Source: Macrostomum lignano (Eukaryota). Taken from it: a stretch of DNA of 64,000 nucleotides. The DNA lies in the NCBI GenBank assembly GCA_002269645.1, contig NIVC01001862.1:1-64000 (forward strand), written 5' to 3'. The stretch's first letter is position 1, and each line of letters starts with the position of its first letter. The notes under the pieces are model-generated. The model was not told the origin of the DNA. It worked only from the letters and a program-made list of their open reading frames with translations, and did no database searches. The position numbers were made by a program, and so were the translations under genes. Shown one piece after another: positions 1 through 64,000 of this stretch.

Positions 1-1
1 T

Positions 2-3000
2 CTGACAATTTGTCGCCACACGTTGGCTGGCTTGGAGTTTGAAGGCGTCACAAGCGAAGCGTTAGTCTACGACCTCAACACGCTCGTGACAAAACGCTCT
101 CGGTGTATTAACTGGAGTCAGGCTAGACGCGAACTGCACCAGTTATTTAACAACAACATATCAAAGCTGGCGCCAGATTGGAATCACAGTCGATGCAGAA
201 CGCCACCATTCGATCATTGGACTGTACATGCGTTTAAGAAATCGATTGGTAAGTGACGCTTTGATTTCATCTACATCGATTGAAACAAGACACCCTCTCT
301 CATAAATCGAACCCTCTTTTACAGGCACTACAAACAATCTTATCCAAGCCATCACTTTTGAATCGCAAGGGCCAGGCTGTTTTCACAGAACAAGTTCAGG
401 TCAGGTGGATTTTAACTACTGTGGCACGCCGGTTTGCGGTGAGTTTTTGATAATGGGAAGATTTTTTTCAGCGCAAATGAAGTAGACTTCAGTTAACCTT
501 TGTATATTAAAGCTCCTTTACCAAAACGTTCGCATTTTTACATATCACTAAAACTACTGAAACAAAAATAAATTCTTTCATTATAGCTCAAATATAAATG
601 GATAAAAATCGCAAATCTTTTTAAATTCAGAGCTGTTTGTGAACGGTTAGAACTTGCATCTTACTTTTTCAGCCATGAACCATCGTCCAGAGACCGAGTG
701 CGTCACGCAGGAATCAAACAAGCCAATCTACATGGGAAACATTAGTATTTCAAAGTCTGGCAAGCCATGCTTGAACTGGGCCGATCTGCAGAACAAACGA
801 CTTGACGCGCACTATAGAAATCTTAATGCCAACTTTGAATATAAAGTTTTTCTACCAGAGATAAAGAACACGTCCAAAATGCACAATATGTGCCGTTCAG
901 CTGTCGTTCTGTACAAAGACAGGTCTGCACAGCTAGGATGGAGAAGCGACAGCTCACTATTTATAGATGGCGAGGAGATTGCCGATATTGAAAATCAACC
1001 TTGGTGCCTGGTGTCCGGTCAAGGCGGCAACATTAGCAAGGAGTTTTGCGCGATTCACAGCTGCGGTAAGCTTTGCAGAACTATGTACGGTAAGCTTAAT
1101 AAGTAGTTAAAAGTAATTCCATATTCGCAGTTACTCTGACAACACCGTATTCATCTTAACTAATCGAAAAATACAACGGATTTCAGCCAATAACATACAG
1201 AGCATCTACGGAGTTATGCACATAAAACACAAGCCGTACATACTTTCTAAACTACTTGGTCACGAGAGCAAGTCAGAAATACTGGACTGCCAGTTCGGCT
1301 CGGTGAAGTGCACTTCGGCAGACTTCGATACCCTGCACCATCCGTACTACGGGGCTTGTTTCAAGTTCAAAAGCGAACGCTTCCTACGTGGCCTAACCCC
1401 GAAGCAGCAAGCGAGACGAAAGTTAAACATTCGACTATTCGCGGACGATCACAGCTATAAAGGCCAGACAACACCAAGCTATGAGCACATAAAAGGCATA
1501 GTAGCTGGACCGGCTAGTCGGGAAGAATTACGGCAAGCCGGTTATTACACATTTATCCTACCACCAGGACATTTTCCAGTAATTGGCCAGGCTCACACGG
1601 CTAACACTGGCAGCCACATTGAGTTCAAGATTGCTTACGAGAGAAACAAACGCGTACCTGTTAAAGATTCGAATTGTATCGTCTCGGAACAAACTGACGA
1701 TCAAGATAGCGTTGAGTATTTCATTCCTACCTGGTCTTCAGAGGGTAGACCAATAAAGGACCGGCAGATGGACAGACAGAACAAACTGACGGAAACTATG
1801 GATAATCTAGATCCGTCGTATGGGTAAGCAGGTCTATAACTTCACTGGAAAGATATGCGAGATGAATTCCCTGATAAGACTAAGCGCTCTTTTGAAACCT
1901 ATGTAGTATCTGTATGCTCATACAGAAGAGATTATACAGATTAGTCATACCTTATCCACTTTACATAGAAATCAGTAGATACGCCGACAGAGTCTGCGTA
2001 AAACACGAATTTTTGTGAAATGTGAGACCGGATGCTGATTAGGTAGAACTCATTCAGACTTGATGTTCTACTATAAACATGTAAGAACTGATTGCACTTT
2101 TTTGCAGCGATGTTAACAACCTAACGATGAAATTCCGAAACACACAAGAAACCTGCATCAATGACTACGTTTTGGCGAAGTTCATTAAACGTTGCGAGTG
2201 TCTACCATACTTTCTGCCAATACCAACCAAGTACCTAAAGTATCCGTGGTGCTACCAATGGAATAAGAGCGGCACGGACGACTATGGGCCAGCGATGCGC
2301 AGGCTTATTAAAGACGACGCCTGTTCTGCCGAGTTAATCAACAGTCTGGAAGACATTAGCAGCGAAGGCTGGAATCATTGCACTGCCAATTGTGAGATTG
2401 AGCGCTACAACATCCAACAGGTAAGTTGTAGACGTCAACGGTGAGCTTTTTAATTTCATTCAAATGACCACTCGCAACTAATTAAGGTATGACTAAAACA
2501 AGCCCCCTCTGCACGGACATGCTAAGTACAGTCAGATTGATCACGAAGAAACAATCGAAAAGTTTGCGCGTACTAATAAGCTAATGAAAGAAAATCCGAC
2601 AAAAAGCAGATTAGATCTTACATCAAACAAACTTTTTGCAGATTGTGGTTTTTCAGCCAAAGAAGACTTCGAAGCTTCTCGAAAGACAAAAAAACTTCTG
2701 TGATGCACTCACTTGTCTTTTAGAAAATTAAAGGCAATATGGTTAACACGACTCAAAGGGTTTGAACATGACTCAAAAGCGACAAATGAATAACATGTCT
2801 AGCGACCCAGATAAACATACGCATCAGTGAAAGTAAAAACAGTAGAAATCTAGCATTCATGATTACTTTTAATTGTCTTACCAATGAATGGAACAAAATA
2901 ATATTTTAGTCTCAACCCTATACACCCTTCATTAAACAGATTAACAAATACTGGCCGGACATATTCTATCATGGATTCATGACAACTCTGCAAAAGCTGC

Positions 3001-3503
3001 TCACGCTGAAAGGCTTTCCCAAGACAGTCAGCCCGGAGCTTGGCCTATCAATGCTATTCTATACACACGAGAAAGCCAGATCCATTTCAACAACGGAGAA
3101 TGCCAGTATTGTGCAGACAATGCAACAAATGATCGACGCGGCTAGAAGCAATCTAGTTTGGATAACAATCGGCAGTGCGGTTGAACACGGTCTAATGATC
3201 GAGGAGGAGATCTCCTACACGGCTAATAATCTACTAGCCGAGATGGGCGGCGCTCTGGGCCTATGGTGCGGCATATCGCTTTTGACATTCTGCGAACTGC
3301 TAGAACTAGCTGTCTACGTGGGCCTGGCTTACTGCAAACGGGTCGCCGACTGGTGGAATTGGTGGCGCATCAACGCTAGGGCAACCAAGGCTGAGATAGC
3401 TGCCACTGCTGCTGCCGCTGCGGCTGCCGCCAAGGCCGCGACTGGCACCGGCGGACAACAGGGTGAAGCTGCCGAAAATTCCGTGCCGTTAAATAAGCAT
3501 TAA
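2..3503 (+). CDS. DEG/ENaC (amiloride-sensitive Na+ channel family) subunit with two tandem kringle-like domains in the ectodomain; 5' end (TM1) lies upstream of the window
   Basis: Reconstructed exons <2..248, 325..438, 673..1065, 1187..1823, 2108..2420, 2910..3503. All introns are GT..AG with matching phases; total 2298 nt = 766 codons including stop. DEG/ENaC motifs: LGHESKSEILDCQFGSVKCTSADF..HPYYGACFKF; Cys-rich thumb (TC..KRCECLP..C..C..HCTANC); YWP; TM2 YTANNLLAEMGGALGLWCGISLLTFCELLEL with GxS filter. Exon 4 might hide an additional small intron near 1745-1800. Confidence 0.85.
11..437 (+). other. Kringle-like domain 1 (split by intron 249..324) within the DEG/ENaC gene
   Basis: Spliced translation C-RHTLAGLEFEG...RC-INW...WNHSRC-RTPP...GPGC-FHRTSSGQVDFNYC-GTPVC gives six Cys in kringle order, with the CxxW, CR and PxC...YC..PxC hallmarks. 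Confidence 0.65.
699..1064 (+). other. Kringle-like domain 2 (single exon 673..1065) within the DEG/ENaC gene
   Basis: EC-VTQESNKPIYMGNISISKSGKPC-LNW...HNMC-R...PWC-LVSGQGGNISKEFC-AIHSC matches the kringle consensus C..Y.G..S.T.SG..C..W..HN.CR..PWC..E.C.I..C, with all six Cys present. Confidence 0.85.
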
Positions 3504-3580
3504 CGCAATAACTTTGATTATTAATTTACAAGAATAACCGATCAATTTCAAACAAGAGCAGACAGACGCAGACAGAAAGA

Positions 3581-3682
3581 CAGATGGACTTCTTATATTC
3601 AGATAGACGAACTTTTCATATTCAGATGGACGGACTTTTCATATTCAGTTGACGGACTTTTCAAATTCAGATCGACGAACTT
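3581..3682 (+). repeat. Short 23-bp tandem repeat (~4 degenerate copies) in the 3' region of the kringle-DEG/ENaC gene
   Basis: Units like ttcagatggacggacttttcata. Confidence 0.6.
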
Positions 3683-4589
3683 ATTGTTAAACCTACATTA
3701 TACCCTTACACCGTAGATTCGTAGTTATACCATACACATTCAGAAAATTCTGGTCTCTATCAAATCCAAAAGCAATATTTTAACATTACCAAGTGTAACA
3801 GACTAAATCAGGCCATATAAGTATTACTTTTAACGTTCTTTTTTCTCCCGTTAATTAAGCGTGCACCTCTAACGAAGATTAAAAATTATTTTATAAGTTT
3901 AATATTAGGCTTATTGTATTCGGTGTTGACCCTGTTTTATTATATTGGCAAAATCCCACATGCACTACTTACAGTAACGCACTGTGTCAAGCTGTTGGAT
4001 TCAACCATCAATCAGTAGCTACTCACTTAAAGTAATTTACTAACCAATCTAATCTACTGAGCACATTTTTATGCGCTTACCAATTCAAAGGTAAGAACTT
4101 ATCAATAAAAAACTACAAAGAAACAAATTTCCAGACGAAAGCAAATCAAATGGACGACTTAATTTATTTCATTTTGTAAGCATAATTGCAGCTACACTGC
4201 ATCGATTCGCACAGTAACACAACATTCACATACTGTAACTCATTTGCAATATTGCTTAAAATGAGTTATGTGGTAAAATGCATTGAAGCCATAAATTGAT
4301 GCTCAAAATGCCAATTCGAGTACTGAACTGCAGGACAACAAATTGCAATCAAATACAGCACATTATCATTCGTCACACCAAGCACACAAAGATGCAAAGA
4401 TCCAACACAAGCACCTCAGTCATCCTAGAAATCCGAGATGTTTCAAACCTTTAGTGACAGACGGTTTGCGAAATCTCAGTACCTAAAAGATACAATGATT
4501 ATCATAACGACATAAAGCATGGGGGCTTTTTGCAATCTCAATAGGATATATTGGTACTGTAGATAGGTGGTCATAACTCAAAGATCTTT

Positions 4590-4891
4590 AATTAGTTGAT
4601 TGATTACTCCTGCCCCAATTGGGCCAGATGTGCAACCGACAGCTTAGCCGCAGCTATTGCGCGGTGCACCTGAAGACTACGTACGGCTGTTCAGTTCAAG
4701 GACTGGAGGTCACCAAACACACCCTGAATTACCCCAGCTAATTCTGGTACCCGTTTTACAGCTGGGGGAACTGAAGCAATGCAGACTTAAGTGTCTTGCT
4801 CAAGGACACAAATTGTTCCAGTGGGATCGGGAATCGAACCCTCGACCTTAAAGCCGCGAGTCGGACGCTCTAACCACTAAGCTACAACCCC
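4590..4891 (-). mobile_element. tRNA-derived CORE-type SINE (MIR-like core)
   Basis: The minus strand begins ggggttgTAGCTTAGTGGttagagcgtccgactcgcggctttaaggtcgagGGTTCGATTCCcgatcccac (Pol III A and B boxes, tRNA-like head). It is followed by gtgtccttgagcaagacacttaa...cttcagttcccccagctgtaaaacggg, resembling the CORE consensus tgtgaccttgggcaagtcacttaa...cctcagtttcctcatctgtaaaatggg. The 3' boundary is approximate. Confidence 0.8.
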
Positions 4892-5032
4892 ATTTAAGAT
4901 CTTATAAGCCTATTAGTTTATCCGAGCGATTAGACAGGGGGATGACAGCTTAATGGATAGCTAGAAGTCCCAAGCACATGTAGAAATTTAAAATGGCCTA
5001 CAGGCATTGTAAGCCTTTTCAATTTGCTCACG

Positions 5033-5785
5033 TCAATCAGTATTCGCAGGTTCAATAACTCCCAAGCAAACGTTGGCAAAGTCTACAAACAGAGGCAGCT
5101 GCATCGCCCGCTCCAGGTCAGCTTCCGGTCTCCGACTGCCGTTAAGTCGGACGAGCAGCTCTCGCAGCTCCGGATTGCCTAGCAGCTTAATGAGCTGCGG
5201 GCACTGCCGCAGTCGGGCTAAATTTTCAGCTGCCAAATAATCTTCGCTGTCTAGACCGAGATCAAGCAGCTCGGCGCAAGGCGCGGGCGGCGGCTGCTTC
5301 TTCTGCTCTTCTGCTAGCTGACGTCGCCTTCTTTCGGCTAGAAATTCGCGAGTCTCTCGCTCCTCTTTGGCATTGCAGCCGGCGCGATGACGGGCGCAAC
5401 AAGCTGTCGAACAATAGCGAGCCAGCTGGCAGCCAGGGCAGCGGTACTTCGGAGCCGGTGATTCGCATACTGAGCAGCGAAGACGATCAAGCTTAGGCAA
5501 AGGCCGCGGGCGTAGGAAACTTCCGCTGGCGCTACCGCTGCCACGACCACGACCGCGGCCGCCTCCGCGACCACGATAGCCAGAGAAGCCGCCTCTTCCG
5601 CCTCCCCTGCCTCTGCCTCTTCCTCCGCCACCTCGATAATTATTATAGCCGTTATTGATTGGCCCAGTTAGAGAAGTATTGCCGCCTGCTTCGGTTACTC
5701 CTACATCTGCAGCAGGGTTAGCGGCAGCTGCTGCTGCTGGATGGCAATTGTTGCCATGGTATCTTTGCTGCCTGAATCGATTCAT
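5033..5785 (-). CDS. ZNHIT3: Zinc finger HIT domain-containing protein 3 (box C/D snoRNP assembly factor) with RGG/GAR-rich N-terminal extension; single exon, 250 aa
   Basis: zf-HIT CSVCESPAPKYRCPGCQLARYCSTACCARHRAGC. C-terminal ZNHIT3-type segment LRQCPQLIKLLGNPELRELL...AMQLPLFVDFANVCLGVIEP. ATG start and TGA stop. Confidence 0.85.
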   Translation of the reverse strand: MNRFRQQRYHGNNCHPAAAAAANPAADVGVTEAGGNTSLTGPINNGYNNYRGGGGRGRGRGGGRGGFSGYRGRGGGRGRGRGSGSASGSFLRPRPLPKLDRLRCSVCESPAPKYRCPGCQLARYCSTACCARHRAGCNAKEERETREFLAERRRRQLAEEQKKQPPPAPCAELLDLGLDSEDYLAAENLARLRQCPQLIKLLGNPELRELLVRLNGSRRPEADLERAMQLPLFVDFANVCLGVIEPANTD

Positions 5786-6876
5786 GCAATAACAATTGAT
5801 TTATTCAAATGCCAGTCCATTATATGCGATCAATATGCTACCCTTTCTAATGAAGCTATAAACGTTTTTACCAGTAAGAGTTTAGGCTACTGCACGCAAA
5901 GCGCAGTTTAAGTTAAAAATTATCTCATCAAGCTCAAATAATTACACTTAAAAACGGATGAAATGGCAATTAAGACAATTTACTGTCAAATTGAACCACT
6001 TATTATGCCACTAAAGAAGCTGAGTACTTTAAAGAGCTCGTGAGAGAAATAAAACAGCTACAGAAAGCAAGCAAAAAAGCAAGAACGCTTGAAGTTTCTG
6101 ACTCGAAAAGCTAGCTAAAACTTGTCTGGGACTCTCTGAGAAAGCCCACGGGCGAGCAAGGAAAGAAAAAAAAACCACTTGTCTAAGCTGACTAATGCTT
6201 GTATAGACTGAATCGAAGAAAAGAAGCTATGCGTACAATGGGGGGGGGTCTTCTACCTCCCTACGATTGTAAAAAACTAGGGTTTAAGAGTTTCAAGATG
6301 CTGCCGTAATTCGTGCACACTTTCAGGTGTGGGAATAACCAACTTGAAGAGAAGTGGCAGACAGCTTGAAAATGCAGACGGTTTTGAGAGTACAATTGAC
6401 TGTCTCACCCCGGAATATTTCGGACCAAATACGAGCTTAGGTTCTTAATGTATGAAAACAATCTGCCAATTACATAGAAATACAATATTACTAAGTAGAT
6501 GCTTTTCAACTAAGTGGGGCTGAAATGGACGGTGTTCGAGAAGCAGAATATGCTAAATGCAACAAAAACACGAGCTTCTAACAATGGCTGCTGCAAAGGG
6601 AAATAAGAGAGACATGCTAGGGCACACAAGAGGCTGAGCATTAAACTCGCACAGCCAATCGTTACGCCAGCCAAAAGAACCCGCAGAAAACCCTACTGCG
6701 CCCAACAATGAAAGAGCAAAAATGAGAAAGATATTAGAATAGAAATGTGGATTGCACTGGTTCAGCATTAAGAGACTGCAATTTTCAAGAGCATAAAATT
6801 TTGATTAGCCCAAAATCATACTGAAGCACAAGAAGCAAACCTCTAACTGATATTCAGCAAAGCCACTGACTCAATC

Positions 6877-9055
6877 ATGAATAACGACAGAAAGCAAATC
6901 AAAGCGAACAGTCGAGGTAAAGACAAGGATCTCTATTGCCAAATGTCTGGATTCTGTCAGCGCACAACTATACACGGTCTGTCCCATATGTACCAATCGA
7001 AAACATCAAAACGGAAAATCTTCTGGCTAACAGTATTCGTGCTTGGCCTCGTTGCTACTATAGTGCATCTGACATTTCATGCGATGCAATTTCTGGAATC
7101 GCCAACCATTATCACGTTGGATCATGAAGGTTCTGAATTCGAATTTCCTGACGTCACAATCTGCTCGCAAACGCCTACAACAAGTCGATTCTACGAACGA
7201 GGAACGGAAAAATTTCCAAACATACAAAACGGCTTTACAGCGATGGATCTTCTTTTGTATCCGGTTTACAATCAAACATACGATTCCGTACATTTGCTTC
7301 CCTACAAAGAGGAAATTCTATTACATAAAAGACTAATACAGCACCAGTATGCATCTATGCCAACAAAGCACAAAGGTTTCGCCCTCGATGAGCTGGTTAT
7401 CAAATGTAGCTTTCACAAGTCAGATTGCAGATTACAGTTCACCTTACTACAGAATCCGTATTATCTGAACTGTTATACCTTCCAACCGCCGGAACGAAAC
7501 TTAAAGACTACTAGACCAGAAGACGGCCTGTTGCTGCTTCTGTACATAGGAAATGCCCAAAAGAACAATATCTTTCCAGGCAAAAATGCTACCATAACTA
7601 GCCGCAGTCGACCAACTAGTCAAAAAAGGGAAACTAGCAACGATTGGTTTGCTCGAATTCTTCTACCGGAGTACGAACCGGCAGGCGTGAAAATTGTCTT
7701 CCACGAAAAAGACGCATTCCCAGCTCTTAGAGCAGCTGGTTCGATTGTGGGAGCCGGACAGTTTAGCGAGATCGAATTAGGTAGGTAAAAAATTAACTGC
7801 TTTGCTCTTATTACACAATTAGATCTGAAAAGGATCCCGCGTCGAGATGTTATCGAGGGAGTCTTTGATTACGATTTGATAAAACTTACAACAGCTAGTC
7901 TTTAAATCACGCTTAGAAATTTGATACAAGTGAGCTGGGAGAAACTATTAACATTACTTTAAAAACTATACTTACCTACCAACAGGTATGATACAAGAAC
8001 GAAAACTAAACAAGGGATCCTCACCCTGTGTTGACACTGAACCAAAAGTGTGGTTTCTAACCAGCTTAGACGAATCTGGTTGGCCTGTGTTTCGCGAATT
8101 CAACGCCGAACCTGGCGACTGCATTTACGAATTTCAACAGCGAGACCTATACAAGGAGTGCGGCTGCACTAGCCACCGAGTACCGCTGCAGCGAGATCAC
8201 AAAATGTTTAACAGCATTGATCGTGGCGATCAAGTAGGCTGGTGCTACAACAGCACTAGCTTGTTACTAGATCTTGGGCTAGATGTCAACCAGATTGTCA
8301 AATCGGTGAAAGGGGATCCTGCCAAACTAGTTAATATCAGTAAAACAGCGATCCAATCTAGCCACGCCAATAGTCGCCTGGTGGAGCGCTATTTACGAAG
8401 AGTCAACTGTCATGATAGCCTATTGGACAGGTTCAGCGATCCGCACTACAACAGTATCCAACAGTGCACTGACGGCGGCGAAAAGGCGCTCTATGCCTGC
8501 CAGAAAAACGAGTACAAATCTGTTCATAGCACAGCTAGCTGGCCAAGATATTCGGATATCCAAGAAATTATCGAGGAGGATATTCTTCCAGCACTGCTCA
8601 TACCGAAGAACAATCTTAGCGACGGCAATAAAACTAAAGTTGAGTATCGACCATTAGCGCACGATCTATTCGACTTCGATTCGAACGGCCAGTGGATAGC
8701 TCAAGTGGAGTTAGTAAAAGAAAATTTTGTTAAACTGCAACTACACCCAGTCGAGGTGCTAGTCAATGTGCACAGAGAGGAACCGGCATACAGCATCTGG
8801 GAGGCGCTCGGAGAACTAGGTGGCATCATCGGACTATGGCTGGGCATGAGTTTCCTTGGCGTCATTGAGGTGTGCGAATTCGTTATCGATTTGACATCGG
8901 CTGCTAGACGAGGCAAGACTTTACAGTTAGTGAAGCGAAAAGAGCCCGATGCAGTGAGCGGGCCCTATGGAGAAGCTGAAAGCGCAGCGCCAGAGCTTCT
9001 GCTATCGGAAATACCGAATGGTGTCGACGTGGATCAGTCGACGCAAAATTGCTGA
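6877..9055 (+). CDS. DEG/ENaC family channel subunit (FaNaC-like architecture), 2 exons, 657 aa
   Basis: join(6877..7780,7986..9055), phase-1 GT..AG intron, 1974 nt. Motifs: TTIHGL pre-TM1, TM1 IFWLTVFVLGLVATIVHL, EFPDVTIC, C.F..SDC, PYYLNCYTF, G..I.FHE, Cys-rich thumb, SWP, TM2 LGELGGIIGLWLGMSFLGVIEVCEF. Confidence 0.9.
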
Positions 9056-9672
9056 TAATAAACACTAATTGACTTCTCAATAGACAATATGTACTTTAGT
9101 ATTAGTATAACTAACCCTAGTGAAAATGAGACATGTTTATTAAGTTGCATTTGTTTCTATAATCGATGGTAACTCTAAAATAAAGCAGGAAATATTAAAA
9201 TGCGAATAGGGAAAGAAAAGTTTTTTTAATAAATCCATCTAAAAACTTTTTTTAACTTGGCAAGAAAAACCTATAGATAAAATACCTACCGAATCTGTAT
9301 ACTCTATTAAAAAAGCAAAGGACAAAACGTTTATAGTTTGGTTTCTAATGTATTTTAATGTGTGCCTTCTCATGAGAACATAACAAAATATACACAATCG
9401 TGCATGCACTGCGCAAGCGCACCGAGACTGCAGCATGCCCAGTTTGATAAACACATTTTCTGTCAACTTGATTGACAAAGTCTGGAATATACATGTAGAA
9501 ATGCTTTTTTAAACTTCAAGCAATTGACAACAAGCTGATGATTTTAATATATCAAAAAGCTTTAGCACAATTAACAGTGAAAAGAACAATATAAAAAACA
9601 AGAGAAAGCGAAGGCAACCAAAATAAACATGACGACCAGTTTAGGCCCAAAAGGCCCGATTAACAAACCAAT

Positions 9673-10715
9673 TCAACCAGCAGCAAAGTCCGATAAACCA
9701 ATAGGAAAGCATTTCACCTGCCGATCCGACACTAAATAGTGGTAAGCGGCCGAGCGCCAGTTGCCATGGCAACTAGACTCGCCGTTGTTTGAAATCAAAG
9801 CTGGCGCAGTTAAAGTCACCCGACCGTCGACCTCGGGCAGGTAGCCAGTCTCTAGAGGCTCCGCATTGATTACAAAAATTGCCAGGGACATTAGAGCGGA
9901 CGATAATGTTCTTAGTTGAACATCAGAAGAGGCCGAGTGGCAGCCAATAACAAAGAGACCGGCACTGTCCGAGCGACCGATGCGAGTTCGCTGGCACAGG
10001 CGCAGAATGGCGTGAGTTACTTCGGACGGACTGTGGCCAAGGTACACCTGCAATAGATTGATGCTGAATTAATACACAGGTATTATTGCGGATTAAGTCG
10101 TCAAAGAAATGGACGAGTAAAATCATAATGGTGGATTGCAACAGTGACTAAGAGTAGAATGAAGAGCATCTGATCACGAGAATGGATAAATTGGGGATCT
10201 TTTATGAGTAAAGTCCATTTGATCAGATGCAACTAACTAGGGACAAATGATAGAGAGTAGTTAAGCAGACCTACCAGAGGACTAATATCTTCCAAGACTA
10301 GAATAGGTCTGCCGCCTTCGACTGCAGTCAGTGTTTCATACTGCTGAGCTAGGTGTTCCAGCAGTCGATCCAACGAGCTTCTTTCATCGCCATCGCCATC
10401 GTTAGCTAGTAAAATTTCATGTACGCTGCTATAAGTAGACGCGTCGCGTCTGGCGCCAAATTTTTGCAGAGCAGAACGCGCAGCTTCCTCGCTAGTTAAA
10501 GTGGCCGCCCAATGTACACGGGACGAAACAGTGGCTGAAGAGCGCTGTTGATTGGCTGAGATTAACCGAGGTGGCAGCCAATGAGCGCAGAGCTCGGCTA
10601 AAAAGGCGGTCACGTGATCGGAGGAGCCATTAACGAAACAGAGACCGCGAGCGTCCGATGATAGCCAGTCATTTAGAAGCCCACCAGAAAGTTTTAAAGC
10701 GTGACTGCTTGACAT
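9673..10715 (-). CDS. ELP6: Elongator complex protein 6-like, 2 exons, 271 aa
   Basis: complement(join(9673..10047,10275..10715)), with donor gtaggt, acceptor ctattgcag, phase 0. RecA-like-fold motifs typical of ELP6: ILVLEDISPL, LFVIGCH, V.AEPLETGYLPEVDGRVTL, YHYLVSDRQVKCFPIG. Length is close to known ELP6 proteins. Confidence 0.75.
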
Positions 10716-12895
10716 GCAAGTGTTTGCCTTGGAACTTGGAAAACCATGAGTCAAATATGGACGGTGGAAAGTACGAATAAAGGAATTTAAGTATACTTCA
10801 AATGCAAGTGCAGCTGTATAATGCAGTAGGCTATGCTGTCTGTTTTATTTGGCCCTATGAATAATTTACAGGATTCAAAATCTGATTATTGTTTGTTTTA
10901 TTTTGTGACTATAAAGGTGTACTTGTACTTGCACAAGCTAAGTAGAAGCATCTAGTTTTTTTAAAATCTATAGAATACGATTTAATATTCCTCGCTGCAG
11001 CCTAAAAAGCAAGAATAATGCAAAGAAACAATAGCATACATTTATGTTTAGAGAAAACATGGCGATGATAAGTAGCTTTACAACAGTGTATATTAGATTT
11101 CTACAATAAACATTAAGCAGCATTCATTATTTTATATATGTACTCTTAACGATAATAAAATACTTGCTCCAATATTGCGCTCGGCATTAAAAAATTGCAC
11201 ATATCGATAAATAAACGCAGTTTCGAAACGTCAAGTCGCTGCAATCTACAACTTTTTGCAACGCAACAGATCATGCGTTATTGACAGGAATACTATAGTT
11301 GCTTGATTTTCTTTGTACTTTGAATTCGATAAAAACGCGAAATAAAATATACGATAAACGGTAGTCACAAAAATTAAAAACGGATAACGAAGTTTAACTA
11401 CTTTTTTACGCTTAAGTTAAACTCTACTAAACCCCTCAGCTTTCGTTTTTTCCTAACCAGAACCCCATTCAGGAGCTGACGCCTGTAGAAGATATGTATA
11501 TAAGATAGTAGATTTATACTAAGAATACTTTCTATTACACACTAGGCTGTTTATTTCAGTAAACCAGTCAACCCATATCCGACAGGCCACTTAATTGCTG
11601 TTGGTCAGCTTCAGTGAGTGAGTGGGGTTTGGTGATGGTTATCGTTTATTGATTTTTCTGGCTGGCCAGACAGCCACACCCTATCCTTACCCCCCCCCGC
11701 TAGCCCCAACTTGATTAGCCAACCAGAGCGACTTGGTGGGGTTGGGTGAGGTTTATCGATTTTTCAGACTGGCCGCACAACCCCACTCCAATTGTCCTAC
11801 CACCCAGCCAGTAGGCCCTAGCCCATAAAACTAAGACTAGCCGACTTGTTTAACTCACATTGTTAAGCTGTGCGCTAACGTATTAACTAAGCCAGCTAAC
11901 CAAAAACCTAGTAAGCAAAGTAAAGTACTGTACTGGTCATTGTGGTCAATTATTATTAGTAAAATACAAAGCGATTCTTCGGTAGCTGTTACAACTAGCA
12001 GATTTATTCTTCGCAGTCTTAAATCGTGTGTTTACAGATCACGGTGATGGTTCTCAAATCTCAACTCAACCATGTTGCATTCCAAATCCACATACGTGAA
12101 AACAAGTGTGTAAAGCTATGTTTTAAAAAAGCTGCAAAATGCTTCAAATAAAAATGAAAAAGTTCAAAGCTACATCAACTAACAAATATGGACTTCGTGT
12201 TTGTGGACAACAATAGAAACTTGGTCTACGAAAAACGAACTATTTTAAACTGCACTTCATCGCATTACAACAAAAGAGAAAGAAAACGCAGAAAAATGAT
12301 GCAGGAAAAGGTATATATAGCTGAAATTACAACAGTTTAATTACACCTAGCTATGCAGAATGTTGAAAAAGTGAGAAAAAGACAATCCATATAAAGCTCT
12401 ATTGCAGGCAAAAAGCTGATATTGCAAGTAACGTTGCGCTCACCGAAAATCCAGACGCTAAACAAAGTTTTTCACTGTATGAATTTATTTCATTGAAATA
12501 TGCACTGTACAATACAAAAAATTGAATTAAATTTATTGAGATTCTGTGATAAAATTTGAAGGGAAAACGAACGATGATTTTTGAATCGGACTCGAGAATA
12601 AATAAAGCAGATCAACAACGTTAATTTAATGTATTGCTTCGGCTCTAAGAGTCGCAAATCGCGCATTAAATGAGTTTTCTGCTGCATAAAAAGCTTAAGA
12701 TTTATAAATAACATACAATTATACACGTCAGAGTTGTAAACTATGCGCTATCTATGAACAAGAAACGCAATAGTATAGTATATTGCGGTTATACACTAAT
12801 GCGCGTGTACAAACACAACACATTTCCCGGCATAATTAATCGACAAAGCTAACCAAAAAGAAATATATCGGAGCATTTTTTATCTAGAAAACCCA

Positions 12896-13670
12896 TTTTA
12901 TCTGCCTCTCCGCTCCCTCAGTCCCTGATCTCTGCCTCTCCGCTCCCTCAGTCCCTGATCTCTGCCTCTCCGCTCCCTCAGTCCCTGATCTCTGCCTCTC
13001 CGCTCCCTCAGTCCCTGATCTCTGCCTCTCCGCTCCCTCAGTCCCTGATCTCTGCCTCTCCGCTCCCTCAGTCCCTGATCTCTGCCTCTCCGCTCCCTCA
13101 GTCCCTGATCTCTGCCTCTCCGCTCCCTCAGTCCCTGATCTCTGCCTCTCCGCTCCCTCAGTCCCTGATCTCTGCCTCTCCGTTCCCTCAGTCCCTGATC
13201 TCTGCCTCTCCGCTCCCTCAGTCCCTGATCTCTGCCTCTCCGCTCCCTCAGTCCCTGATCTCTGCCTCTCCGCTCCCTCAGTCCCTGATCTCTGCCTCTC
13301 CGCTCCCTCAGTCCCTGATCTCTGCCTCTCCGTTCCCCCAGTCCCTGATCTCCGCCTCTCCGTTCCACCAGTCCCTGATCTCTGCCTCTCCGCTCCCCCA
13401 GTCCCTGATCTCCGCCTCTCCGTTCCCCCAGTCCCTGATCTCCGCCTCTCCGTTCCACCAGTCCCTGAATCCATCTCTCCACTCCCTCAGTTCCTGGTCT
13501 CCGCCTCTCCGTTCCACCAGTCCCTGAATCTATCTCTCCGCTCCCTCAGTCCCTGATCTCTGCCTCTCCGCTCCCTCAGTCCCTGATCTCTGCCTCTCCG
13601 CTCCCTCAGTCCCTGATCTCTGCTCTCCGCTCCCCCAGTCCCTGATCTCTGCCTCTCCGCTCTATCAGTC
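12896..13670 (+). repeat. Minisatellite array A, 30-bp unit tctgcctctccgctccctcagtccctgatc (family shared with arrays at 26.1-27.7 kb and 59.4-61.7 kb)
   Basis: Near-perfect 30-bp periodicity 12901-13320, more diverged copies to ~13670. Confidence 0.95.
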
Positions 13671-13771
13671 CTTGAACCTACCTCTTTTTGAATAAAATTA
13701 AAGAACCGTAAAGTTTTTACAATCAGAATAATATTAACAAAAAGCCGACACGAGTTCAAACCACAGGTGGT

Positions 13772-14578
13772 TCAAACAGACATAACTTGCCCATCAACTT
13801 CGCTAATATCGTCGCACGACTCCAATGAATGAGACACAAACGCTTCTGGTCCTTCAACGGTCACCGATGCACCGCCAACAGCTGCTGAATAGCTAGGAGG
13901 TGGAGACGGAGACAGCGGAGGTGGCGGCATATTGTGTCCCAAACTCTCATACGATGGACAGGCAAGAATGTATGGTCGAGTTGGGGACGACCGATGGTAA
14001 TGCTGCACCTGCAGCAAGCAGTGACGCAGCTGATGCCGATGAAATGACGGCTGCTCGACGCCGAAAATAAACGCCGAACAGATTCGACAATTGGAAAAGT
14101 GATCGGCTGCACAGCTGCTACCAGCTCCGCCGCCGTTTCGTCCCGAACTGCCGTCGCTATCAAGTAGCAGCGGCAGACAGGACACCAAACTTTCACCGCA
14201 CGGCGCTCTCCAGTACACAACGTGCTGCTGATTAGACTCGCGCACCTGATGCTGGCCGTGACTACAGTTTCTATAACGACTATGCCGTCGGTCATTAGTA
14301 CGAGGATGCCTACGAGGCAGGCAGCCAAACAGATCCGCGGAGCTTTCAACAATAGTCGCCGCGTTATCATTGCTAATAATATTGCTATTATTAGTAGTAA
14401 CAGGCGAATCTAAACAGCAGAACAAACCGGTAGCGTGTCGCCTCATGCAGCCAACTAGGCAGAACACTAAACAGATAACTAAGCAAGCGAATACGCCTAA
14501 AATTATTACTAAGGTAAGCGTTAATAGAGCTCCGTAAATTGGTACGTCGACTGAAGTTGCCGATGACGATGACGACAT
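13772..14578 (-). CDS. Orphan single-pass membrane protein with Cys/His-rich cytoplasmic region and PPxY motif, 268 aa
   Basis: ATG-initiated ORF with coding-like GC. Hydrophobic segment YGALLTLTLVIILGVFACLVICLVFCLVGC followed by basic MRRH; PPPPLSPSPPPSY near the C-terminus. A splice-acceptor-like attaatccgcAG sits ~10 nt upstream of the ATG. Confidence 0.65.
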   Translation of the reverse strand: MSSSSSATSVDVPIYGALLTLTLVIILGVFACLVICLVFCLVGCMRRHATGLFCCLDSPVTTNNSNIISNDNAATIVESSADLFGCLPRRHPRTNDRRHSRYRNCSHGQHQVRESNQQHVVYWRAPCGESLVSCLPLLLDSDGSSGRNGGGAGSSCAADHFSNCRICSAFIFGVEQPSFHRHQLRHCLLQVQHYHRSSPTRPYILACPSYESLGHNMPPPPLSPSPPPSYSAAVGGASVTVEGPEAFVSHSLESCDDISEVDGQVMSV

Positions 14579-15942
14579 TGTTTTTCTCTGCGGATTAATG
14601 TTAATTATGGGTGTGTTTGGTTTTCTTGTTTTTGTTTACTTGATTGATCAATTAGAATAATGAGTCAATCATTTATGTAAGAACCTTTTAACAAAGTAAT
14701 GATGTTGTTCGGTTCTATGAGAAGTGCGATTGGGTCTACGTATTCTGTGAAATTGGGTCTATTTAATGTACTATTTGGTGAATTGGGTCTGTGGGATTGG
14801 CTTGATGCAATGTGCAATATAATGGAGTTGTATTGAATGCTTGGCGATTTAACTATACATTTTACTAACCTTACTTTGAGCGAATCTAATACAAATTATC
14901 ACAATAAACGATGTTTTAACGTAAACAGCTGAATTTTTATCGCTCATCGCAAAACCAGTTTTTCCATTTATTTGTGAAAACAAATTTATAACAGATAGGT
15001 GTTCACATCGATGTACTTACGTCAAGTTAATACTATATAATACGAAAAAAGTGTTAAAATTGCATTGAATAAAAGGACATACTTATATACCATTCATTAT
15101 ACCTGCATACATAAATCACTTAAAATACGAAATATCTTGCACAGAAAAAAAGAAAATATGGAATGTTTGAATTTTAACTGGAATGCTTTCGAATGTAGAT
15201 AAATATTGTAACAAAAGCCTTGTAAGATTCCGAATAAATATTGCACATATAAGTGTATGTCTGCTAAATGTACCAGGACGAATGAAAGCTTAAAAAATAA
15301 AGATTGCGTGCGGGACAAAAAGACTGAAACTGAAAACCATTAGATTCAATATATTAAAAACGGATCAATAAATTGTACAAAAATTTGAGAACAAATAATT
15401 CAGTTGAATAGAAACTCAAATTGTACAATTCAGAAACACAGGCTACATTGCAAATTTTATACATGTAATAATCGATAATTGTTATAAAGACTTATAATAA
15501 AGTGGCTTTTGTGGACAACAATTTTTAATACATCAATAAAGTAAAATATTTTTAAACCTTTTTCTACACAAATATTTAAACGGAGGAAAAACATAATTTG
15601 TCAGAATCGAACTTTATATAAAACACCAACGTCTTTCGAACTATTTTGCTTATGAATTTTAAATCTATAATAAAAATATGCCTAGAACTATTGTTGTGTC
15701 AGTCTGCAGGTTGATAATTGAGCCGATCAAATGGTAAAATCCCATTCTTGTTCTCTTTAACCAAAGAGATTCTTGACTTGACTTGCAGTCTGTGGGAGAC
15801 TGGCAGCTTGGAATGGCGAGATGCCCGATTAATTGAGTTTTTATCAGCTCGATAGGCTGTATTGTCTATGGCCGCAGCTGCAGCTGAGGATTGTCCACTT
15901 GTTCGGCCTAATGGCATCAACTTGACTTCCAAAAGCAATAAC

Positions 15943-16544
15943 TATACTGTCCGTCAAAAGCTCCGGAACCCCCGCCACGATGCCTTCCAGCGGACATAAT
16001 TTCAGTCCGTTTCAATTGTAACTTGATTCAAATGAAAGCTGCGGATCTCAGCTCCATGATGTGGTCAAGAAAAAGTTCATTCGAAGGAGCGCGTGTGAAC
16101 AGGCCAGTGCCATGTACATAAAGGTTAGAGAAAAAAAGTGAGGAAAAGACAAACAAGCAATTGTTTTTTACTCTCCCATGAAAGCTGACTGCACAAGAAT
16201 CCATAAGAGCCTGTTGATTTCAACACAAGTTTTGGCCATAGACTAATGTTAGCCAGGCTGAACACTGCGCGCAAACCGATTCCTTCCCATGTGTGTTTGC
16301 TCCATAGACTCAGCAACCATAGACAATTGCTTGTTTGTCTTTTCCTCACTTTTTTTCTCTAACCTTTATGTACATAACACTGGCCTGTTCACACGCGCTC
16401 CTTCGAATAAACTTTTTCTTGACCACATCATGGAGCTGAGATCCGCAGCTTTCATCCGAATCAAGCTACAATTGAAACGGACTGAAATTATGTCCGCTAG
16501 AAGACATCGCAGCAAGGGCTCCGGAACTTTTGACGGACAGTATA
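15943..16544. mobile_element. Non-autonomous Tc1/mariner-type element (MITE/foldback), ~600 bp, ~222-bp terminal inverted repeats
   Basis: Left arm 15943..16164 (tatactgtccgtcaaaag...gacaaacaagcaattgt) is the reverse complement, with scattered mismatches, of right arm 16323..16544 (acaattgcttgtttgtc...cttttgacggacagtata). Both ends are TA-flanked (TATA), the Tc1/mariner target duplication. The ~158-bp spacer has no transposase. Confidence 0.8.
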
Positions 16545-17283
16545 CAAAAACTGTTCAAAAAGTTTACCCTGCAATTTGATCCAAGGCATAAAAAAGAATA
16601 AAACACAGAATCTGTCGCTTGTGACGAATGAGACTTTAGTCAAACAAAACAATATCGACTCCATATTCTCCACATACAAACCAGAACGAGCGATGTTATA
16701 AAAAGCATGACCCATAGTCCATAGATTATTACGTATTGGAGAATCCAAATGAGACGCAGTCTATCAACACGAGAACGAGGCTCTCAGCCTGTTTTTCTGT
16801 TCCAATCTGGTGCATTTAAACATCTGACCGTCAACGACTAATCAACGCAGTCAATAACGGATCATCCACTTCATTCTAGCTACTGCTCAAATTCTTAAAA
16901 ATCAAGAGATCATCCGCTTATATACGAGTTGCAGCATCGTTGCGGAGCTCCAAATAGGTCGATTACTTTTTTTTAGTCTTATATCGTCTGTTTATAGTTT
17001 ATAGTAATTGGTTTAAATATGGGCGTAGTATATGGTCACGTTTATCTTAACACCGCTCGTGCTGGTTTTGTATCAGGAGCATATGGAGTCTTGTTTTTTG
17101 TTTGACTAAAGTCCCATTGAGATCGTCAAAAAGCGATACTGTTTGAGTGATTTTTGTACGATTTAGAATACGTGTATGTTTTTTTCTATGACAATTTAAT
17201 CTGCGTTAAATCCTCACTCTATGCTAAGCTATAGATAGGCCTCATAAAATAAGTTGTGAATACTCGACTTAAATCAATAAATC

Positions 17284-19880
17284 CTACACATTCCGATCGG
17301 TATTATCAGTATCACGCGTTGCAGTTTCTTCCATTTTCTCGACTTCATTAACTGACAGCTCGGGATCATGAGCAGTTGAACAATTGCTGTTGCTAACAAC
17401 AACAGCATTATCGTCATTAGTAGCCACAGTAGTAGCAGCAGCGGCCATAGCTTGCTCTTTAATTTGAGCAATAGCCATCTCATATTCTGGCGGCAATTCC
17501 TGGCAGCAATGCTGCTGTCGGTCATCAATAATGCCGCTAGTTGATGCTGATTGACAGCCAGTTGCTGGAACAGTCTGAGCTGTCGCTTCTGTCACTACGC
17601 ACTCATGATAGCCCGGAGGTGGTTCCGCTTGATAAGCATGATTGAATTGGCCAGCAGTTGCATGCGCGTGGACAGACGGATAGTAGGGCGGAGTAGAGAT
17701 CCTGCAGTTTTTGTTGGTTCGGCATACTTGCTGAGTATCTTACTTATCTCCGTATCTATATTATCACCTCCGTTACTCGTATTCTCCCATCTCTTGCGCC
17801 TTCCTTCATTCTCTTGCGATTTTTACATCTAATCTCCCTTCCTCATTGTCTCAGTCATGATCTCCTTGTCTCCCTCATTATCTCAGTCATGATATCAGTG
17901 TCTCCCTCATTATCTCAGTCATGATATCAGTGTCTCCCTCATTATCTCAGTCATGATATCAGTCTCTCCCTCATTATCGCAGTCATGATCTCCGCGTCTC
18001 CCTCATTATCTCAGTCATGAATCATGATATCCGTCTCTCCATCATTATCTCAGTCATTATCTGCATGTCTTCCTCATTATCTCAGTTATGATCTGCATGT
18101 CTACCTAATTATCTCAGTTATGATATCAGCGTCTCCCTCATTATCTCAGAGATTAGAGAGTAATGATACAATACAATAATGACCACACCCAATAGACTTT
18201 TAATTTAGGAAGAGTAAAATAATATCCAAAAGGGGGGTAAGAGAGCAGCTAAGCCATAAACCATAAGCGCACGAAAATCGGTCTGGGAGGTTGTCATGCG
18301 ATTCAAAACCACGTAAGCCAATCCCTAAGACACAGATTGTACATACCTAACGATTAGAAAATTAGGGCCGCTGTACACTCTTTGTGAGCGTGTGTATGAG
18401 TGCCTGCGTACAGTATTAGCGCACTTTTTGGGTAGAGGGTGGGGGTAGAGGGAATATCATAGGGAAAATGAGGGGAAATTAAGCGACTGCAGTGTAGGCC
18501 AGGCAGTATATACAGTGTATCGTTGTGCAGTGTAACTATTTAATAGAGCAGATGTTGCAAAGAGTTTTGGCTAAAATTTCCACTCATTCCAACATTACTG
18601 ACTTTACTGTCAAACACAAGTCCGGAAACAAGAAAACCCGCAACTAAAAAGGGTTTCTATTATTGCAAGTAAAAACCTGGGCGTGGCAGACAAACAGAAA
18701 ATAGATTAAAAGGGCTGAATGGATAGAGGTACACGCAAATGAACGACAGGAGAAACAGCAGATAAAACGTTTTATTGAATCAGTAAGCCACACCCAGTTT
18801 GATCGGCCAAGCCCATCAAAGGCAGACAGCACGCTACTAGACGGACAAGCATCAATCAATAAATGCATTATAGTTCATACAGGTCTGTCAGACAATTTTC
18901 AAAGTCTATCAAAGACCAAAGAATTTTGATAGTCTTTCGGAAATCTAAACATCTGTTACAAACGCATAATTGATACAGAATAAAATGCTTGAAGCTTGAA
19001 TGCTTAAAGCCACACACGTCCTATTTATCTTTACATCATTTCGCTTTTTTCTCCCAACCTGTCTCCCTTTCTCCCTACATCCCCCTTAACCCTACACCCC
19101 TTCTTCGCTAATCTCCTATCTCCCCACAGCTAACCCTTTCAACCTATATATCCCCCTTTCTCCTTGCATCCGTCACTCTCCCTACATCACCCCTTACTCC
19201 CTACATCACCCATTACTCCCTACATCACCCCTTACTCCCTACATCACCCCTTACTCCCTACATCACCCCTTACTCCCTACATCACCCCTTACTCCCTACA
19301 TCACCCCTTACTCCTTACATCTCCCCCTTACTCCTTACATCTCCCCCATTCTCGTTACATCTCTCCCTTGCGCTAATACATTTCCTAATTTCTCCTTACA
19401 ACTCTCCCCTTTCTCCCCTCATCTCCTCCTCCCTACATCTCTACCTTTCTTCTTAAATTTCCACCTTTCCTCCTACATTTCTCTTCTCCTCACATCTCCC
19501 TATTTTCTCTACATCTTCCCTTTTGACCAATTACTTTGACTCGCATCTCACCGAGTTTCAACAGACGACCTGACTCGAGCGGCGGACGCAGCCGATTGCC
19601 GGCGCATGGATTTATATCTTAAAATCCCGATGCAAACCGTTACGCCAACGACAACGCACATGCAGGACGCTAGCGAAATAAAGATAGGCGAATAAAAGAA
19701 GCACAGTGCGCTCTGATAGGCGCAGCTGCGTTCTTCCATCCGAGACCTGATGCAGGAGTGCGAGCCCCAGCCGTAGGGCACTGATTCGCAATGACAGCGC
19801 CTGGACTCAACACCTTTGCACTCGTCTGAGCATGGGCCCCAGCTGGACCACTGGCAGTGGAATAGCTTACCATACGTCAT
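17284..19880 (-). CDS. Single-pass membrane protein: TSP1-like ectodomain, TM, cytoplasmic tail with PPxY-type motifs (~248 aa; 5' end uncertain)
   Basis: complement(join(17284..17701,19552..19880)), phase-2 intron (CG|gtgaga ... aaaactgcag|G). WSSWGPCSDECKGVESRRCHC...C...EERSC is a thrombospondin type-1-like pattern. TM FFYSPIFISLASCMCVVVGVTVCIGIL followed by RYK. Tail contains TPPYY, EPPPGY and LPPEY. No signal peptide, so an upstream exon may be missing. Confidence 0.7.
17845..18150 (+). repeat. 32-bp degenerate minisatellite (ctccctcattatctcagtcatgatatcagtgt), intronic
   Basis: About 9 copies, period 32 (e.g. 17871 and 17903). Confidence 0.85.
19060..19520 (+). repeat. C/T-rich low-complexity tract with 19-bp tandem core (ctacatcaccccttactcc), intronic
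   Basis: Period 19 from ~19180 to 19345. Confidence 0.85.
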
Positions 19881-20227
19881 TTACAGGTTAATGATTATGC
19901 CAAACTGAAGTCAGCTGAAGTGTGTTAAATAAGGCTGCTAATTAACGAAAGCTAGAAAAGTCTCCTATGATATATGAATATGATATATAAAATAGCTAAC
20001 AGAACCAGCAACCAATCAGATCAGATCACCTCACAGGAGAAAAAGAAAAAGAGAATGACGATCAAGGATACGTAGCAAAGGGGTTTGGGAGGGAGGTTAG
20101 TCACTGTTTAAATTGTTGTATAGACCTGCGCTGAGAATATTAGGACACGAAACAGTAATCAGACAGATAGGCATACGGCATACAGCCTTACAGACAGACA
20201 GACAGACACAGACACACAGACAGAGAC

Positions 20228-20770
20228 ATACCCTGCGAGAGACATACACTGCGAGAGACATACACTGCGAGAGACATACACTGCGAGAGACATACACTGC
20301 GAGAGACATACCCTGCGAGAGACATACACTGCGAGAGACATACACTGCGAGAGACATACCCTGCGAGAGACATACACTGCGAGAGACATACACTGCGAGA
20401 GACATACACTGCGAGAGACATACACTGCGAGAGACATACACTGCGAGAGACATACACTGGGAGACACATACCTGCGAGAGACATACACTGCGAGACACAT
20501 ACCTGCGAGAGACATACACTGCGAGAGACATACACTGCGAGAGACATACACTGCGAGAGACATACACTGCGAGAGACAGACACTAAGAGAGACATACACT
20601 GCGTGAGACAGACACTAAGAGAGACATACACTAAGAGAGACATACACTAAGAGAGACATACACTAAGAGAGACATACACTTAGAGAGACATACACTAAGA
20701 TAGACATACACTAAGAGAGACATACACTAAGAGAGACAGACACTAGGGACATACACTAAGGGACATACAC
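20228..20770 (+). repeat. 16-bp minisatellite (gagagacatacactgc / gagagacatacactaa)
   Basis: Direct visual periodicity; the variant switches near 20580. Confidence 0.9.
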
Positions 20771-20774
20771 TAAG

Positions 20775-21131
<357 letters not shown>

Positions 21132-21949
21132 AAAAAGTTGCTGCCTAATATGAAAAGAAAGAATGAACGCATGCGTGCGCAAAACCGTCTCAATAAATCA
21201 GGCGCAAATTAAATATGCACTTCAGAACAATTCATAGTCTAATGAGCATCAGAATTCAAGAAAATTATTTTGACTTTTAATGTAGCCAGCAAAGCAAAAT
21301 AGTTAAAGAAAAACACACGAGGCGTATCGCTTATACCCGATATATACAATCCGATTATTGATAGGTTCAACAGGAGGAGAACAAACTAAAGTACTGAAGT
21401 AGACAACAGTTCCAATTTCAATTGTCACTTGGTCTATTAAAACGACATTCAGCCCAATAGCTGTTGAAAGCTGTCGCATTCCACTTTACAATAAAAAATT
21501 CTCTAAAGTAGAACTTGAAAAATGCATCAATTTTAGCAAAATGAGAAGGCAACAAAGGAAACAAAGGGGAGCAGACAAGAATGGAAAGCAAGGTTATCAG
21601 TTCATAAGAGCAAACGCTATTTAAAATGTTCTATAATGAAACATGCGCGCCATACAGACTACTATTGCTAAGAAGATAAGTAGTCACTGCTGATGGGTAA
21701 GCAATCTACCAATGACAATAAAACAAAAATATGTTTAATTGCAAATAAAATACTTATTTATTTGTGTAAGAGATCGCAGACAGGAAAGTGAACAGCAATA
21801 TTGATTAGAAATCTTGCGGGAAAGCTGCTTTCTTAATACCACTGTGAAATACATTGTGCTATGCTGATAGTGGGAGGAGAAAATGGAGGATAGGTGAGGG
21901 GAAATGGGACTCGAGAGGGTGAATGAGGGTGGTAAATTGAGGATAGGGG

Positions 21950-22770
21950 ATGGTAAATGGGGGTTGGTAAATAGGAGAGGGTAAATAGGGGATGGTAAAT
22001 AGGAGAGGGTAAATAGGAGAGGGTAAACAGGAGAGGGTAAATAGGGGATGGTAAATAGGAGAGGGTAAATAGGAGAGGGTAAACAGGCGAGGGTAAATAG
22101 GGGATGGTAAATAGGAGAGGGTAAATAGGAGAGAGTAAATAGGAGAGGGTAAATAGGGGATGGTAAATAGGAGAGGGTAAATAGGAGAGGGTAAACAGGC
22201 GAGGGTAAATAGGGGATGGTAAATAGGAGAGGGTAAATAGGAGAGGGTAAATAGGAGAGGGTAAATAGGGGATGGTAAATAGGGGATGGTAAATAGGAGA
22301 GGGTAAATAGGAGAGGGTAAACAGGAGAGGGTAAATAGGGGATGGTAAATAGGAGAGGGTAAATAGGAGAGGGTAAATAGGAGAGAGTAAATAGGAGAGG
22401 GTAAATAGGGGATGGTAAATAGGAGAGGGTAAATAGGAGAGGGTAAATAGAAGAGGGTAAATAGAAGAGGGTAAATAGGAGAGAGTAAATAGGAGAGGGT
22501 AAATAGGAGAGGGTAAATAGGAAAGGGTAAATAGGAGAGGGTAAATAGGGGATGGTAAATAGGAGAGAGTAAATAGGAGAGGGTAAATAGAAGAGGGTAA
22601 ATAGGAGAGAGTAAATAGGAGAGGGTAAATAGGAGAGGGTAAATAGGAAAGGGTAAATAGGAGAGGGTAAATAGGGGATGGTAAATAGGAGAGAGTAAAT
22701 AGGAGAGGGTAAATAGGAGAGGGTAAATAGGAGAGGGTAAATTGGAGAGGGTAAATAGGGGATGGTAAAC
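21950..22770 (+). repeat. 14-bp purine-rich minisatellite (gggtaaataggaga)
   Basis: Dozens of copies, with variants gggtaaataggggatggtaaatagg. Confidence 0.95.
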
Positions 22771-22985
22771 AGGTAAACAAGGGAATGGGGGAGAGAAATT
22801 AGTATGGGGAGAAATAGCATCGGCGATAGAACTTGGGGGAAAGCCCACGAGGAATTTTGTACTTTTATTTCAGCAGCATAAAAAGCAAAAATGGCATGAT
22901 AAAATCACACACGCTACCTATTACTAACAGTAGGCAATATTATAGACACTAACAAAATCTCTGAAAAATCACCCCCTACCCTTTA

Positions 22986-25900
22986 TTAAAAAATTTGTGA
23001 AGCTGAACTCTGACTAGCGTAGATCACTGCGCCTACTAAGTTCATCAGACCGGCCAGAATGTAAACGGGAAACCAGCGACCGCCGCTCTTAGTAACCAGC
23101 TCGGCCGTCAGGGGGCCGCACAGCACACCGGGTATGGTGGCCAGCACGTTGGACACGGCAAAGGTGACGCCGGCGTGGCCGGGCGCTACATCGGCGTGAT
23201 TGGCCAGGTGTCCGGATGAGTTACAGGCGGACAGGCCCATGGAGAGGGTGATCAGGCTGGAGATAGAGGGCGGGTTTACTGCACAGATTCTATTCGCGAG
23301 AAAAGATAGATACAGTAGAAAGAATGTGTTATACTCGTAGACAAGTAGATGGAAAGTTAGGTGGAAAGTGGGGAGACGGAAAGGGTTGATGGTAGATAGG
23401 GTATAGATGGAGATAAGAGATAAAAAGGGTAAATTGGGGTAGATTGATGGAGACTAGATACCAGGAGGGTAGTTAGAAGGTTGATAGGGTACATAGAGAG
23501 AGTAGACAGGGATGGTAGATAGGGGAGACATAGGGTAAATAGAGTAGATGGGGAGGGTAGATAGGGTAGATATAGGGTAGATAAAGAGGGTAAATAGGGT
23601 AGATAGGATAGCTATAGGGTAGATAAAGAGGGTAAATAGGGTAGATAGGGTAGATAAAGAGGGTAAATAGGGTAGATAGGGTAGATATAAGGTAGATAGA
23701 GTAGATGGGGAGGGTAGATAAAGGTGATATAGGGTAGATAAAGAGGGTAGATAGGGAGGGTAGATAGGGTAGATAAAGAGGGTAGATAGGGAGGGTAGAT
23801 AGGGTAGATAAAGGGTAGATAGAGTAGATGGGGAGGGTGGATAAAGGAGATATAGGGTAGATAAAGAGTAGATAGGGTAGATATAGGGTAGATAGAGTAG
23901 ATGGGGAGGGTAGATAGAAGGTAGATGAAGGGCTGATAACGGGTACATTTAGATTGAGAAAGTAGGGATAGGTAAATGATAGACGGAGAATACATATGAA
24001 GATAGGATTGATGGAGAAACACCCATAAGGTAGTTAAAAGTAGATGTGCTGATACAGGTAGATTGATACCTCTATGGAAAGAACACTAAAATTATCATTT
24101 AAAACCCGAATTAGCTACCTAATAATAATAAAAGATAAAGACAAATGAAAACCGTGACTTACAGCACGGCCGTCAGCAGACTATTGGTGCCGGAAAAGGC
24201 CAATATCAACAGGCCCGGGCCCATGAGGCCAATGAAGGTCATCAATCGACGTACGGACAAAATTGACCAGCGTTTTCTGATTAATGCGTCCGCGAAATAG
24301 CCGGTGGCTGAAGTGTGTAATTGAAAATATGCTCTAACCTCAGTGTGATCTCGATCTTAGACTCGACATCTCATTAAAACTCAGTAAGATCTCAATCTAT
24401 ATTCAAGTCTCAATGAAATATTAACCTACAAGCTATACTAAGATCTCAATGTTCAAAATCTCAGTGAGATCTCAATCTATGTTTAAAATCTCAGCGAGAT
24501 CTCAATTGATATTCAAAATCTCAGTGAAATCTCAATCTATATTCAAATGTCAGTAAGATCTCAATCTGTATCCAAAATCTCAGTGAGATCTCAACCTATA
24601 CTCAAATCTCGGTGAGATCTTAATCTATGGCTATACTCAAATCTCAGTAAGATGTCATACAATCTATATTTAAAATTTCAGTTACAAGATCCCAATCTAA
24701 TGTATATTCAAAATCTCAGTGAGCTCTCGTGCAATCTATATTAAAAGTCTCAGTGAGATCTCAACCTATGCTCAAATCTCAGGGAGATCTCAATCTACAT
24801 TCAAAGTCTCTGTGAAATCTCAACTATTCGACACTAAAACATCAGTAAGACCTCACAACAATCAATAGCAGGTACACAATCGCTTATTCCTTACCAATGC
24901 CCACTACAGAATTCAATACGTAGGGCGCCGCGGTGAACATGATCTGATTTTTGTCCGCGCCAAGCGTGCGCGCCAAATAAGTTGGCAACCAGTTCATAAT
25001 AATGTAGTTAGACCAGTTCATTGAGAAATGCGCAATGTAGATGGCCCACAATGGCCAGTGACTGATGTACTCGAACCAGCGGACTCCTGCACTCGCCTGA
25101 AATTGAAAATCACACGGGGTGTAACAGCAGCCCTGACATTGTCGGGCATGTAGCCATTTAGTTAGAGTTAAATACGTACGCAGTCATACGCACAGGCACA
25201 CACTCATACTTCACTGTGCTTGGGGGGTTGGCCCTCAAGGCCGATAATTGTACGAGCAGAGCCAAGCCGAGATTCCAATTCAGCCGCAAATTAATGCGAC
25301 TGCACTTGGAATCAAGCCTGGGCCGCTGGCACATCAGAGCGCCGCGCCAGACCACTGGGCTACGGCACTCCAGGCATGAGGATTGGCCCTCGTGAATCGA
25401 AAAAGTATTTCTTAATATATCATATATCGTACTAAAATATTATAAATTTTTACCTATAGAGCTAAATTAAGAAAACCATAAGCCATAGGTACTACTTAAA
25501 GTAGTGCTATAGTAATATTACACTAATAAATTATACACACCCGATAAAGTTTTACAACTAAATGACTAACTAAAATTATAGAAACCAAGGACCGAGCTAC
25601 AGTTCTTAAATAAAGCAGTTTTAAAGAAAAATAAATATCGACCCCACCAGCTGCAGCAACTTACACAACAAAAAAGTCGACACTGGAAGCGGATTAAAAA
25701 AATTATATAAATTGTAACAGATATCACGCTACTGCATCAATCATTCCATGATATTCTAAGCTACTTACAGTAAATAACTCGCACATTGCCAGCATATATA
25801 TATGCGAATTCTTTTTTAGCATTGTTTTAACTTTATCTCCGCGTCTCAGTCCCTGAATCTGCCTTTCAGCTCCCTCAGTCCCTGTGTCGAAGTTGACAAT

Positions 25901-28900
25901 TAATTAATATGTGATTAGCTGGGCAGAAAAGAAGAAAGCTGTCCCTGAATCTGCGAGTTGAACTTGTATTTATACAAACATAACGAGCAGGTTAGCTGAA
26001 ATATCTGTCGTAAATTAACGGTTCGGATTCTCTGTGGGGAACAGCATGGTAGTCGAAGGGAATCGGCTAGCTGAAAAGTACGAGGCTGAATAGCAAAACA
26101 GAAAGTACAAATATTTGGAGGATGGAAATCCGACACCCTGAATCTGCCTCTCTGCTCATCCCTCAGTCCCTGAATCTGACTCTCCGCTCCCTCAGTCCCT
26201 GAATCTGACTCTCCGCTCCCTCAGTCCCTGAATCTGACTCTCCGCTCCCTCAGTCCCTGAATCTGACTCTCCGCTCCCTCAGTCCCTGAATCTGCCTCTC
26301 CGCTCCTCCCTCAGTCCCTGAATCTGACTCTCCGCTCCCTCAGTCCCTGAATCTGACTCTCCGCTCCCTCAGTCCCTGAATCTGCCTCTCCGCTCCCTCA
26401 GTCCCTGAATCTGCCTCTCTGCTCATCCCTCAGTCCCTGAATCTGCCTCTCCGCTCCCTCAGTCCCTGAATCTGCCTCTCTGCTCATCCCTCAGTCCCTG
26501 AATCTGCCTCTCCGCTCCCTCAGTCCCTGAATCTGACTCTCCGCTCCCTCAGTCCCTGAATCTGACTCTTCGCCCCTCCCTCAGTCCCTGAATCTGCCTC
26601 TCCGCTCCTCCCTCAGTCCCTGAATCTGCCTCTCCGCTCCCTCAGTCCCTGAATCTGACTCTCCGCTCCCTCAGTCCCTGAATCTGACTCTCCGCTCCCT
26701 CAGTCCCTGAATCTGCCTCTCCGCTCCTCCCTCAGTCCCTGAATCTGACTCTCCGCTCCCTCAGTCCCTGAATCTGACTCTTCGCCCCTCCCTCAGTCCC
26801 TGAATCTGCCTCTCCGCTCCCTCAGTCCCTGAATCTGCCTCTCCGCTCCCTCAGTCCCTGAATCTGACTCTCCGCTCCCTCAGTCCCTGAATCTGACTCT
26901 TCGCCCCTCCCTCAGTCCCTGAATCTGCCTCTCCGCTCCCTCAGTCCCTGAATCTGACTCTCCGCTCCCTCAGTCTCTGAATCTGACTCTCCGCTCCCTC
27001 AGTCCCTGAATCTGACTCTCCGCTCCCTCAGTCCCTGAATCTGACTCTTCGCCCCTCCCTCAGTCCCTGAATCTGCCTCTCCGCTCCCTCAGTCCCTGAA
27101 TCTGACTCTTCGCCCCTCCCTCAGTCCCTGAATCTGCCTCTCCGCTCCTCCCTCAGTCCCTGAATCTGCCTCTCCGCTCCCTCAGTCCCTGAATCTGCCT
27201 CTCCGCTCCCTCAGTCCCTGAATCTGACTCTCCGCTCCCTCAGTCCCTGAATCTGCCTCTCTGCTCATCCCTCAGTCCCTGAATCTGCCTCTCCGCTCCC
27301 TCAGTCCCTGAATCTGCCTCTCCGCTCCCTCAGTCCCTGAATCTGACTCTTCGCCCCTCCCTCAGTCCCTGAATCTGACTCTTCGCCCCTCCCTCAGTCC
27401 CTGAATCTGACTCTTCGCCCCTCCCTCAGTCCCTGAATCTGCCTCTCCGCTCCCTCAGTCACTGAATCTGACTCTTCGCCCCTCCCTCAGTCCCTGAATC
27501 TGCCTCTCTGCTCATCCCTCAGTCCCTGAATCTGCCTCTCCGCTCCCTCAGTCCCTGAATCTGCCTCTCCGCTCCCTCAGTCCCTGAATCTGCCTCTCTG
27601 CTCATCCCTCAGTCCCTGAATCTGCCTCTCCGCTCCCTCAGTCCCTGAATCTGCCTCTCCGCTCCCTCAGTCCCTGAATCTGCCTCTCCGCTCCCTCAGT
27701 CCCTGAATCTGCCTCTCCGTCCCCACTACCAGTGTCTCAGAGGTTAATTTCCAGTATTTAGCCAATAAATCAGTAAGCGCAATGTTAGTGAACGGGTTTT
27801 TTAAAAAGTCGAACACTGACGGACGCAGCGCGTACTTTAGCAAGTAATTAAATATTGGGCACCGCGTTTAAGTTCAAGCATGGCGTGACGAGCTATTCTC
27901 TAGCCTCCGAAGATTAGCAGAAAATACAGCCCGGATACTTAAAGCAGAGAATAAAATGGCTTAATTAGCGTAAATGAGTTTAATCAATATAACAAAAAAT
28001 GTCTAGCAATTTTCGCTTTCAAGGTAAACTTAACAATTGGATAATAAATGATACACATTTTGACTACAGGACATGCCAACATTATATTACATGTCAATCT
28101 ACCACAACACATACCTACCCTACCCCAACACATTTATCTACCTACCACAAGTCCGCATACTTACGAGTATCTACCGACAACAAAGCATACCTAATACAAC
28201 ACATATCTATCACAACCAAATCTACCTACAGCACATACCTATCTACCTACCACAACTATCTACCTAACACATCTATCTACCTTACCACATCTATCTACCT
28301 TACCACATCTATCTACCTTACCACATCTATCTACCTTACCACATCTATCTACCTTACCACATCTATCTACCTTACCACATCTATCTACCTTACCACATCT
28401 ACCTTACTACATCTATCTACCTTACCACATCAATCTACCTTACCACATCTATCTACCTTACCACATCTATCTACCTTACCACATCTATCTACCTTACGAC
28501 ATCTATCTACCTTACCACATCTATCTACCTTACGACATCTATCTACCTTATCACATCTATCTACCTTACCACATCTATCTACCTTACCACATCTACCTTA
28601 CTACATCTATCTACCTTACCACATCTATCTACCTTACCACATTTATCTATCTTACCACATCTATCTACCTACCACAACAAGCTTTTATAATCATGGAATA
28701 GAAACAATTCAACTCACCAGCGGATCACCTGTCGATCCCATGCCAGCCTCTTCGTCATCTGCGCCAGACAAGCCAGGTGTAGAATGAGTTTTATTCGATC
28801 GAAAGGCCACCAGCCAGACAAGCACCCATACGATGCCGCCAAAGCCGAACAAATAGAATGGCGAGCTCCAATCTAGATGGGGACAGATTAACGTAGACAG

Positions 28901-29844
28901 AGTCTGTCCAGCTGATCCCAAAGCTACTAAATAGCCAAAAGCTGTCGACCTCTGTTCAGCCGGTACTCGCAAAGCCAGCAGATGGAATATCGCCGGCAGG
29001 CCTAAGCCTTCGCCCAAGCCTAGAGCTAAACGACAAGCGACTAGAGCGGAGAACGAGGAACTGGCGCAAGACGGAGTGAGCAGTGTGGACACGGACCATA
29101 GGGCTACGGCGAGGGTTAGGACCAGTTTGCCGCCGTAGCGTCTGGCAGCGCTGCCAGCTACCAAGGTTGAAGCGATGTAGCCAACAGGAAATGCAGATAG
29201 GATGGTGCCCTGGGCGGGGTTACGCGGGGTTGGCAGCAGTAGTAGGAGTAGAAATACACGGATACAGCTTACGTGGGTAGAACACAGAGCAACTCTCGGA
29301 TAGAACACACTGATGGAACACACTGGGATAGAACACATTGGTATAGAATACGCATATAACACAGATATAACACACGGGCATAGAACACACATGGATAGAT
29401 AGAAGACACGGGGATAGAACACACAGGGATAGAAGACGCGGGGATAAAACACACGGGGATAGAAGACACTGGGATAGAACACACGGGGATAGAACACACT
29501 GGGGTAGAACACACTGGGATAGAACACACGGGGGTAGAACACACTGGGATGCTACACAGGGATAAAAAAGAATCGGTATAAAACACACAGGAAACGGCAT
29601 ACAAACCGAATTTCTAACATTTTAAAGGACTATTATAAACTTAGCAAAGTGCATAGAAACTTAGAATAATAACCTGATCATGCAGAGTCCAGCCAAACTC
29701 CTGAGCCATAGGGATAATTGTGATTGGCATAATAACTCGATCAGCTGAGTTAATAAAATTAGCCAACGAGCATAGTGCCACTGTGGTTCGGGTTGAGGCT
29801 GACCAAACTGACAAACCAGAGTGTTGGTTCCCAATACTATACAT
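22986..29844 (-). CDS. SLC17A9: SLC17 family (anion:cation symporter, MFS) transporter, most similar in style to vesicular nucleotide transporter SLC17A9; 5 exons, 426 aa
   Basis: complement(join(22986..23256,24163..24307,24895..25096,28718..29209,29674..29844)). All introns GT..AG with consistent phases; 1281 nt. Motifs: NFINSADRVIMPITIIPMAQEFGW, GTILSAFPVGY, RRYGGK, RLALGLGEGLGLPA, ERS-type EQRS, WAIYIAHFSMNWSNY..WLPTY, NHADVAPGHAG..FAVSN..ATIPG. Exact orthology is unverified. Confidence 0.85.
23380..23990 (+). repeat. Degenerate purine-rich minisatellite (gggtagata/gggtagataaaga units), intronic
   Basis: Visual periodicity within SLC17 intron 4. Confidence 0.85.
24340..24850 (+). repeat. 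Degenerate ~30-bp minisatellite (ctcagtgagatctcaatctatattcaaaat), intronic
   Basis: Recurrent ctcagtgagatctcaa motif at ~30-bp spacing in SLC17 intron 3. Confidence 0.8.
26136..27725 (+). repeat. Minisatellite array B, 29-bp unit tctgcctctccgctccctcagtccctgaa with interspersed 32-bp variants
   Basis: Period 29, with variants tctgactc, cttcgcccctcc and ctctgctcatcc. Isolated copies at ~25845-25885. Confidence 0.95.
28255..28670 (+). repeat. 18-bp minisatellite (catctatctaccttacca), intronic
   Basis: About 20 copies. Confidence 0.9.
29270..29590 (+). repeat. 15-bp minisatellite (gggatagaacacacg), intronic
   Basis: Visual periodicity in SLC17 intron 1. Confidence 0.85.
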
Positions 29845-29849
29845 TTTAT

Positions 29850-32800
29850 TGGTAGTAGCTTTGAAATTAAATTATGACGATTTTAAAGTTCCTTTTTGGA
29901 TTTATGTTTTTAGTTGCAAGTATCCTTGATTATTGAATCACTTTTAATCAAATGAATAAGGGTTGCAATCTGTAATAAGTCAGTCAATTTTTAACATATA
30001 TACTCAATTATTCTCAATATTTAGAATATGGAAAATTATTGTATAAAATATATACTTTTGAATTGCATTTTTTGCTTTTTATAAATTTGGGCTCTATTTT
30101 ACCCCTTCCCCTCTAGACATGCAGAAGGATTATTACTTGAAAACATTGAATGCAATTTTCCCTAGTTTGTCCTCTACTAAATCTATAAGTTTGTATCCTA
30201 TCTGGTTTTTTTCTGTCTCATGTCTTCTTTAAATACTATATAATAATATGTGCTTATGCTAACCCATATGGTTATACTTTTATATCTATAACCAGCATTG
30301 CACAATCAAAGTTTTTTGTGATAGGGATACTAAAGTATCCTGACTTTCTTAATTGCATATTGAAATTGGACCTTAGATATGATATTTTATCTTGTTTTTG
30401 GCAATCTATGTTTTTTATAAAAGGGAAAATTCACCCTAGGTTCAAAATCACGTTTTAAAACTAGACCTTAGACATAATTTTGTATCTCAGCTCTAGCAAA
30501 AAAACAGAGTGCTCAATAACATATTTTTTCTCTAGATGCTTTAGCTATAGTGGACAAACATTTTATTTTACCTTTAAATAATATACATTTTACTAGAAAG
30601 CAATAATGTCCTATAATTATTGAATGATATACTTAAAAGATGTCTACTACTTCACCTAGCCTAAGCCTATCAAGACTGTTGATTTGCTTATTTTGCTAGA
30701 AACTTTCTATATTCCTTTATAAAATTGATATTTAAACCTGACCCTTTGATATTATATATCTTTCTAATTACTACTATTAAAGAAAGATCATAGACCAAGT
30801 TGTCTAAAACTTATTCAAGCAAGACTTACAAACTTTAGGCCTTTTATGCATTGGCACTAATACCAATGCCAATATATCAGTGTGGAATTTGTTTCTTACT
30901 GGGAATTATCAAACTCAACATTGGCTTTATTGAGGTATCATTTTCTATTTTATGCTTGCATTTTTATCATTTTGCTAACAATGCTGACAATGACAATGTA
31001 TGTTGACTATTTAAGTTAGAATCCAACAGCTTTGTCAAAAGTTTTTTAACATCAAAAGGAACCAAAAGTTGTCATATCATGACTTGCTACACTGGTTAAG
31101 CTTCCAAAATACAAGGAGTTTCAGAGTGGCAATGCAAAAATTGATTAGCTGGCCAAATGGTTGGTGCATATAAAAATCAGGTTATGTGATCATAGTGAGA
31201 TACTAATATAGTATCTCAGTATTTATATAATTTTTATGCTAAAGGTTAAAATGGTATTTAAAAAATATTTGGTTTTATAGATATAAACTTGCAAGGTTCA
31301 AGGCACCTCATTAGTGCTATTTTTATGTTTGCCTAATAAGAAATTTGTCCTTTATGAGACATCTGATTCTATTGGGCTTGTTAATAAGTCTGGACTTCAC
31401 AATATAAGCTAATTTTCTAGGCCGTAATTGTCAACTCTGTTTATATTGCTCACATTGACTCAAGTTTTGCTCAAAAATCTGTCAATGCTTGATTTGATTT
31501 TTTGCATTAGAAGTTATAGTTAAAAATGAATAACTCTGCTATCTAATGCAATTAGTTTTTTTCTTAACCTTTTATATCTATAATTGCAAAGTGAAAACCT
31601 ATTCTCTAGTTATAGCTTTGCTCTTGGTGTCTTCAACACCCAATCAGAGGCATTTTGCACCTTACATTGAAAAAAGATTGGCAACTTTTTAGTGTACAAA
31701 TTATATAAATTGCCTTAAAACTTAAACACTTTTTGGGTCAACTATAGAAAGCAATTAGCAAATTGTCAATTTTTCAATTTCTACTAGTGGCTCATACAGA
31801 CTGGAATATAAGAAGTTACTTCAATCATCGCTTTACTGGCTTGCTATAATCAGGGCTAACCATGCCCCAAAGCTACTCAATTTGAGTAAACTCTCAGCTA
31901 TATAGAAGTGTTGCAAATAGATTTGCTTTTTGACCAAGGAGATGCTACTGATAGATGGTCTAGCTAAGGCTGAGGTTAAAGCTAAGACCAAAGTTAGAGT
32001 GGAGACCAAGTTTAAGGCCCCAACATCTGTAGGCAAAGACAGAAGGCTATTTTAGAGCACTGTGCCAACATTGGCATCTATTGGCTAAGGCATTTTATTA
32101 AGCAATAAGCACTGTAATAGCTTTGAAAAATTGTTGGAAACATTGACAAGCTCTGGAGCATCTCTAGAGCTTCAATGATAGCACAGTTATATACTTAGGC
32201 ACACACTTATACATGGGTCTATATCTGTTCTAACTTTTTATCATCAGGTATTTAGAAGTTGACCTTGAAGAATACAAATTGCATATTAAGCCCCTAGTAT
32301 CCATAGCTATACCCAAAATTAATGTGGTCCTGCCAGAGTATAAACTCAAGGCAATAGCATGAGTCAAATGCATTTTTACTATGCTACTTATCCCACCCCC
32401 TTTATACTAAGTAGTCAGTTAGGTGAAGTAATTATATTTTTAATTAAAGTTTTTAACTTAATTAGAAATTTATGAAGTTTGAAAGCCTCAAAAATCCTAG
32501 AACAAAATCCCATGCCAAACCCATACAAAACATTAATTGGGACTCCAAATTCCCATAGTTTGCATTACAAGCTACTTTGTTGAGATTAATATTGTAGGCT
32601 TGTTAACTTTTTAACTATTTCTTTTTGCATTTTTACTTCAATATAATATAAAAAAGAATCTTCTGTGTCATTTCAGTCTTTATATGTTTGACTAGTATAG
32701 ATTTTTTTCAAACCATAAAATATCCCTGTTAAATGTTTTTATTGATGAGGCCCTATATCTTTAGCAATATAGGGCTCTAAACTTCAATTGTCTAAAAGTA

Positions 32801-35090
32801 TGTGTGCTTTTGGATTAGTAGAGCAATTAGCATGTTTTTTACTACAATATTGTAGGTATTAAGCAATTTATTTATTAGCATCTAGTGCTTATTTCGTGCA
32901 TTAGCTTGTTGGTGAGATTGTTTATTAGTGATATTTGACTATTTTATAGATTTGATATATATAATTCCAAAAGTGGGCCTATCAACTAATACTAATAACA
33001 AAAATTCAAAACTTAATAAGCTCTACTGTTAAGCAATGAGTCAAAATTAAAACATCTTATAGTCTATATGCAGCAACTTTTTGTTACATTTGATGAAGAT
33101 AGACTTTTCTCTTTAGTATATGACATGAGTTTTGGAAGCAGATTGATAATGATCTATGTCTAGTGTCTACTATTAGATAGTTGAAACTATCCTAAAGACT
33201 ACAATTCAATCATTGGAAAATTATTTTATGGGGCATTGTCTTCTATAAATAATTGATAAAAAGTTTTTTTCCATTATACAACAAGCACTAGGTTGGCACT
33301 AAAAGGATAAGGTTAAAACAAATATGACTTCTAGAAGGTTGGCATAGGGCCTATAATTAACAGAGGATTTAAGACAAGAAACAGAAAGTCAAAATGTTAG
33401 AAGTATAATAAAAAGAAAGTATACCTTTGTGAAGAGATGACTACTAATTATATAATCAAAGGTCAGAGTCATTTCTAGTTCCCTCTATCAAAATGTAGAA
33501 AATCAATTAAACATATGTCGCAGGGCTTACTTCTGTCCCTACAAATTATCCCTCTATTGCCACCAAGTTGTAATAGGGGTTGTTACTATTTGCCAACTAC
33601 GGTTATCCTGATTATGCTTGTTTTTACTCCCTAACTATTTCTTAGAATTTCATTTAAATATTTCTGGGTAGCGTTCTTAGTAGCATTTCTGGTAGTGTTC
33701 TGGTAGCTTATGGCTTGCCTTCTGGTAGCGTTCTGGTAGCTTATGGCCTGAGCGGTCTAGTACTGGTACATGAACTTATTAAATTGTCCTAGTCAGGCGT
33801 TCACCGGGATTAGAGGGTCACAGCACAACTCTCCGAATTTCCCTTTGTAATATTTTCCCAATCCCTTCTCTTAGTAAGTTTCTGAGCACTGTCACTCCCT
33901 TTTTCTTAAAATAACTAACTCAACAAGATTTCAAAGTTTATCTGAGAATATAGAACGAACCAATATTATAGCGCACGAATATTTCGAGAGCAAAAAAAGG
34001 TTACTTTTATTTGGCAAAAATCACACGTATATATGACTGTTTTAGACGGCTAGGTTTATAACAAAAATATTTATTGATAATATTTTGCGTGATAAAACAA
34101 ATGCTAAAATTAGTTTCTAGTTTGCGCGCGAATTTAACATGGTTATAAATCGGCTAATTTACATGTATCCATCGTAATAGGCATTTTATTAGACACAAAG
34201 AATAGTAAAAGTAATTAACAGAAACATACACTAGCACACATACAAGGTAATCTCAGCATATTCAAAGATTTTAGCCTAGTTTATAGACTTTGAGCAGAGC
34301 TACTATTCTTTTTATATAGTTATATATATTGTATATATAGAATAAAGAATATACTTTTATGACTACTATAGGCCCTATTCTAGATAAGGCTGCTTTTATC
34401 AAACAAATATGCAAATATGCCCCTAGTCTTTGAAAAAGATACAGTAGAATAGTTAAGCTATATACATTATTGATGTTGCATTGAATACTAGTGTGTAGAG
34501 ACAATTTCCAAAAGTTTCTATAGTATAATGCATAGCCAATGTATTATGGGAAGGCAAAAAGATAAATCCTTGCAGTTGTACACAAAGATTAAAATTGATA
34601 CCCCCCACCTATTAGCTTTCTGATTGAATATATAGTCAACAAAATTAAAATTAAGTCTACTCCCCTTCTATCCTATTTTACTCCCTCTTTCCTCCCTTGG
34701 TATTTGAAGGTTGCAGCATATCTACTTGTATCCAATCCTTGTAGGCCTATTTATAGATTGAAATAATGGGTTATAAGCATAGTTTAGTACCAAAAAATGT
34801 GTTAAACCATGGTTATGCTTTATGCCATCTTGTATAATGCCAATTGTAACATCTGACTATGACTATAGCATTTACAGTGATGGACATTTTGTCAACTAGC
34901 ATTTTGTCAACCAGACATTATGGCAATAGGCAACTCAGAAAATTGTAGCTGATTATTAGGCCTATAGCTACACCAGCCAGAGAATGTGAGAAGTGGTAGG
35001 TCTAATGCAATGTGAAATTTGTTTAAAAGTAAAACATATATACTTCTTAAAAGTAATTTTTTGTAAAGACATTCAATCCTCAATGGTAGC
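29850..35090. other. AT-rich, strongly CpG-depleted non-coding block, probably decayed transposable element(s)
   Basis: By eye only ~5 CG dinucleotides in 29.9-33.55 kb and essentially none in 34.2-35.09 kb, versus abundant CG in flanking genes. No long ORF. Confidence 0.55.
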
Positions 35091-36116
35091 CACACTCCGG
35101 ATCATGTAGTATACGCCCGAAAATTCGGGCGTGCATTTTGGCCTTGCACGCCAAAAGTAGGCATGCACAGTTGGCGTGTATCACTCCTGATAAAATATAC
35201 CTGGCGTGCACGTTATAGAATCATGCAGAAGAGTTACTGTGAAGTAGAAAAAAGGTGAAAAAGAGTGCTCACATTTTTAAGCGTAAATTTCCCACTCTTT
35301 CTAGGTTTTAAAGCTTGTTATTTAGCATTTAAACAAATCTATCGATGTATCGATTTTCAACTGTAAATAGTATTGCCAAGAATACAGAAAAAATTACCCA
35401 AATAATTTTTCAAAAAGGTTCTATAAGGCAATAAAGAAGGTCACTTATTGTCACAACGTAAAAAAAGGTCATTTATTGTGCGATCAACTCGCACAATCTG
35501 CGATAAACTCACAAATAGGGGGGGGGCATATGATGAGGACGCACTTTTTACCAAATCCCGCGCTAGCACATGGGCTCTAAACTTACTTGCCTACTAACAG
35601 TGGGCAGTGGGCATTTTTATCCTTTTTCTGCGAATTTTCATTGAATCTATACTAGATATAATGTCTGGCCATACTAGTAGTCATAATAACATAGGCGCAG
35701 CTTTTTGGGTCATAAATCATCGCTTTCGAAGCTGATCTGACAGCCACCTGCGCCTCACTCAGTGTTGAAGCGGGCGCCAGATGGTCTGAGAGGATGCGGG
35801 CGGTAGCTTTTTTCTCATCATTTTGACAGGCCATCAAGATTTATGAGGTCAGAGCCTATTGTTCGGATTCACTTAAGCGTGTGACAGCTTTGACAGCTAT
35901 GCGTTTTACCCCTAAAAGTACCTTGGGATTAGCGATTAGCGATTTCTCTTCATTATCTTCACTTTCTATTTAATAAGAGCTTTCTAATGTATATTTTTTC
36001 ATTAATTTCTGTCAATCCTACGCGAAAGGTCATAAATCATTTTGTTGCGATTTTGAGTGATTTATGGCCGCACCTGTCATCTTTTTACGACCCTGTGGGA
36101 ACTGATAGGATCTCTC

Positions 36117-36250
36117 GGTCACGTGATTCTGGGTAGCAACAAGCTTAGCCAATCAGAAAATTCGGCGCTCATTTTAACAAAACGGCTCAGCCAATCAGAA
36201 TCGACGTGTTCCGTTATAACAAACTGCGGTCCAGTTGGCGGCTATTTAAA
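36117..36250 (+). promoter_or_regulatory. Pol II core-promoter-like cluster: E-box, two CCAAT boxes, TATA-like element
   Basis: gtcacgtga ~36118; agCCAATcag at 36149 and 36191; TATTTAAA at 36243. A GC-rich stretch follows. Confidence 0.35.
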
Positions 36251-38184
36251 CCGGAGTTTTTGGCCCGCTCGGACGCAACTTCTTCTTACTTTGGCTCGGG
36301 CCCAGCGCGCAACTTCTGGTTCCCGGAGCACGACCGTCGTTTCTTGATCCCCGGATTGCAACTTCCCCCATCATCATCAAGGACGAGTCCCCCGGTCGAC
36401 AGCAGCGAACATCCAGTTAAGAGCATCACCTGCTAGCTAACAGCGAAGATTGTGACAGCATCATCCCGAGTCTACAGCTGCAGAGCATCGAGCCGATTCG
36501 GTCACTGTGGAATACCTGGTCTCCGGCTGTTGAGTTTCTGATTGGTTGGGTGAGAGGCTACCTAGACTTGCTTGATTGGGTGATCCCTTTTCTGTCCCCT
36601 GTTGCAGTAGCTGAATTAGGCGCACACTTTTGCTCATTTTGTTCAGTAGTGCTGTTGCTGAGGCAGGAATCATTCAATAATACTGCTAGTAGTCTAAGAC
36701 TCCAATTCAATCTAAAGTGTGAAGTGAACTAAGGAGAAGGTTAAATCTAACAGTTATCTTTGTCGGCTTTATTTCTTTGTTCGCCGATGGCTCAGATGAG
36801 TAGCTAAGCTAGTAGGCGCCGGTCACAGTGGACCAATGGCAAGGCAGTTCTCAGTCGACCAATCTAACAAATCAGTGAGCAAAACTGCCAAAAGTGCAGA
36901 ATCGGCGCCAGAGATGTACTTTGTGCACTCTAGGGTAGCCAAGCGGCTCGGGTAAATGAATCATGCGGTCTCTGAAGTTCGAGTTAGTCTATCATCAGCG
37001 CTATGAGAGGCTAGTTGGCGCGTTGAAGGCTAAAAGTACATATCTTCGTATTTAGCAATATAATAGTACATGTAGCTACCCCATAGACTCGCCACCGCAA
37101 GAATCCCCTGCACAAGTCCCCTCTGTACCTGCATGGCCAATGCGATCTAGTCCCAGCAGTGTCCCTTATCATCGGCTATGACTTCGAGATTGACAGCAAA
37201 AAGACACTAGTTGGCAGGTAAGTGCAAAGCCCCTTCTAGTCGGAAGCCCGATTTCGAGAGTCCCGGTGTGGTGAGCCAGGGCGCACGGGCTGGTGGCCGC
37301 AAGTTAGTTGATCTGCGGATTAGCTAATTTCTACTTTCAAAATTCTCCCTGCTCGTCTCTCGCTGTCCCTCTCTTAGCTATAGGACCTAGACTGCTCGCC
37401 ACACGATCAAGCTACCATGGGGCTGACCATCTGACAGGAGTGGGGGGCCAGGTCTCTAATTGATTTATTTCTGAGCCTGAGGCCCGAAGGCTTCCCTAAC
37501 AAGGAGCCCGAAGGTCGAAACCCATCAAGAGCTATAACATAGGCAAAACCTATATCGTTGAAAAAGATCGAGCCTCCTTACATTTTCTAAGAATGTAGTT
37601 TCCCGTCCTTCGACTCACGCACATTATGCACACATTACGGACAACTACTGTGTTGTACCTACAAAGCTCTATAGGCTAGACTTTTACGTGCATCGGTGCG
37701 AAACGAATTATAATCTCTTGTAAAACAAAAATCAGTTCAAAATATAATACGAGCGTATGTGCGACATTTGCATGGAAATGAACATCTTTTAGCCCTTTTA
37801 ACGCATTTTAATCAGTTTAGCTAAGCAGTATAATTATAAAGTGACCAATTTTTGCAAGAGCTTCCGGTCCAACCACATCTTTGGCTAGTAGTAGAGTCAA
37901 TTACAGTTGCCATAGCTAACACTTCTTCACTTGGCAACTATGGCTCGTGCGCTCGTGTGTGTATACTGAGATTTTCATCATTCAACGCAGCTAAGCCATG
38001 TTTAGCGCTCTCTGTGTTTACAACAAATGCGCTTCAACCTGCAGTTGGATGCAGCCAAATGCGCATAGAAAAGCAATTATCCGTCAATTCATTCCACATG
38101 CCTCAACTACACAGGGGTTGTAGCCAGCATTCAAGGTAACTGCGTCGCCTAAAACTCTCACCCAAAGACATTGTGACCGACTGC

Positions 38185-38934
38185 ATGCCGATCATGAGTT
38201 CAGCAACGGACAATCCGGGTTCAGCTGTAGCAAACTCAACTGGCTCAACCTACAGCCTAAACGCCAGTAATTTAGTTGTGTCCGGCTTTGCCAGCTTGCT
38301 AATCCTGTTATTGACCATGTTTGCATTGGGTCTTATGTACATCTGCGCTAAGCTTCGCAGACAAGGCTCGGCCGATTCAGACATTGGCGACACCGGCTGG
38401 GTGCACAACAGTTTCCAGAGGCAAAGTATGTCGGCCGCCGCCGCCACGGCGTCCATGTACAGGCAAGGCGGTGCTCTCAGCTGGGACAGCTGCCAGGACA
38501 ACGAAGAACAACGCCGGCTGGATTTGAGCCACGCCGTATTGGAGTTGGACCGTAGGCCGACATTTTTTAGCGTCGGGTCGGCTGCTGGGACAACCCCAAC
38601 TGCGACCAGCTCGGTGGCTGCTTCGGGTGCTGCTGTAGTTCCAACAAATGCGATTCGGAACTCGGAGTTCCAGCAGCCTCGTAGACCCAGCATGGCTTTT
38701 GGTCCGGCGGCGAGTGGCAACCTGGTGCCCGCCGGTCTGCCCAACCTGCAACCAGCTGGCATGCCGGAGGACCAGCAGCCTTATGACCAGCTGCAACTGA
38801 ACCGACTGGCTCTATCGGGGCCGTTTGTTAACGAGCACGCCGTATCGTGCGATTCCCTGGCCGAGGATGACCTGCCACCACCAAACAGCGAGTTCCAGAG
38901 CGACGAATATCTGGATGTGCACCTGAAAAAATAA
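38185..38934 (+). CDS. Orphan type III-like single-pass membrane protein, single exon, ~249 aa
   Basis: First ATG at 38185. Short Ser/Thr-rich N-terminus with NST/NAS sequons; TM LVVSGFASLLILLLTMFALGLMYICA followed by KLRR; low-complexity cytoplasmic tail ending EYLDVHLKK. Coding-like GC/codon use against AT-rich flanks. Confidence 0.65.
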   Translation: MPIMSSATDNPGSAVANSTGSTYSLNASNLVVSGFASLLILLLTMFALGLMYICAKLRRQGSADSDIGDTGWVHNSFQRQSMSAAAATASMYRQGGALSWDSCQDNEEQRRLDLSHAVLELDRRPTFFSVGSAAGTTPTATSSVAASGAAVVPTNAIRNSEFQQPRRPSMAFGPAASGNLVPAGLPNLQPAGMPEDQQPYDQLQLNRLALSGPFVNEHAVSCDSLAEDDLPPPNSEFQSDEYLDVHLKK

Positions 38935-41209
38935 ATCGGGAACCTGTGGCAGACTAAAAAAAAACAATGCTATTTGATTTAAACTGTGTGTGTAGTTCTG
39001 GCGAGGTTGAATTCAGCCTTCTTTCTATTGTTATTTAACGAAAGTTGTAAGTTGTTTGTTATATCAGTATAGTATTTGATGCTGATCGACTTGGCCTGAA
39101 GTGGTAGGCCAGCTAGGATCCAGATGCTTACCTAGTACTATTGCTTATTTAAAGTTGAAGCTATCGATATAGACAGTAATCAAGGTGATTGATTTTATGT
39201 AGGACGCGGAATGTACCGGCAACTCCGAACTGAAAGCCAATAATAATTGATATTACAAAGTTTATGTTATCCAGTTATCCTCGAGAATGCTCCGCGAGAA
39301 CTATATAGGACAAAACTTGTGTTTTAATAGCTTATAAATATTTCGCTATTTTTATTCATAAAAGTTTACTTGGGGTAGACAATTCTTGCAGCGATCTTTC
39401 CCTAATGTTTACTCTGATAGTTTTTATCCCCCATTTTACACTATTTGTAATGCAATGGCTCACTAATATTTAATGACCCGCTTATAAATTGCCACTTAAT
39501 GACGCAATATCGTGTACCGGTACAAAAAAATGGGGTTTTGTGTCTACAAGAACTTCTGTTGCAAGTAGGTAATGATTGTAGGTAATAAATATACTACGTT
39601 CTCAACAAAGTTCTATCAATCGAATTTAGTAATCTACAAATTATAAAGCACTCAAGAAGAGCACGCAGCACACACTGTAGCATAGCATGGCTGCATGTGG
39701 ATGCATGGCATCAGTCAGAACCTCGGACTGGCCCTCATAGCAACAGAGATCAAGTGTACGTACATGACTGACTATTGGAAAGTCATGGGCGGCTGTACAT
39801 CCTGTGTGAACGTACAATATCTATGTGCGCTTGTTGTGCCCTCAACTTTGGTTGTGGGGACAATGTCGGCGAAGGCATTAATTAAGGCAGGGTGCACCAA
39901 ATCTTTGCTACAATTGATTCAACCAACCTTACGTACTGATAGTTCTGATTAAAATGTACATAAAATTTTATAAATTACATGTATTATGAATCTGAACTCT
40001 CTAAGAAATGAACAGTCATCAAGATTTTGTAACACTCGTCCTATTGTAGCTATGCAATTTTAATAGAACAATATAATCCACTTTGTTTAAGCTCACTTTG
40101 ATTAATGAAATCTCGCTTCCGGACAACCAGGCATTGTGTAGAAAGATTTGTCTATTGCTTTTCCTTGTATTTGCAATAGATCGATGAAGGCGAATTAAAA
40201 TGACAGTGTTTTGAGAGCGATGTATTTCTGCGACTACTTATGGTAGAAAAAATAGTACAAAAGGATCAATCTATCGAGATATTGTTAAACAAAATGCTCG
40301 TCGAAGTGTCCTCTCAACTAATAATAAATAAAAGAGGAAAATGAGAAAAAACAAGTGTTGCATTCACTTTGAGTGTGTCAAAAGGCGCAACAGACGGGGG
40401 GATCATGAGGTCGGCGTAATTGTTAACAAAAATACAGGAAAACATAAATTGTGAACGGTTTGATGCGCGGCAAGGCAACTGAGACGGCTCAAACTGAGCA
40501 AGATTTCAAGATTTGATCATTACAGCATTGAGCATGCCAGTTGCCACCGAATCAACACCTTATAAATTGAATTTGAATTGATATTTTCACCACATAAACA
40601 AAAGTACACTGTAATGATGCTAGAGCATTTGTGTCCTGAAATATTAACTTAATAAGAAAAAATATGAATGCGAGGCATGGCATGACAAATATAGCTAGTT
40701 ATGCAACGCCCCTGAAAAAATCACCGCAGAACTACAAAACTGAAGAAGATTTCAAGATTTCAAGTATATAGCATCAATTTCTGGTAAAATTGCTTCTAAT
40801 TTACAATAGCAACAATTCATGAAGAAATTGAAAATGAATATGTTGAATATGAGCATATTTCAGACAAGGACTACTTGAGTAGTTCTTGATTTCAGGATTG
40901 CATGCTTCAACTTTGTTACTATAAGCTCAGGCCCTTAAAGTTTATTAACGCCGATATTTAATGCTACGATACATAAACAAACTACTATATATTTAAAAAA
41001 AGGCTTTCTAGATATTTTCAAACTTGTTTGCGAAGCAAAAATGGCAGTTTTTTGTTAATCGCAGTTGCAATACAGGACTATTTATGAAATAATATCCCAT
41101 TCTTGTCCATAGTTTCCCGGTACATTTAACATCTTCCACCTGTCTGATGAACTGTCTTACCTCAAGGGACAGATAAAGAATCCAGCTCATGACTGCGGGC
41201 TAGATCAAA

Positions 41210-41980
41210 GAGGAAAGAAGAAGGGAGAGGTGAGAGGGGAGATGAGATGGGAGAGGAGAGAGACGAGAAGGGAGAGAAGGGAGAGGAAAGAAGAAAGAGA
41301 AAGGAGAGGAGAGGAGAGGAGAGGTGAGAAGAGAGAGAAGTAAAGAGAGAGAAGAGAAGTCACGGCGTGTTAAAAATTTAGTACGAGCGATATAGGCTAC
41401 CGGTTTCAAGCCTCTGGGCTCTTCGTCAGAGGAGAGAAGACAGAGAAGAGAGAGAAGAGGAGAGGAAAGAGAGAAGGGAGAGGAGAGGAGAGGAGAGGAT
41501 AGAGAGGAGGGGAGAGGAGAGGAGAGGAGAGGAGAGGAGAGGAGAGGAGAGGAGAGGAGAGGAGAGGAGAGGAGAGGAGAGGAGAGGAGAGGAGAGGAGA
41601 CGAGAGGAGAGGAGAGGAGAGGAGAGGAGAGGAGAGGAGAGGAGAGGAGAGGAGAGGAGAGGAGAGGAGAGGAGAGGAGAGGTGAGAAGAGGAGAGGATA
41701 GGAGAGGAGAGGTGAGAAGAGAGAGAAGTAAAGAGAGAGAAGAGAAGTCACGGCGTGTTAAAAATTTAGTACGAGCGATATAGGCTACCGGTTTCAAGCC
41801 TCTGGGCTCTTCGTCAGAGGAGAGAAGACAGAGAAGAGAGAGAAGAGGAGAGGAAAGAGAGAAGGGAGAGGAGAGGAGAGGAGAGGATAGAGAGAAGGGA
41901 GAGGAGAGGAGAGGAGAGGAGAGGAGAGGAGAGGAGAGGAGAGGAGAGGAGAGGAGAGGAGAGGAGAGGAGAGGAGAGGG
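41210..41980 (+). repeat. (GGAGA)n pentanucleotide/purine-rich repeat containing a duplicated unique core
   Basis: Long ggaga runs; the segment gagaagtcacggcgtgttaaaaatttagtacgagcgatataggctaccggtttcaagcctctgggctcttcgtcagagg occurs twice (~41355 and ~41744). Confidence 0.9.
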
Positions 41981-42367
41981 CTGAGAAGAGATGAACCCTG
42001 AGAGGGGGGCGGATTGCTATTGTGAAGTTTCAAAGGACCCGAGAGCCGGATAAAGAGGCTTTGCGACCAGAGTCTGCCGACCCCTGCTCAAAAATTTTCT
42101 CTTAGATGACTCCCAGAACCAAAATTAGCTCGTACGCACAAAACAATCATCCCTATGCGATAAATAGAAGGGCGAGAAACTTCAAGAGCTTTTCAATGGT
42201 TAACCAGAAATCATCACGTCAAAAATGAGCCGTCTACAGCAGATTTCTATCCAATCCAGTGAATCTACAAAACTCTATTCTATAGTCAGAGTAAAAAGCG
42301 ACACACAAAACCGCATGCTTGAACTAATTTCTTTAGTCCAGAAGTAAAAATATTTTGTCAACAAAGT

Positions 42368-45300
42368 TCACAGGGACGTCCGCCGAAGCGACGCAATGAG
42401 ATCGGCGTCTTGCGACTGGCGAACTCCCTCCAGGGTGCTTCCGTTCAGACGCCACACGATTTGTTCCTCTTCGTTGCTGCGAGGTCCCGCCGCTGCCACC
42501 GCCATCTGCATCGCTTCAATATCCGTGTCGTTGACAGCCGCAGCGTGGGATCTCTGTCGCGTCAGACCTTGGAGACTCTGCTGATCAGCTCCCTGGCCGA
42601 GAAGACCGACGCTGTGACCACCGTGACTGTGCCCGTGACCGCCGTGACTGTGCCCGTGAGAATTATGCTGCGCGCTCAGATCAAAGTGCTGCAACTCCCA
42701 ATTCTTGTCGCGTTCGAGAAGACGCGGGCCAAGCAGGGAGATGAGAAATGCGCCGACAGGGGCAGTCAGCATGATCACTATAGCGGCGATGGTGAGGATC
42801 TGCAGAGCCATGTCCACGTGCTCCTCATTGCGTGGCGACTTAGCCAGAGCCATGTCCAGCGCCACCGGACCGATGGCGGCTTGTACAGTGGCCTTCGGTA
42901 GCCAGGAGAAGGGCACGAATAGGCGCTCTTTGAAGTTCAAATTGGTGCCCAGCATGCACAGGAAGCTGGCCACCATGCGGAAGACCAGGCCGATGCCCAC
43001 CACGGCGAGACCTTTGATCAGAGCCAGCAGGTGGATCTTCTCGAATAGAATCTGGCCGCCAATTAGGCCGAACAGCATCGGCTGCATAAACCACCAGAGC
43101 GTGTCCAGCGGGGCCAGCATGGGGTTGTCCTCCTCGGCCCAGCCGTCCCACCGACGCCATCCGTAGCCGGCAACGAAGGCCAAGGTGAGAACACCGAGGG
43201 CACCTGGGGAGTGGAGTAGTAGTAGTAGTAGCAGTAGTATTAGTAGTAGGGATTCAATTAAAAGATTCTGGAGCCTACATCCGACAAAGAGTAAAAGTAC
43301 ACGCTAGTTGATTTTGCTACGAGGCGCGAGCATCAGACGGGGTGAGGGGTGGAATGCTGGCTTCTAGAAAAAGCTTTCCCACCGTGACTGAAGCGAAGGC
43401 TAAGAGACGGACACGTGGCAAATTGATGGATGACTTTAGCCTCGCCGCCGGAGAATAGAGCAGCAGCTATGTGGGGCCCAACTAAGCCCCGGAGACATAA
43501 GGCGGCAATCTATAAAATGCGTTGGTTAACACACGCTGCCTTGTGTATGCATACGATTTCCATTGCTCCGGCCTCCGTACCACACAGACCCTACGGCTAG
43601 GGTAGCCCGAATATTTAAGCCTGAACTAATTAGCAAGTCAAGCGTTGTACTCTTCACTTCCTTCTTTCAAGAGTAGAGAAGACGAAAAAACTTGCTTTTC
43701 TGCCCAGGCGCCTTCACTATTAAAAAGCTCAGATTACAGAACGGCCTACTTATTCAACGACCCACTCACTGATTCGTTCAGCCAATTACCCGAGAGTTCA
43801 CTCTCAGGCACATTCACAAATTCAATCAAATGTAATTATAAAATCTGTCATGTCAAATCTAGTTTAGTACCAGCGTAGTCTAAATATCTAGTTTATTTGC
43901 CTACTGTTCTATTTTAGTGCCCCAATGCTAGACAATTTTGGTAGCCTAATTGTCTAGCTTAATGGCCTAATGGTCGAGTTAAGTAATCTAATGGTCTATT
44001 TTAGTAGCCTAATAGTCAATTTTAGTAGCATAATAGTCGAGTTTAGTAGCCTAATGTTCTATTTCAGTCGCCTAATGGTCTAGCTTAGTAAGCCTAATGG
44101 TCTATTTTAGTAGCCTAATAGTCAATTTTAGTAGCATATTAGTCGAGTTTAGTAGCCTAATGTTCTATTTCAGTCGCCTAATGGTCTAGCTTAGTAAGCC
44201 TAATGGTCTATTTTAGTAGCCTAATAGTCAATTTTAGTAGCATAATAGTCGAGTTTAGTAGCCTAATGTTCTATTTCAGTCGCCTAATGGTCTAGCTTAG
44301 TAAGCCTAATGGTCTATTTTAGTAGCCTAATAGTCAATTTTAGTAGCATAATAGTCGAGTTTAGTAGCCTAATGTTCTATTTCAGTCGCCTAATGGTCTA
44401 GCTTAGTAAGCCTAATGGTCTATTTTAGTAGCCTAATAGTCAATTTTAGTAGCATAATAGTCGAGTTTAGTAGCCTAATGTTCTATTTCAGTCGCCTAAT
44501 GGTCTAGCTTAGTAAGCCTAATGGTCTATTTTAGTAGCCTAATAGTCAATTTTAGTAGCATAATAGTCGAGTTTAGTAGCCTAATGTTCTATTTCAGTCG
44601 CCTAATGGTCTAGCTTAGTAAGCCTAATGGTCTATTTTAGTAGCCTAATAGTCAATTTTAGTAGCATAATAGTCGAGTTTAGTAGCCTAATGTTCTATTT
44701 CAGTCGCCTAATGGTCTAGCTTAGTAAGCCTAATGGTCTATTTTAGTAGCCTAATAGTCCATTTTAGTAGCATAATAGTCGAGTTTAGTAGCCTAATGTT
44801 CTATTTCAGTCGCCTAATGGTCTAGCTTAGTAAGCCTAATGGTCTATTTTAGTAGCCTAATAGTCAATTTTAGTAGCATAATAGTCGAGTTTAGTAGCCT
44901 AATGTTCTATTTCAGTCGCCTAATGGTCTAGCTTAGTAAGCCTAATGGTCTATTTTAGTAGCCTAATAGTCCATTTTAGTAGCATAATAGTCGAGTTTAG
45001 TAGCCTAATGTTCTATTTCAGTCGCCTAATGGTCTAGCTTAGTAAGCCTAATGGTCTATTTTAGTAGCCTAATAGTCAATTTTAGTAGCATAATAGTCGA
45101 GTTTAGTAGCCTAATGTTCTATTTCAGTCGCCTAATGGTCTAGCTTAGTAAGCCTAATGGTCTATTTTAGTAGCCTAATAGTCAATTTTAGTAGCATAAT
45201 AGTCGAGTTTAGTAGCCTAATGTTCTATTTCAGTCGCCTAATGGTCTAGCTTAGTAAGCCTAATGGTCTATTTTAGTAGCCTAATAGTCAATTTTAGTAG

Positions 45301-46968
45301 CATAATAGTCGAGTTTAGTAGCCTAATGTTCTATTTCAGTCGCCTAATGGTCTAGCTTAGTAAGCCTAATGGTCTATTTTAGTAGCCTAATAGTCAATTT
45401 TAGTAGCATAATAGTCGAGTTTAGTAGCCTAATGTTCTATTTCAGTCGCCTAATGGTCTAGCTTAGTAAGCCTAATGGTCTATTTTAGTAGCCTAATAGT
45501 CAATTTTAGTAGCATAATAGTCGAGTTTAGTAGCCTAATGTTCTATTTCAGTCGCCTAATGGTCTAGCTTAGTAAGCCTAATGGTCTATTTTAGTAGCCT
45601 AATAGTCAATTTTAGTAGCATAATAGTCGAGTTTAGTAGCCTAATGTTCTATTTCAGTCGCCTAATGGTCTAGCTTAGTAAGCCTAATGGTCTATTTTAG
45701 TAGCCTAATAGTCAATTTTAGTAGCATAATAGTCGAGTTTAGTAGCCTAATGTTCTATTTCAGTCGCCTAATGGTCTAGCTTAGTAAGCCTAATGGTCTA
45801 TTTTAGTAGCCTAATAGTCAATTTTAGTAGCATAATAGTCGAGTTTAGTAGCCTAATGTTCTATTTCAGTCGCCTAATGGTCTAGCTTAGTAAGCCTAAT
45901 GGTCTATTTTAGTAGCCTAATAGTCCATTTTAGTAGCATAATAGTCGAGTTTAGTAGCCTAATGTTCTATTTCAGTCGCCTAATAGTCTAGCAGTAAGCC
46001 TAATGGTCTATTCTAGTAGCCTAATAGTCAATTTTAGTAGCCTAAATGGTATATTGCTAGTTTGATAATAGAACAGTATAGTTCTATAGCCTAATAGTCT
46101 AGTTTAGTATCCTAATAGCATAGCTTAGTGGGCTAAATCTAACTTAGTATAGTCTAGTTTAATAGTAATAGACTAATGGCCTATTCGTACTTTTGGCAGT
46201 ATAGAATTAAAATCAATGCAAAGCCCTATCAAGCCTTAGGCTAGTGGGAAATTTCTGTACAAACCCATAGCGTAGGCTGGGGAAAAAGTCCAAATTAAGT
46301 TTCCTCTGAGACCACTTACTTGGCAACAGGCCCAGCCAATATTGCAGAGCACTGATCTTGGAGCGCCGAACTCTGCAGAATCTGCTGCCCAAACTCCCCT
46401 TACTTCCCAATTTGGCGTTTCCCATCTAACCGATCAGGAACCCCAGAGCCCAGCCCCCTTTAGTCTCTGTACCAGTATCCGCCCCAACCCCGGCCCCTCC
46501 CACGCAACCCGCTACAGCTTAAACTCGTCGGAAATTGCCTCGAGATGAGGAGCTGGGAGAGAAGAGGGGAAGAGAATGCAAGAAAGAAAGAAAACTGCTT
46601 GGGGTCTTAGAGGAAAACGAATGATGAGGAAGCGGCTACTATGCCGCGGGAGGCTGCGATGAAGAAAGAGAGAGACAGCTGAGGAGACTCAGGAGGTTTC
46701 CATTTTGCCGCTTACTCGCGCTTGGCCGGGGAAGAGAAGAACAGCGTCAAGTCGCGCGTGTGTTTTCTCCCCTTTCAGCAGCAGCAGTAAGAAGCTGAGA
46801 GCTGCGGCTGCCGCTGTTTCAAAGCTAGAAAGAGCGAGAGAGCGGGAAAGACAGACAGAGAAGAATGAGTGAGGCACTTTGTGCTCACAATTGAGTTAAC
46901 CAGGCTTGGAAACGGAATCCTCGTCATCTCGCCCTTTCCTCCTGAGCTCTCCACCGGTGCTGGATTTG

Positions 46969-47002
<34 letters not shown>

Positions 47003-47009
47003 GGCTGGC

Positions 47010-47070
<61 letters not shown>

Positions 47071-47077
47071 GGCTGGC

Positions 47078-47161
<84 letters not shown>

Positions 47162-47162
47162 A

Positions 47163-47194
<32 letters not shown>

Positions 47195-50100
47195 GTCTCT
47201 CTCTCTCTTCTCTTCCTGAGCCTGAGACGTCTGTGCTCACTCCCTCCCGCTGAGACGCTGCCCGCAGGCCCTCCTCTGAGTCGATAACTCAATGCTAAGG
47301 CGGCGCCACCGCATGCGGCAGGCAAGGCGGAGCTGCCAGCCCCCCTGAGGCTGCCCCAGAGCTATCAAAGACTGTCACTGTAGCGATGGCATTAGCCAAA
47401 TCAGGGATATATCTCCTGGAGTCGTCGGGACAGACAGTTGGTAAATAAGGGGCAGTGGGGCGTCTCGCCAGCTCGGTGAGGGAAGAAGTCGTGCAAATAA
47501 TCATAATCCTAATGAAGTCAGCACATTTGTTCAATATTACTCGTGCATACTTGCAGCCCAGGGCGCGCCACCTATAATTGGATGTAAAAGTCTCACACAG
47601 GAAGACTAATAGGCATTGTAAATCTGAAATGCAAGCTTCATCTAAGGGAGAAGATTGCGGGCAGAGAGAGAGAGAGAGAGAGAGAGGAAGACGACAAGAA
47701 GTACAGAGAGTGAGAGAGTGGAGAACGAAAAATAGAAATTCGAGAGGAGAAATTAGGTAGAAAGTGGAGCTGGGAAGCTATCTATGGGAGAGAAGAGAGG
47801 TTCAGTTTAGCAAAAAGTACATTGTTCTTCAACTCGCCCGGTTTTACCCCCGGGGGGAGAGATGAAGAGGTGAAGCAGAGAGAGATAGATGGGAGAGAGG
47901 GAGATAGAGGGAGAGAGGGAGAGAGGGAGAGAGAGGGGAGATGGAGAGGTGGAAGAAGAGGGAGACGGAGAGGGAGAGGGAGAGGGAGAGAAGGAGAGTT
48001 AGAAGGAGAGGGAGAGGGGAGAGGGAGAGAAGGAGAGGGAGAGGGAGAGGGAGAGGGGAGAGGGAGAGAAGGAGAGGGAGAGGGAGAGGGAGAGGGAGAA
48101 AAGGAGAGGGAGAGGGAGAGGGAGAGAAGGAGAGGGAGAGGGAGAGGGAGAGAAGGAGAGGGAGGGGGACGGAGGGAGTAAAAATTTGATGAGATTGAAG
48201 GTGTTTATGGCAAAGGGTTAGCAATAAAGAAGACTAAAATGCACTAAGCAGTATGTAAAAATACAGATGCTGAAATAGCGGCCGAAAGATGTCCTCTAGA
48301 GAGACAGACAAAGTCTGAAACAGTGTTGGCTGGCTCAGAAAATAAAATTAATATAATAAAAAAAACAAATTCTGTCCAATAAAGCAGCAGACAGCTCTGG
48401 AGCAGCAATAATTCGGAAACTTTCTCAAATCAATTACTAGCACTGCACCCCCTCCTTCCAGCCTGTCAAGTCCGGTTAGTTTGTAGTGCCAGCCTGACTG
48501 CGAATCGGTTTCCTCTAGAGGAAAAACACAACTAAGAAGTGTCCATCGAAATTAGATGCGAACTCTGCGCGGCCTTGACGAGTGACGGGATTTTGTGTCG
48601 CTTATCGATCCGCACTTTTTGGGGATTAAGCGAGAGAGAGAGATGGAAAAGAACTCCAAACTGCGCTTCTCCTGAGGCAGCAGAAGAGATTCAATGGGAA
48701 CTTTTTTTGGGGGATGGCATCTGCCCGCCTCTTCCCGGGGATAATTCCCACGATTTTGGGTCTTGAATATCTGCCTGATTGCAGAGCAGCTTTGTAGGAA
48801 TTTTACGGCGAATTTTCAGTGGCTGTTTCTTGGAAATAATTGTGCGCGCCAGCAGATTTCCATTGGGGGCCGGTTATGAGATTGGGAAATTTTCAGTTTC
48901 TGGGGCACTGAATTCCCAAAATCTCACCGTATGGACTTTGAAATTCCAATCACATTCAGTCCGAAAAATTCCTATTTGATAGAATTAACAATTAAATTCC
49001 ATTTGCGATTTTGTAAATATTTGATTCATGAAATGGATTGCTAATCTATTCCGATCAGTAATAAAGTATAAAATGGATTGCTAATCTATTCCCATCGATA
49101 ATCAAGTAAAAATGGATTGCTGATCCATTGCCATCGATAATCAAGTATAAAATGGATTGCTGATCCATTGCCATCGATAATCAAGTATAAAATGGATTGC
49201 TAATCTATTCCCATCGATAATCAAGTATAAAATGGATTGCTAATCTATTCCCATCGATAATCAAGTATAAAATGGATTGCTAATCTATTCCCATCGATAA
49301 TCAAGTATAAAATGGATTGCTAATCTATTCCCATCGATAATCAAGTATAAAATGGATTGCTAATTTATTCCCATCAGTAATCAAGTATCAAATGGATTGC
49401 TAATTTATTCCCATCAGTAATCAAGTATCAAATGGATTGCTAATCTATTCCCATCAGTAATCAAGTATCAAATGGATTGCTAATTTATTCCCATCAGTAA
49501 TCAAGTACCAAATGGATTGCTAATCTATTCCCATCAGTAATCAAGTATCAAATGGATTGCTAATCTATTCCCATCAGTAATCAAGTATCAAATGGATTGC
49601 TAATCTATTCCCATCAGTAATCAAGTACCAAATTGATTGCTAATCTATTCCCATCAGTAATCAAGTATCAAATGGATTGCTAATCTATTCCCATCAGTAA
49701 TCAAGTACCAAATTGATTGCTAATCTATTCCTATCAGTAATCAAGTATCAAATGGATTGCTAATCTATTCCCATCAGTAATCAAGTACCAAATTGATTGC
49801 TAATCTATTCCTATCAGTAATCAAGTACAAAATGGATTGCTAATCTATTCATGTCTATATCCAAGTATAAAATGGATTGCTAATCTATTCCCATTAGTAA
49901 TCAAGTATAAAATGGATTGCTAATCTATTCCCATTAGTAATCAAGTATAAAATGGATTGCTAATCTATTCCCATTAGTAATCAAGTATAAAATGGATTGC
50001 TAATCTATTCCCATTAGTAATCAAGTATAAAAGGGATTGCTGATCCATTGCCATCGATAATCAAGTATAAAATGGATTGCTGATCCATTCCCATCCATAA

Positions 50101-53100
50101 TCAAGTATAAAATGGATTGCTAATCCATTCCTATTAGTAATCAAGTATAAAATGGATTGCTAATCTATTCCCATCGATAATCAAGTATAAAATGGATTGC
50201 TAATCTATTCCCATCGATAATCAAGTATAAAATGGATTGCTAATCTATCAGCTGTTTCGATAAAACTCCATTGGAAAATGCACAACATTATTATAGCTCG
50301 TAGATAACTATCTACCACCACATACCCCGAGCAAGTGCCAGTCAGCTTTAATAACAATTAATTTACCCCGATATAGTACCTTTGCCTGGCCAAAGCAGCC
50401 CTGCAACTAAACTTAACTTCTAGAAAGGGCAGCTGGTTTTTGAAGGCCTTCTGAATGGCCAATTGACTTCCCCCGAGGCAAGTTGGCGGAGAAATGTTCC
50501 CCTTATCGTCCAGCATTGCGCCCTCACCTGTCAGTCAAATGGTGTCTGATGATCTTAAAGAAAAGCACGTCCCTCAAGTGTGCTAAGTGCACTGGAGTGA
50601 ACTTTGTTTTTCTACGTCAGTAGGGTCCCTGGTAAGATCGGTGGGTCAGTATAAGATCGGTGGGTCAGTAAGATCGGTGGGTCAGTAAGATCGGTGGGTC
50701 AGTATAGATCGGTGGGTCAGTATAGATCGGTTGGTCAGTCAGATCGGTGGGTCAAAAAGATTGGTGGGTCAGTAAGATCGGTGGGTCAGTATAATATCGG
50801 TGGGTCAGTATAGATCGGTTGGTCAGTCAGATCGGTGGGTCAGTAAGATCGGTGGGTCAGTAAGATCGGTTGGTCAGTCAGATCGGTGGGTCAAAAAGAT
50901 TGGTGGGTCAGTCAGATCGGTGGGTCAGTCAGATCGGTGGGTCAATAAGATCGGTGGGTCAGTATCAGATCGGTGGGTCAGTATCAGATCGGTGGGTCAG
51001 TATCAGATCGGTGGGTCAGTATCAGATCGGTGGGTCAGTATCAGATCGGTGGGTCAGTATAAGATCGGTGAGTCAGTAAGATCGGTGGGTCAGTAAGATC
51101 GGTGGGTCAGTAAGATCGATGGGTCAATAAGATCGGTGGGTCAGTATAATATCGGTGGGTCAGTATAGATCGGTTGGTCAGTATAGATCGGTGGGTCAAA
51201 AAGATTGGTGGGTCAGTCAGATCGGTGGGTCAGTCAGATCGGTGGGTCAGTATAGATCGGTGGGTCAAAAAGATTGGTGGGTCAGTCAGATCGGTGGGTC
51301 AGTCAGATAAGTGAGTCAGTAAGATCGGTGGGTCAGTAAGATCGGTGGGTCAATAATATCGGTGGGTCAGTATCAGATCGGTGGGTCAGTAAGATCGGTG
51401 GGTCAGTATAAGATCGGTGAGTCAATAGGATAGGTGGGTCAATAAGATTGGTGGGTCAGTCAGATCGGTGGGTCAGTCAGATCGGTGGGTCAGTATAAGA
51501 TCGGTGGTTCAATCAGATCGGTGGGTCAGTATCAGATCGGTTGGTCAGTATAAGATCGGTGGGTCAGTATAAGATCGGTGGGTCAGTAAGATCGGTGGGT
51601 CAGTATAAGATCGGTGGGTCAGTATAAGATCGGTGGGTCAGTATAAGATCGGTGGGTCAGTAACATCGCTGGGTCAGTAAGATCGGTGGGTCAGTAGCTC
51701 ATTCTACCACTGATCGGATGCCGGTAGGTCAGTGATGTAATCAGTTTGCAGACTGTTTCCAACACTTACCAGCGCCTTGAACGTGCGCCTTCTCGCAGCC
51801 CAGCAGAGCGATGACCCCGCCGCCAACCAGGAAGATGAAGCGGAACATGACTGGCCGCTTGTGCTTCTGGTCCGGAATGAACCAGAGCAGCGCGCCCAGG
51901 GCCGAGCCATAGACTATGCCGATGAAGGCGTCCCGGGGCCCGCGGAACAGGGCGCCTGCGATGCTGCCGTCCCCATCGTTCGATGCCATGCGAGAGCCAG
52001 ACTGAAGCCCGTAATGGCGAGGACGTCGTCCATTGATGAGGCGGCAATTATGAGAGTCGGGATGCCCTTCTCAACGCCGTAGCCCCGGTACTCAAGCTTG
52101 AGCATGCCCAGGACAACAACGGCCGGCGAGACTGCTCCTAGGACGAAGCCTGTTCGGTCATTCGGTCAAAGGGTCAATAGGTCAGTTTATGAACAGCTTG
52201 AATGCTGAAATTCAAATATTCAAGTGTTTGAACATGTCTGCTCACCCAGAATAAATCCCCACTCCCAGGGGAAGCCGAGGATAAAGAAGGCCGCAATGGC
52301 TCCCACAGTGCTCTCAACCAGACAGGGTATGAATGACAGTCTGAACACGGTTGCGGACAGTCTTCTGAGAGTGCTGGGGTCGAGGCTGAGCCCAGCTCTG
52401 AGCAGGATAGTGCAGAGCGCCAGTTCCCTCAGCTTGTTGAAGTACTCCTTGCTGATGTGCCGGGCCACGTTGATCTCAGGCGCGTTGCCAAGGACGCAGC
52501 CGACGATGAGCATGCCCAGCAGGGGCGGCAGGTTCAGCTTCTTCGACAACGAGCTCGCAGTCATGGAGCAGACGAACAGGACAAAGAGGCCGAAGAAGTT
52601 GCCGCCAGAGCATTGGAGCTGTTCCTCAATCTGCTCTGCGGACGTCGCACTTGAATCGTTGAGAAAGCTCGCCGTTGCTAAGGTTGCGTTGGCGGCCGTA
52701 GTCGAGTTTAAGGCGATGCAACGCCTGGGTAAAGCATGATCGCCGACAATGACGAACAGCAAACCGTAGAGCACCAGGATTGACAGCACGCCGGCGATGC
52801 ACCTGGCAACGTGGCCGTGTGGCGGGCACATCAGATTGAACCGGAGCCGCTCCCAGCAGGCCGGATCCTCCGGCAGGGGGTTTCTCTGAGTCCAAGCGAC
52901 TCGGGTGACCCTGTCCCAGCAGCGCTCGACCGCTGCCAGGCAGCGGGCTCGACAACTGTTGTCGACTTCCGGCGGCTCAGGTGACAGCGACGGAGGCGAT
53001 GGCGATTGTGTCGACGGCTGAGGCAAACCCGAGGGCTGGGACACCGGAAGCACCGTCTCCTGGCGGAGGGCCACGGAGCTTCGGCGCTGTTTTGCTCGAG

Positions 53101-56100
53101 TCTCGTGCCGCCGGATGGATTGGCGAAGGGCGCGCATACTCTGAAAATCAGATTTAATGACATTATTTGCATAAGGCTTAAATTGAGCAAACTACCAGCG
53201 GACAATCTATTCTTCTGCATCTCAACGAACAGAGCAAATCAGGCACACAAAATTCAAGAACAGGGGCCGAATTTTTGTTGTGCACTTTCTTTCAAAAAAA
53301 GAATCAAGTCGCCAGCCCTCCGGACCGTCAAGATATTCAAACAACTCTGCCAGAAGGTCGGATTCTTCTAATATGCACTACTGAATTTAGTACACCCCCT
53401 GTGCGCCAATAAGCACTGCGCCGAAGGTCTTGCAAAGCCTTCAAATTTCATCATCATGTTGACCACACGCGTCTGCATCAGCTCTGACTTTGGTCGCCAC
53501 CAGGTGGAGCTTCTGTATCTTCAAAGATCCGGATTTTCTTACAAAGCCTCGACAGTGGGCAAACGTCAACTTCTCGGGATACTCGACTAGTCTCTCACTC
53601 TCACTCTCACGCATCCAGTAATCATCCATTGGCTTTTTGTCAGCTATTTTTAATGACGTCATTATCATTAGCACTACTTTATTAGCACCACTACATGACG
53701 CCAACTCTAGAACTATTTTTAGCTATGTAAATATGACGTCTGCTCAATAACTATTTTCAGCACTGTAATGTGACGTCAGTTCCAAGTTTTTTTTCAGATC
53801 AAATGCCAAGAAAAACTATAGCTCAAGAGTTGCTAAATTTTATCAACTTCTCAGGCTTTTTTTGTTTATGGCCCTCTAGCGTCTGAAAGCTGTTAATAAG
53901 CCAAGTGCCGTTTTATTAGGCAAGAGTTTCTGAGCACTGCAAGTGCGCTCAAAACCATTTGTCCTTGACAACTATGCAATGGAGTAGAAGCAGGATGGAC
54001 GTAGCATTAGCTGCAATTTAATTGGAGGCAGAAAATTTCCGTGCCTCCAAATTTTGAGATTCCTCCCCTAGTTAGGGTAGAGGGGGATTGACAGTGAATG
54101 CACGAGGTGAGTTCCATTGTCATTCAGTGTGCGTTGACTGACTGTCTTTCTCTGTTGCTCATCTACCCTTCATTCTGGATGCACGCAGGCAAGAATCTCC
54201 CGCCGAATGAAACAATGAACAGGCCTCTTTATGGCAGCTTTCTGTTGAATAGATCGATCTGGTGCGTGTAGCAAAGCTATGTATAATTTCCTGTCACTTA
54301 AACAGCTATTTATTTGCAAAGTTGACCCCAAGTCATTCCTTATTTCCTAGGGAAAATATTGTTGGTTAGTTTGGCCAAGTTAAAGTCACTCGCTCGTACA
54401 GGCTCAGGCCAACTACCAAAGAGTAGAAGAGTGGAGTGAATGCTCTGCAAAGCTTTTCTACCTCAGCTATGACCTAATATGGAGAGGAAGTTTTTTGAGA
54501 AGCAGAGACTACTAAAGGCGTAATGCGCGGAGATAAAGCTCCACCTCAGATAGACAATTACTTTGAGTTCTTGCTGAGGCCTGAAGAATGATGGGAAGAG
54601 GGAAGAAATCGATGGATGCTGCTACAGACAATGAGGTCTCTTTCCGGGAAGCAAACAAAATCAATAGGTAGCAACTGATGGATGCAAAAATACAGTACCT
54701 ATTTTTATACTATCAGAAAGCAACCCAGCAGGTTTAGTCGTGATCGCGCACTGGAAAATGGGATGAAAACGTGGCAAATATACTCCTGATCACATGCAGT
54801 ATTCCTGATATTTAGGACTACCAAGGCCAATAAACAGTGAACCAGAATTCCCTCCGCAACCCAAGAGATAGCGATGATAAGAATCGCAGGCCATTGTACA
54901 CTGACCCGCCACCCCTCCAAAACCCAAGCGATAGCGGTGATAAGAATCGCAGGCTATTGTACACTGACCCGCCATTCCTCCAAAACCAAAGCGATAGCGG
55001 TGATAAGAATCGCAGGCTATTGCACACTGACCCGCCACCCCTCCAAAACCCTAGCGATAGCGGTGATAAGAATCGAAAGCCAATGTACACTGAACCGCCA
55101 CCCCTCCAAAACCCAATCGATAGCGGTGATAAGAATCGCAGGCTATTGCACACTAACCCGCCACCCCTCCAAAACCCAAGCGATAGCGATGATAAGAATC
55201 GCAGGCCATTGTACACTGACCCGCCACCCCTCCAAAACCCAATCGATAGCGGTGATAAGAATCGCAGGCTATTGCACACTAACCCGCCACCCCTCCAAAA
55301 CCCAAGCGATAGCGGTGATAAGAATCGCAGGCTATTGCACACTAACCCGCCACCCCTCCAAAACCCAAGCGATAGCGATGATAAGAATCGCAGGCCATTG
55401 TACACTGACCCGCCACCCCTCCAAAACCCAATCGATAGCGGTGATAAGAATCGCAGGCTATTGCACACTAACCCGCCACCCCTCCAAAACCCAAGCGATA
55501 GCGATGATAAGAATCGCAGGCCATTGTACACTGACCCGCCACCCCTCCAAAACCCAAGCGATAGCGATGATAAGAATCGCAGGCCATTGTACACTGACCC
55601 GCCACCCCTCCAAAACCCAAGCGATAGCGGTGATAAGAATCGCAGGCTATTGCACACTAACCCGCCACCCCTCCAAAACCCAAGCGATAGCGATGATAAG
55701 AATCGCAGGCCATTGTACACTGACCCGCCACCCCTCCAAAACCCAAGCGATAGCGATGATAAGAATCGCAGGCCATTGTACACTGACCCGCCACCCCTCC
55801 AAAACCCAAGCGATAGCGATGATAAGAATCGCAGGCTATTGCACACTAACCCGCCACCCCTCCAAAACCCAAGCGATAGCGATGATAAGAATCGCAGGCC
55901 ATTGTACACTGACCCGCCACCCCTCCAAAACCCAAGCGATAGCGATGATAAGAATCGCAGGCCATTGTACACTAACCCGCCACCCCTCCAAAACTTAATC
56001 GATAGCGGTGATAAGAATCGCAGGCTATTGCACACTAACCCGCCACCCCTCCAAAACCCAATCGATAGCGATGATAAGAATCGCAGGCCATTGTACACTG

Positions 56101-57598
56101 ACCCGCCACCCCTCCAAAACCCAATCGATAGCGGTGATAAGAATCGCAGGCTATTGCACACTAACCCGCCACCCCTCCAAAACCCAAGCGATAGCGATGA
56201 TAAGAATCGCAGGCCATTGTACACTGACCCGCCACCCCTCCAAAACCCAAGCGATAGCGATGATAAGAATCGCAAGCCAATGTACACTGACCCGCCACCT
56301 CTCCAAAACCAAAGCGATAGCGGTGATAAGAATCGCAAGCCAATGTACAATGACGCAAAACAATATACGAGTATATCGGAATCCAGGCGCAAGCATGTCT
56401 ATGCACCGTGACCTATGGGGTCTATTTTTCCAAACATAAGAGTTAGCGAACCTTAAGACTCGTAAATCGATTTTTAAGTATCTACACACGTGTACCTTTA
56501 ACATTGAGAAAATCAACGTGATGCTGGAAAAAGAGAAGTGAGCAAGCCACGAGAGATAGCTCTCGCAATCTGGGAGCCCGTACTTAACTCCTTCCAGGAC
56601 AGGAAACGTGGAATGAGTTGAGTTTTACTATGTTTTTGAATAGCCTCATTTGAAGACTGCTTTGGCTATTTTTGTTCTTCGATCAATGCTGTTCAGCAGC
56701 AGAAACTGAAAGCTTTTCGACACTACTGCTTCCGGTTTGTCCTTTTTCTGTCATAAAAAAGTGATTTTTGTTTGGATTTGACGTTTACTCATTCCCTTGC
56801 CTCCGATTGATTTATGAGCTGATGAACTAATACTAATCCAAACTTCATTTTGACGCCAAAAAGAGACAAAAAAATATATATTTTATTTTGTTATTCCAAT
56901 TTGATAGTTCCGCCTGTCAGTCGGAAAATCCCCCAGTCACTGCTTCAGAACCACGATATTCTGTGCTCAGAACTGCACTGAGCCATCGACAATAAAGTGG
57001 AGCTTCATTCATGATACTTAGTGCTGATTTTAATGGAACTATCAAGTTGACTGATTTTTATCAACTTAATCGGGCTTTATTAGCTACGGACGAGTGCACT
57101 TCTGCGTCAGTTGCTGGTGTTGCAGCGAATGGGGACTCTACACTTGATCGGCTTGAATATCAACTTGAAATCTTGAATCACAGCATTGTGCCGAATTTGT
57201 AGAACACTTGTCTCTAAAAGACTAATAATACTGATTCATACCCATGCAGGCCAACCTCTTTGGGACGATGGTCCACAACCCTCCTGTAAATATTTACTAC
57301 CGTGGAGGATTCTTGGCCTCACCTTGTGGCCAGCTGCCTCCATTTTGAGCGAGTCGCTTCTTGTCTGCCTTCCCAGCTGATCCTCGAATCGAAATTTCGC
57401 CTGATAGATGAGCACGGCATCTTCCTGGTTTGAGCAGCAGCTTGGTCTGTTCTCCCCAGATGCTGGAGCTCCTGCATCGGGATCTTCTTCATCAGCCTCG
57501 TGATCAACTGGATGCTGATCGAGCGGCTGCTGCAGCTGCTGCAGCTCAGGATCCTGCTGCAACGATTGCTGACTGTGATTGGTAACTTCTGAGTCCAT
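42368..57598 (-). CDS. SLC9B: SLC9B/NHA-type (CPA2) Na+/H+ antiporter, 4 exons, ~795 aa, with an apparent 1-nt deletion at ~51990
   Basis: complement(join(42368..43203,51770..52149,52246..53140,57323..57598)); GT..AG introns with matching phases. Motifs: [120 protein letters not shown]. Total 2387 nt, one short of a codon multiple, matching the frame jump FSLAL|GC|MASN. The first exon assignment is less certain. Confidence 0.85.
43880..46180 (+). repeat. Satellite with 106-bp higher-order repeat (five 21-22-bp monomers), ~19 near-identical copies, flanked by diverged monomers
   Basis: agtcgag recurs at 44035, 44141 and 44247 (period 106). Monomers: tagtagcctaatgttctattt / cagtcgcctaatggtctagct / tagtaagcctaatggtctattt / tagtagcctaatagtcaattt / tagtagcataatagtcgagtt. 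Confidence 0.95.
46972..47200 (+). repeat. (TCTG)n microsatellite
   Basis: Direct run. Confidence 0.95.
47870..48180 (+). repeat. GA-rich (gagagg)n low-complexity repeat
   Basis: Direct run. Confidence 0.9.
49030..50250 (+). repeat. 40-bp minisatellite (aatggattgctaatctattcccatcgataatcaagtataa), ~30 copies
   Basis: Period 40; blocks of variants (ccatcagtaa, ccattagtaa, gatccattg). Confidence 0.95.
50635..51697 (+). repeat. 17-19-bp minisatellite (gatcggtgggtcagtataa) abutting an SLC9B exon
   Basis: Dozens of gatcggtgggtcag units. Confidence 0.95.
54850..56345 (+). repeat. 63-bp minisatellite, ~24 copies, in SLC9B intron 1
   Basis: gcgatgataagaatcgcaggccattgtacactgacccgccacccctccaaaacccaagcgata, period 63 (55501 and 55564). 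Two alternating variants. Confidence 0.95.
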
Positions 57599-58204
57599 GT
57601 TGCGCAAGAATGCGATCGGTGATCTCCGACTCGATAAACTAGGCTTTCTGCGCAATCAAGACAGTCGATCTATGTGCGCATTACGACCTTGGAGTAAATT
57701 GTTCCACGCTCTTCCTTTCTTCAATGCTAAAAAGGTTGTGGAAGTGAGGGAGAGAAGGAGACAGAATGGGCCACTGAGACTTCCTGGACCAATCGCGTCT
57801 GGGATGCTATTTATAGCAGAAGGCTCTTGCTGAGGGCAACGCGGCTGCGGGCTCTCTGAATGCTGACGCTGTATGAGGAAGAGGAGGCTGCGGGGGAAGG
57901 AAGCTGACGGCAGCTTCCTGCGCAAGAGCCAAGCCACTCTCGCCCAAATTCTAAAGCGACAAACGGCGCGCAGTTTTGTGTCAGAAGTTAGATTTTTTCT
58001 TTACTAACAGCATAGAGAGGAGCTAAGCCGGGGAACAGACAGGGTGAGGGTGCAAAGTACGGAGGTGCCGTCTCTTTTCTACAGCCAATTTCCTAGACAG
58101 TCCATGGCTAATCAGCCATCAGAATGTCTGATCCGATGGCTGGACAGTCGCATGATTTTTTCAGTCGTACGACAGGCAATGTTCTCTGTCTCTAATAGCC
58201 TGTC

Positions 58205-58326
58205 TTAGTGTCTGACTGTCTGTCTGTCTGTGTGTCTGTCTGTGTCTGTCTGTCTGTCTGTGTGTCTGTCTGTCTGTCTGTGTGTCTGTCTGTGTCTGAC
58301 TGTCTGTCTGTCTGTGTGTCTGTCTG

Positions 58327-58365
<39 letters not shown>

Positions 58366-58496
58366 GTGTGTGTCTGTCTTTCTGTCTGACTGTCTGTCTG
58401 TCTGTGTGTCTGTCTGTGTCTGTCTGTCTGTGTGTCTGTCTGTGTCTGTCTGTCTGTGTGTCTGGACCTGTGTCTGTCTGTGTCTGTCTGTCTGTG

Positions 58497-58551
<55 letters not shown>

Positions 58552-58562
58552 GTGTCTGTCTG

Positions 58563-58593
<31 letters not shown>

Positions 58594-58610
58594 GTCTGTC
58601 TGTCTGTCTT

Positions 58611-58673
<63 letters not shown>

Positions 58674-58740
58674 GACTGTCTGTCTGTCTGTCTGTCTGTG
58701 TGTCTGTCTGTGTCTGTCTGTCTGTCTGTGTGTCTGTCTG

Positions 58741-58799
<59 letters not shown>

Positions 58800-58800
58800 G

Positions 58801-58867
<67 letters not shown>
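58205..58867 (+). repeat. (TCTG)n/(TGTC)n compound microsatellite
   Basis: Direct run. Confidence 0.95.
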
Positions 58868-58868
<1 letters not shown>

Positions 58869-59360
58869 CGCCTGTATCTCATAGCATCTGTTTCAGCCCA
58901 GCCTAACCCCAGCCAGCCTTGTCGCTGGGTCATAAAATTAGATTATTCAGAGCCCCAACGGGTTACTAAGGGCAGCCCTGGTCATTTAAACTTTTCTTTC
59001 ACCAGATAAACCCTGTCGTTTCTTTCATGGGCCTTCAACCCCAAATGATTCTTTGCTTTCTTCCCCAAGTACGATGTGGAATTTCTTTCACTTCGGGTCG
59101 AAATTAACTGCGCAAGACGCGGGTGATGCGGAGCGGTTCCTAACTGCCTCAGCCCAATCAGATTCCCTCCGAGCTACAGAGTTACTATAAAATCCATGCT
59201 AATGGATTCCGCACGCCTAAAGCCGAAATTTCGGCAAAAAAGTGCAACAGCCAACCACGAAAAGACCCAGCTGCTGATAAGCTGACAAGAAGTCTTGGCC
59301 GAACTTTCTAGAATTCGATGTGCTTTTTCGCATTAATTGAATTAAGATGTTTTTCATCGT

Positions 59361-61710
59361 TTGAATCTGCCTCTCCGCTCCCTCAGTGATTGAATCTGCC
59401 TCACTGCTCCCTCAGTGATTGAATCTGCCTCACTGCTCCCTCAGTGATTGAATCTGCCTCTCCGCTCCCTCAGTGATTGAATCTGCCTCTCCGCTCCCTC
59501 AGTGATTGAATCTGCCTCTCTGCTCCCTCAGTGATTGAATCTGCCTCTCCGCTCCCTCAGTGATTGAATCTGCCTCTCCGCTCCCTCAGTGATTGAATCT
59601 GCCTCTCCGCTCCCTCAGTGATTGAATCTGCCTCTCCGCTCCCTCAGTGATTGAATCTGCCTCTCCGCTCCCTCAGTGATTGAATCTGCCTCTCCGCTCC
59701 CTCAGCCCTTCAATCTGCCTCTCCGCTCCCTCAGTGATTGAATCTGCCTCTCCGCTCCCTCAGTGATTGAATCTGCCTCTCCGCTCCCTCAGCCCTTCAA
59801 TCTGCCTCTCCGCTCCCTCAGTGATTGAATCTGCCTCTCCGCTCCCTCAGTGATTGAATCTGCCTCTCCGCTCCCTCAGTGATTGAATCTGCCTCTCTGC
59901 TCCCTCAGTGATTGAATCTGCCTCTCCGCTCCCTCAGTGATTGAATCTGCCTCTCCGCTCCCTCAGTGATTGAATCTGCCTCTCCGCTCCCTCAGTGATT
60001 GAATCTGCCTCTCCGCTCCCTCAGTGATTGAATCTGCCTCTCTGCTCCCTCAGTGATTGAATCTGCCTCTCCGCTCCCTCAGCCCTTCAATCTGCCTCTC
60101 CGCTCCCTCAGTGATTGAATCTGCCTCTCCGCTCCCTCAGTGATTGAATCTGCCTCTCCGCTCCCTCAGTGATTGAATCTGCCTCTCCGCTCCCTCAGTG
60201 ATTGAATCTGCCTCTCCGCTCCCTCAGTGATTGAATCTGCCTCTCCGCTCCCTCAGTGATTGAATCTGCCTCTCTGCTCCCTCAGTGATTGAATCTGCCT
60301 CTCTGCTCCCTCAGTGATTGAATCTGCCTCTCTGCTCCCTCAGTGATTGAATCTGCCTCTCCGCTCCCTCAGTGATTGAATCTGCCTCTCCGCTCCCTCA
60401 GTGATTGAATCTGCCTCTCTGCTCCCTCAGTGATTGAATCTGCCTCTCCGCTCCCTCAGTGATTGAATCTGCCTCTCCGCTCCCTCAGTGATTGAATCTG
60501 CCTCTCTGCTCCCTCAGTGATTGAATCTGCCTCTCCGCTCCCTCAGTGATTGAATCTGCCTCTCTGCTCCCTCAGTGATTGAATCTGCCTCTCCGCTCCC
60601 TCAGTGATTGAATCTGCCTCTCCGCTCCCTCAGTGATTGAATCTGCCTCACTGCTCCCTCAGTGATTGAATCTGCCTCTCCGCTCCCTCAGTGATTGAAT
60701 CTGCCTCACTGCTCCCTCAGTGATTGAATCTGCCTCTCTGCTCCCTCAGTGATTGAATCTGCCTCTCCGCTCCCTCAGTGATTGAATCTGCCTCACTGCT
60801 CCCTCAGTGATTGAATCTGCCTCTCTGCTCCCTCAGTGATTGAATCTGCCTCTCTGCTCCCTCAGTGATTGAATCTGCCTCTCCGCTCCCTCAGTGATTG
60901 AATCTGCCTCTCCGCTCCCTCAGTGATTGAATCTGCCTCTCCGCTCCCTCAGTGATTGAATCTGCCTCTCCGCTCCCTCAGTGATTGAATCTGCCTCTCC
61001 GCTCCCTCAGTGATTGAATCTGCCTCTCCGCTCCCTCAGTGATTGAATCTGCCTCACTGCTCCCTCAGTGATTGAATCTGCCTCACTGCTCCCTCAGTGA
61101 TTGAATCTGCCTCTCCGCTCCCTCAGTGATTGAATCTGCCTCTCCGCTCCCTCAGTGATTGAATCTGCCTCACTGCTCCCTCAGTGATTGAATCTGCCTC
61201 ACTGCTCCCTCAGTGATTGAATCTGCCTCTCCGCTCCCTCAGTGATTGAATCTGCCTCTCCGCTCCCTCAGTGATTGAATCTGCCTCTCCGCTCCCTCAG
61301 TGATTGAATCTGCCTCTCCGCTCCCTCAGTGATTGAATCTGCCTCTCCGCTCCCTCAGTGATTGAATCTGCCTCTCCGCTCCCTCAGTGATTGAATCTGC
61401 CTCTCTGCTCCCTCAGTGATTCAATCTGCCTCTCCGCTCCTCCCTGAGTCCCTGAATCTGCCTCTCCGCTTCTCAGTCTCCCTGAATCTGCCTCTCCGCT
61501 TCTCAGTCTCCCTGAATCTGCCTCTCCGCTCCTCAGTCTCCCTGAATCTGCCTTTCGGCTCCCTCAGTCCCTGAATCTGCTTCTCGGCTCCCTCAGTCCC
61601 TGAATCTGCCTCTCGGCTCCCTCAGTCCCTGAATCTGCCTCTCGGCTCCCTCAGTCCCTGAATCTGCTTCTCGGCTCCCTCAGTCCCTGAATCTGCCTCT
61701 CGGCTCCCTT
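59361..61710 (+). repeat. Minisatellite array C, 29-bp unit tctgcctctccgctccctcagtgattgaa (~70 copies) ending in gtccctgaa-type copies
   Basis: Period 29; same 20-bp core as arrays A and B. Confidence 0.95.
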
Positions 61711-63219
61711 GAACCTGCTCAGTGCATATTAAGTGGCGCACAATTAGTGAGGTAGAAATATCTACCCTTGAAGTTATTCAAATGACTAATATTATTCTTC
61801 AATCCAGTTTTAGAAGTGTCTTTTTTGCTTCACTTGAATTTATGAAAAAGCCTTCTTGGTTTGAAGAAGACCGTTGGCGGTTAGCATAGAGAAACCATCT
61901 AAGTTAGCACAGCCGGCGGAAACACATACAGTTGCAAGAGATAATCTCTTTGCAAGAAGCGGAGAACATTTTTTCAGTAAGATAGAAAGAGCAAACTATT
62001 GAATTATTGAGCAGGCATCGACTCCCAGATTAAGGAAGGACCCAGAGCTCACTCTTTGCAGTCCTCGATCTCTGCCTTGCGGAGAAAATTGGTCCTCATG
62101 TCACAGAGAGACAGACAGACACTGAGAGGGGGACAGAGAGGGCGGAGCGCCCAGATTCACGTCCAGAGTGCGTGAAAGTTGTTCTCGAAAATCGTTTTCC
62201 CATGCACTCTCTGAACTTCTGTGCGATCCCCTACCGCGTCTAACTAACCAGATCATCGGGTGGATTAGCGGGACTCAGTGAGACAGCGCATGCTTGGGTG
62301 GGTTGCAGACTCTCTGGTGAAACCGACAGTGACCGAACAGTCTTTGTGACTGCGACAGACATTCTGTCAGCTTTCGTTTATTTTATAGTTTTTGGCTCAG
62401 GGGCAAGAGTATTGTGTGCGCCCCTTGTGCTAAAAGACTAGACCCCTTCCGAAAAATTCTTGGTTTCCCCTAAGGGGGGCCGAGTGCTAGTCCATCTATA
62501 CTAAACATGTACCTCATAGAATATTAGCTAAAGTCTCGCGAAAAATTTCCGGAAAACTGTTTTTGATGTTTTTAGGTTTTCGGGTTTCGAATTCAAAATC
62601 GATGTCCCTGTCGCGTTTGATTTTCGATTTTAGGCAGGTCTTTTGATCTTTGACTTGGATTTTCCCTGCCCTTTGCTTCCTTTCTGTAAAGAAATTCGTC
62701 TTTAAAAGAAAGCCTGTTATTTGATACTTTCATTTAAAAGCTTTCGCAACAGTAGCGGGTCGGTTCTCTGCCTTCTCTGGTAGTTTCTTTCTCCTTCAAA
62801 TTAAGTTACAGAATATGTACTTTTAACGGTTGAACTTTTAAGCTGCTGCTCCTCCTCTACTTTCTCAGCAATTGTCATTCCACATTAGCATTTTCTGTCT
62901 CTTGATTTTTTGTCTTTTCAGGTCTGACTCACAATCTACTGCTTACTTGTCAACTTTTCTATATCGCTTTCATACATCGTCATCGCAAAAGTTCTCATCA
63001 AGGTGCGCAACTTTCCAAGTTATCGCGGAAACAGTAAAATTATAGAACTGCACAGACCAGCTAGAACCGACTAGTATTAATTATTTATCTGCGGCTGCCA
63101 ACCTAGTTAGCTTCCAGTTTAGCAGTGCCAACAAGTTTCCTGAAGAGCGTTTACAATGTCCGCTCGTAAGCTTATTTTATTGCAGTCTTTTACAATCACT
63201 AGTTAATACCTGGAACGAT

Positions 63220-64000
<781 letters not shown>

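What the first reader, a model, noticed from the sequence alone, without database searches (positions are those of the whole stretch)
2..3503. DEG/ENaC ion channel carrying two tandem kringle domains in its ectodomain
Seen in sequence: six exons join in frame, with canonical GT-AG introns, into one ORF reading kringle-1, kringle-2, then the DEG/ENaC GH..C.F..C..F..YG.C.F block, thumb, YWP and TM2 with GxS filter. Established: the variable segment just before the GH motif is the finger domain, the gating module of this family (protease-cleaved inhibitory tracts in ENaC, peptide-binding site in FaNaC). Kringles are protein-binding modules normally found in plasminogen/HGF/ROR/Kremen-type proteins, not as standard parts of DEG/ENaC channels. 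Inference: this is a chimeric receptor-channel whose gating may be coupled to a protein ligand, matrix tether or protease, with six kringles per trimer if homomeric. I am not aware of a characterised example, but could not search.
Basis: partly seen in the sequence, partly recalled or inferred. Interest (0 to 1): 0.88.

Follow-up and report, generated by a model that had tools for sequence, protein, structure and literature searches.

The report
Flatworm DEG/ENaC channel with kringle-bearing finger
This is a flatworm (Macrostomum lignano) gene for a DEG/ENaC-type sodium channel subunit. Its outer "finger" region carries two built-in, strongly diverged kringle modules. The design is real but uncharacterised, and it also turns up in related flatworm genes, amphioxus and acorn worms.

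Summary
Six GT-AG exons (2..248, 325..438, 673..1065, 1187..1823, 2108..2420, 2940..3503) join into one 755-aa ORF, not 765 aa, and one donor site was off by one base.

Residues 261-691 match Pfam ASC at E=5e-29, with an intact TM2 and GIS filter. Residues 4-120 and 130-251 are two tandem kringle-derived modules:
- All six cysteines are present in each.
- Every hit to solved structures is a kringle protein.
- Profile-profile probability is 93-97%.
- Both are below Pfam's Kringle cut-off, have 35-40-residue loop inserts, and have lost the lysine-binding residues.

The window starts at base 1 of M. lignano scaffold NIVC01001862.1. TM1 and the N-terminal third are therefore lost to the assembly, and GenBank has no gene model here.

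The gene belongs to a family seen only in M. lignano, with at least 8 paralog groups. Transcript-derived full-length members read TM1, finger helices, kringle-1a, WSC, kringle-1b, kringle-2, channel core. Every module is a phase 1-1 exon. The window gene lacks the WSC exon.

Canonical kringles also sit at the same finger site in amphioxus and hemichordate DEG/ENaCs, and other lineages carry LDLa, PAN, CUB or F5/8C modules there. I found no paper describing any of this.

Function is inferred: most likely a built-in extracellular docking or tether module that modulates gating.

The parts
2..248 (+). Exon 1 as far as it is visible. It encodes kringle-1a (aa 1-82: Cys1 C4, Cys2 C35 in CINW, Cys3 C65 in SRCRTP). 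Its 5' end is cut by the start of the scaffold, and it ends in phase 1.
   Evidence: P0002 shows 46 further upstream residues.
249..324 (+). Intron 1 (76 bp, GT-AG), inside kringle 1 between Cys3 and Cys4. Paralogs carry a 276-312-nt phase 1-1 WSC exon at the corresponding intra-kringle position. The window gene has none.
325..438 (+). Exon 2 (114 nt, phase 1-1). It encodes kringle-1b (GPGCF...NYCGTPVC, Cys4-6). Automatic models P0001 and P0002 skip it.
   Evidence: (aligns to the C-terminal half of HGF and prothrombin kringles).
673..1065 (+). Exon 3 (393 nt, phase 1-1). It encodes all of kringle 2 (C130...C251), with a 37-residue insert between Cys3 and Cys4.
   Evidence: (Kringle 30.6 bits).
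1187..1823 (+). Exon 4. It encodes the last finger segment, the GH...C.F..C..F..YG.C.F block and palm/beta-ball strands. This is where the Pfam ASC match starts (aa 261).
2108..2420 (+). Exon 5. It encodes the cysteine-rich thumb region (C480, C493, C495, C512, C536, C555, C559).
2940..3503 (+). Exon 6. It encodes the YWP motif, the lower palm, the pre-TM2 motif, TM2, an Ala-rich cytoplasmic tail and the stop codon TAA at 3501..3503.
3246..3329 (+). TM2 (GGALGLWCGISLLTFCELLELAVYVGLAY). The G-I-S selectivity-filter triplet lies at 3270..3278.
   Evidence: Hydropathy maximum and motif. Matches the family consensus GGxLGLWxGxSxxTxxE.

Best explanation
The feature is the 3' three-quarters of a Macrostomum lignano gene for a DEG/ENaC channel subunit. 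The scaffold end cuts off its 5' part.

**What is shown**
- The channel core is intact: GH/beta-ball block, Cys-rich thumb, YWP, pre-TM2 motif, and TM2 with a GIS filter.
- The finger, between its helical part and the GH block, carries two tandem kringle-derived modules. Each has six cysteines, and together they carry six N-glycosylation sequons.
- The modules entered by exon shuffling. Each is bounded by phase-1 introns.
- The gene belongs to a family seen only in M. lignano, with at least 8 paralog groups.
- Full-length transcript-derived members read: HG motif, TM1, FPDVY.C, finger helices, kringle-1a, WSC, kringle-1b, kringle-2, GH block, TM2.
- The window gene and its closest paralog lack the WSC exon.

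**What is inferred**
- The subunit forms trimers.
- The kringle pair sits at the outer top of each subunit and acts as a built-in docking or tether site for an extracellular partner, either a matrix or surface glycoprotein or a secreted protein.
- Occupancy or tension at that site is passed to the gate through the finger. The finger is the region where ENaC is regulated by proteolysis and where FaNaC binds its peptide.
- Classical lysine binding is unlikely, because the lysine-binding residues are gone.
For: - **Gene model and motifs:**
- **ASC domain:** E=5e-29.
- **Kringle homology:** PDB hits are all kringles and span the K1b-linker-K2a junction. hhalign gives 93.5% and 96.6%. The structural residues are invariant or nearly so across paralogs only 19-40% identical to the window's kringle 2: G21, C32, W35, C73, R74, plus C9, Y19, P109, C111, C125, C130. 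The top six Foldseek hits of the AF2 model are all kringle structures.
- **Organism and position:** the neighbouring gene is 100% identical to BOX15_Mlig015385g2. The window coordinates equal NIVC01001862.1:1-....
- **Family:** all 14 hits with E<1e-10 are from M. lignano. ASC N-part + WSC + ASC C-part occur in single proteins.
- **Transcript support for paralogs:** GenBank BOX15 models derive from RNA-seq assemblies (PMC5730564).
- **Exon maps:** K1a, WSC and K1b are phase 1-1 exons in three paralogs.
- **Finger location:** P0007 residues 97-580 correspond to FaNaC residues 155-207. The alignment to the kringle-less neighbouring paralog starts right after K2.
- **Recurrence of the insertion site:** amphioxus P0140 encodes TM1, the mosaic, a canonical kringle and the GH block in one 2765-nt exon. 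Other lineages have LDLa, PAN, CUB, TSP1 or F5/8C modules there, with the ASC profile resuming at about position 98-138.
- **Tether model for DEG/ENaCs:** MEC-4/MEC-5, UNC-105/LET-2 and ENaC N-glycans (PMC10148893).
Against: - There is no transcript or protein evidence for this particular copy. GenBank annotates no gene at 1..5032.
- TM1, the HG motif and FPxVTxC cannot be seen for this gene.
- Both kringles fail the Pfam gathering threshold.
- The AF2 model is only moderate (pLDDT 68.9), and no Foldseek hit reaches E<=1e-3.
- The lysine-binding residues are lost, so the modules could be inert scaffolds.
- No functional data exist for any mosaic-finger DEG/ENaC.
- The only dN/dS test possible had too few substitutions.
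Confidence: 0.72

Rival explanations
1. The kringle-like modules are structural elaborations of the finger with no ligand of their own, acting as a spacer or shield. The channel would then be gated like ordinary relatives, by peptide, protons or constitutively.
For: - The lysine-binding residues are lost and long loop inserts are present.
- The modules evolve fast: paralogs are 19-40% identical to the window's kringle 2, and 5 of the 10 amino-acid differences between homeologs fall in residues 164-338.
- The closest solved relatives by sequence are peptide-gated FaNaCs.
Against: - The structural core residues of both kringles are kept across all paralogs.
- The added partner domain is WSC, a putative carbohydrate-binding module.
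- Other lineages insert classical binding modules (LDLa, PAN, CUB, F5/8C) at the same site, which points to recruitment of binding functions.
Confidence: 0.3
2. This particular copy is a silent or decaying duplicate in a highly redundant neopolyploid genome, not a working gene.
For: - GenBank's RNA-seq-based annotation has no gene here.
- The assembly has 180 Mb of duplicated blocks (PMC5730564).
- A paralog copy (P0007 locus) has a 6.7-kb inverted-repeat insertion in a K2 exon.
Against: - There are 755 codons without a stop across five canonical introns.
- All structural cysteines and pore motifs are intact.
- A second allele or assembly version differs by one residue only.
- The lack of annotation is expected for a gene cut by a scaffold end.
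Confidence: 0.15
3. The kringles recruit a serine protease or plasminogen-like factor, so that gating is controlled by proteolysis as in ENaC.
For: - Kringles dock proteases or their substrates in the plasminogen, HGF and prothrombin families (established knowledge).
- ENaC is activated by cleavage in its finger (PMC9540061).
- Hemichordate relatives combine PAN and kringles, as plasminogen and HGF do.
Against: - The acidic centre of CRNPD(x)D is absent in both modules.
- The Trp of PWC is absent in K1.
- I did not look for furin-type sites or inhibitory tracts.
Confidence: 0.08
4. The architecture is a gene-model artefact. The kringle exons would belong to a separate upstream secreted-protein gene, fused to the channel only in silico.
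For: - Automatic models of this locus are unreliable. P0001 skips exon 2, and P0002 fuses two channel genes.
Against: - All junctions are phase-compatible.
- P0002 and P0012 show finger or TM1 sequence upstream of kringle 1.
- RNA-seq-derived paralog ORFs place the modules between the ASC N- and C-parts.
- In amphioxus the equivalent arrangement lies in one exon.
Confidence: 0.03

Closest known systems
M. lignano paralogs PAA82974.1/PAA59863.1 (P0007/P0157), PAA86857.1 (P0161), PAA47210.1 (P0165), PAA46972.1 (P0174), and UniProt fragments A0A1I8G9S9 and A0A1I8GPM0 (P0012/P0006). All are uncharacterised.
   Same: They share the same kringle-1, kringle-2 and channel core order and the same phase 1-1 exon logic. 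P0012/P0006 are the closest, about 40% identical to the window gene, and also lack WSC.
   Different: Most carry a WSC domain nested between Cys3 and Cys4 of kringle 1, and split kringle 2 into three exons. The window gene has neither feature.
Predicted DEG/ENaCs with mosaic fingers in deuterostome invertebrates: P0140 (assembly GCA_000003815.2, Branchiostoma floridae from memory), P0099 (GCA_000003605.2, Saccoglossus kowalevskii from memory), P0108 (GCA_041260155.1, organism not identified).
   Same: Kringle domains sit in the ectodomain between FPxVTxC and the GH block, with complete HG/TM1/TM2 channel features.
   Different: Their kringles are canonical (91-316 bits) and come with LDLa, PAN, F5/8C or Xlink-like modules. 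There is no WSC. Their channel cores are no closer to the window gene than other DEG/ENaCs (E about 1e-5), so acquisition was probably independent.
ENaC alpha/gamma finger (GRIP domain, protease-released inhibitory tracts)
   Same: A lineage-specific insertion in the finger that controls gating (established knowledge; PMC9540061).
   Different: The fold is different, it works by cleavage rather than a disulfide-knotted binding module, and I did not look for cleavage sites here.
FMRFamide-gated Na+ channel FaNaC (PDB 7yvb, 8on7)
   Same: It is the best solved-structure sequence match of the family (E=7.9e-12 for P0007). Its ligand site lies in the finger (ligand site from memory).
   Different: The FaNaC finger is about 50 residues long where this family has 250-480 residues. 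There is no evidence of peptide gating here.
C. elegans MEC-4/MEC-10 and UNC-105 with extracellular matrix partners (tether model)
   Same: DEG/ENaC gating depends on extracellular matrix contacts (PMC10148893).
   Different: In C. elegans the matrix-binding modules are separate proteins (MEC-1/5/9, LET-2). Here, candidate binding modules are part of the channel subunit.
Kremen1/2 (Kringle-WSC-CUB receptors)
   Same: It is the only well-known pairing of kringle with WSC. The paralogs combine the same two domain types (Kremen architecture from memory).
   Different: In these paralogs WSC is nested inside a kringle rather than following it. There is no CUB, and the protein is a channel rather than a single-pass receptor. 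The window gene has no WSC.

Membership tests
DEG/ENaC (Pfam ASC, PF00858) | Significant match to the ASC profile above the curated cut-off | tested here: met
   102 bits against a cut-off of 23.6, E=5.1e-29, residues 261-691 matching profile positions 131-455.
DEG/ENaC (Pfam ASC, PF00858) | TM2 with a GxS selectivity filter and the pre-TM2 motif GGxLGLWxGxSxxTxxE | tested here: met
   The sequence reads AEMGGALGLWCGISLLTFCELLE. The hydropathy maximum lies at aa 675-698. It matches the consensus of 150 family members.
DEG/ENaC (Pfam ASC, PF00858) | Cytoplasmic HG motif, TM1 and post-TM1 FPxVTxC | not testable with these tools
   These lie upstream of base 1 of scaffold NIVC01001862.1. They are present in the closest paralog P0012 (TTAHG, TM1, FQYPDIYLC) and in P0007, P0161 and P0165.
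DEG/ENaC (Pfam ASC, PF00858) | Conserved GH...C.F...C...F...YG.C.F block, Cys-rich thumb and (Y)WP motif in the ectodomain | tested here: met
   The block reads LGHESKSEILDCQFGSVKCTSADFDTLHHPYYGACFKF. There are seven thumb cysteines and a KYWPD motif.
DEG/ENaC (Pfam ASC, PF00858) | Forms trimeric amiloride-sensitive cation channels | not testable with these tools
   This needs expression and electrophysiology.
Kringle domain (PF00051) | Six cysteines in the order C1...C2(xxW)...C3(R)...(P.)C4...C5...C6 (disulfides 1-6, 2-4, 3-5) | tested here: met
   K1 has C4/35/65/101/115/120 and K2 has C130/153/194/232/246/251, with the motifs CINW/CLNW, CR, GPGC/PWC and C.xxxC. They align with the canonical cysteines. 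Disulfide pairing itself was not tested.
Kringle domain (PF00051) | Pfam gathering threshold | tested here: not met
   K2 alone scores 30.6 bits against 34.3. The whole protein scores 21.7 bits. K1 gives no hit.
Kringle domain (PF00051) | Homology to canonical kringles by more sensitive sequence methods | tested here: met
   phmmer against PDB returns 28 hits, all kringle proteins, best E=1.3e-5. hhalign gives 93.5% for K1 and 96.6% for K2. UniProt names paralog fragments 'Kringle domain-containing protein'.
Kringle domain (PF00051) | Kringle fold | tested here: inconclusive
   The AF2 model of K2 built from an 11-sequence alignment has pLDDT 68.9 and pTM 0.63. The top six Foldseek PDB hits are all kringles (prothrombin prob 0.96), but E>=0.04 and TM is 0.35-0.43. 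K1 could not be submitted because it is a spliced sequence.
Kringle domain (PF00051) | Lysine-binding site (acidic pair in CRNPDxD, aromatic groove) | tested here: not met
   CRNPD is replaced by CRTPP in K1 and CRSAV in K2. K1 has GPGC in place of PWC.
WSC domain (PF01822) / Kremen-like Kringle-WSC-CUB module | WSC domain adjacent to the kringle, and a CUB domain | tested here: not met
   The window protein has no WSC or CUB hit, and intron 1 is only 76 bp. Paralogs have WSC (E down to 5.5e-11) nested inside kringle 1, but no CUB.

The most novel reading that the evidence does not exclude
Mosaic-finger DEG/ENaCs may form an unrecognised functional class: channels that carry their own extracellular receptor or tether. 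They include the M. lignano kringle and kringle-WSC family and the kringle, LDLa, PAN, CUB and F5/8C versions in amphioxus, hemichordates and others. In the flatworm family, the kringle (plus WSC) modules would bind a matrix glycan or protein directly. Force or ligand binding at the finger would then gate the pore without accessory proteins.
Probability: 0.15. Interest if true: 0.85.

Novelty: new variant of a known kind. Interest (0 to 1): 0.6.

Why it matters
How DEG/ENaC channels sense force or large ligands is a long-standing question. In the best-studied cases the matrix-binding components are separate proteins, and the tether has never been pinned down. A subunit with binding-type modules spliced into its gating finger would make that coupling testable with a single cDNA: delete, swap or load the module and record.

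M. lignano has RNAi, in situ hybridisation and transgenesis (PMC5730564), so expression site and loss-of-function phenotype are reachable.

The wider finding is that one site in the finger has repeatedly accepted exon-shuffled modules in at least three animal lineages: kringle, WSC, LDLa, PAN, CUB, TSP1 and F5/8C. This suggests a general route by which this channel family acquires new stimuli. It also appears to be absent from the literature I could search.

Tried and rejected
- The exhaustive search and the structure predictor would not accept spliced sequences. K1 could therefore not be modelled. P0001, which lacks exon 2, had to serve as the search query.
- **AF2 on K2 alone was useless.** The single-sequence model had pLDDT 43.7.
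- **Word-indexed homolog search was of little use.**
  - The whole protein found only itself.
  - The family alignment A2 found nothing at all, not even known members. That result is uninformative and is not evidence of absence.
- **Exact look-ups failed.** P0001 and P0002 returned no contig, so the 5' exons were not recovered. Only 46 upstream residues are known, from P0002.
- **PF25866.1 not identified.** It is listed as a precomputed Pfam hit of P0001. It is not hit in the local Pfam and appears in no paper.
- **dN/dS uninformative.** Between homeologs P0007 and P0157 there are only 16 differences, giving pN/pS 0.49.
- **Pfam scan of all 150 hits refused.** The call exceeded the size limit. 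I replaced it with a local kringle HMM and scans of the 26 longest proteins.
- **Direction of WSC change left open.** The split (window + P0012/P0006 | the rest) cannot be rooted without a kringle-bearing outgroup, so I cannot say whether the WSC-less state is ancestral or a loss.
- **Rejected: chimeric gene model.** See the rival explanations.
- **Rejected: recent tandem duplication with the neighbouring DEG/ENaC.** The two are only 20% identical, and a ZNHIT3 gene lies between them on the opposite strand.
Full report
**1. What is in the sequence**

Reading 1..4200 and joining candidate exons gives six exons: 2..248, 325..438, 673..1065, 1187..1823, 2108..2420 and 2940..3503. All have AG/GT borders. 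Together they form one open frame of 755 codons ending at TAA 3501..3503.

- The exon 4 donor is at 1823/1824. With 1824 the frame breaks.
- The product is 755 aa, not 765.

- LGHESKSEILDCQFGSVKCTSADFDTLHHPYYGACFKF
- a cysteine-rich thumb
- KYWPD at the start of exon 6
- AEMGGALGLWCGISLLTFCELLE, with GIS as the filter and the only strong hydropathy peak at aa 675-698

**2. Channel part**

Pfam ASC matches residues 261-691 at E=5.1e-29. The match covers profile positions 131-455 of 455, so the N-terminal third of the domain (HG motif, TM1, FPxVTxC, first finger helices) is missing.

The reason is the assembly. The neighbouring gene (6877..7780 + 7986..9055, 657 aa) is 100% identical to GenBank BOX15_Mlig015385g2 of Macrostomum lignano. 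The GenBank contig carrying it, NIVC01001862.1 of assembly GCA_002269645.1, has that gene at exactly the window coordinates, with the fetched range starting at base 1. So the window begins at the scaffold end, and the channel gene is cut there.

GenBank annotates nothing at 1..5032. Two automatic models from another annotation exist in UniRef/MetaClust:
- P0001 (718 aa) skips exon 2 and differs from the window by one residue, A to V.
- P0002 (1227 aa) is a chimera with the downstream channel gene. It supplies 46 residues upstream of the window (MQDYMSLLRNEVENPEETAHVKALNEELVKWQRNITDAMLQYNHE), which look helical and are compatible with finger helices.

**3. Are the N-terminal modules kringles?**

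Evidence on the weak side:
- Pfam is only suggestive. Exon 3 alone gives Kringle at 30.6 bits against a cut-off of 34.3, and module 1 gives nothing.
- AF2 on exon 3 without an alignment failed (pLDDT 43.7).
- With 11 aligned sequences the model reached pLDDT 68.9 and pTM 0.63. Its six best Foldseek PDB matches are all kringle structures (prothrombin, uPA, HGF NK1, c-MET/HGF, apo(a) KIV-8). None reaches E<=1e-3, and TM-scores are 0.35-0.43. This agrees with a kringle fold but is weak.

Stronger evidence:
- phmmer of residues 1-260 against all PDB sequences returns 28 hits, every one a kringle protein. The best is E=1.3e-5, an HGF tandem kringle.
- The top alignments run from ESQGPGCFHRTSSGQVDFNYCGTPVCA (exon 2), through the linker, into ECVTQ...YMGNISISKSGKPCLNW (exon 3). 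This is the end of one kringle, the inter-kringle linker and the start of the next.
- Family profiles compared with ten canonical kringles give 93.5% (E=2.4e-7) for module 1 and 96.6% (E=5.4e-10) for module 2. All alignable cysteines are in register.
- Both modules have all six cysteines.

I conclude that both modules are kringle-derived but highly diverged:
- The Cys3-Cys4 loop is 35 residues in K1 and 37 in K2, against about 11 in canonical kringles.
- The CRNPD acidic centre reads CRTPP in K1 and CRSAV in K2.
- K1 has GPGC where canonical kringles have PWC.

The classical lysine-binding site is therefore not conserved. Six N-glycosylation sequons lie in the two modules, consistent with an extracellular position.

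**4. Exon 2**

The automatic models skip it. It encodes Cys4-6 of kringle 1. It aligns to the C-terminal half of solved kringles and to the closest paralog, where VQGPFCFHRSGSSDSRLDINYCGVPFC matches SQGPGCFHRTSSGQVDFNYCGTPVC. It is a symmetric phase 1-1 exon of 114 nt. Skipping it would leave three unpaired cysteines. The six-exon model is the better one.

**5. Relatives**

An exhaustive phmmer search of 1.84 billion representatives with P0001 gave only 264 hits at E<=1e-3 and 14 at E<1e-10. Every one of those 14 is from M. lignano, apart from the query P0001 itself, whose source names are withheld.

These relatives define a family. After TM1 and some finger sequence, the order is kringle-1a, usually a WSC domain (PF01822, E down to 5.5e-11), kringle-1b, kringle-2, then the GH block and the rest of the channel.

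| Paralog | Length | Accession |
|---|---|---|
| P0007 | 1052 aa | PAA82974.1 |
| P0157 | 1052 aa | PAA59863.1 |
| P0161 | 1033 aa | PAA86857.1 |
| P0165 | 1091 aa | PAA47210.1 |
| P0174 | 860 aa | PAA46972.1 |

GenBank BOX15 models are ORFs of RNA-seq-based transcript assemblies (StringTie/TACO/TransDecoder; PMC5730564). For these paralogs, the fusion of the modules with both halves of the channel therefore has transcript support.

The closest relatives of the window gene are fragments P0012 and P0006, 37-41% identical to it over the module region. P0012 shows HG motif, TM1, FQYPDIYLC, about 90 finger residues, K1 and K2 without WSC. This is the architecture expected for the window gene.

UniProt's automatic names for family fragments already include 'Kringle domain-containing protein', 'WSC domain-containing protein' and 'Amiloride-sensitive sodium channel'.

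**6. How the architecture arose**

I mapped three paralog proteins onto their loci (L001, L004, L005). The structure is conserved:

| Module | Paralogs | Window gene |
|---|---|---|
| K1a | one exon, 297-303 nt, phase 1-1 | visible exon ends in phase 1 at 248 |
| WSC | one exon, 276-312 nt, phase 1-1 | absent; 76-bp intron at this position |
| K1b | 123 nt, phase 1-1 | 114 nt, phase 1-1 |
| K2 | three exons, overall phase 1-1 | one 393-nt exon, phase 1-1 |

Phase 1-1 module exons are the classical signature of exon shuffling (established knowledge). The WSC exon sits in the intra-kringle intron, which explains how one domain came to be nested inside another. I could not decide whether the WSC-less state is ancestral or a loss.

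**7. Where in the channel**

The kringle-less neighbouring paralog aligns to the window protein only from residue 255 onward, right after K2. P0007 aligns to Aplysia FaNaC (7yvb) at residues 10-97 against 66-155, and at 580-613 against 207-240. About 480 residues therefore replace about 50 finger residues. The modules are in the finger, just upstream of the last finger segment and the GH strand.

**8. The architecture is not unique to flatworms**

A local HMM of canonical kringles run over all retrieved proteins, followed by Pfam, showed three further complete DEG/ENaCs with canonical kringles at the same site:
- **P0140** (1262 aa): Xlink-like, F5/8C and one kringle of 91.5 bits.
- **P0099** (1507 aa): LDLa x4, PAN x5 and kringle x4.
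- **P0108** (1613 aa): LDLa x4, PAN x5 and kringle x5.

All three have TTxHG, TM1, FPxVTxC, the GH block and a GxS TM2. Their sources are as follows:
- P0140 lies on GCA_000003815.2, which I recall as Branchiostoma floridae.
- P0099 lies on GCA_000003605.2, which I recall as Saccoglossus kowalevskii.
- P0108 lies on GCA_041260155.1, which I could not identify.

In P0140, a single 2765-nt exon encodes everything from before TM1 through the kringle to the GH block, so no gene-model error can explain it.

Other hits carry different modules before the ASC profile resumes (at about position 127-138 in most, 98 in P0060):
- LDLa x3-8, one of them with ShK
- CUB x2 + TSP1 + LDLa
- F5/8C + PAN

In P0099 the LDLa and PAN modules mapped so far are again phase 1-1 exons.

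The finger is thus a recurrent landing site for shuffled extracellular modules. The channel cores of these deuterostome proteins are no closer to the window gene than ordinary DEG/ENaCs (E about 1e-5). Their kringles are canonical, so independent acquisition is likely.

Six literature searches combining kringle, WSC or LDLa with ENaC, degenerin, ASIC, amiloride-sensitive or amphioxus domain-architecture terms found nothing describing such channels.

**9. Mechanism**

*Shown:* an intact channel core, two disulfide-type modules in the finger, and conservation of their structural residues across paralogs only 19-40% identical to the window's kringle 2.

*Inferred:*
- The subunit trimerises, so a homomer would carry six kringles.
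- The modules project from the top and outer side of the ectodomain.
- They act as a docking or tether site whose occupancy or tension is passed to the gate through the finger.

The tether idea has precedent in MEC-4 with MEC-5, UNC-105 with LET-2, and ENaC N-glycans (PMC10148893). The partner domain chosen by the paralogs, WSC, is a putative carbohydrate-binding module (Pfam description and my own knowledge). Plasminogen-like lysine or protease docking is disfavoured because the binding residues are lost. An inert structural role cannot be excluded.

**10. Verdict**

The gene is a new variant of a known kind: a DEG/ENaC subunit with an exon-shuffled, kringle-derived finger.

It has a family in the same genome and analogues in other phyla. 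No member has been characterised, and the recurrent mosaic finger seems not to have been described.

Main caveats:
- There is no transcript evidence for this copy.
- The 5' third is missing from the assembly.
- The structural support for the kringle fold is only moderate.
- There are no functional data.

Noticed in passing
window 1 (= NIVC01001862.1 base 1): The window starts at the first base of an M. lignano Mlig_3_7 scaffold. The kringle-channel gene is therefore truncated by the assembly, not by the choice of window. GenBank has no gene model at 1..5032.
   Followed up: yes
window 6877..7780 and 7986..9055 (+): A second, complete two-exon DEG/ENaC gene (657 aa, identical to BOX15_Mlig015385g2) has an ordinary short finger and no kringle. 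It is only 20% identical to the kringle channel. Automatic model P0002 wrongly fuses the two genes.
   Followed up: yes
L001 6059..12788 (M. lignano NIVC01000440.1, paralog PAA82974.1): A 6.7-kb insertion with 1836-nt, 100% identical inverted terminal arms splits a kringle-2 exon of this paralog. The GenBank CDS bridges it with a junction that is not a canonical GT-AG intron. The homeolog PAA59863.1 (L006) has the exon intact. It is either a very recent foldback-type transposon or an assembly palindrome.
   Followed up: partly
P0033, P0047, P0052, P0060, P0110, P0136, P0142 (hits): Predicted DEG/ENaCs from other organisms carry LDLa x3-8, ShK, CUB x2 + TSP1, F5/8C or PAN modules at the same finger site. 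I did not identify their source organisms.
   Followed up: partly
window 12901..13675, 26136..27723, 59361..61709: Three large arrays (26-81 copies) of a 29-30-bp minisatellite share the core CTGCCTCTCCGCTCCCTCAGT. They generate long spurious ORFs on both strands.
   Followed up: no
window 43937..46045, 49031..50248, 54850..56354: Further satellites: a 106-bp unit x20 (98% matches), a 40-bp unit x30 and a 63-bp unit x24. The 63-bp array produces 524-aa artefactual ORFs on both strands. (GACA)n/(GATA)n microsatellites lie at 20773..21131, 46970..47206, 58209..58868 and 63217..64000.
   Followed up: no
window 52220..53137 and 42368..43183 (-): Two exons of a Na+/H+ exchanger gene (Pfam Na_H_Exchanger profile positions 6-110 and 244-369) lie about 9 kb apart. 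That interval is filled with the satellite arrays.
   Followed up: partly
window 28709..29542 (-); 5033..5785 (-): An MFS_1 transporter exon (E=9e-21) and a ZNHIT3-like gene (zf-HIT + ZNHIT3_C). The ZNHIT3-like gene lies between the two channel genes on the opposite strand.
   Followed up: partly
window 4822..4891 (-): An Rfam tRNA match barely above threshold (30.1 bits against 29, E=0.03). ARAGORN finds no tRNA in the window. It is probably a tRNA-derived repeat or a chance match.
   Followed up: partly
P0001 (database annotation): The precomputed Pfam list for the window's protein names PF25866.1 upstream of ASC. That accession gives no hit in the local Pfam copy, and I could not identify it.
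   Followed up: partly
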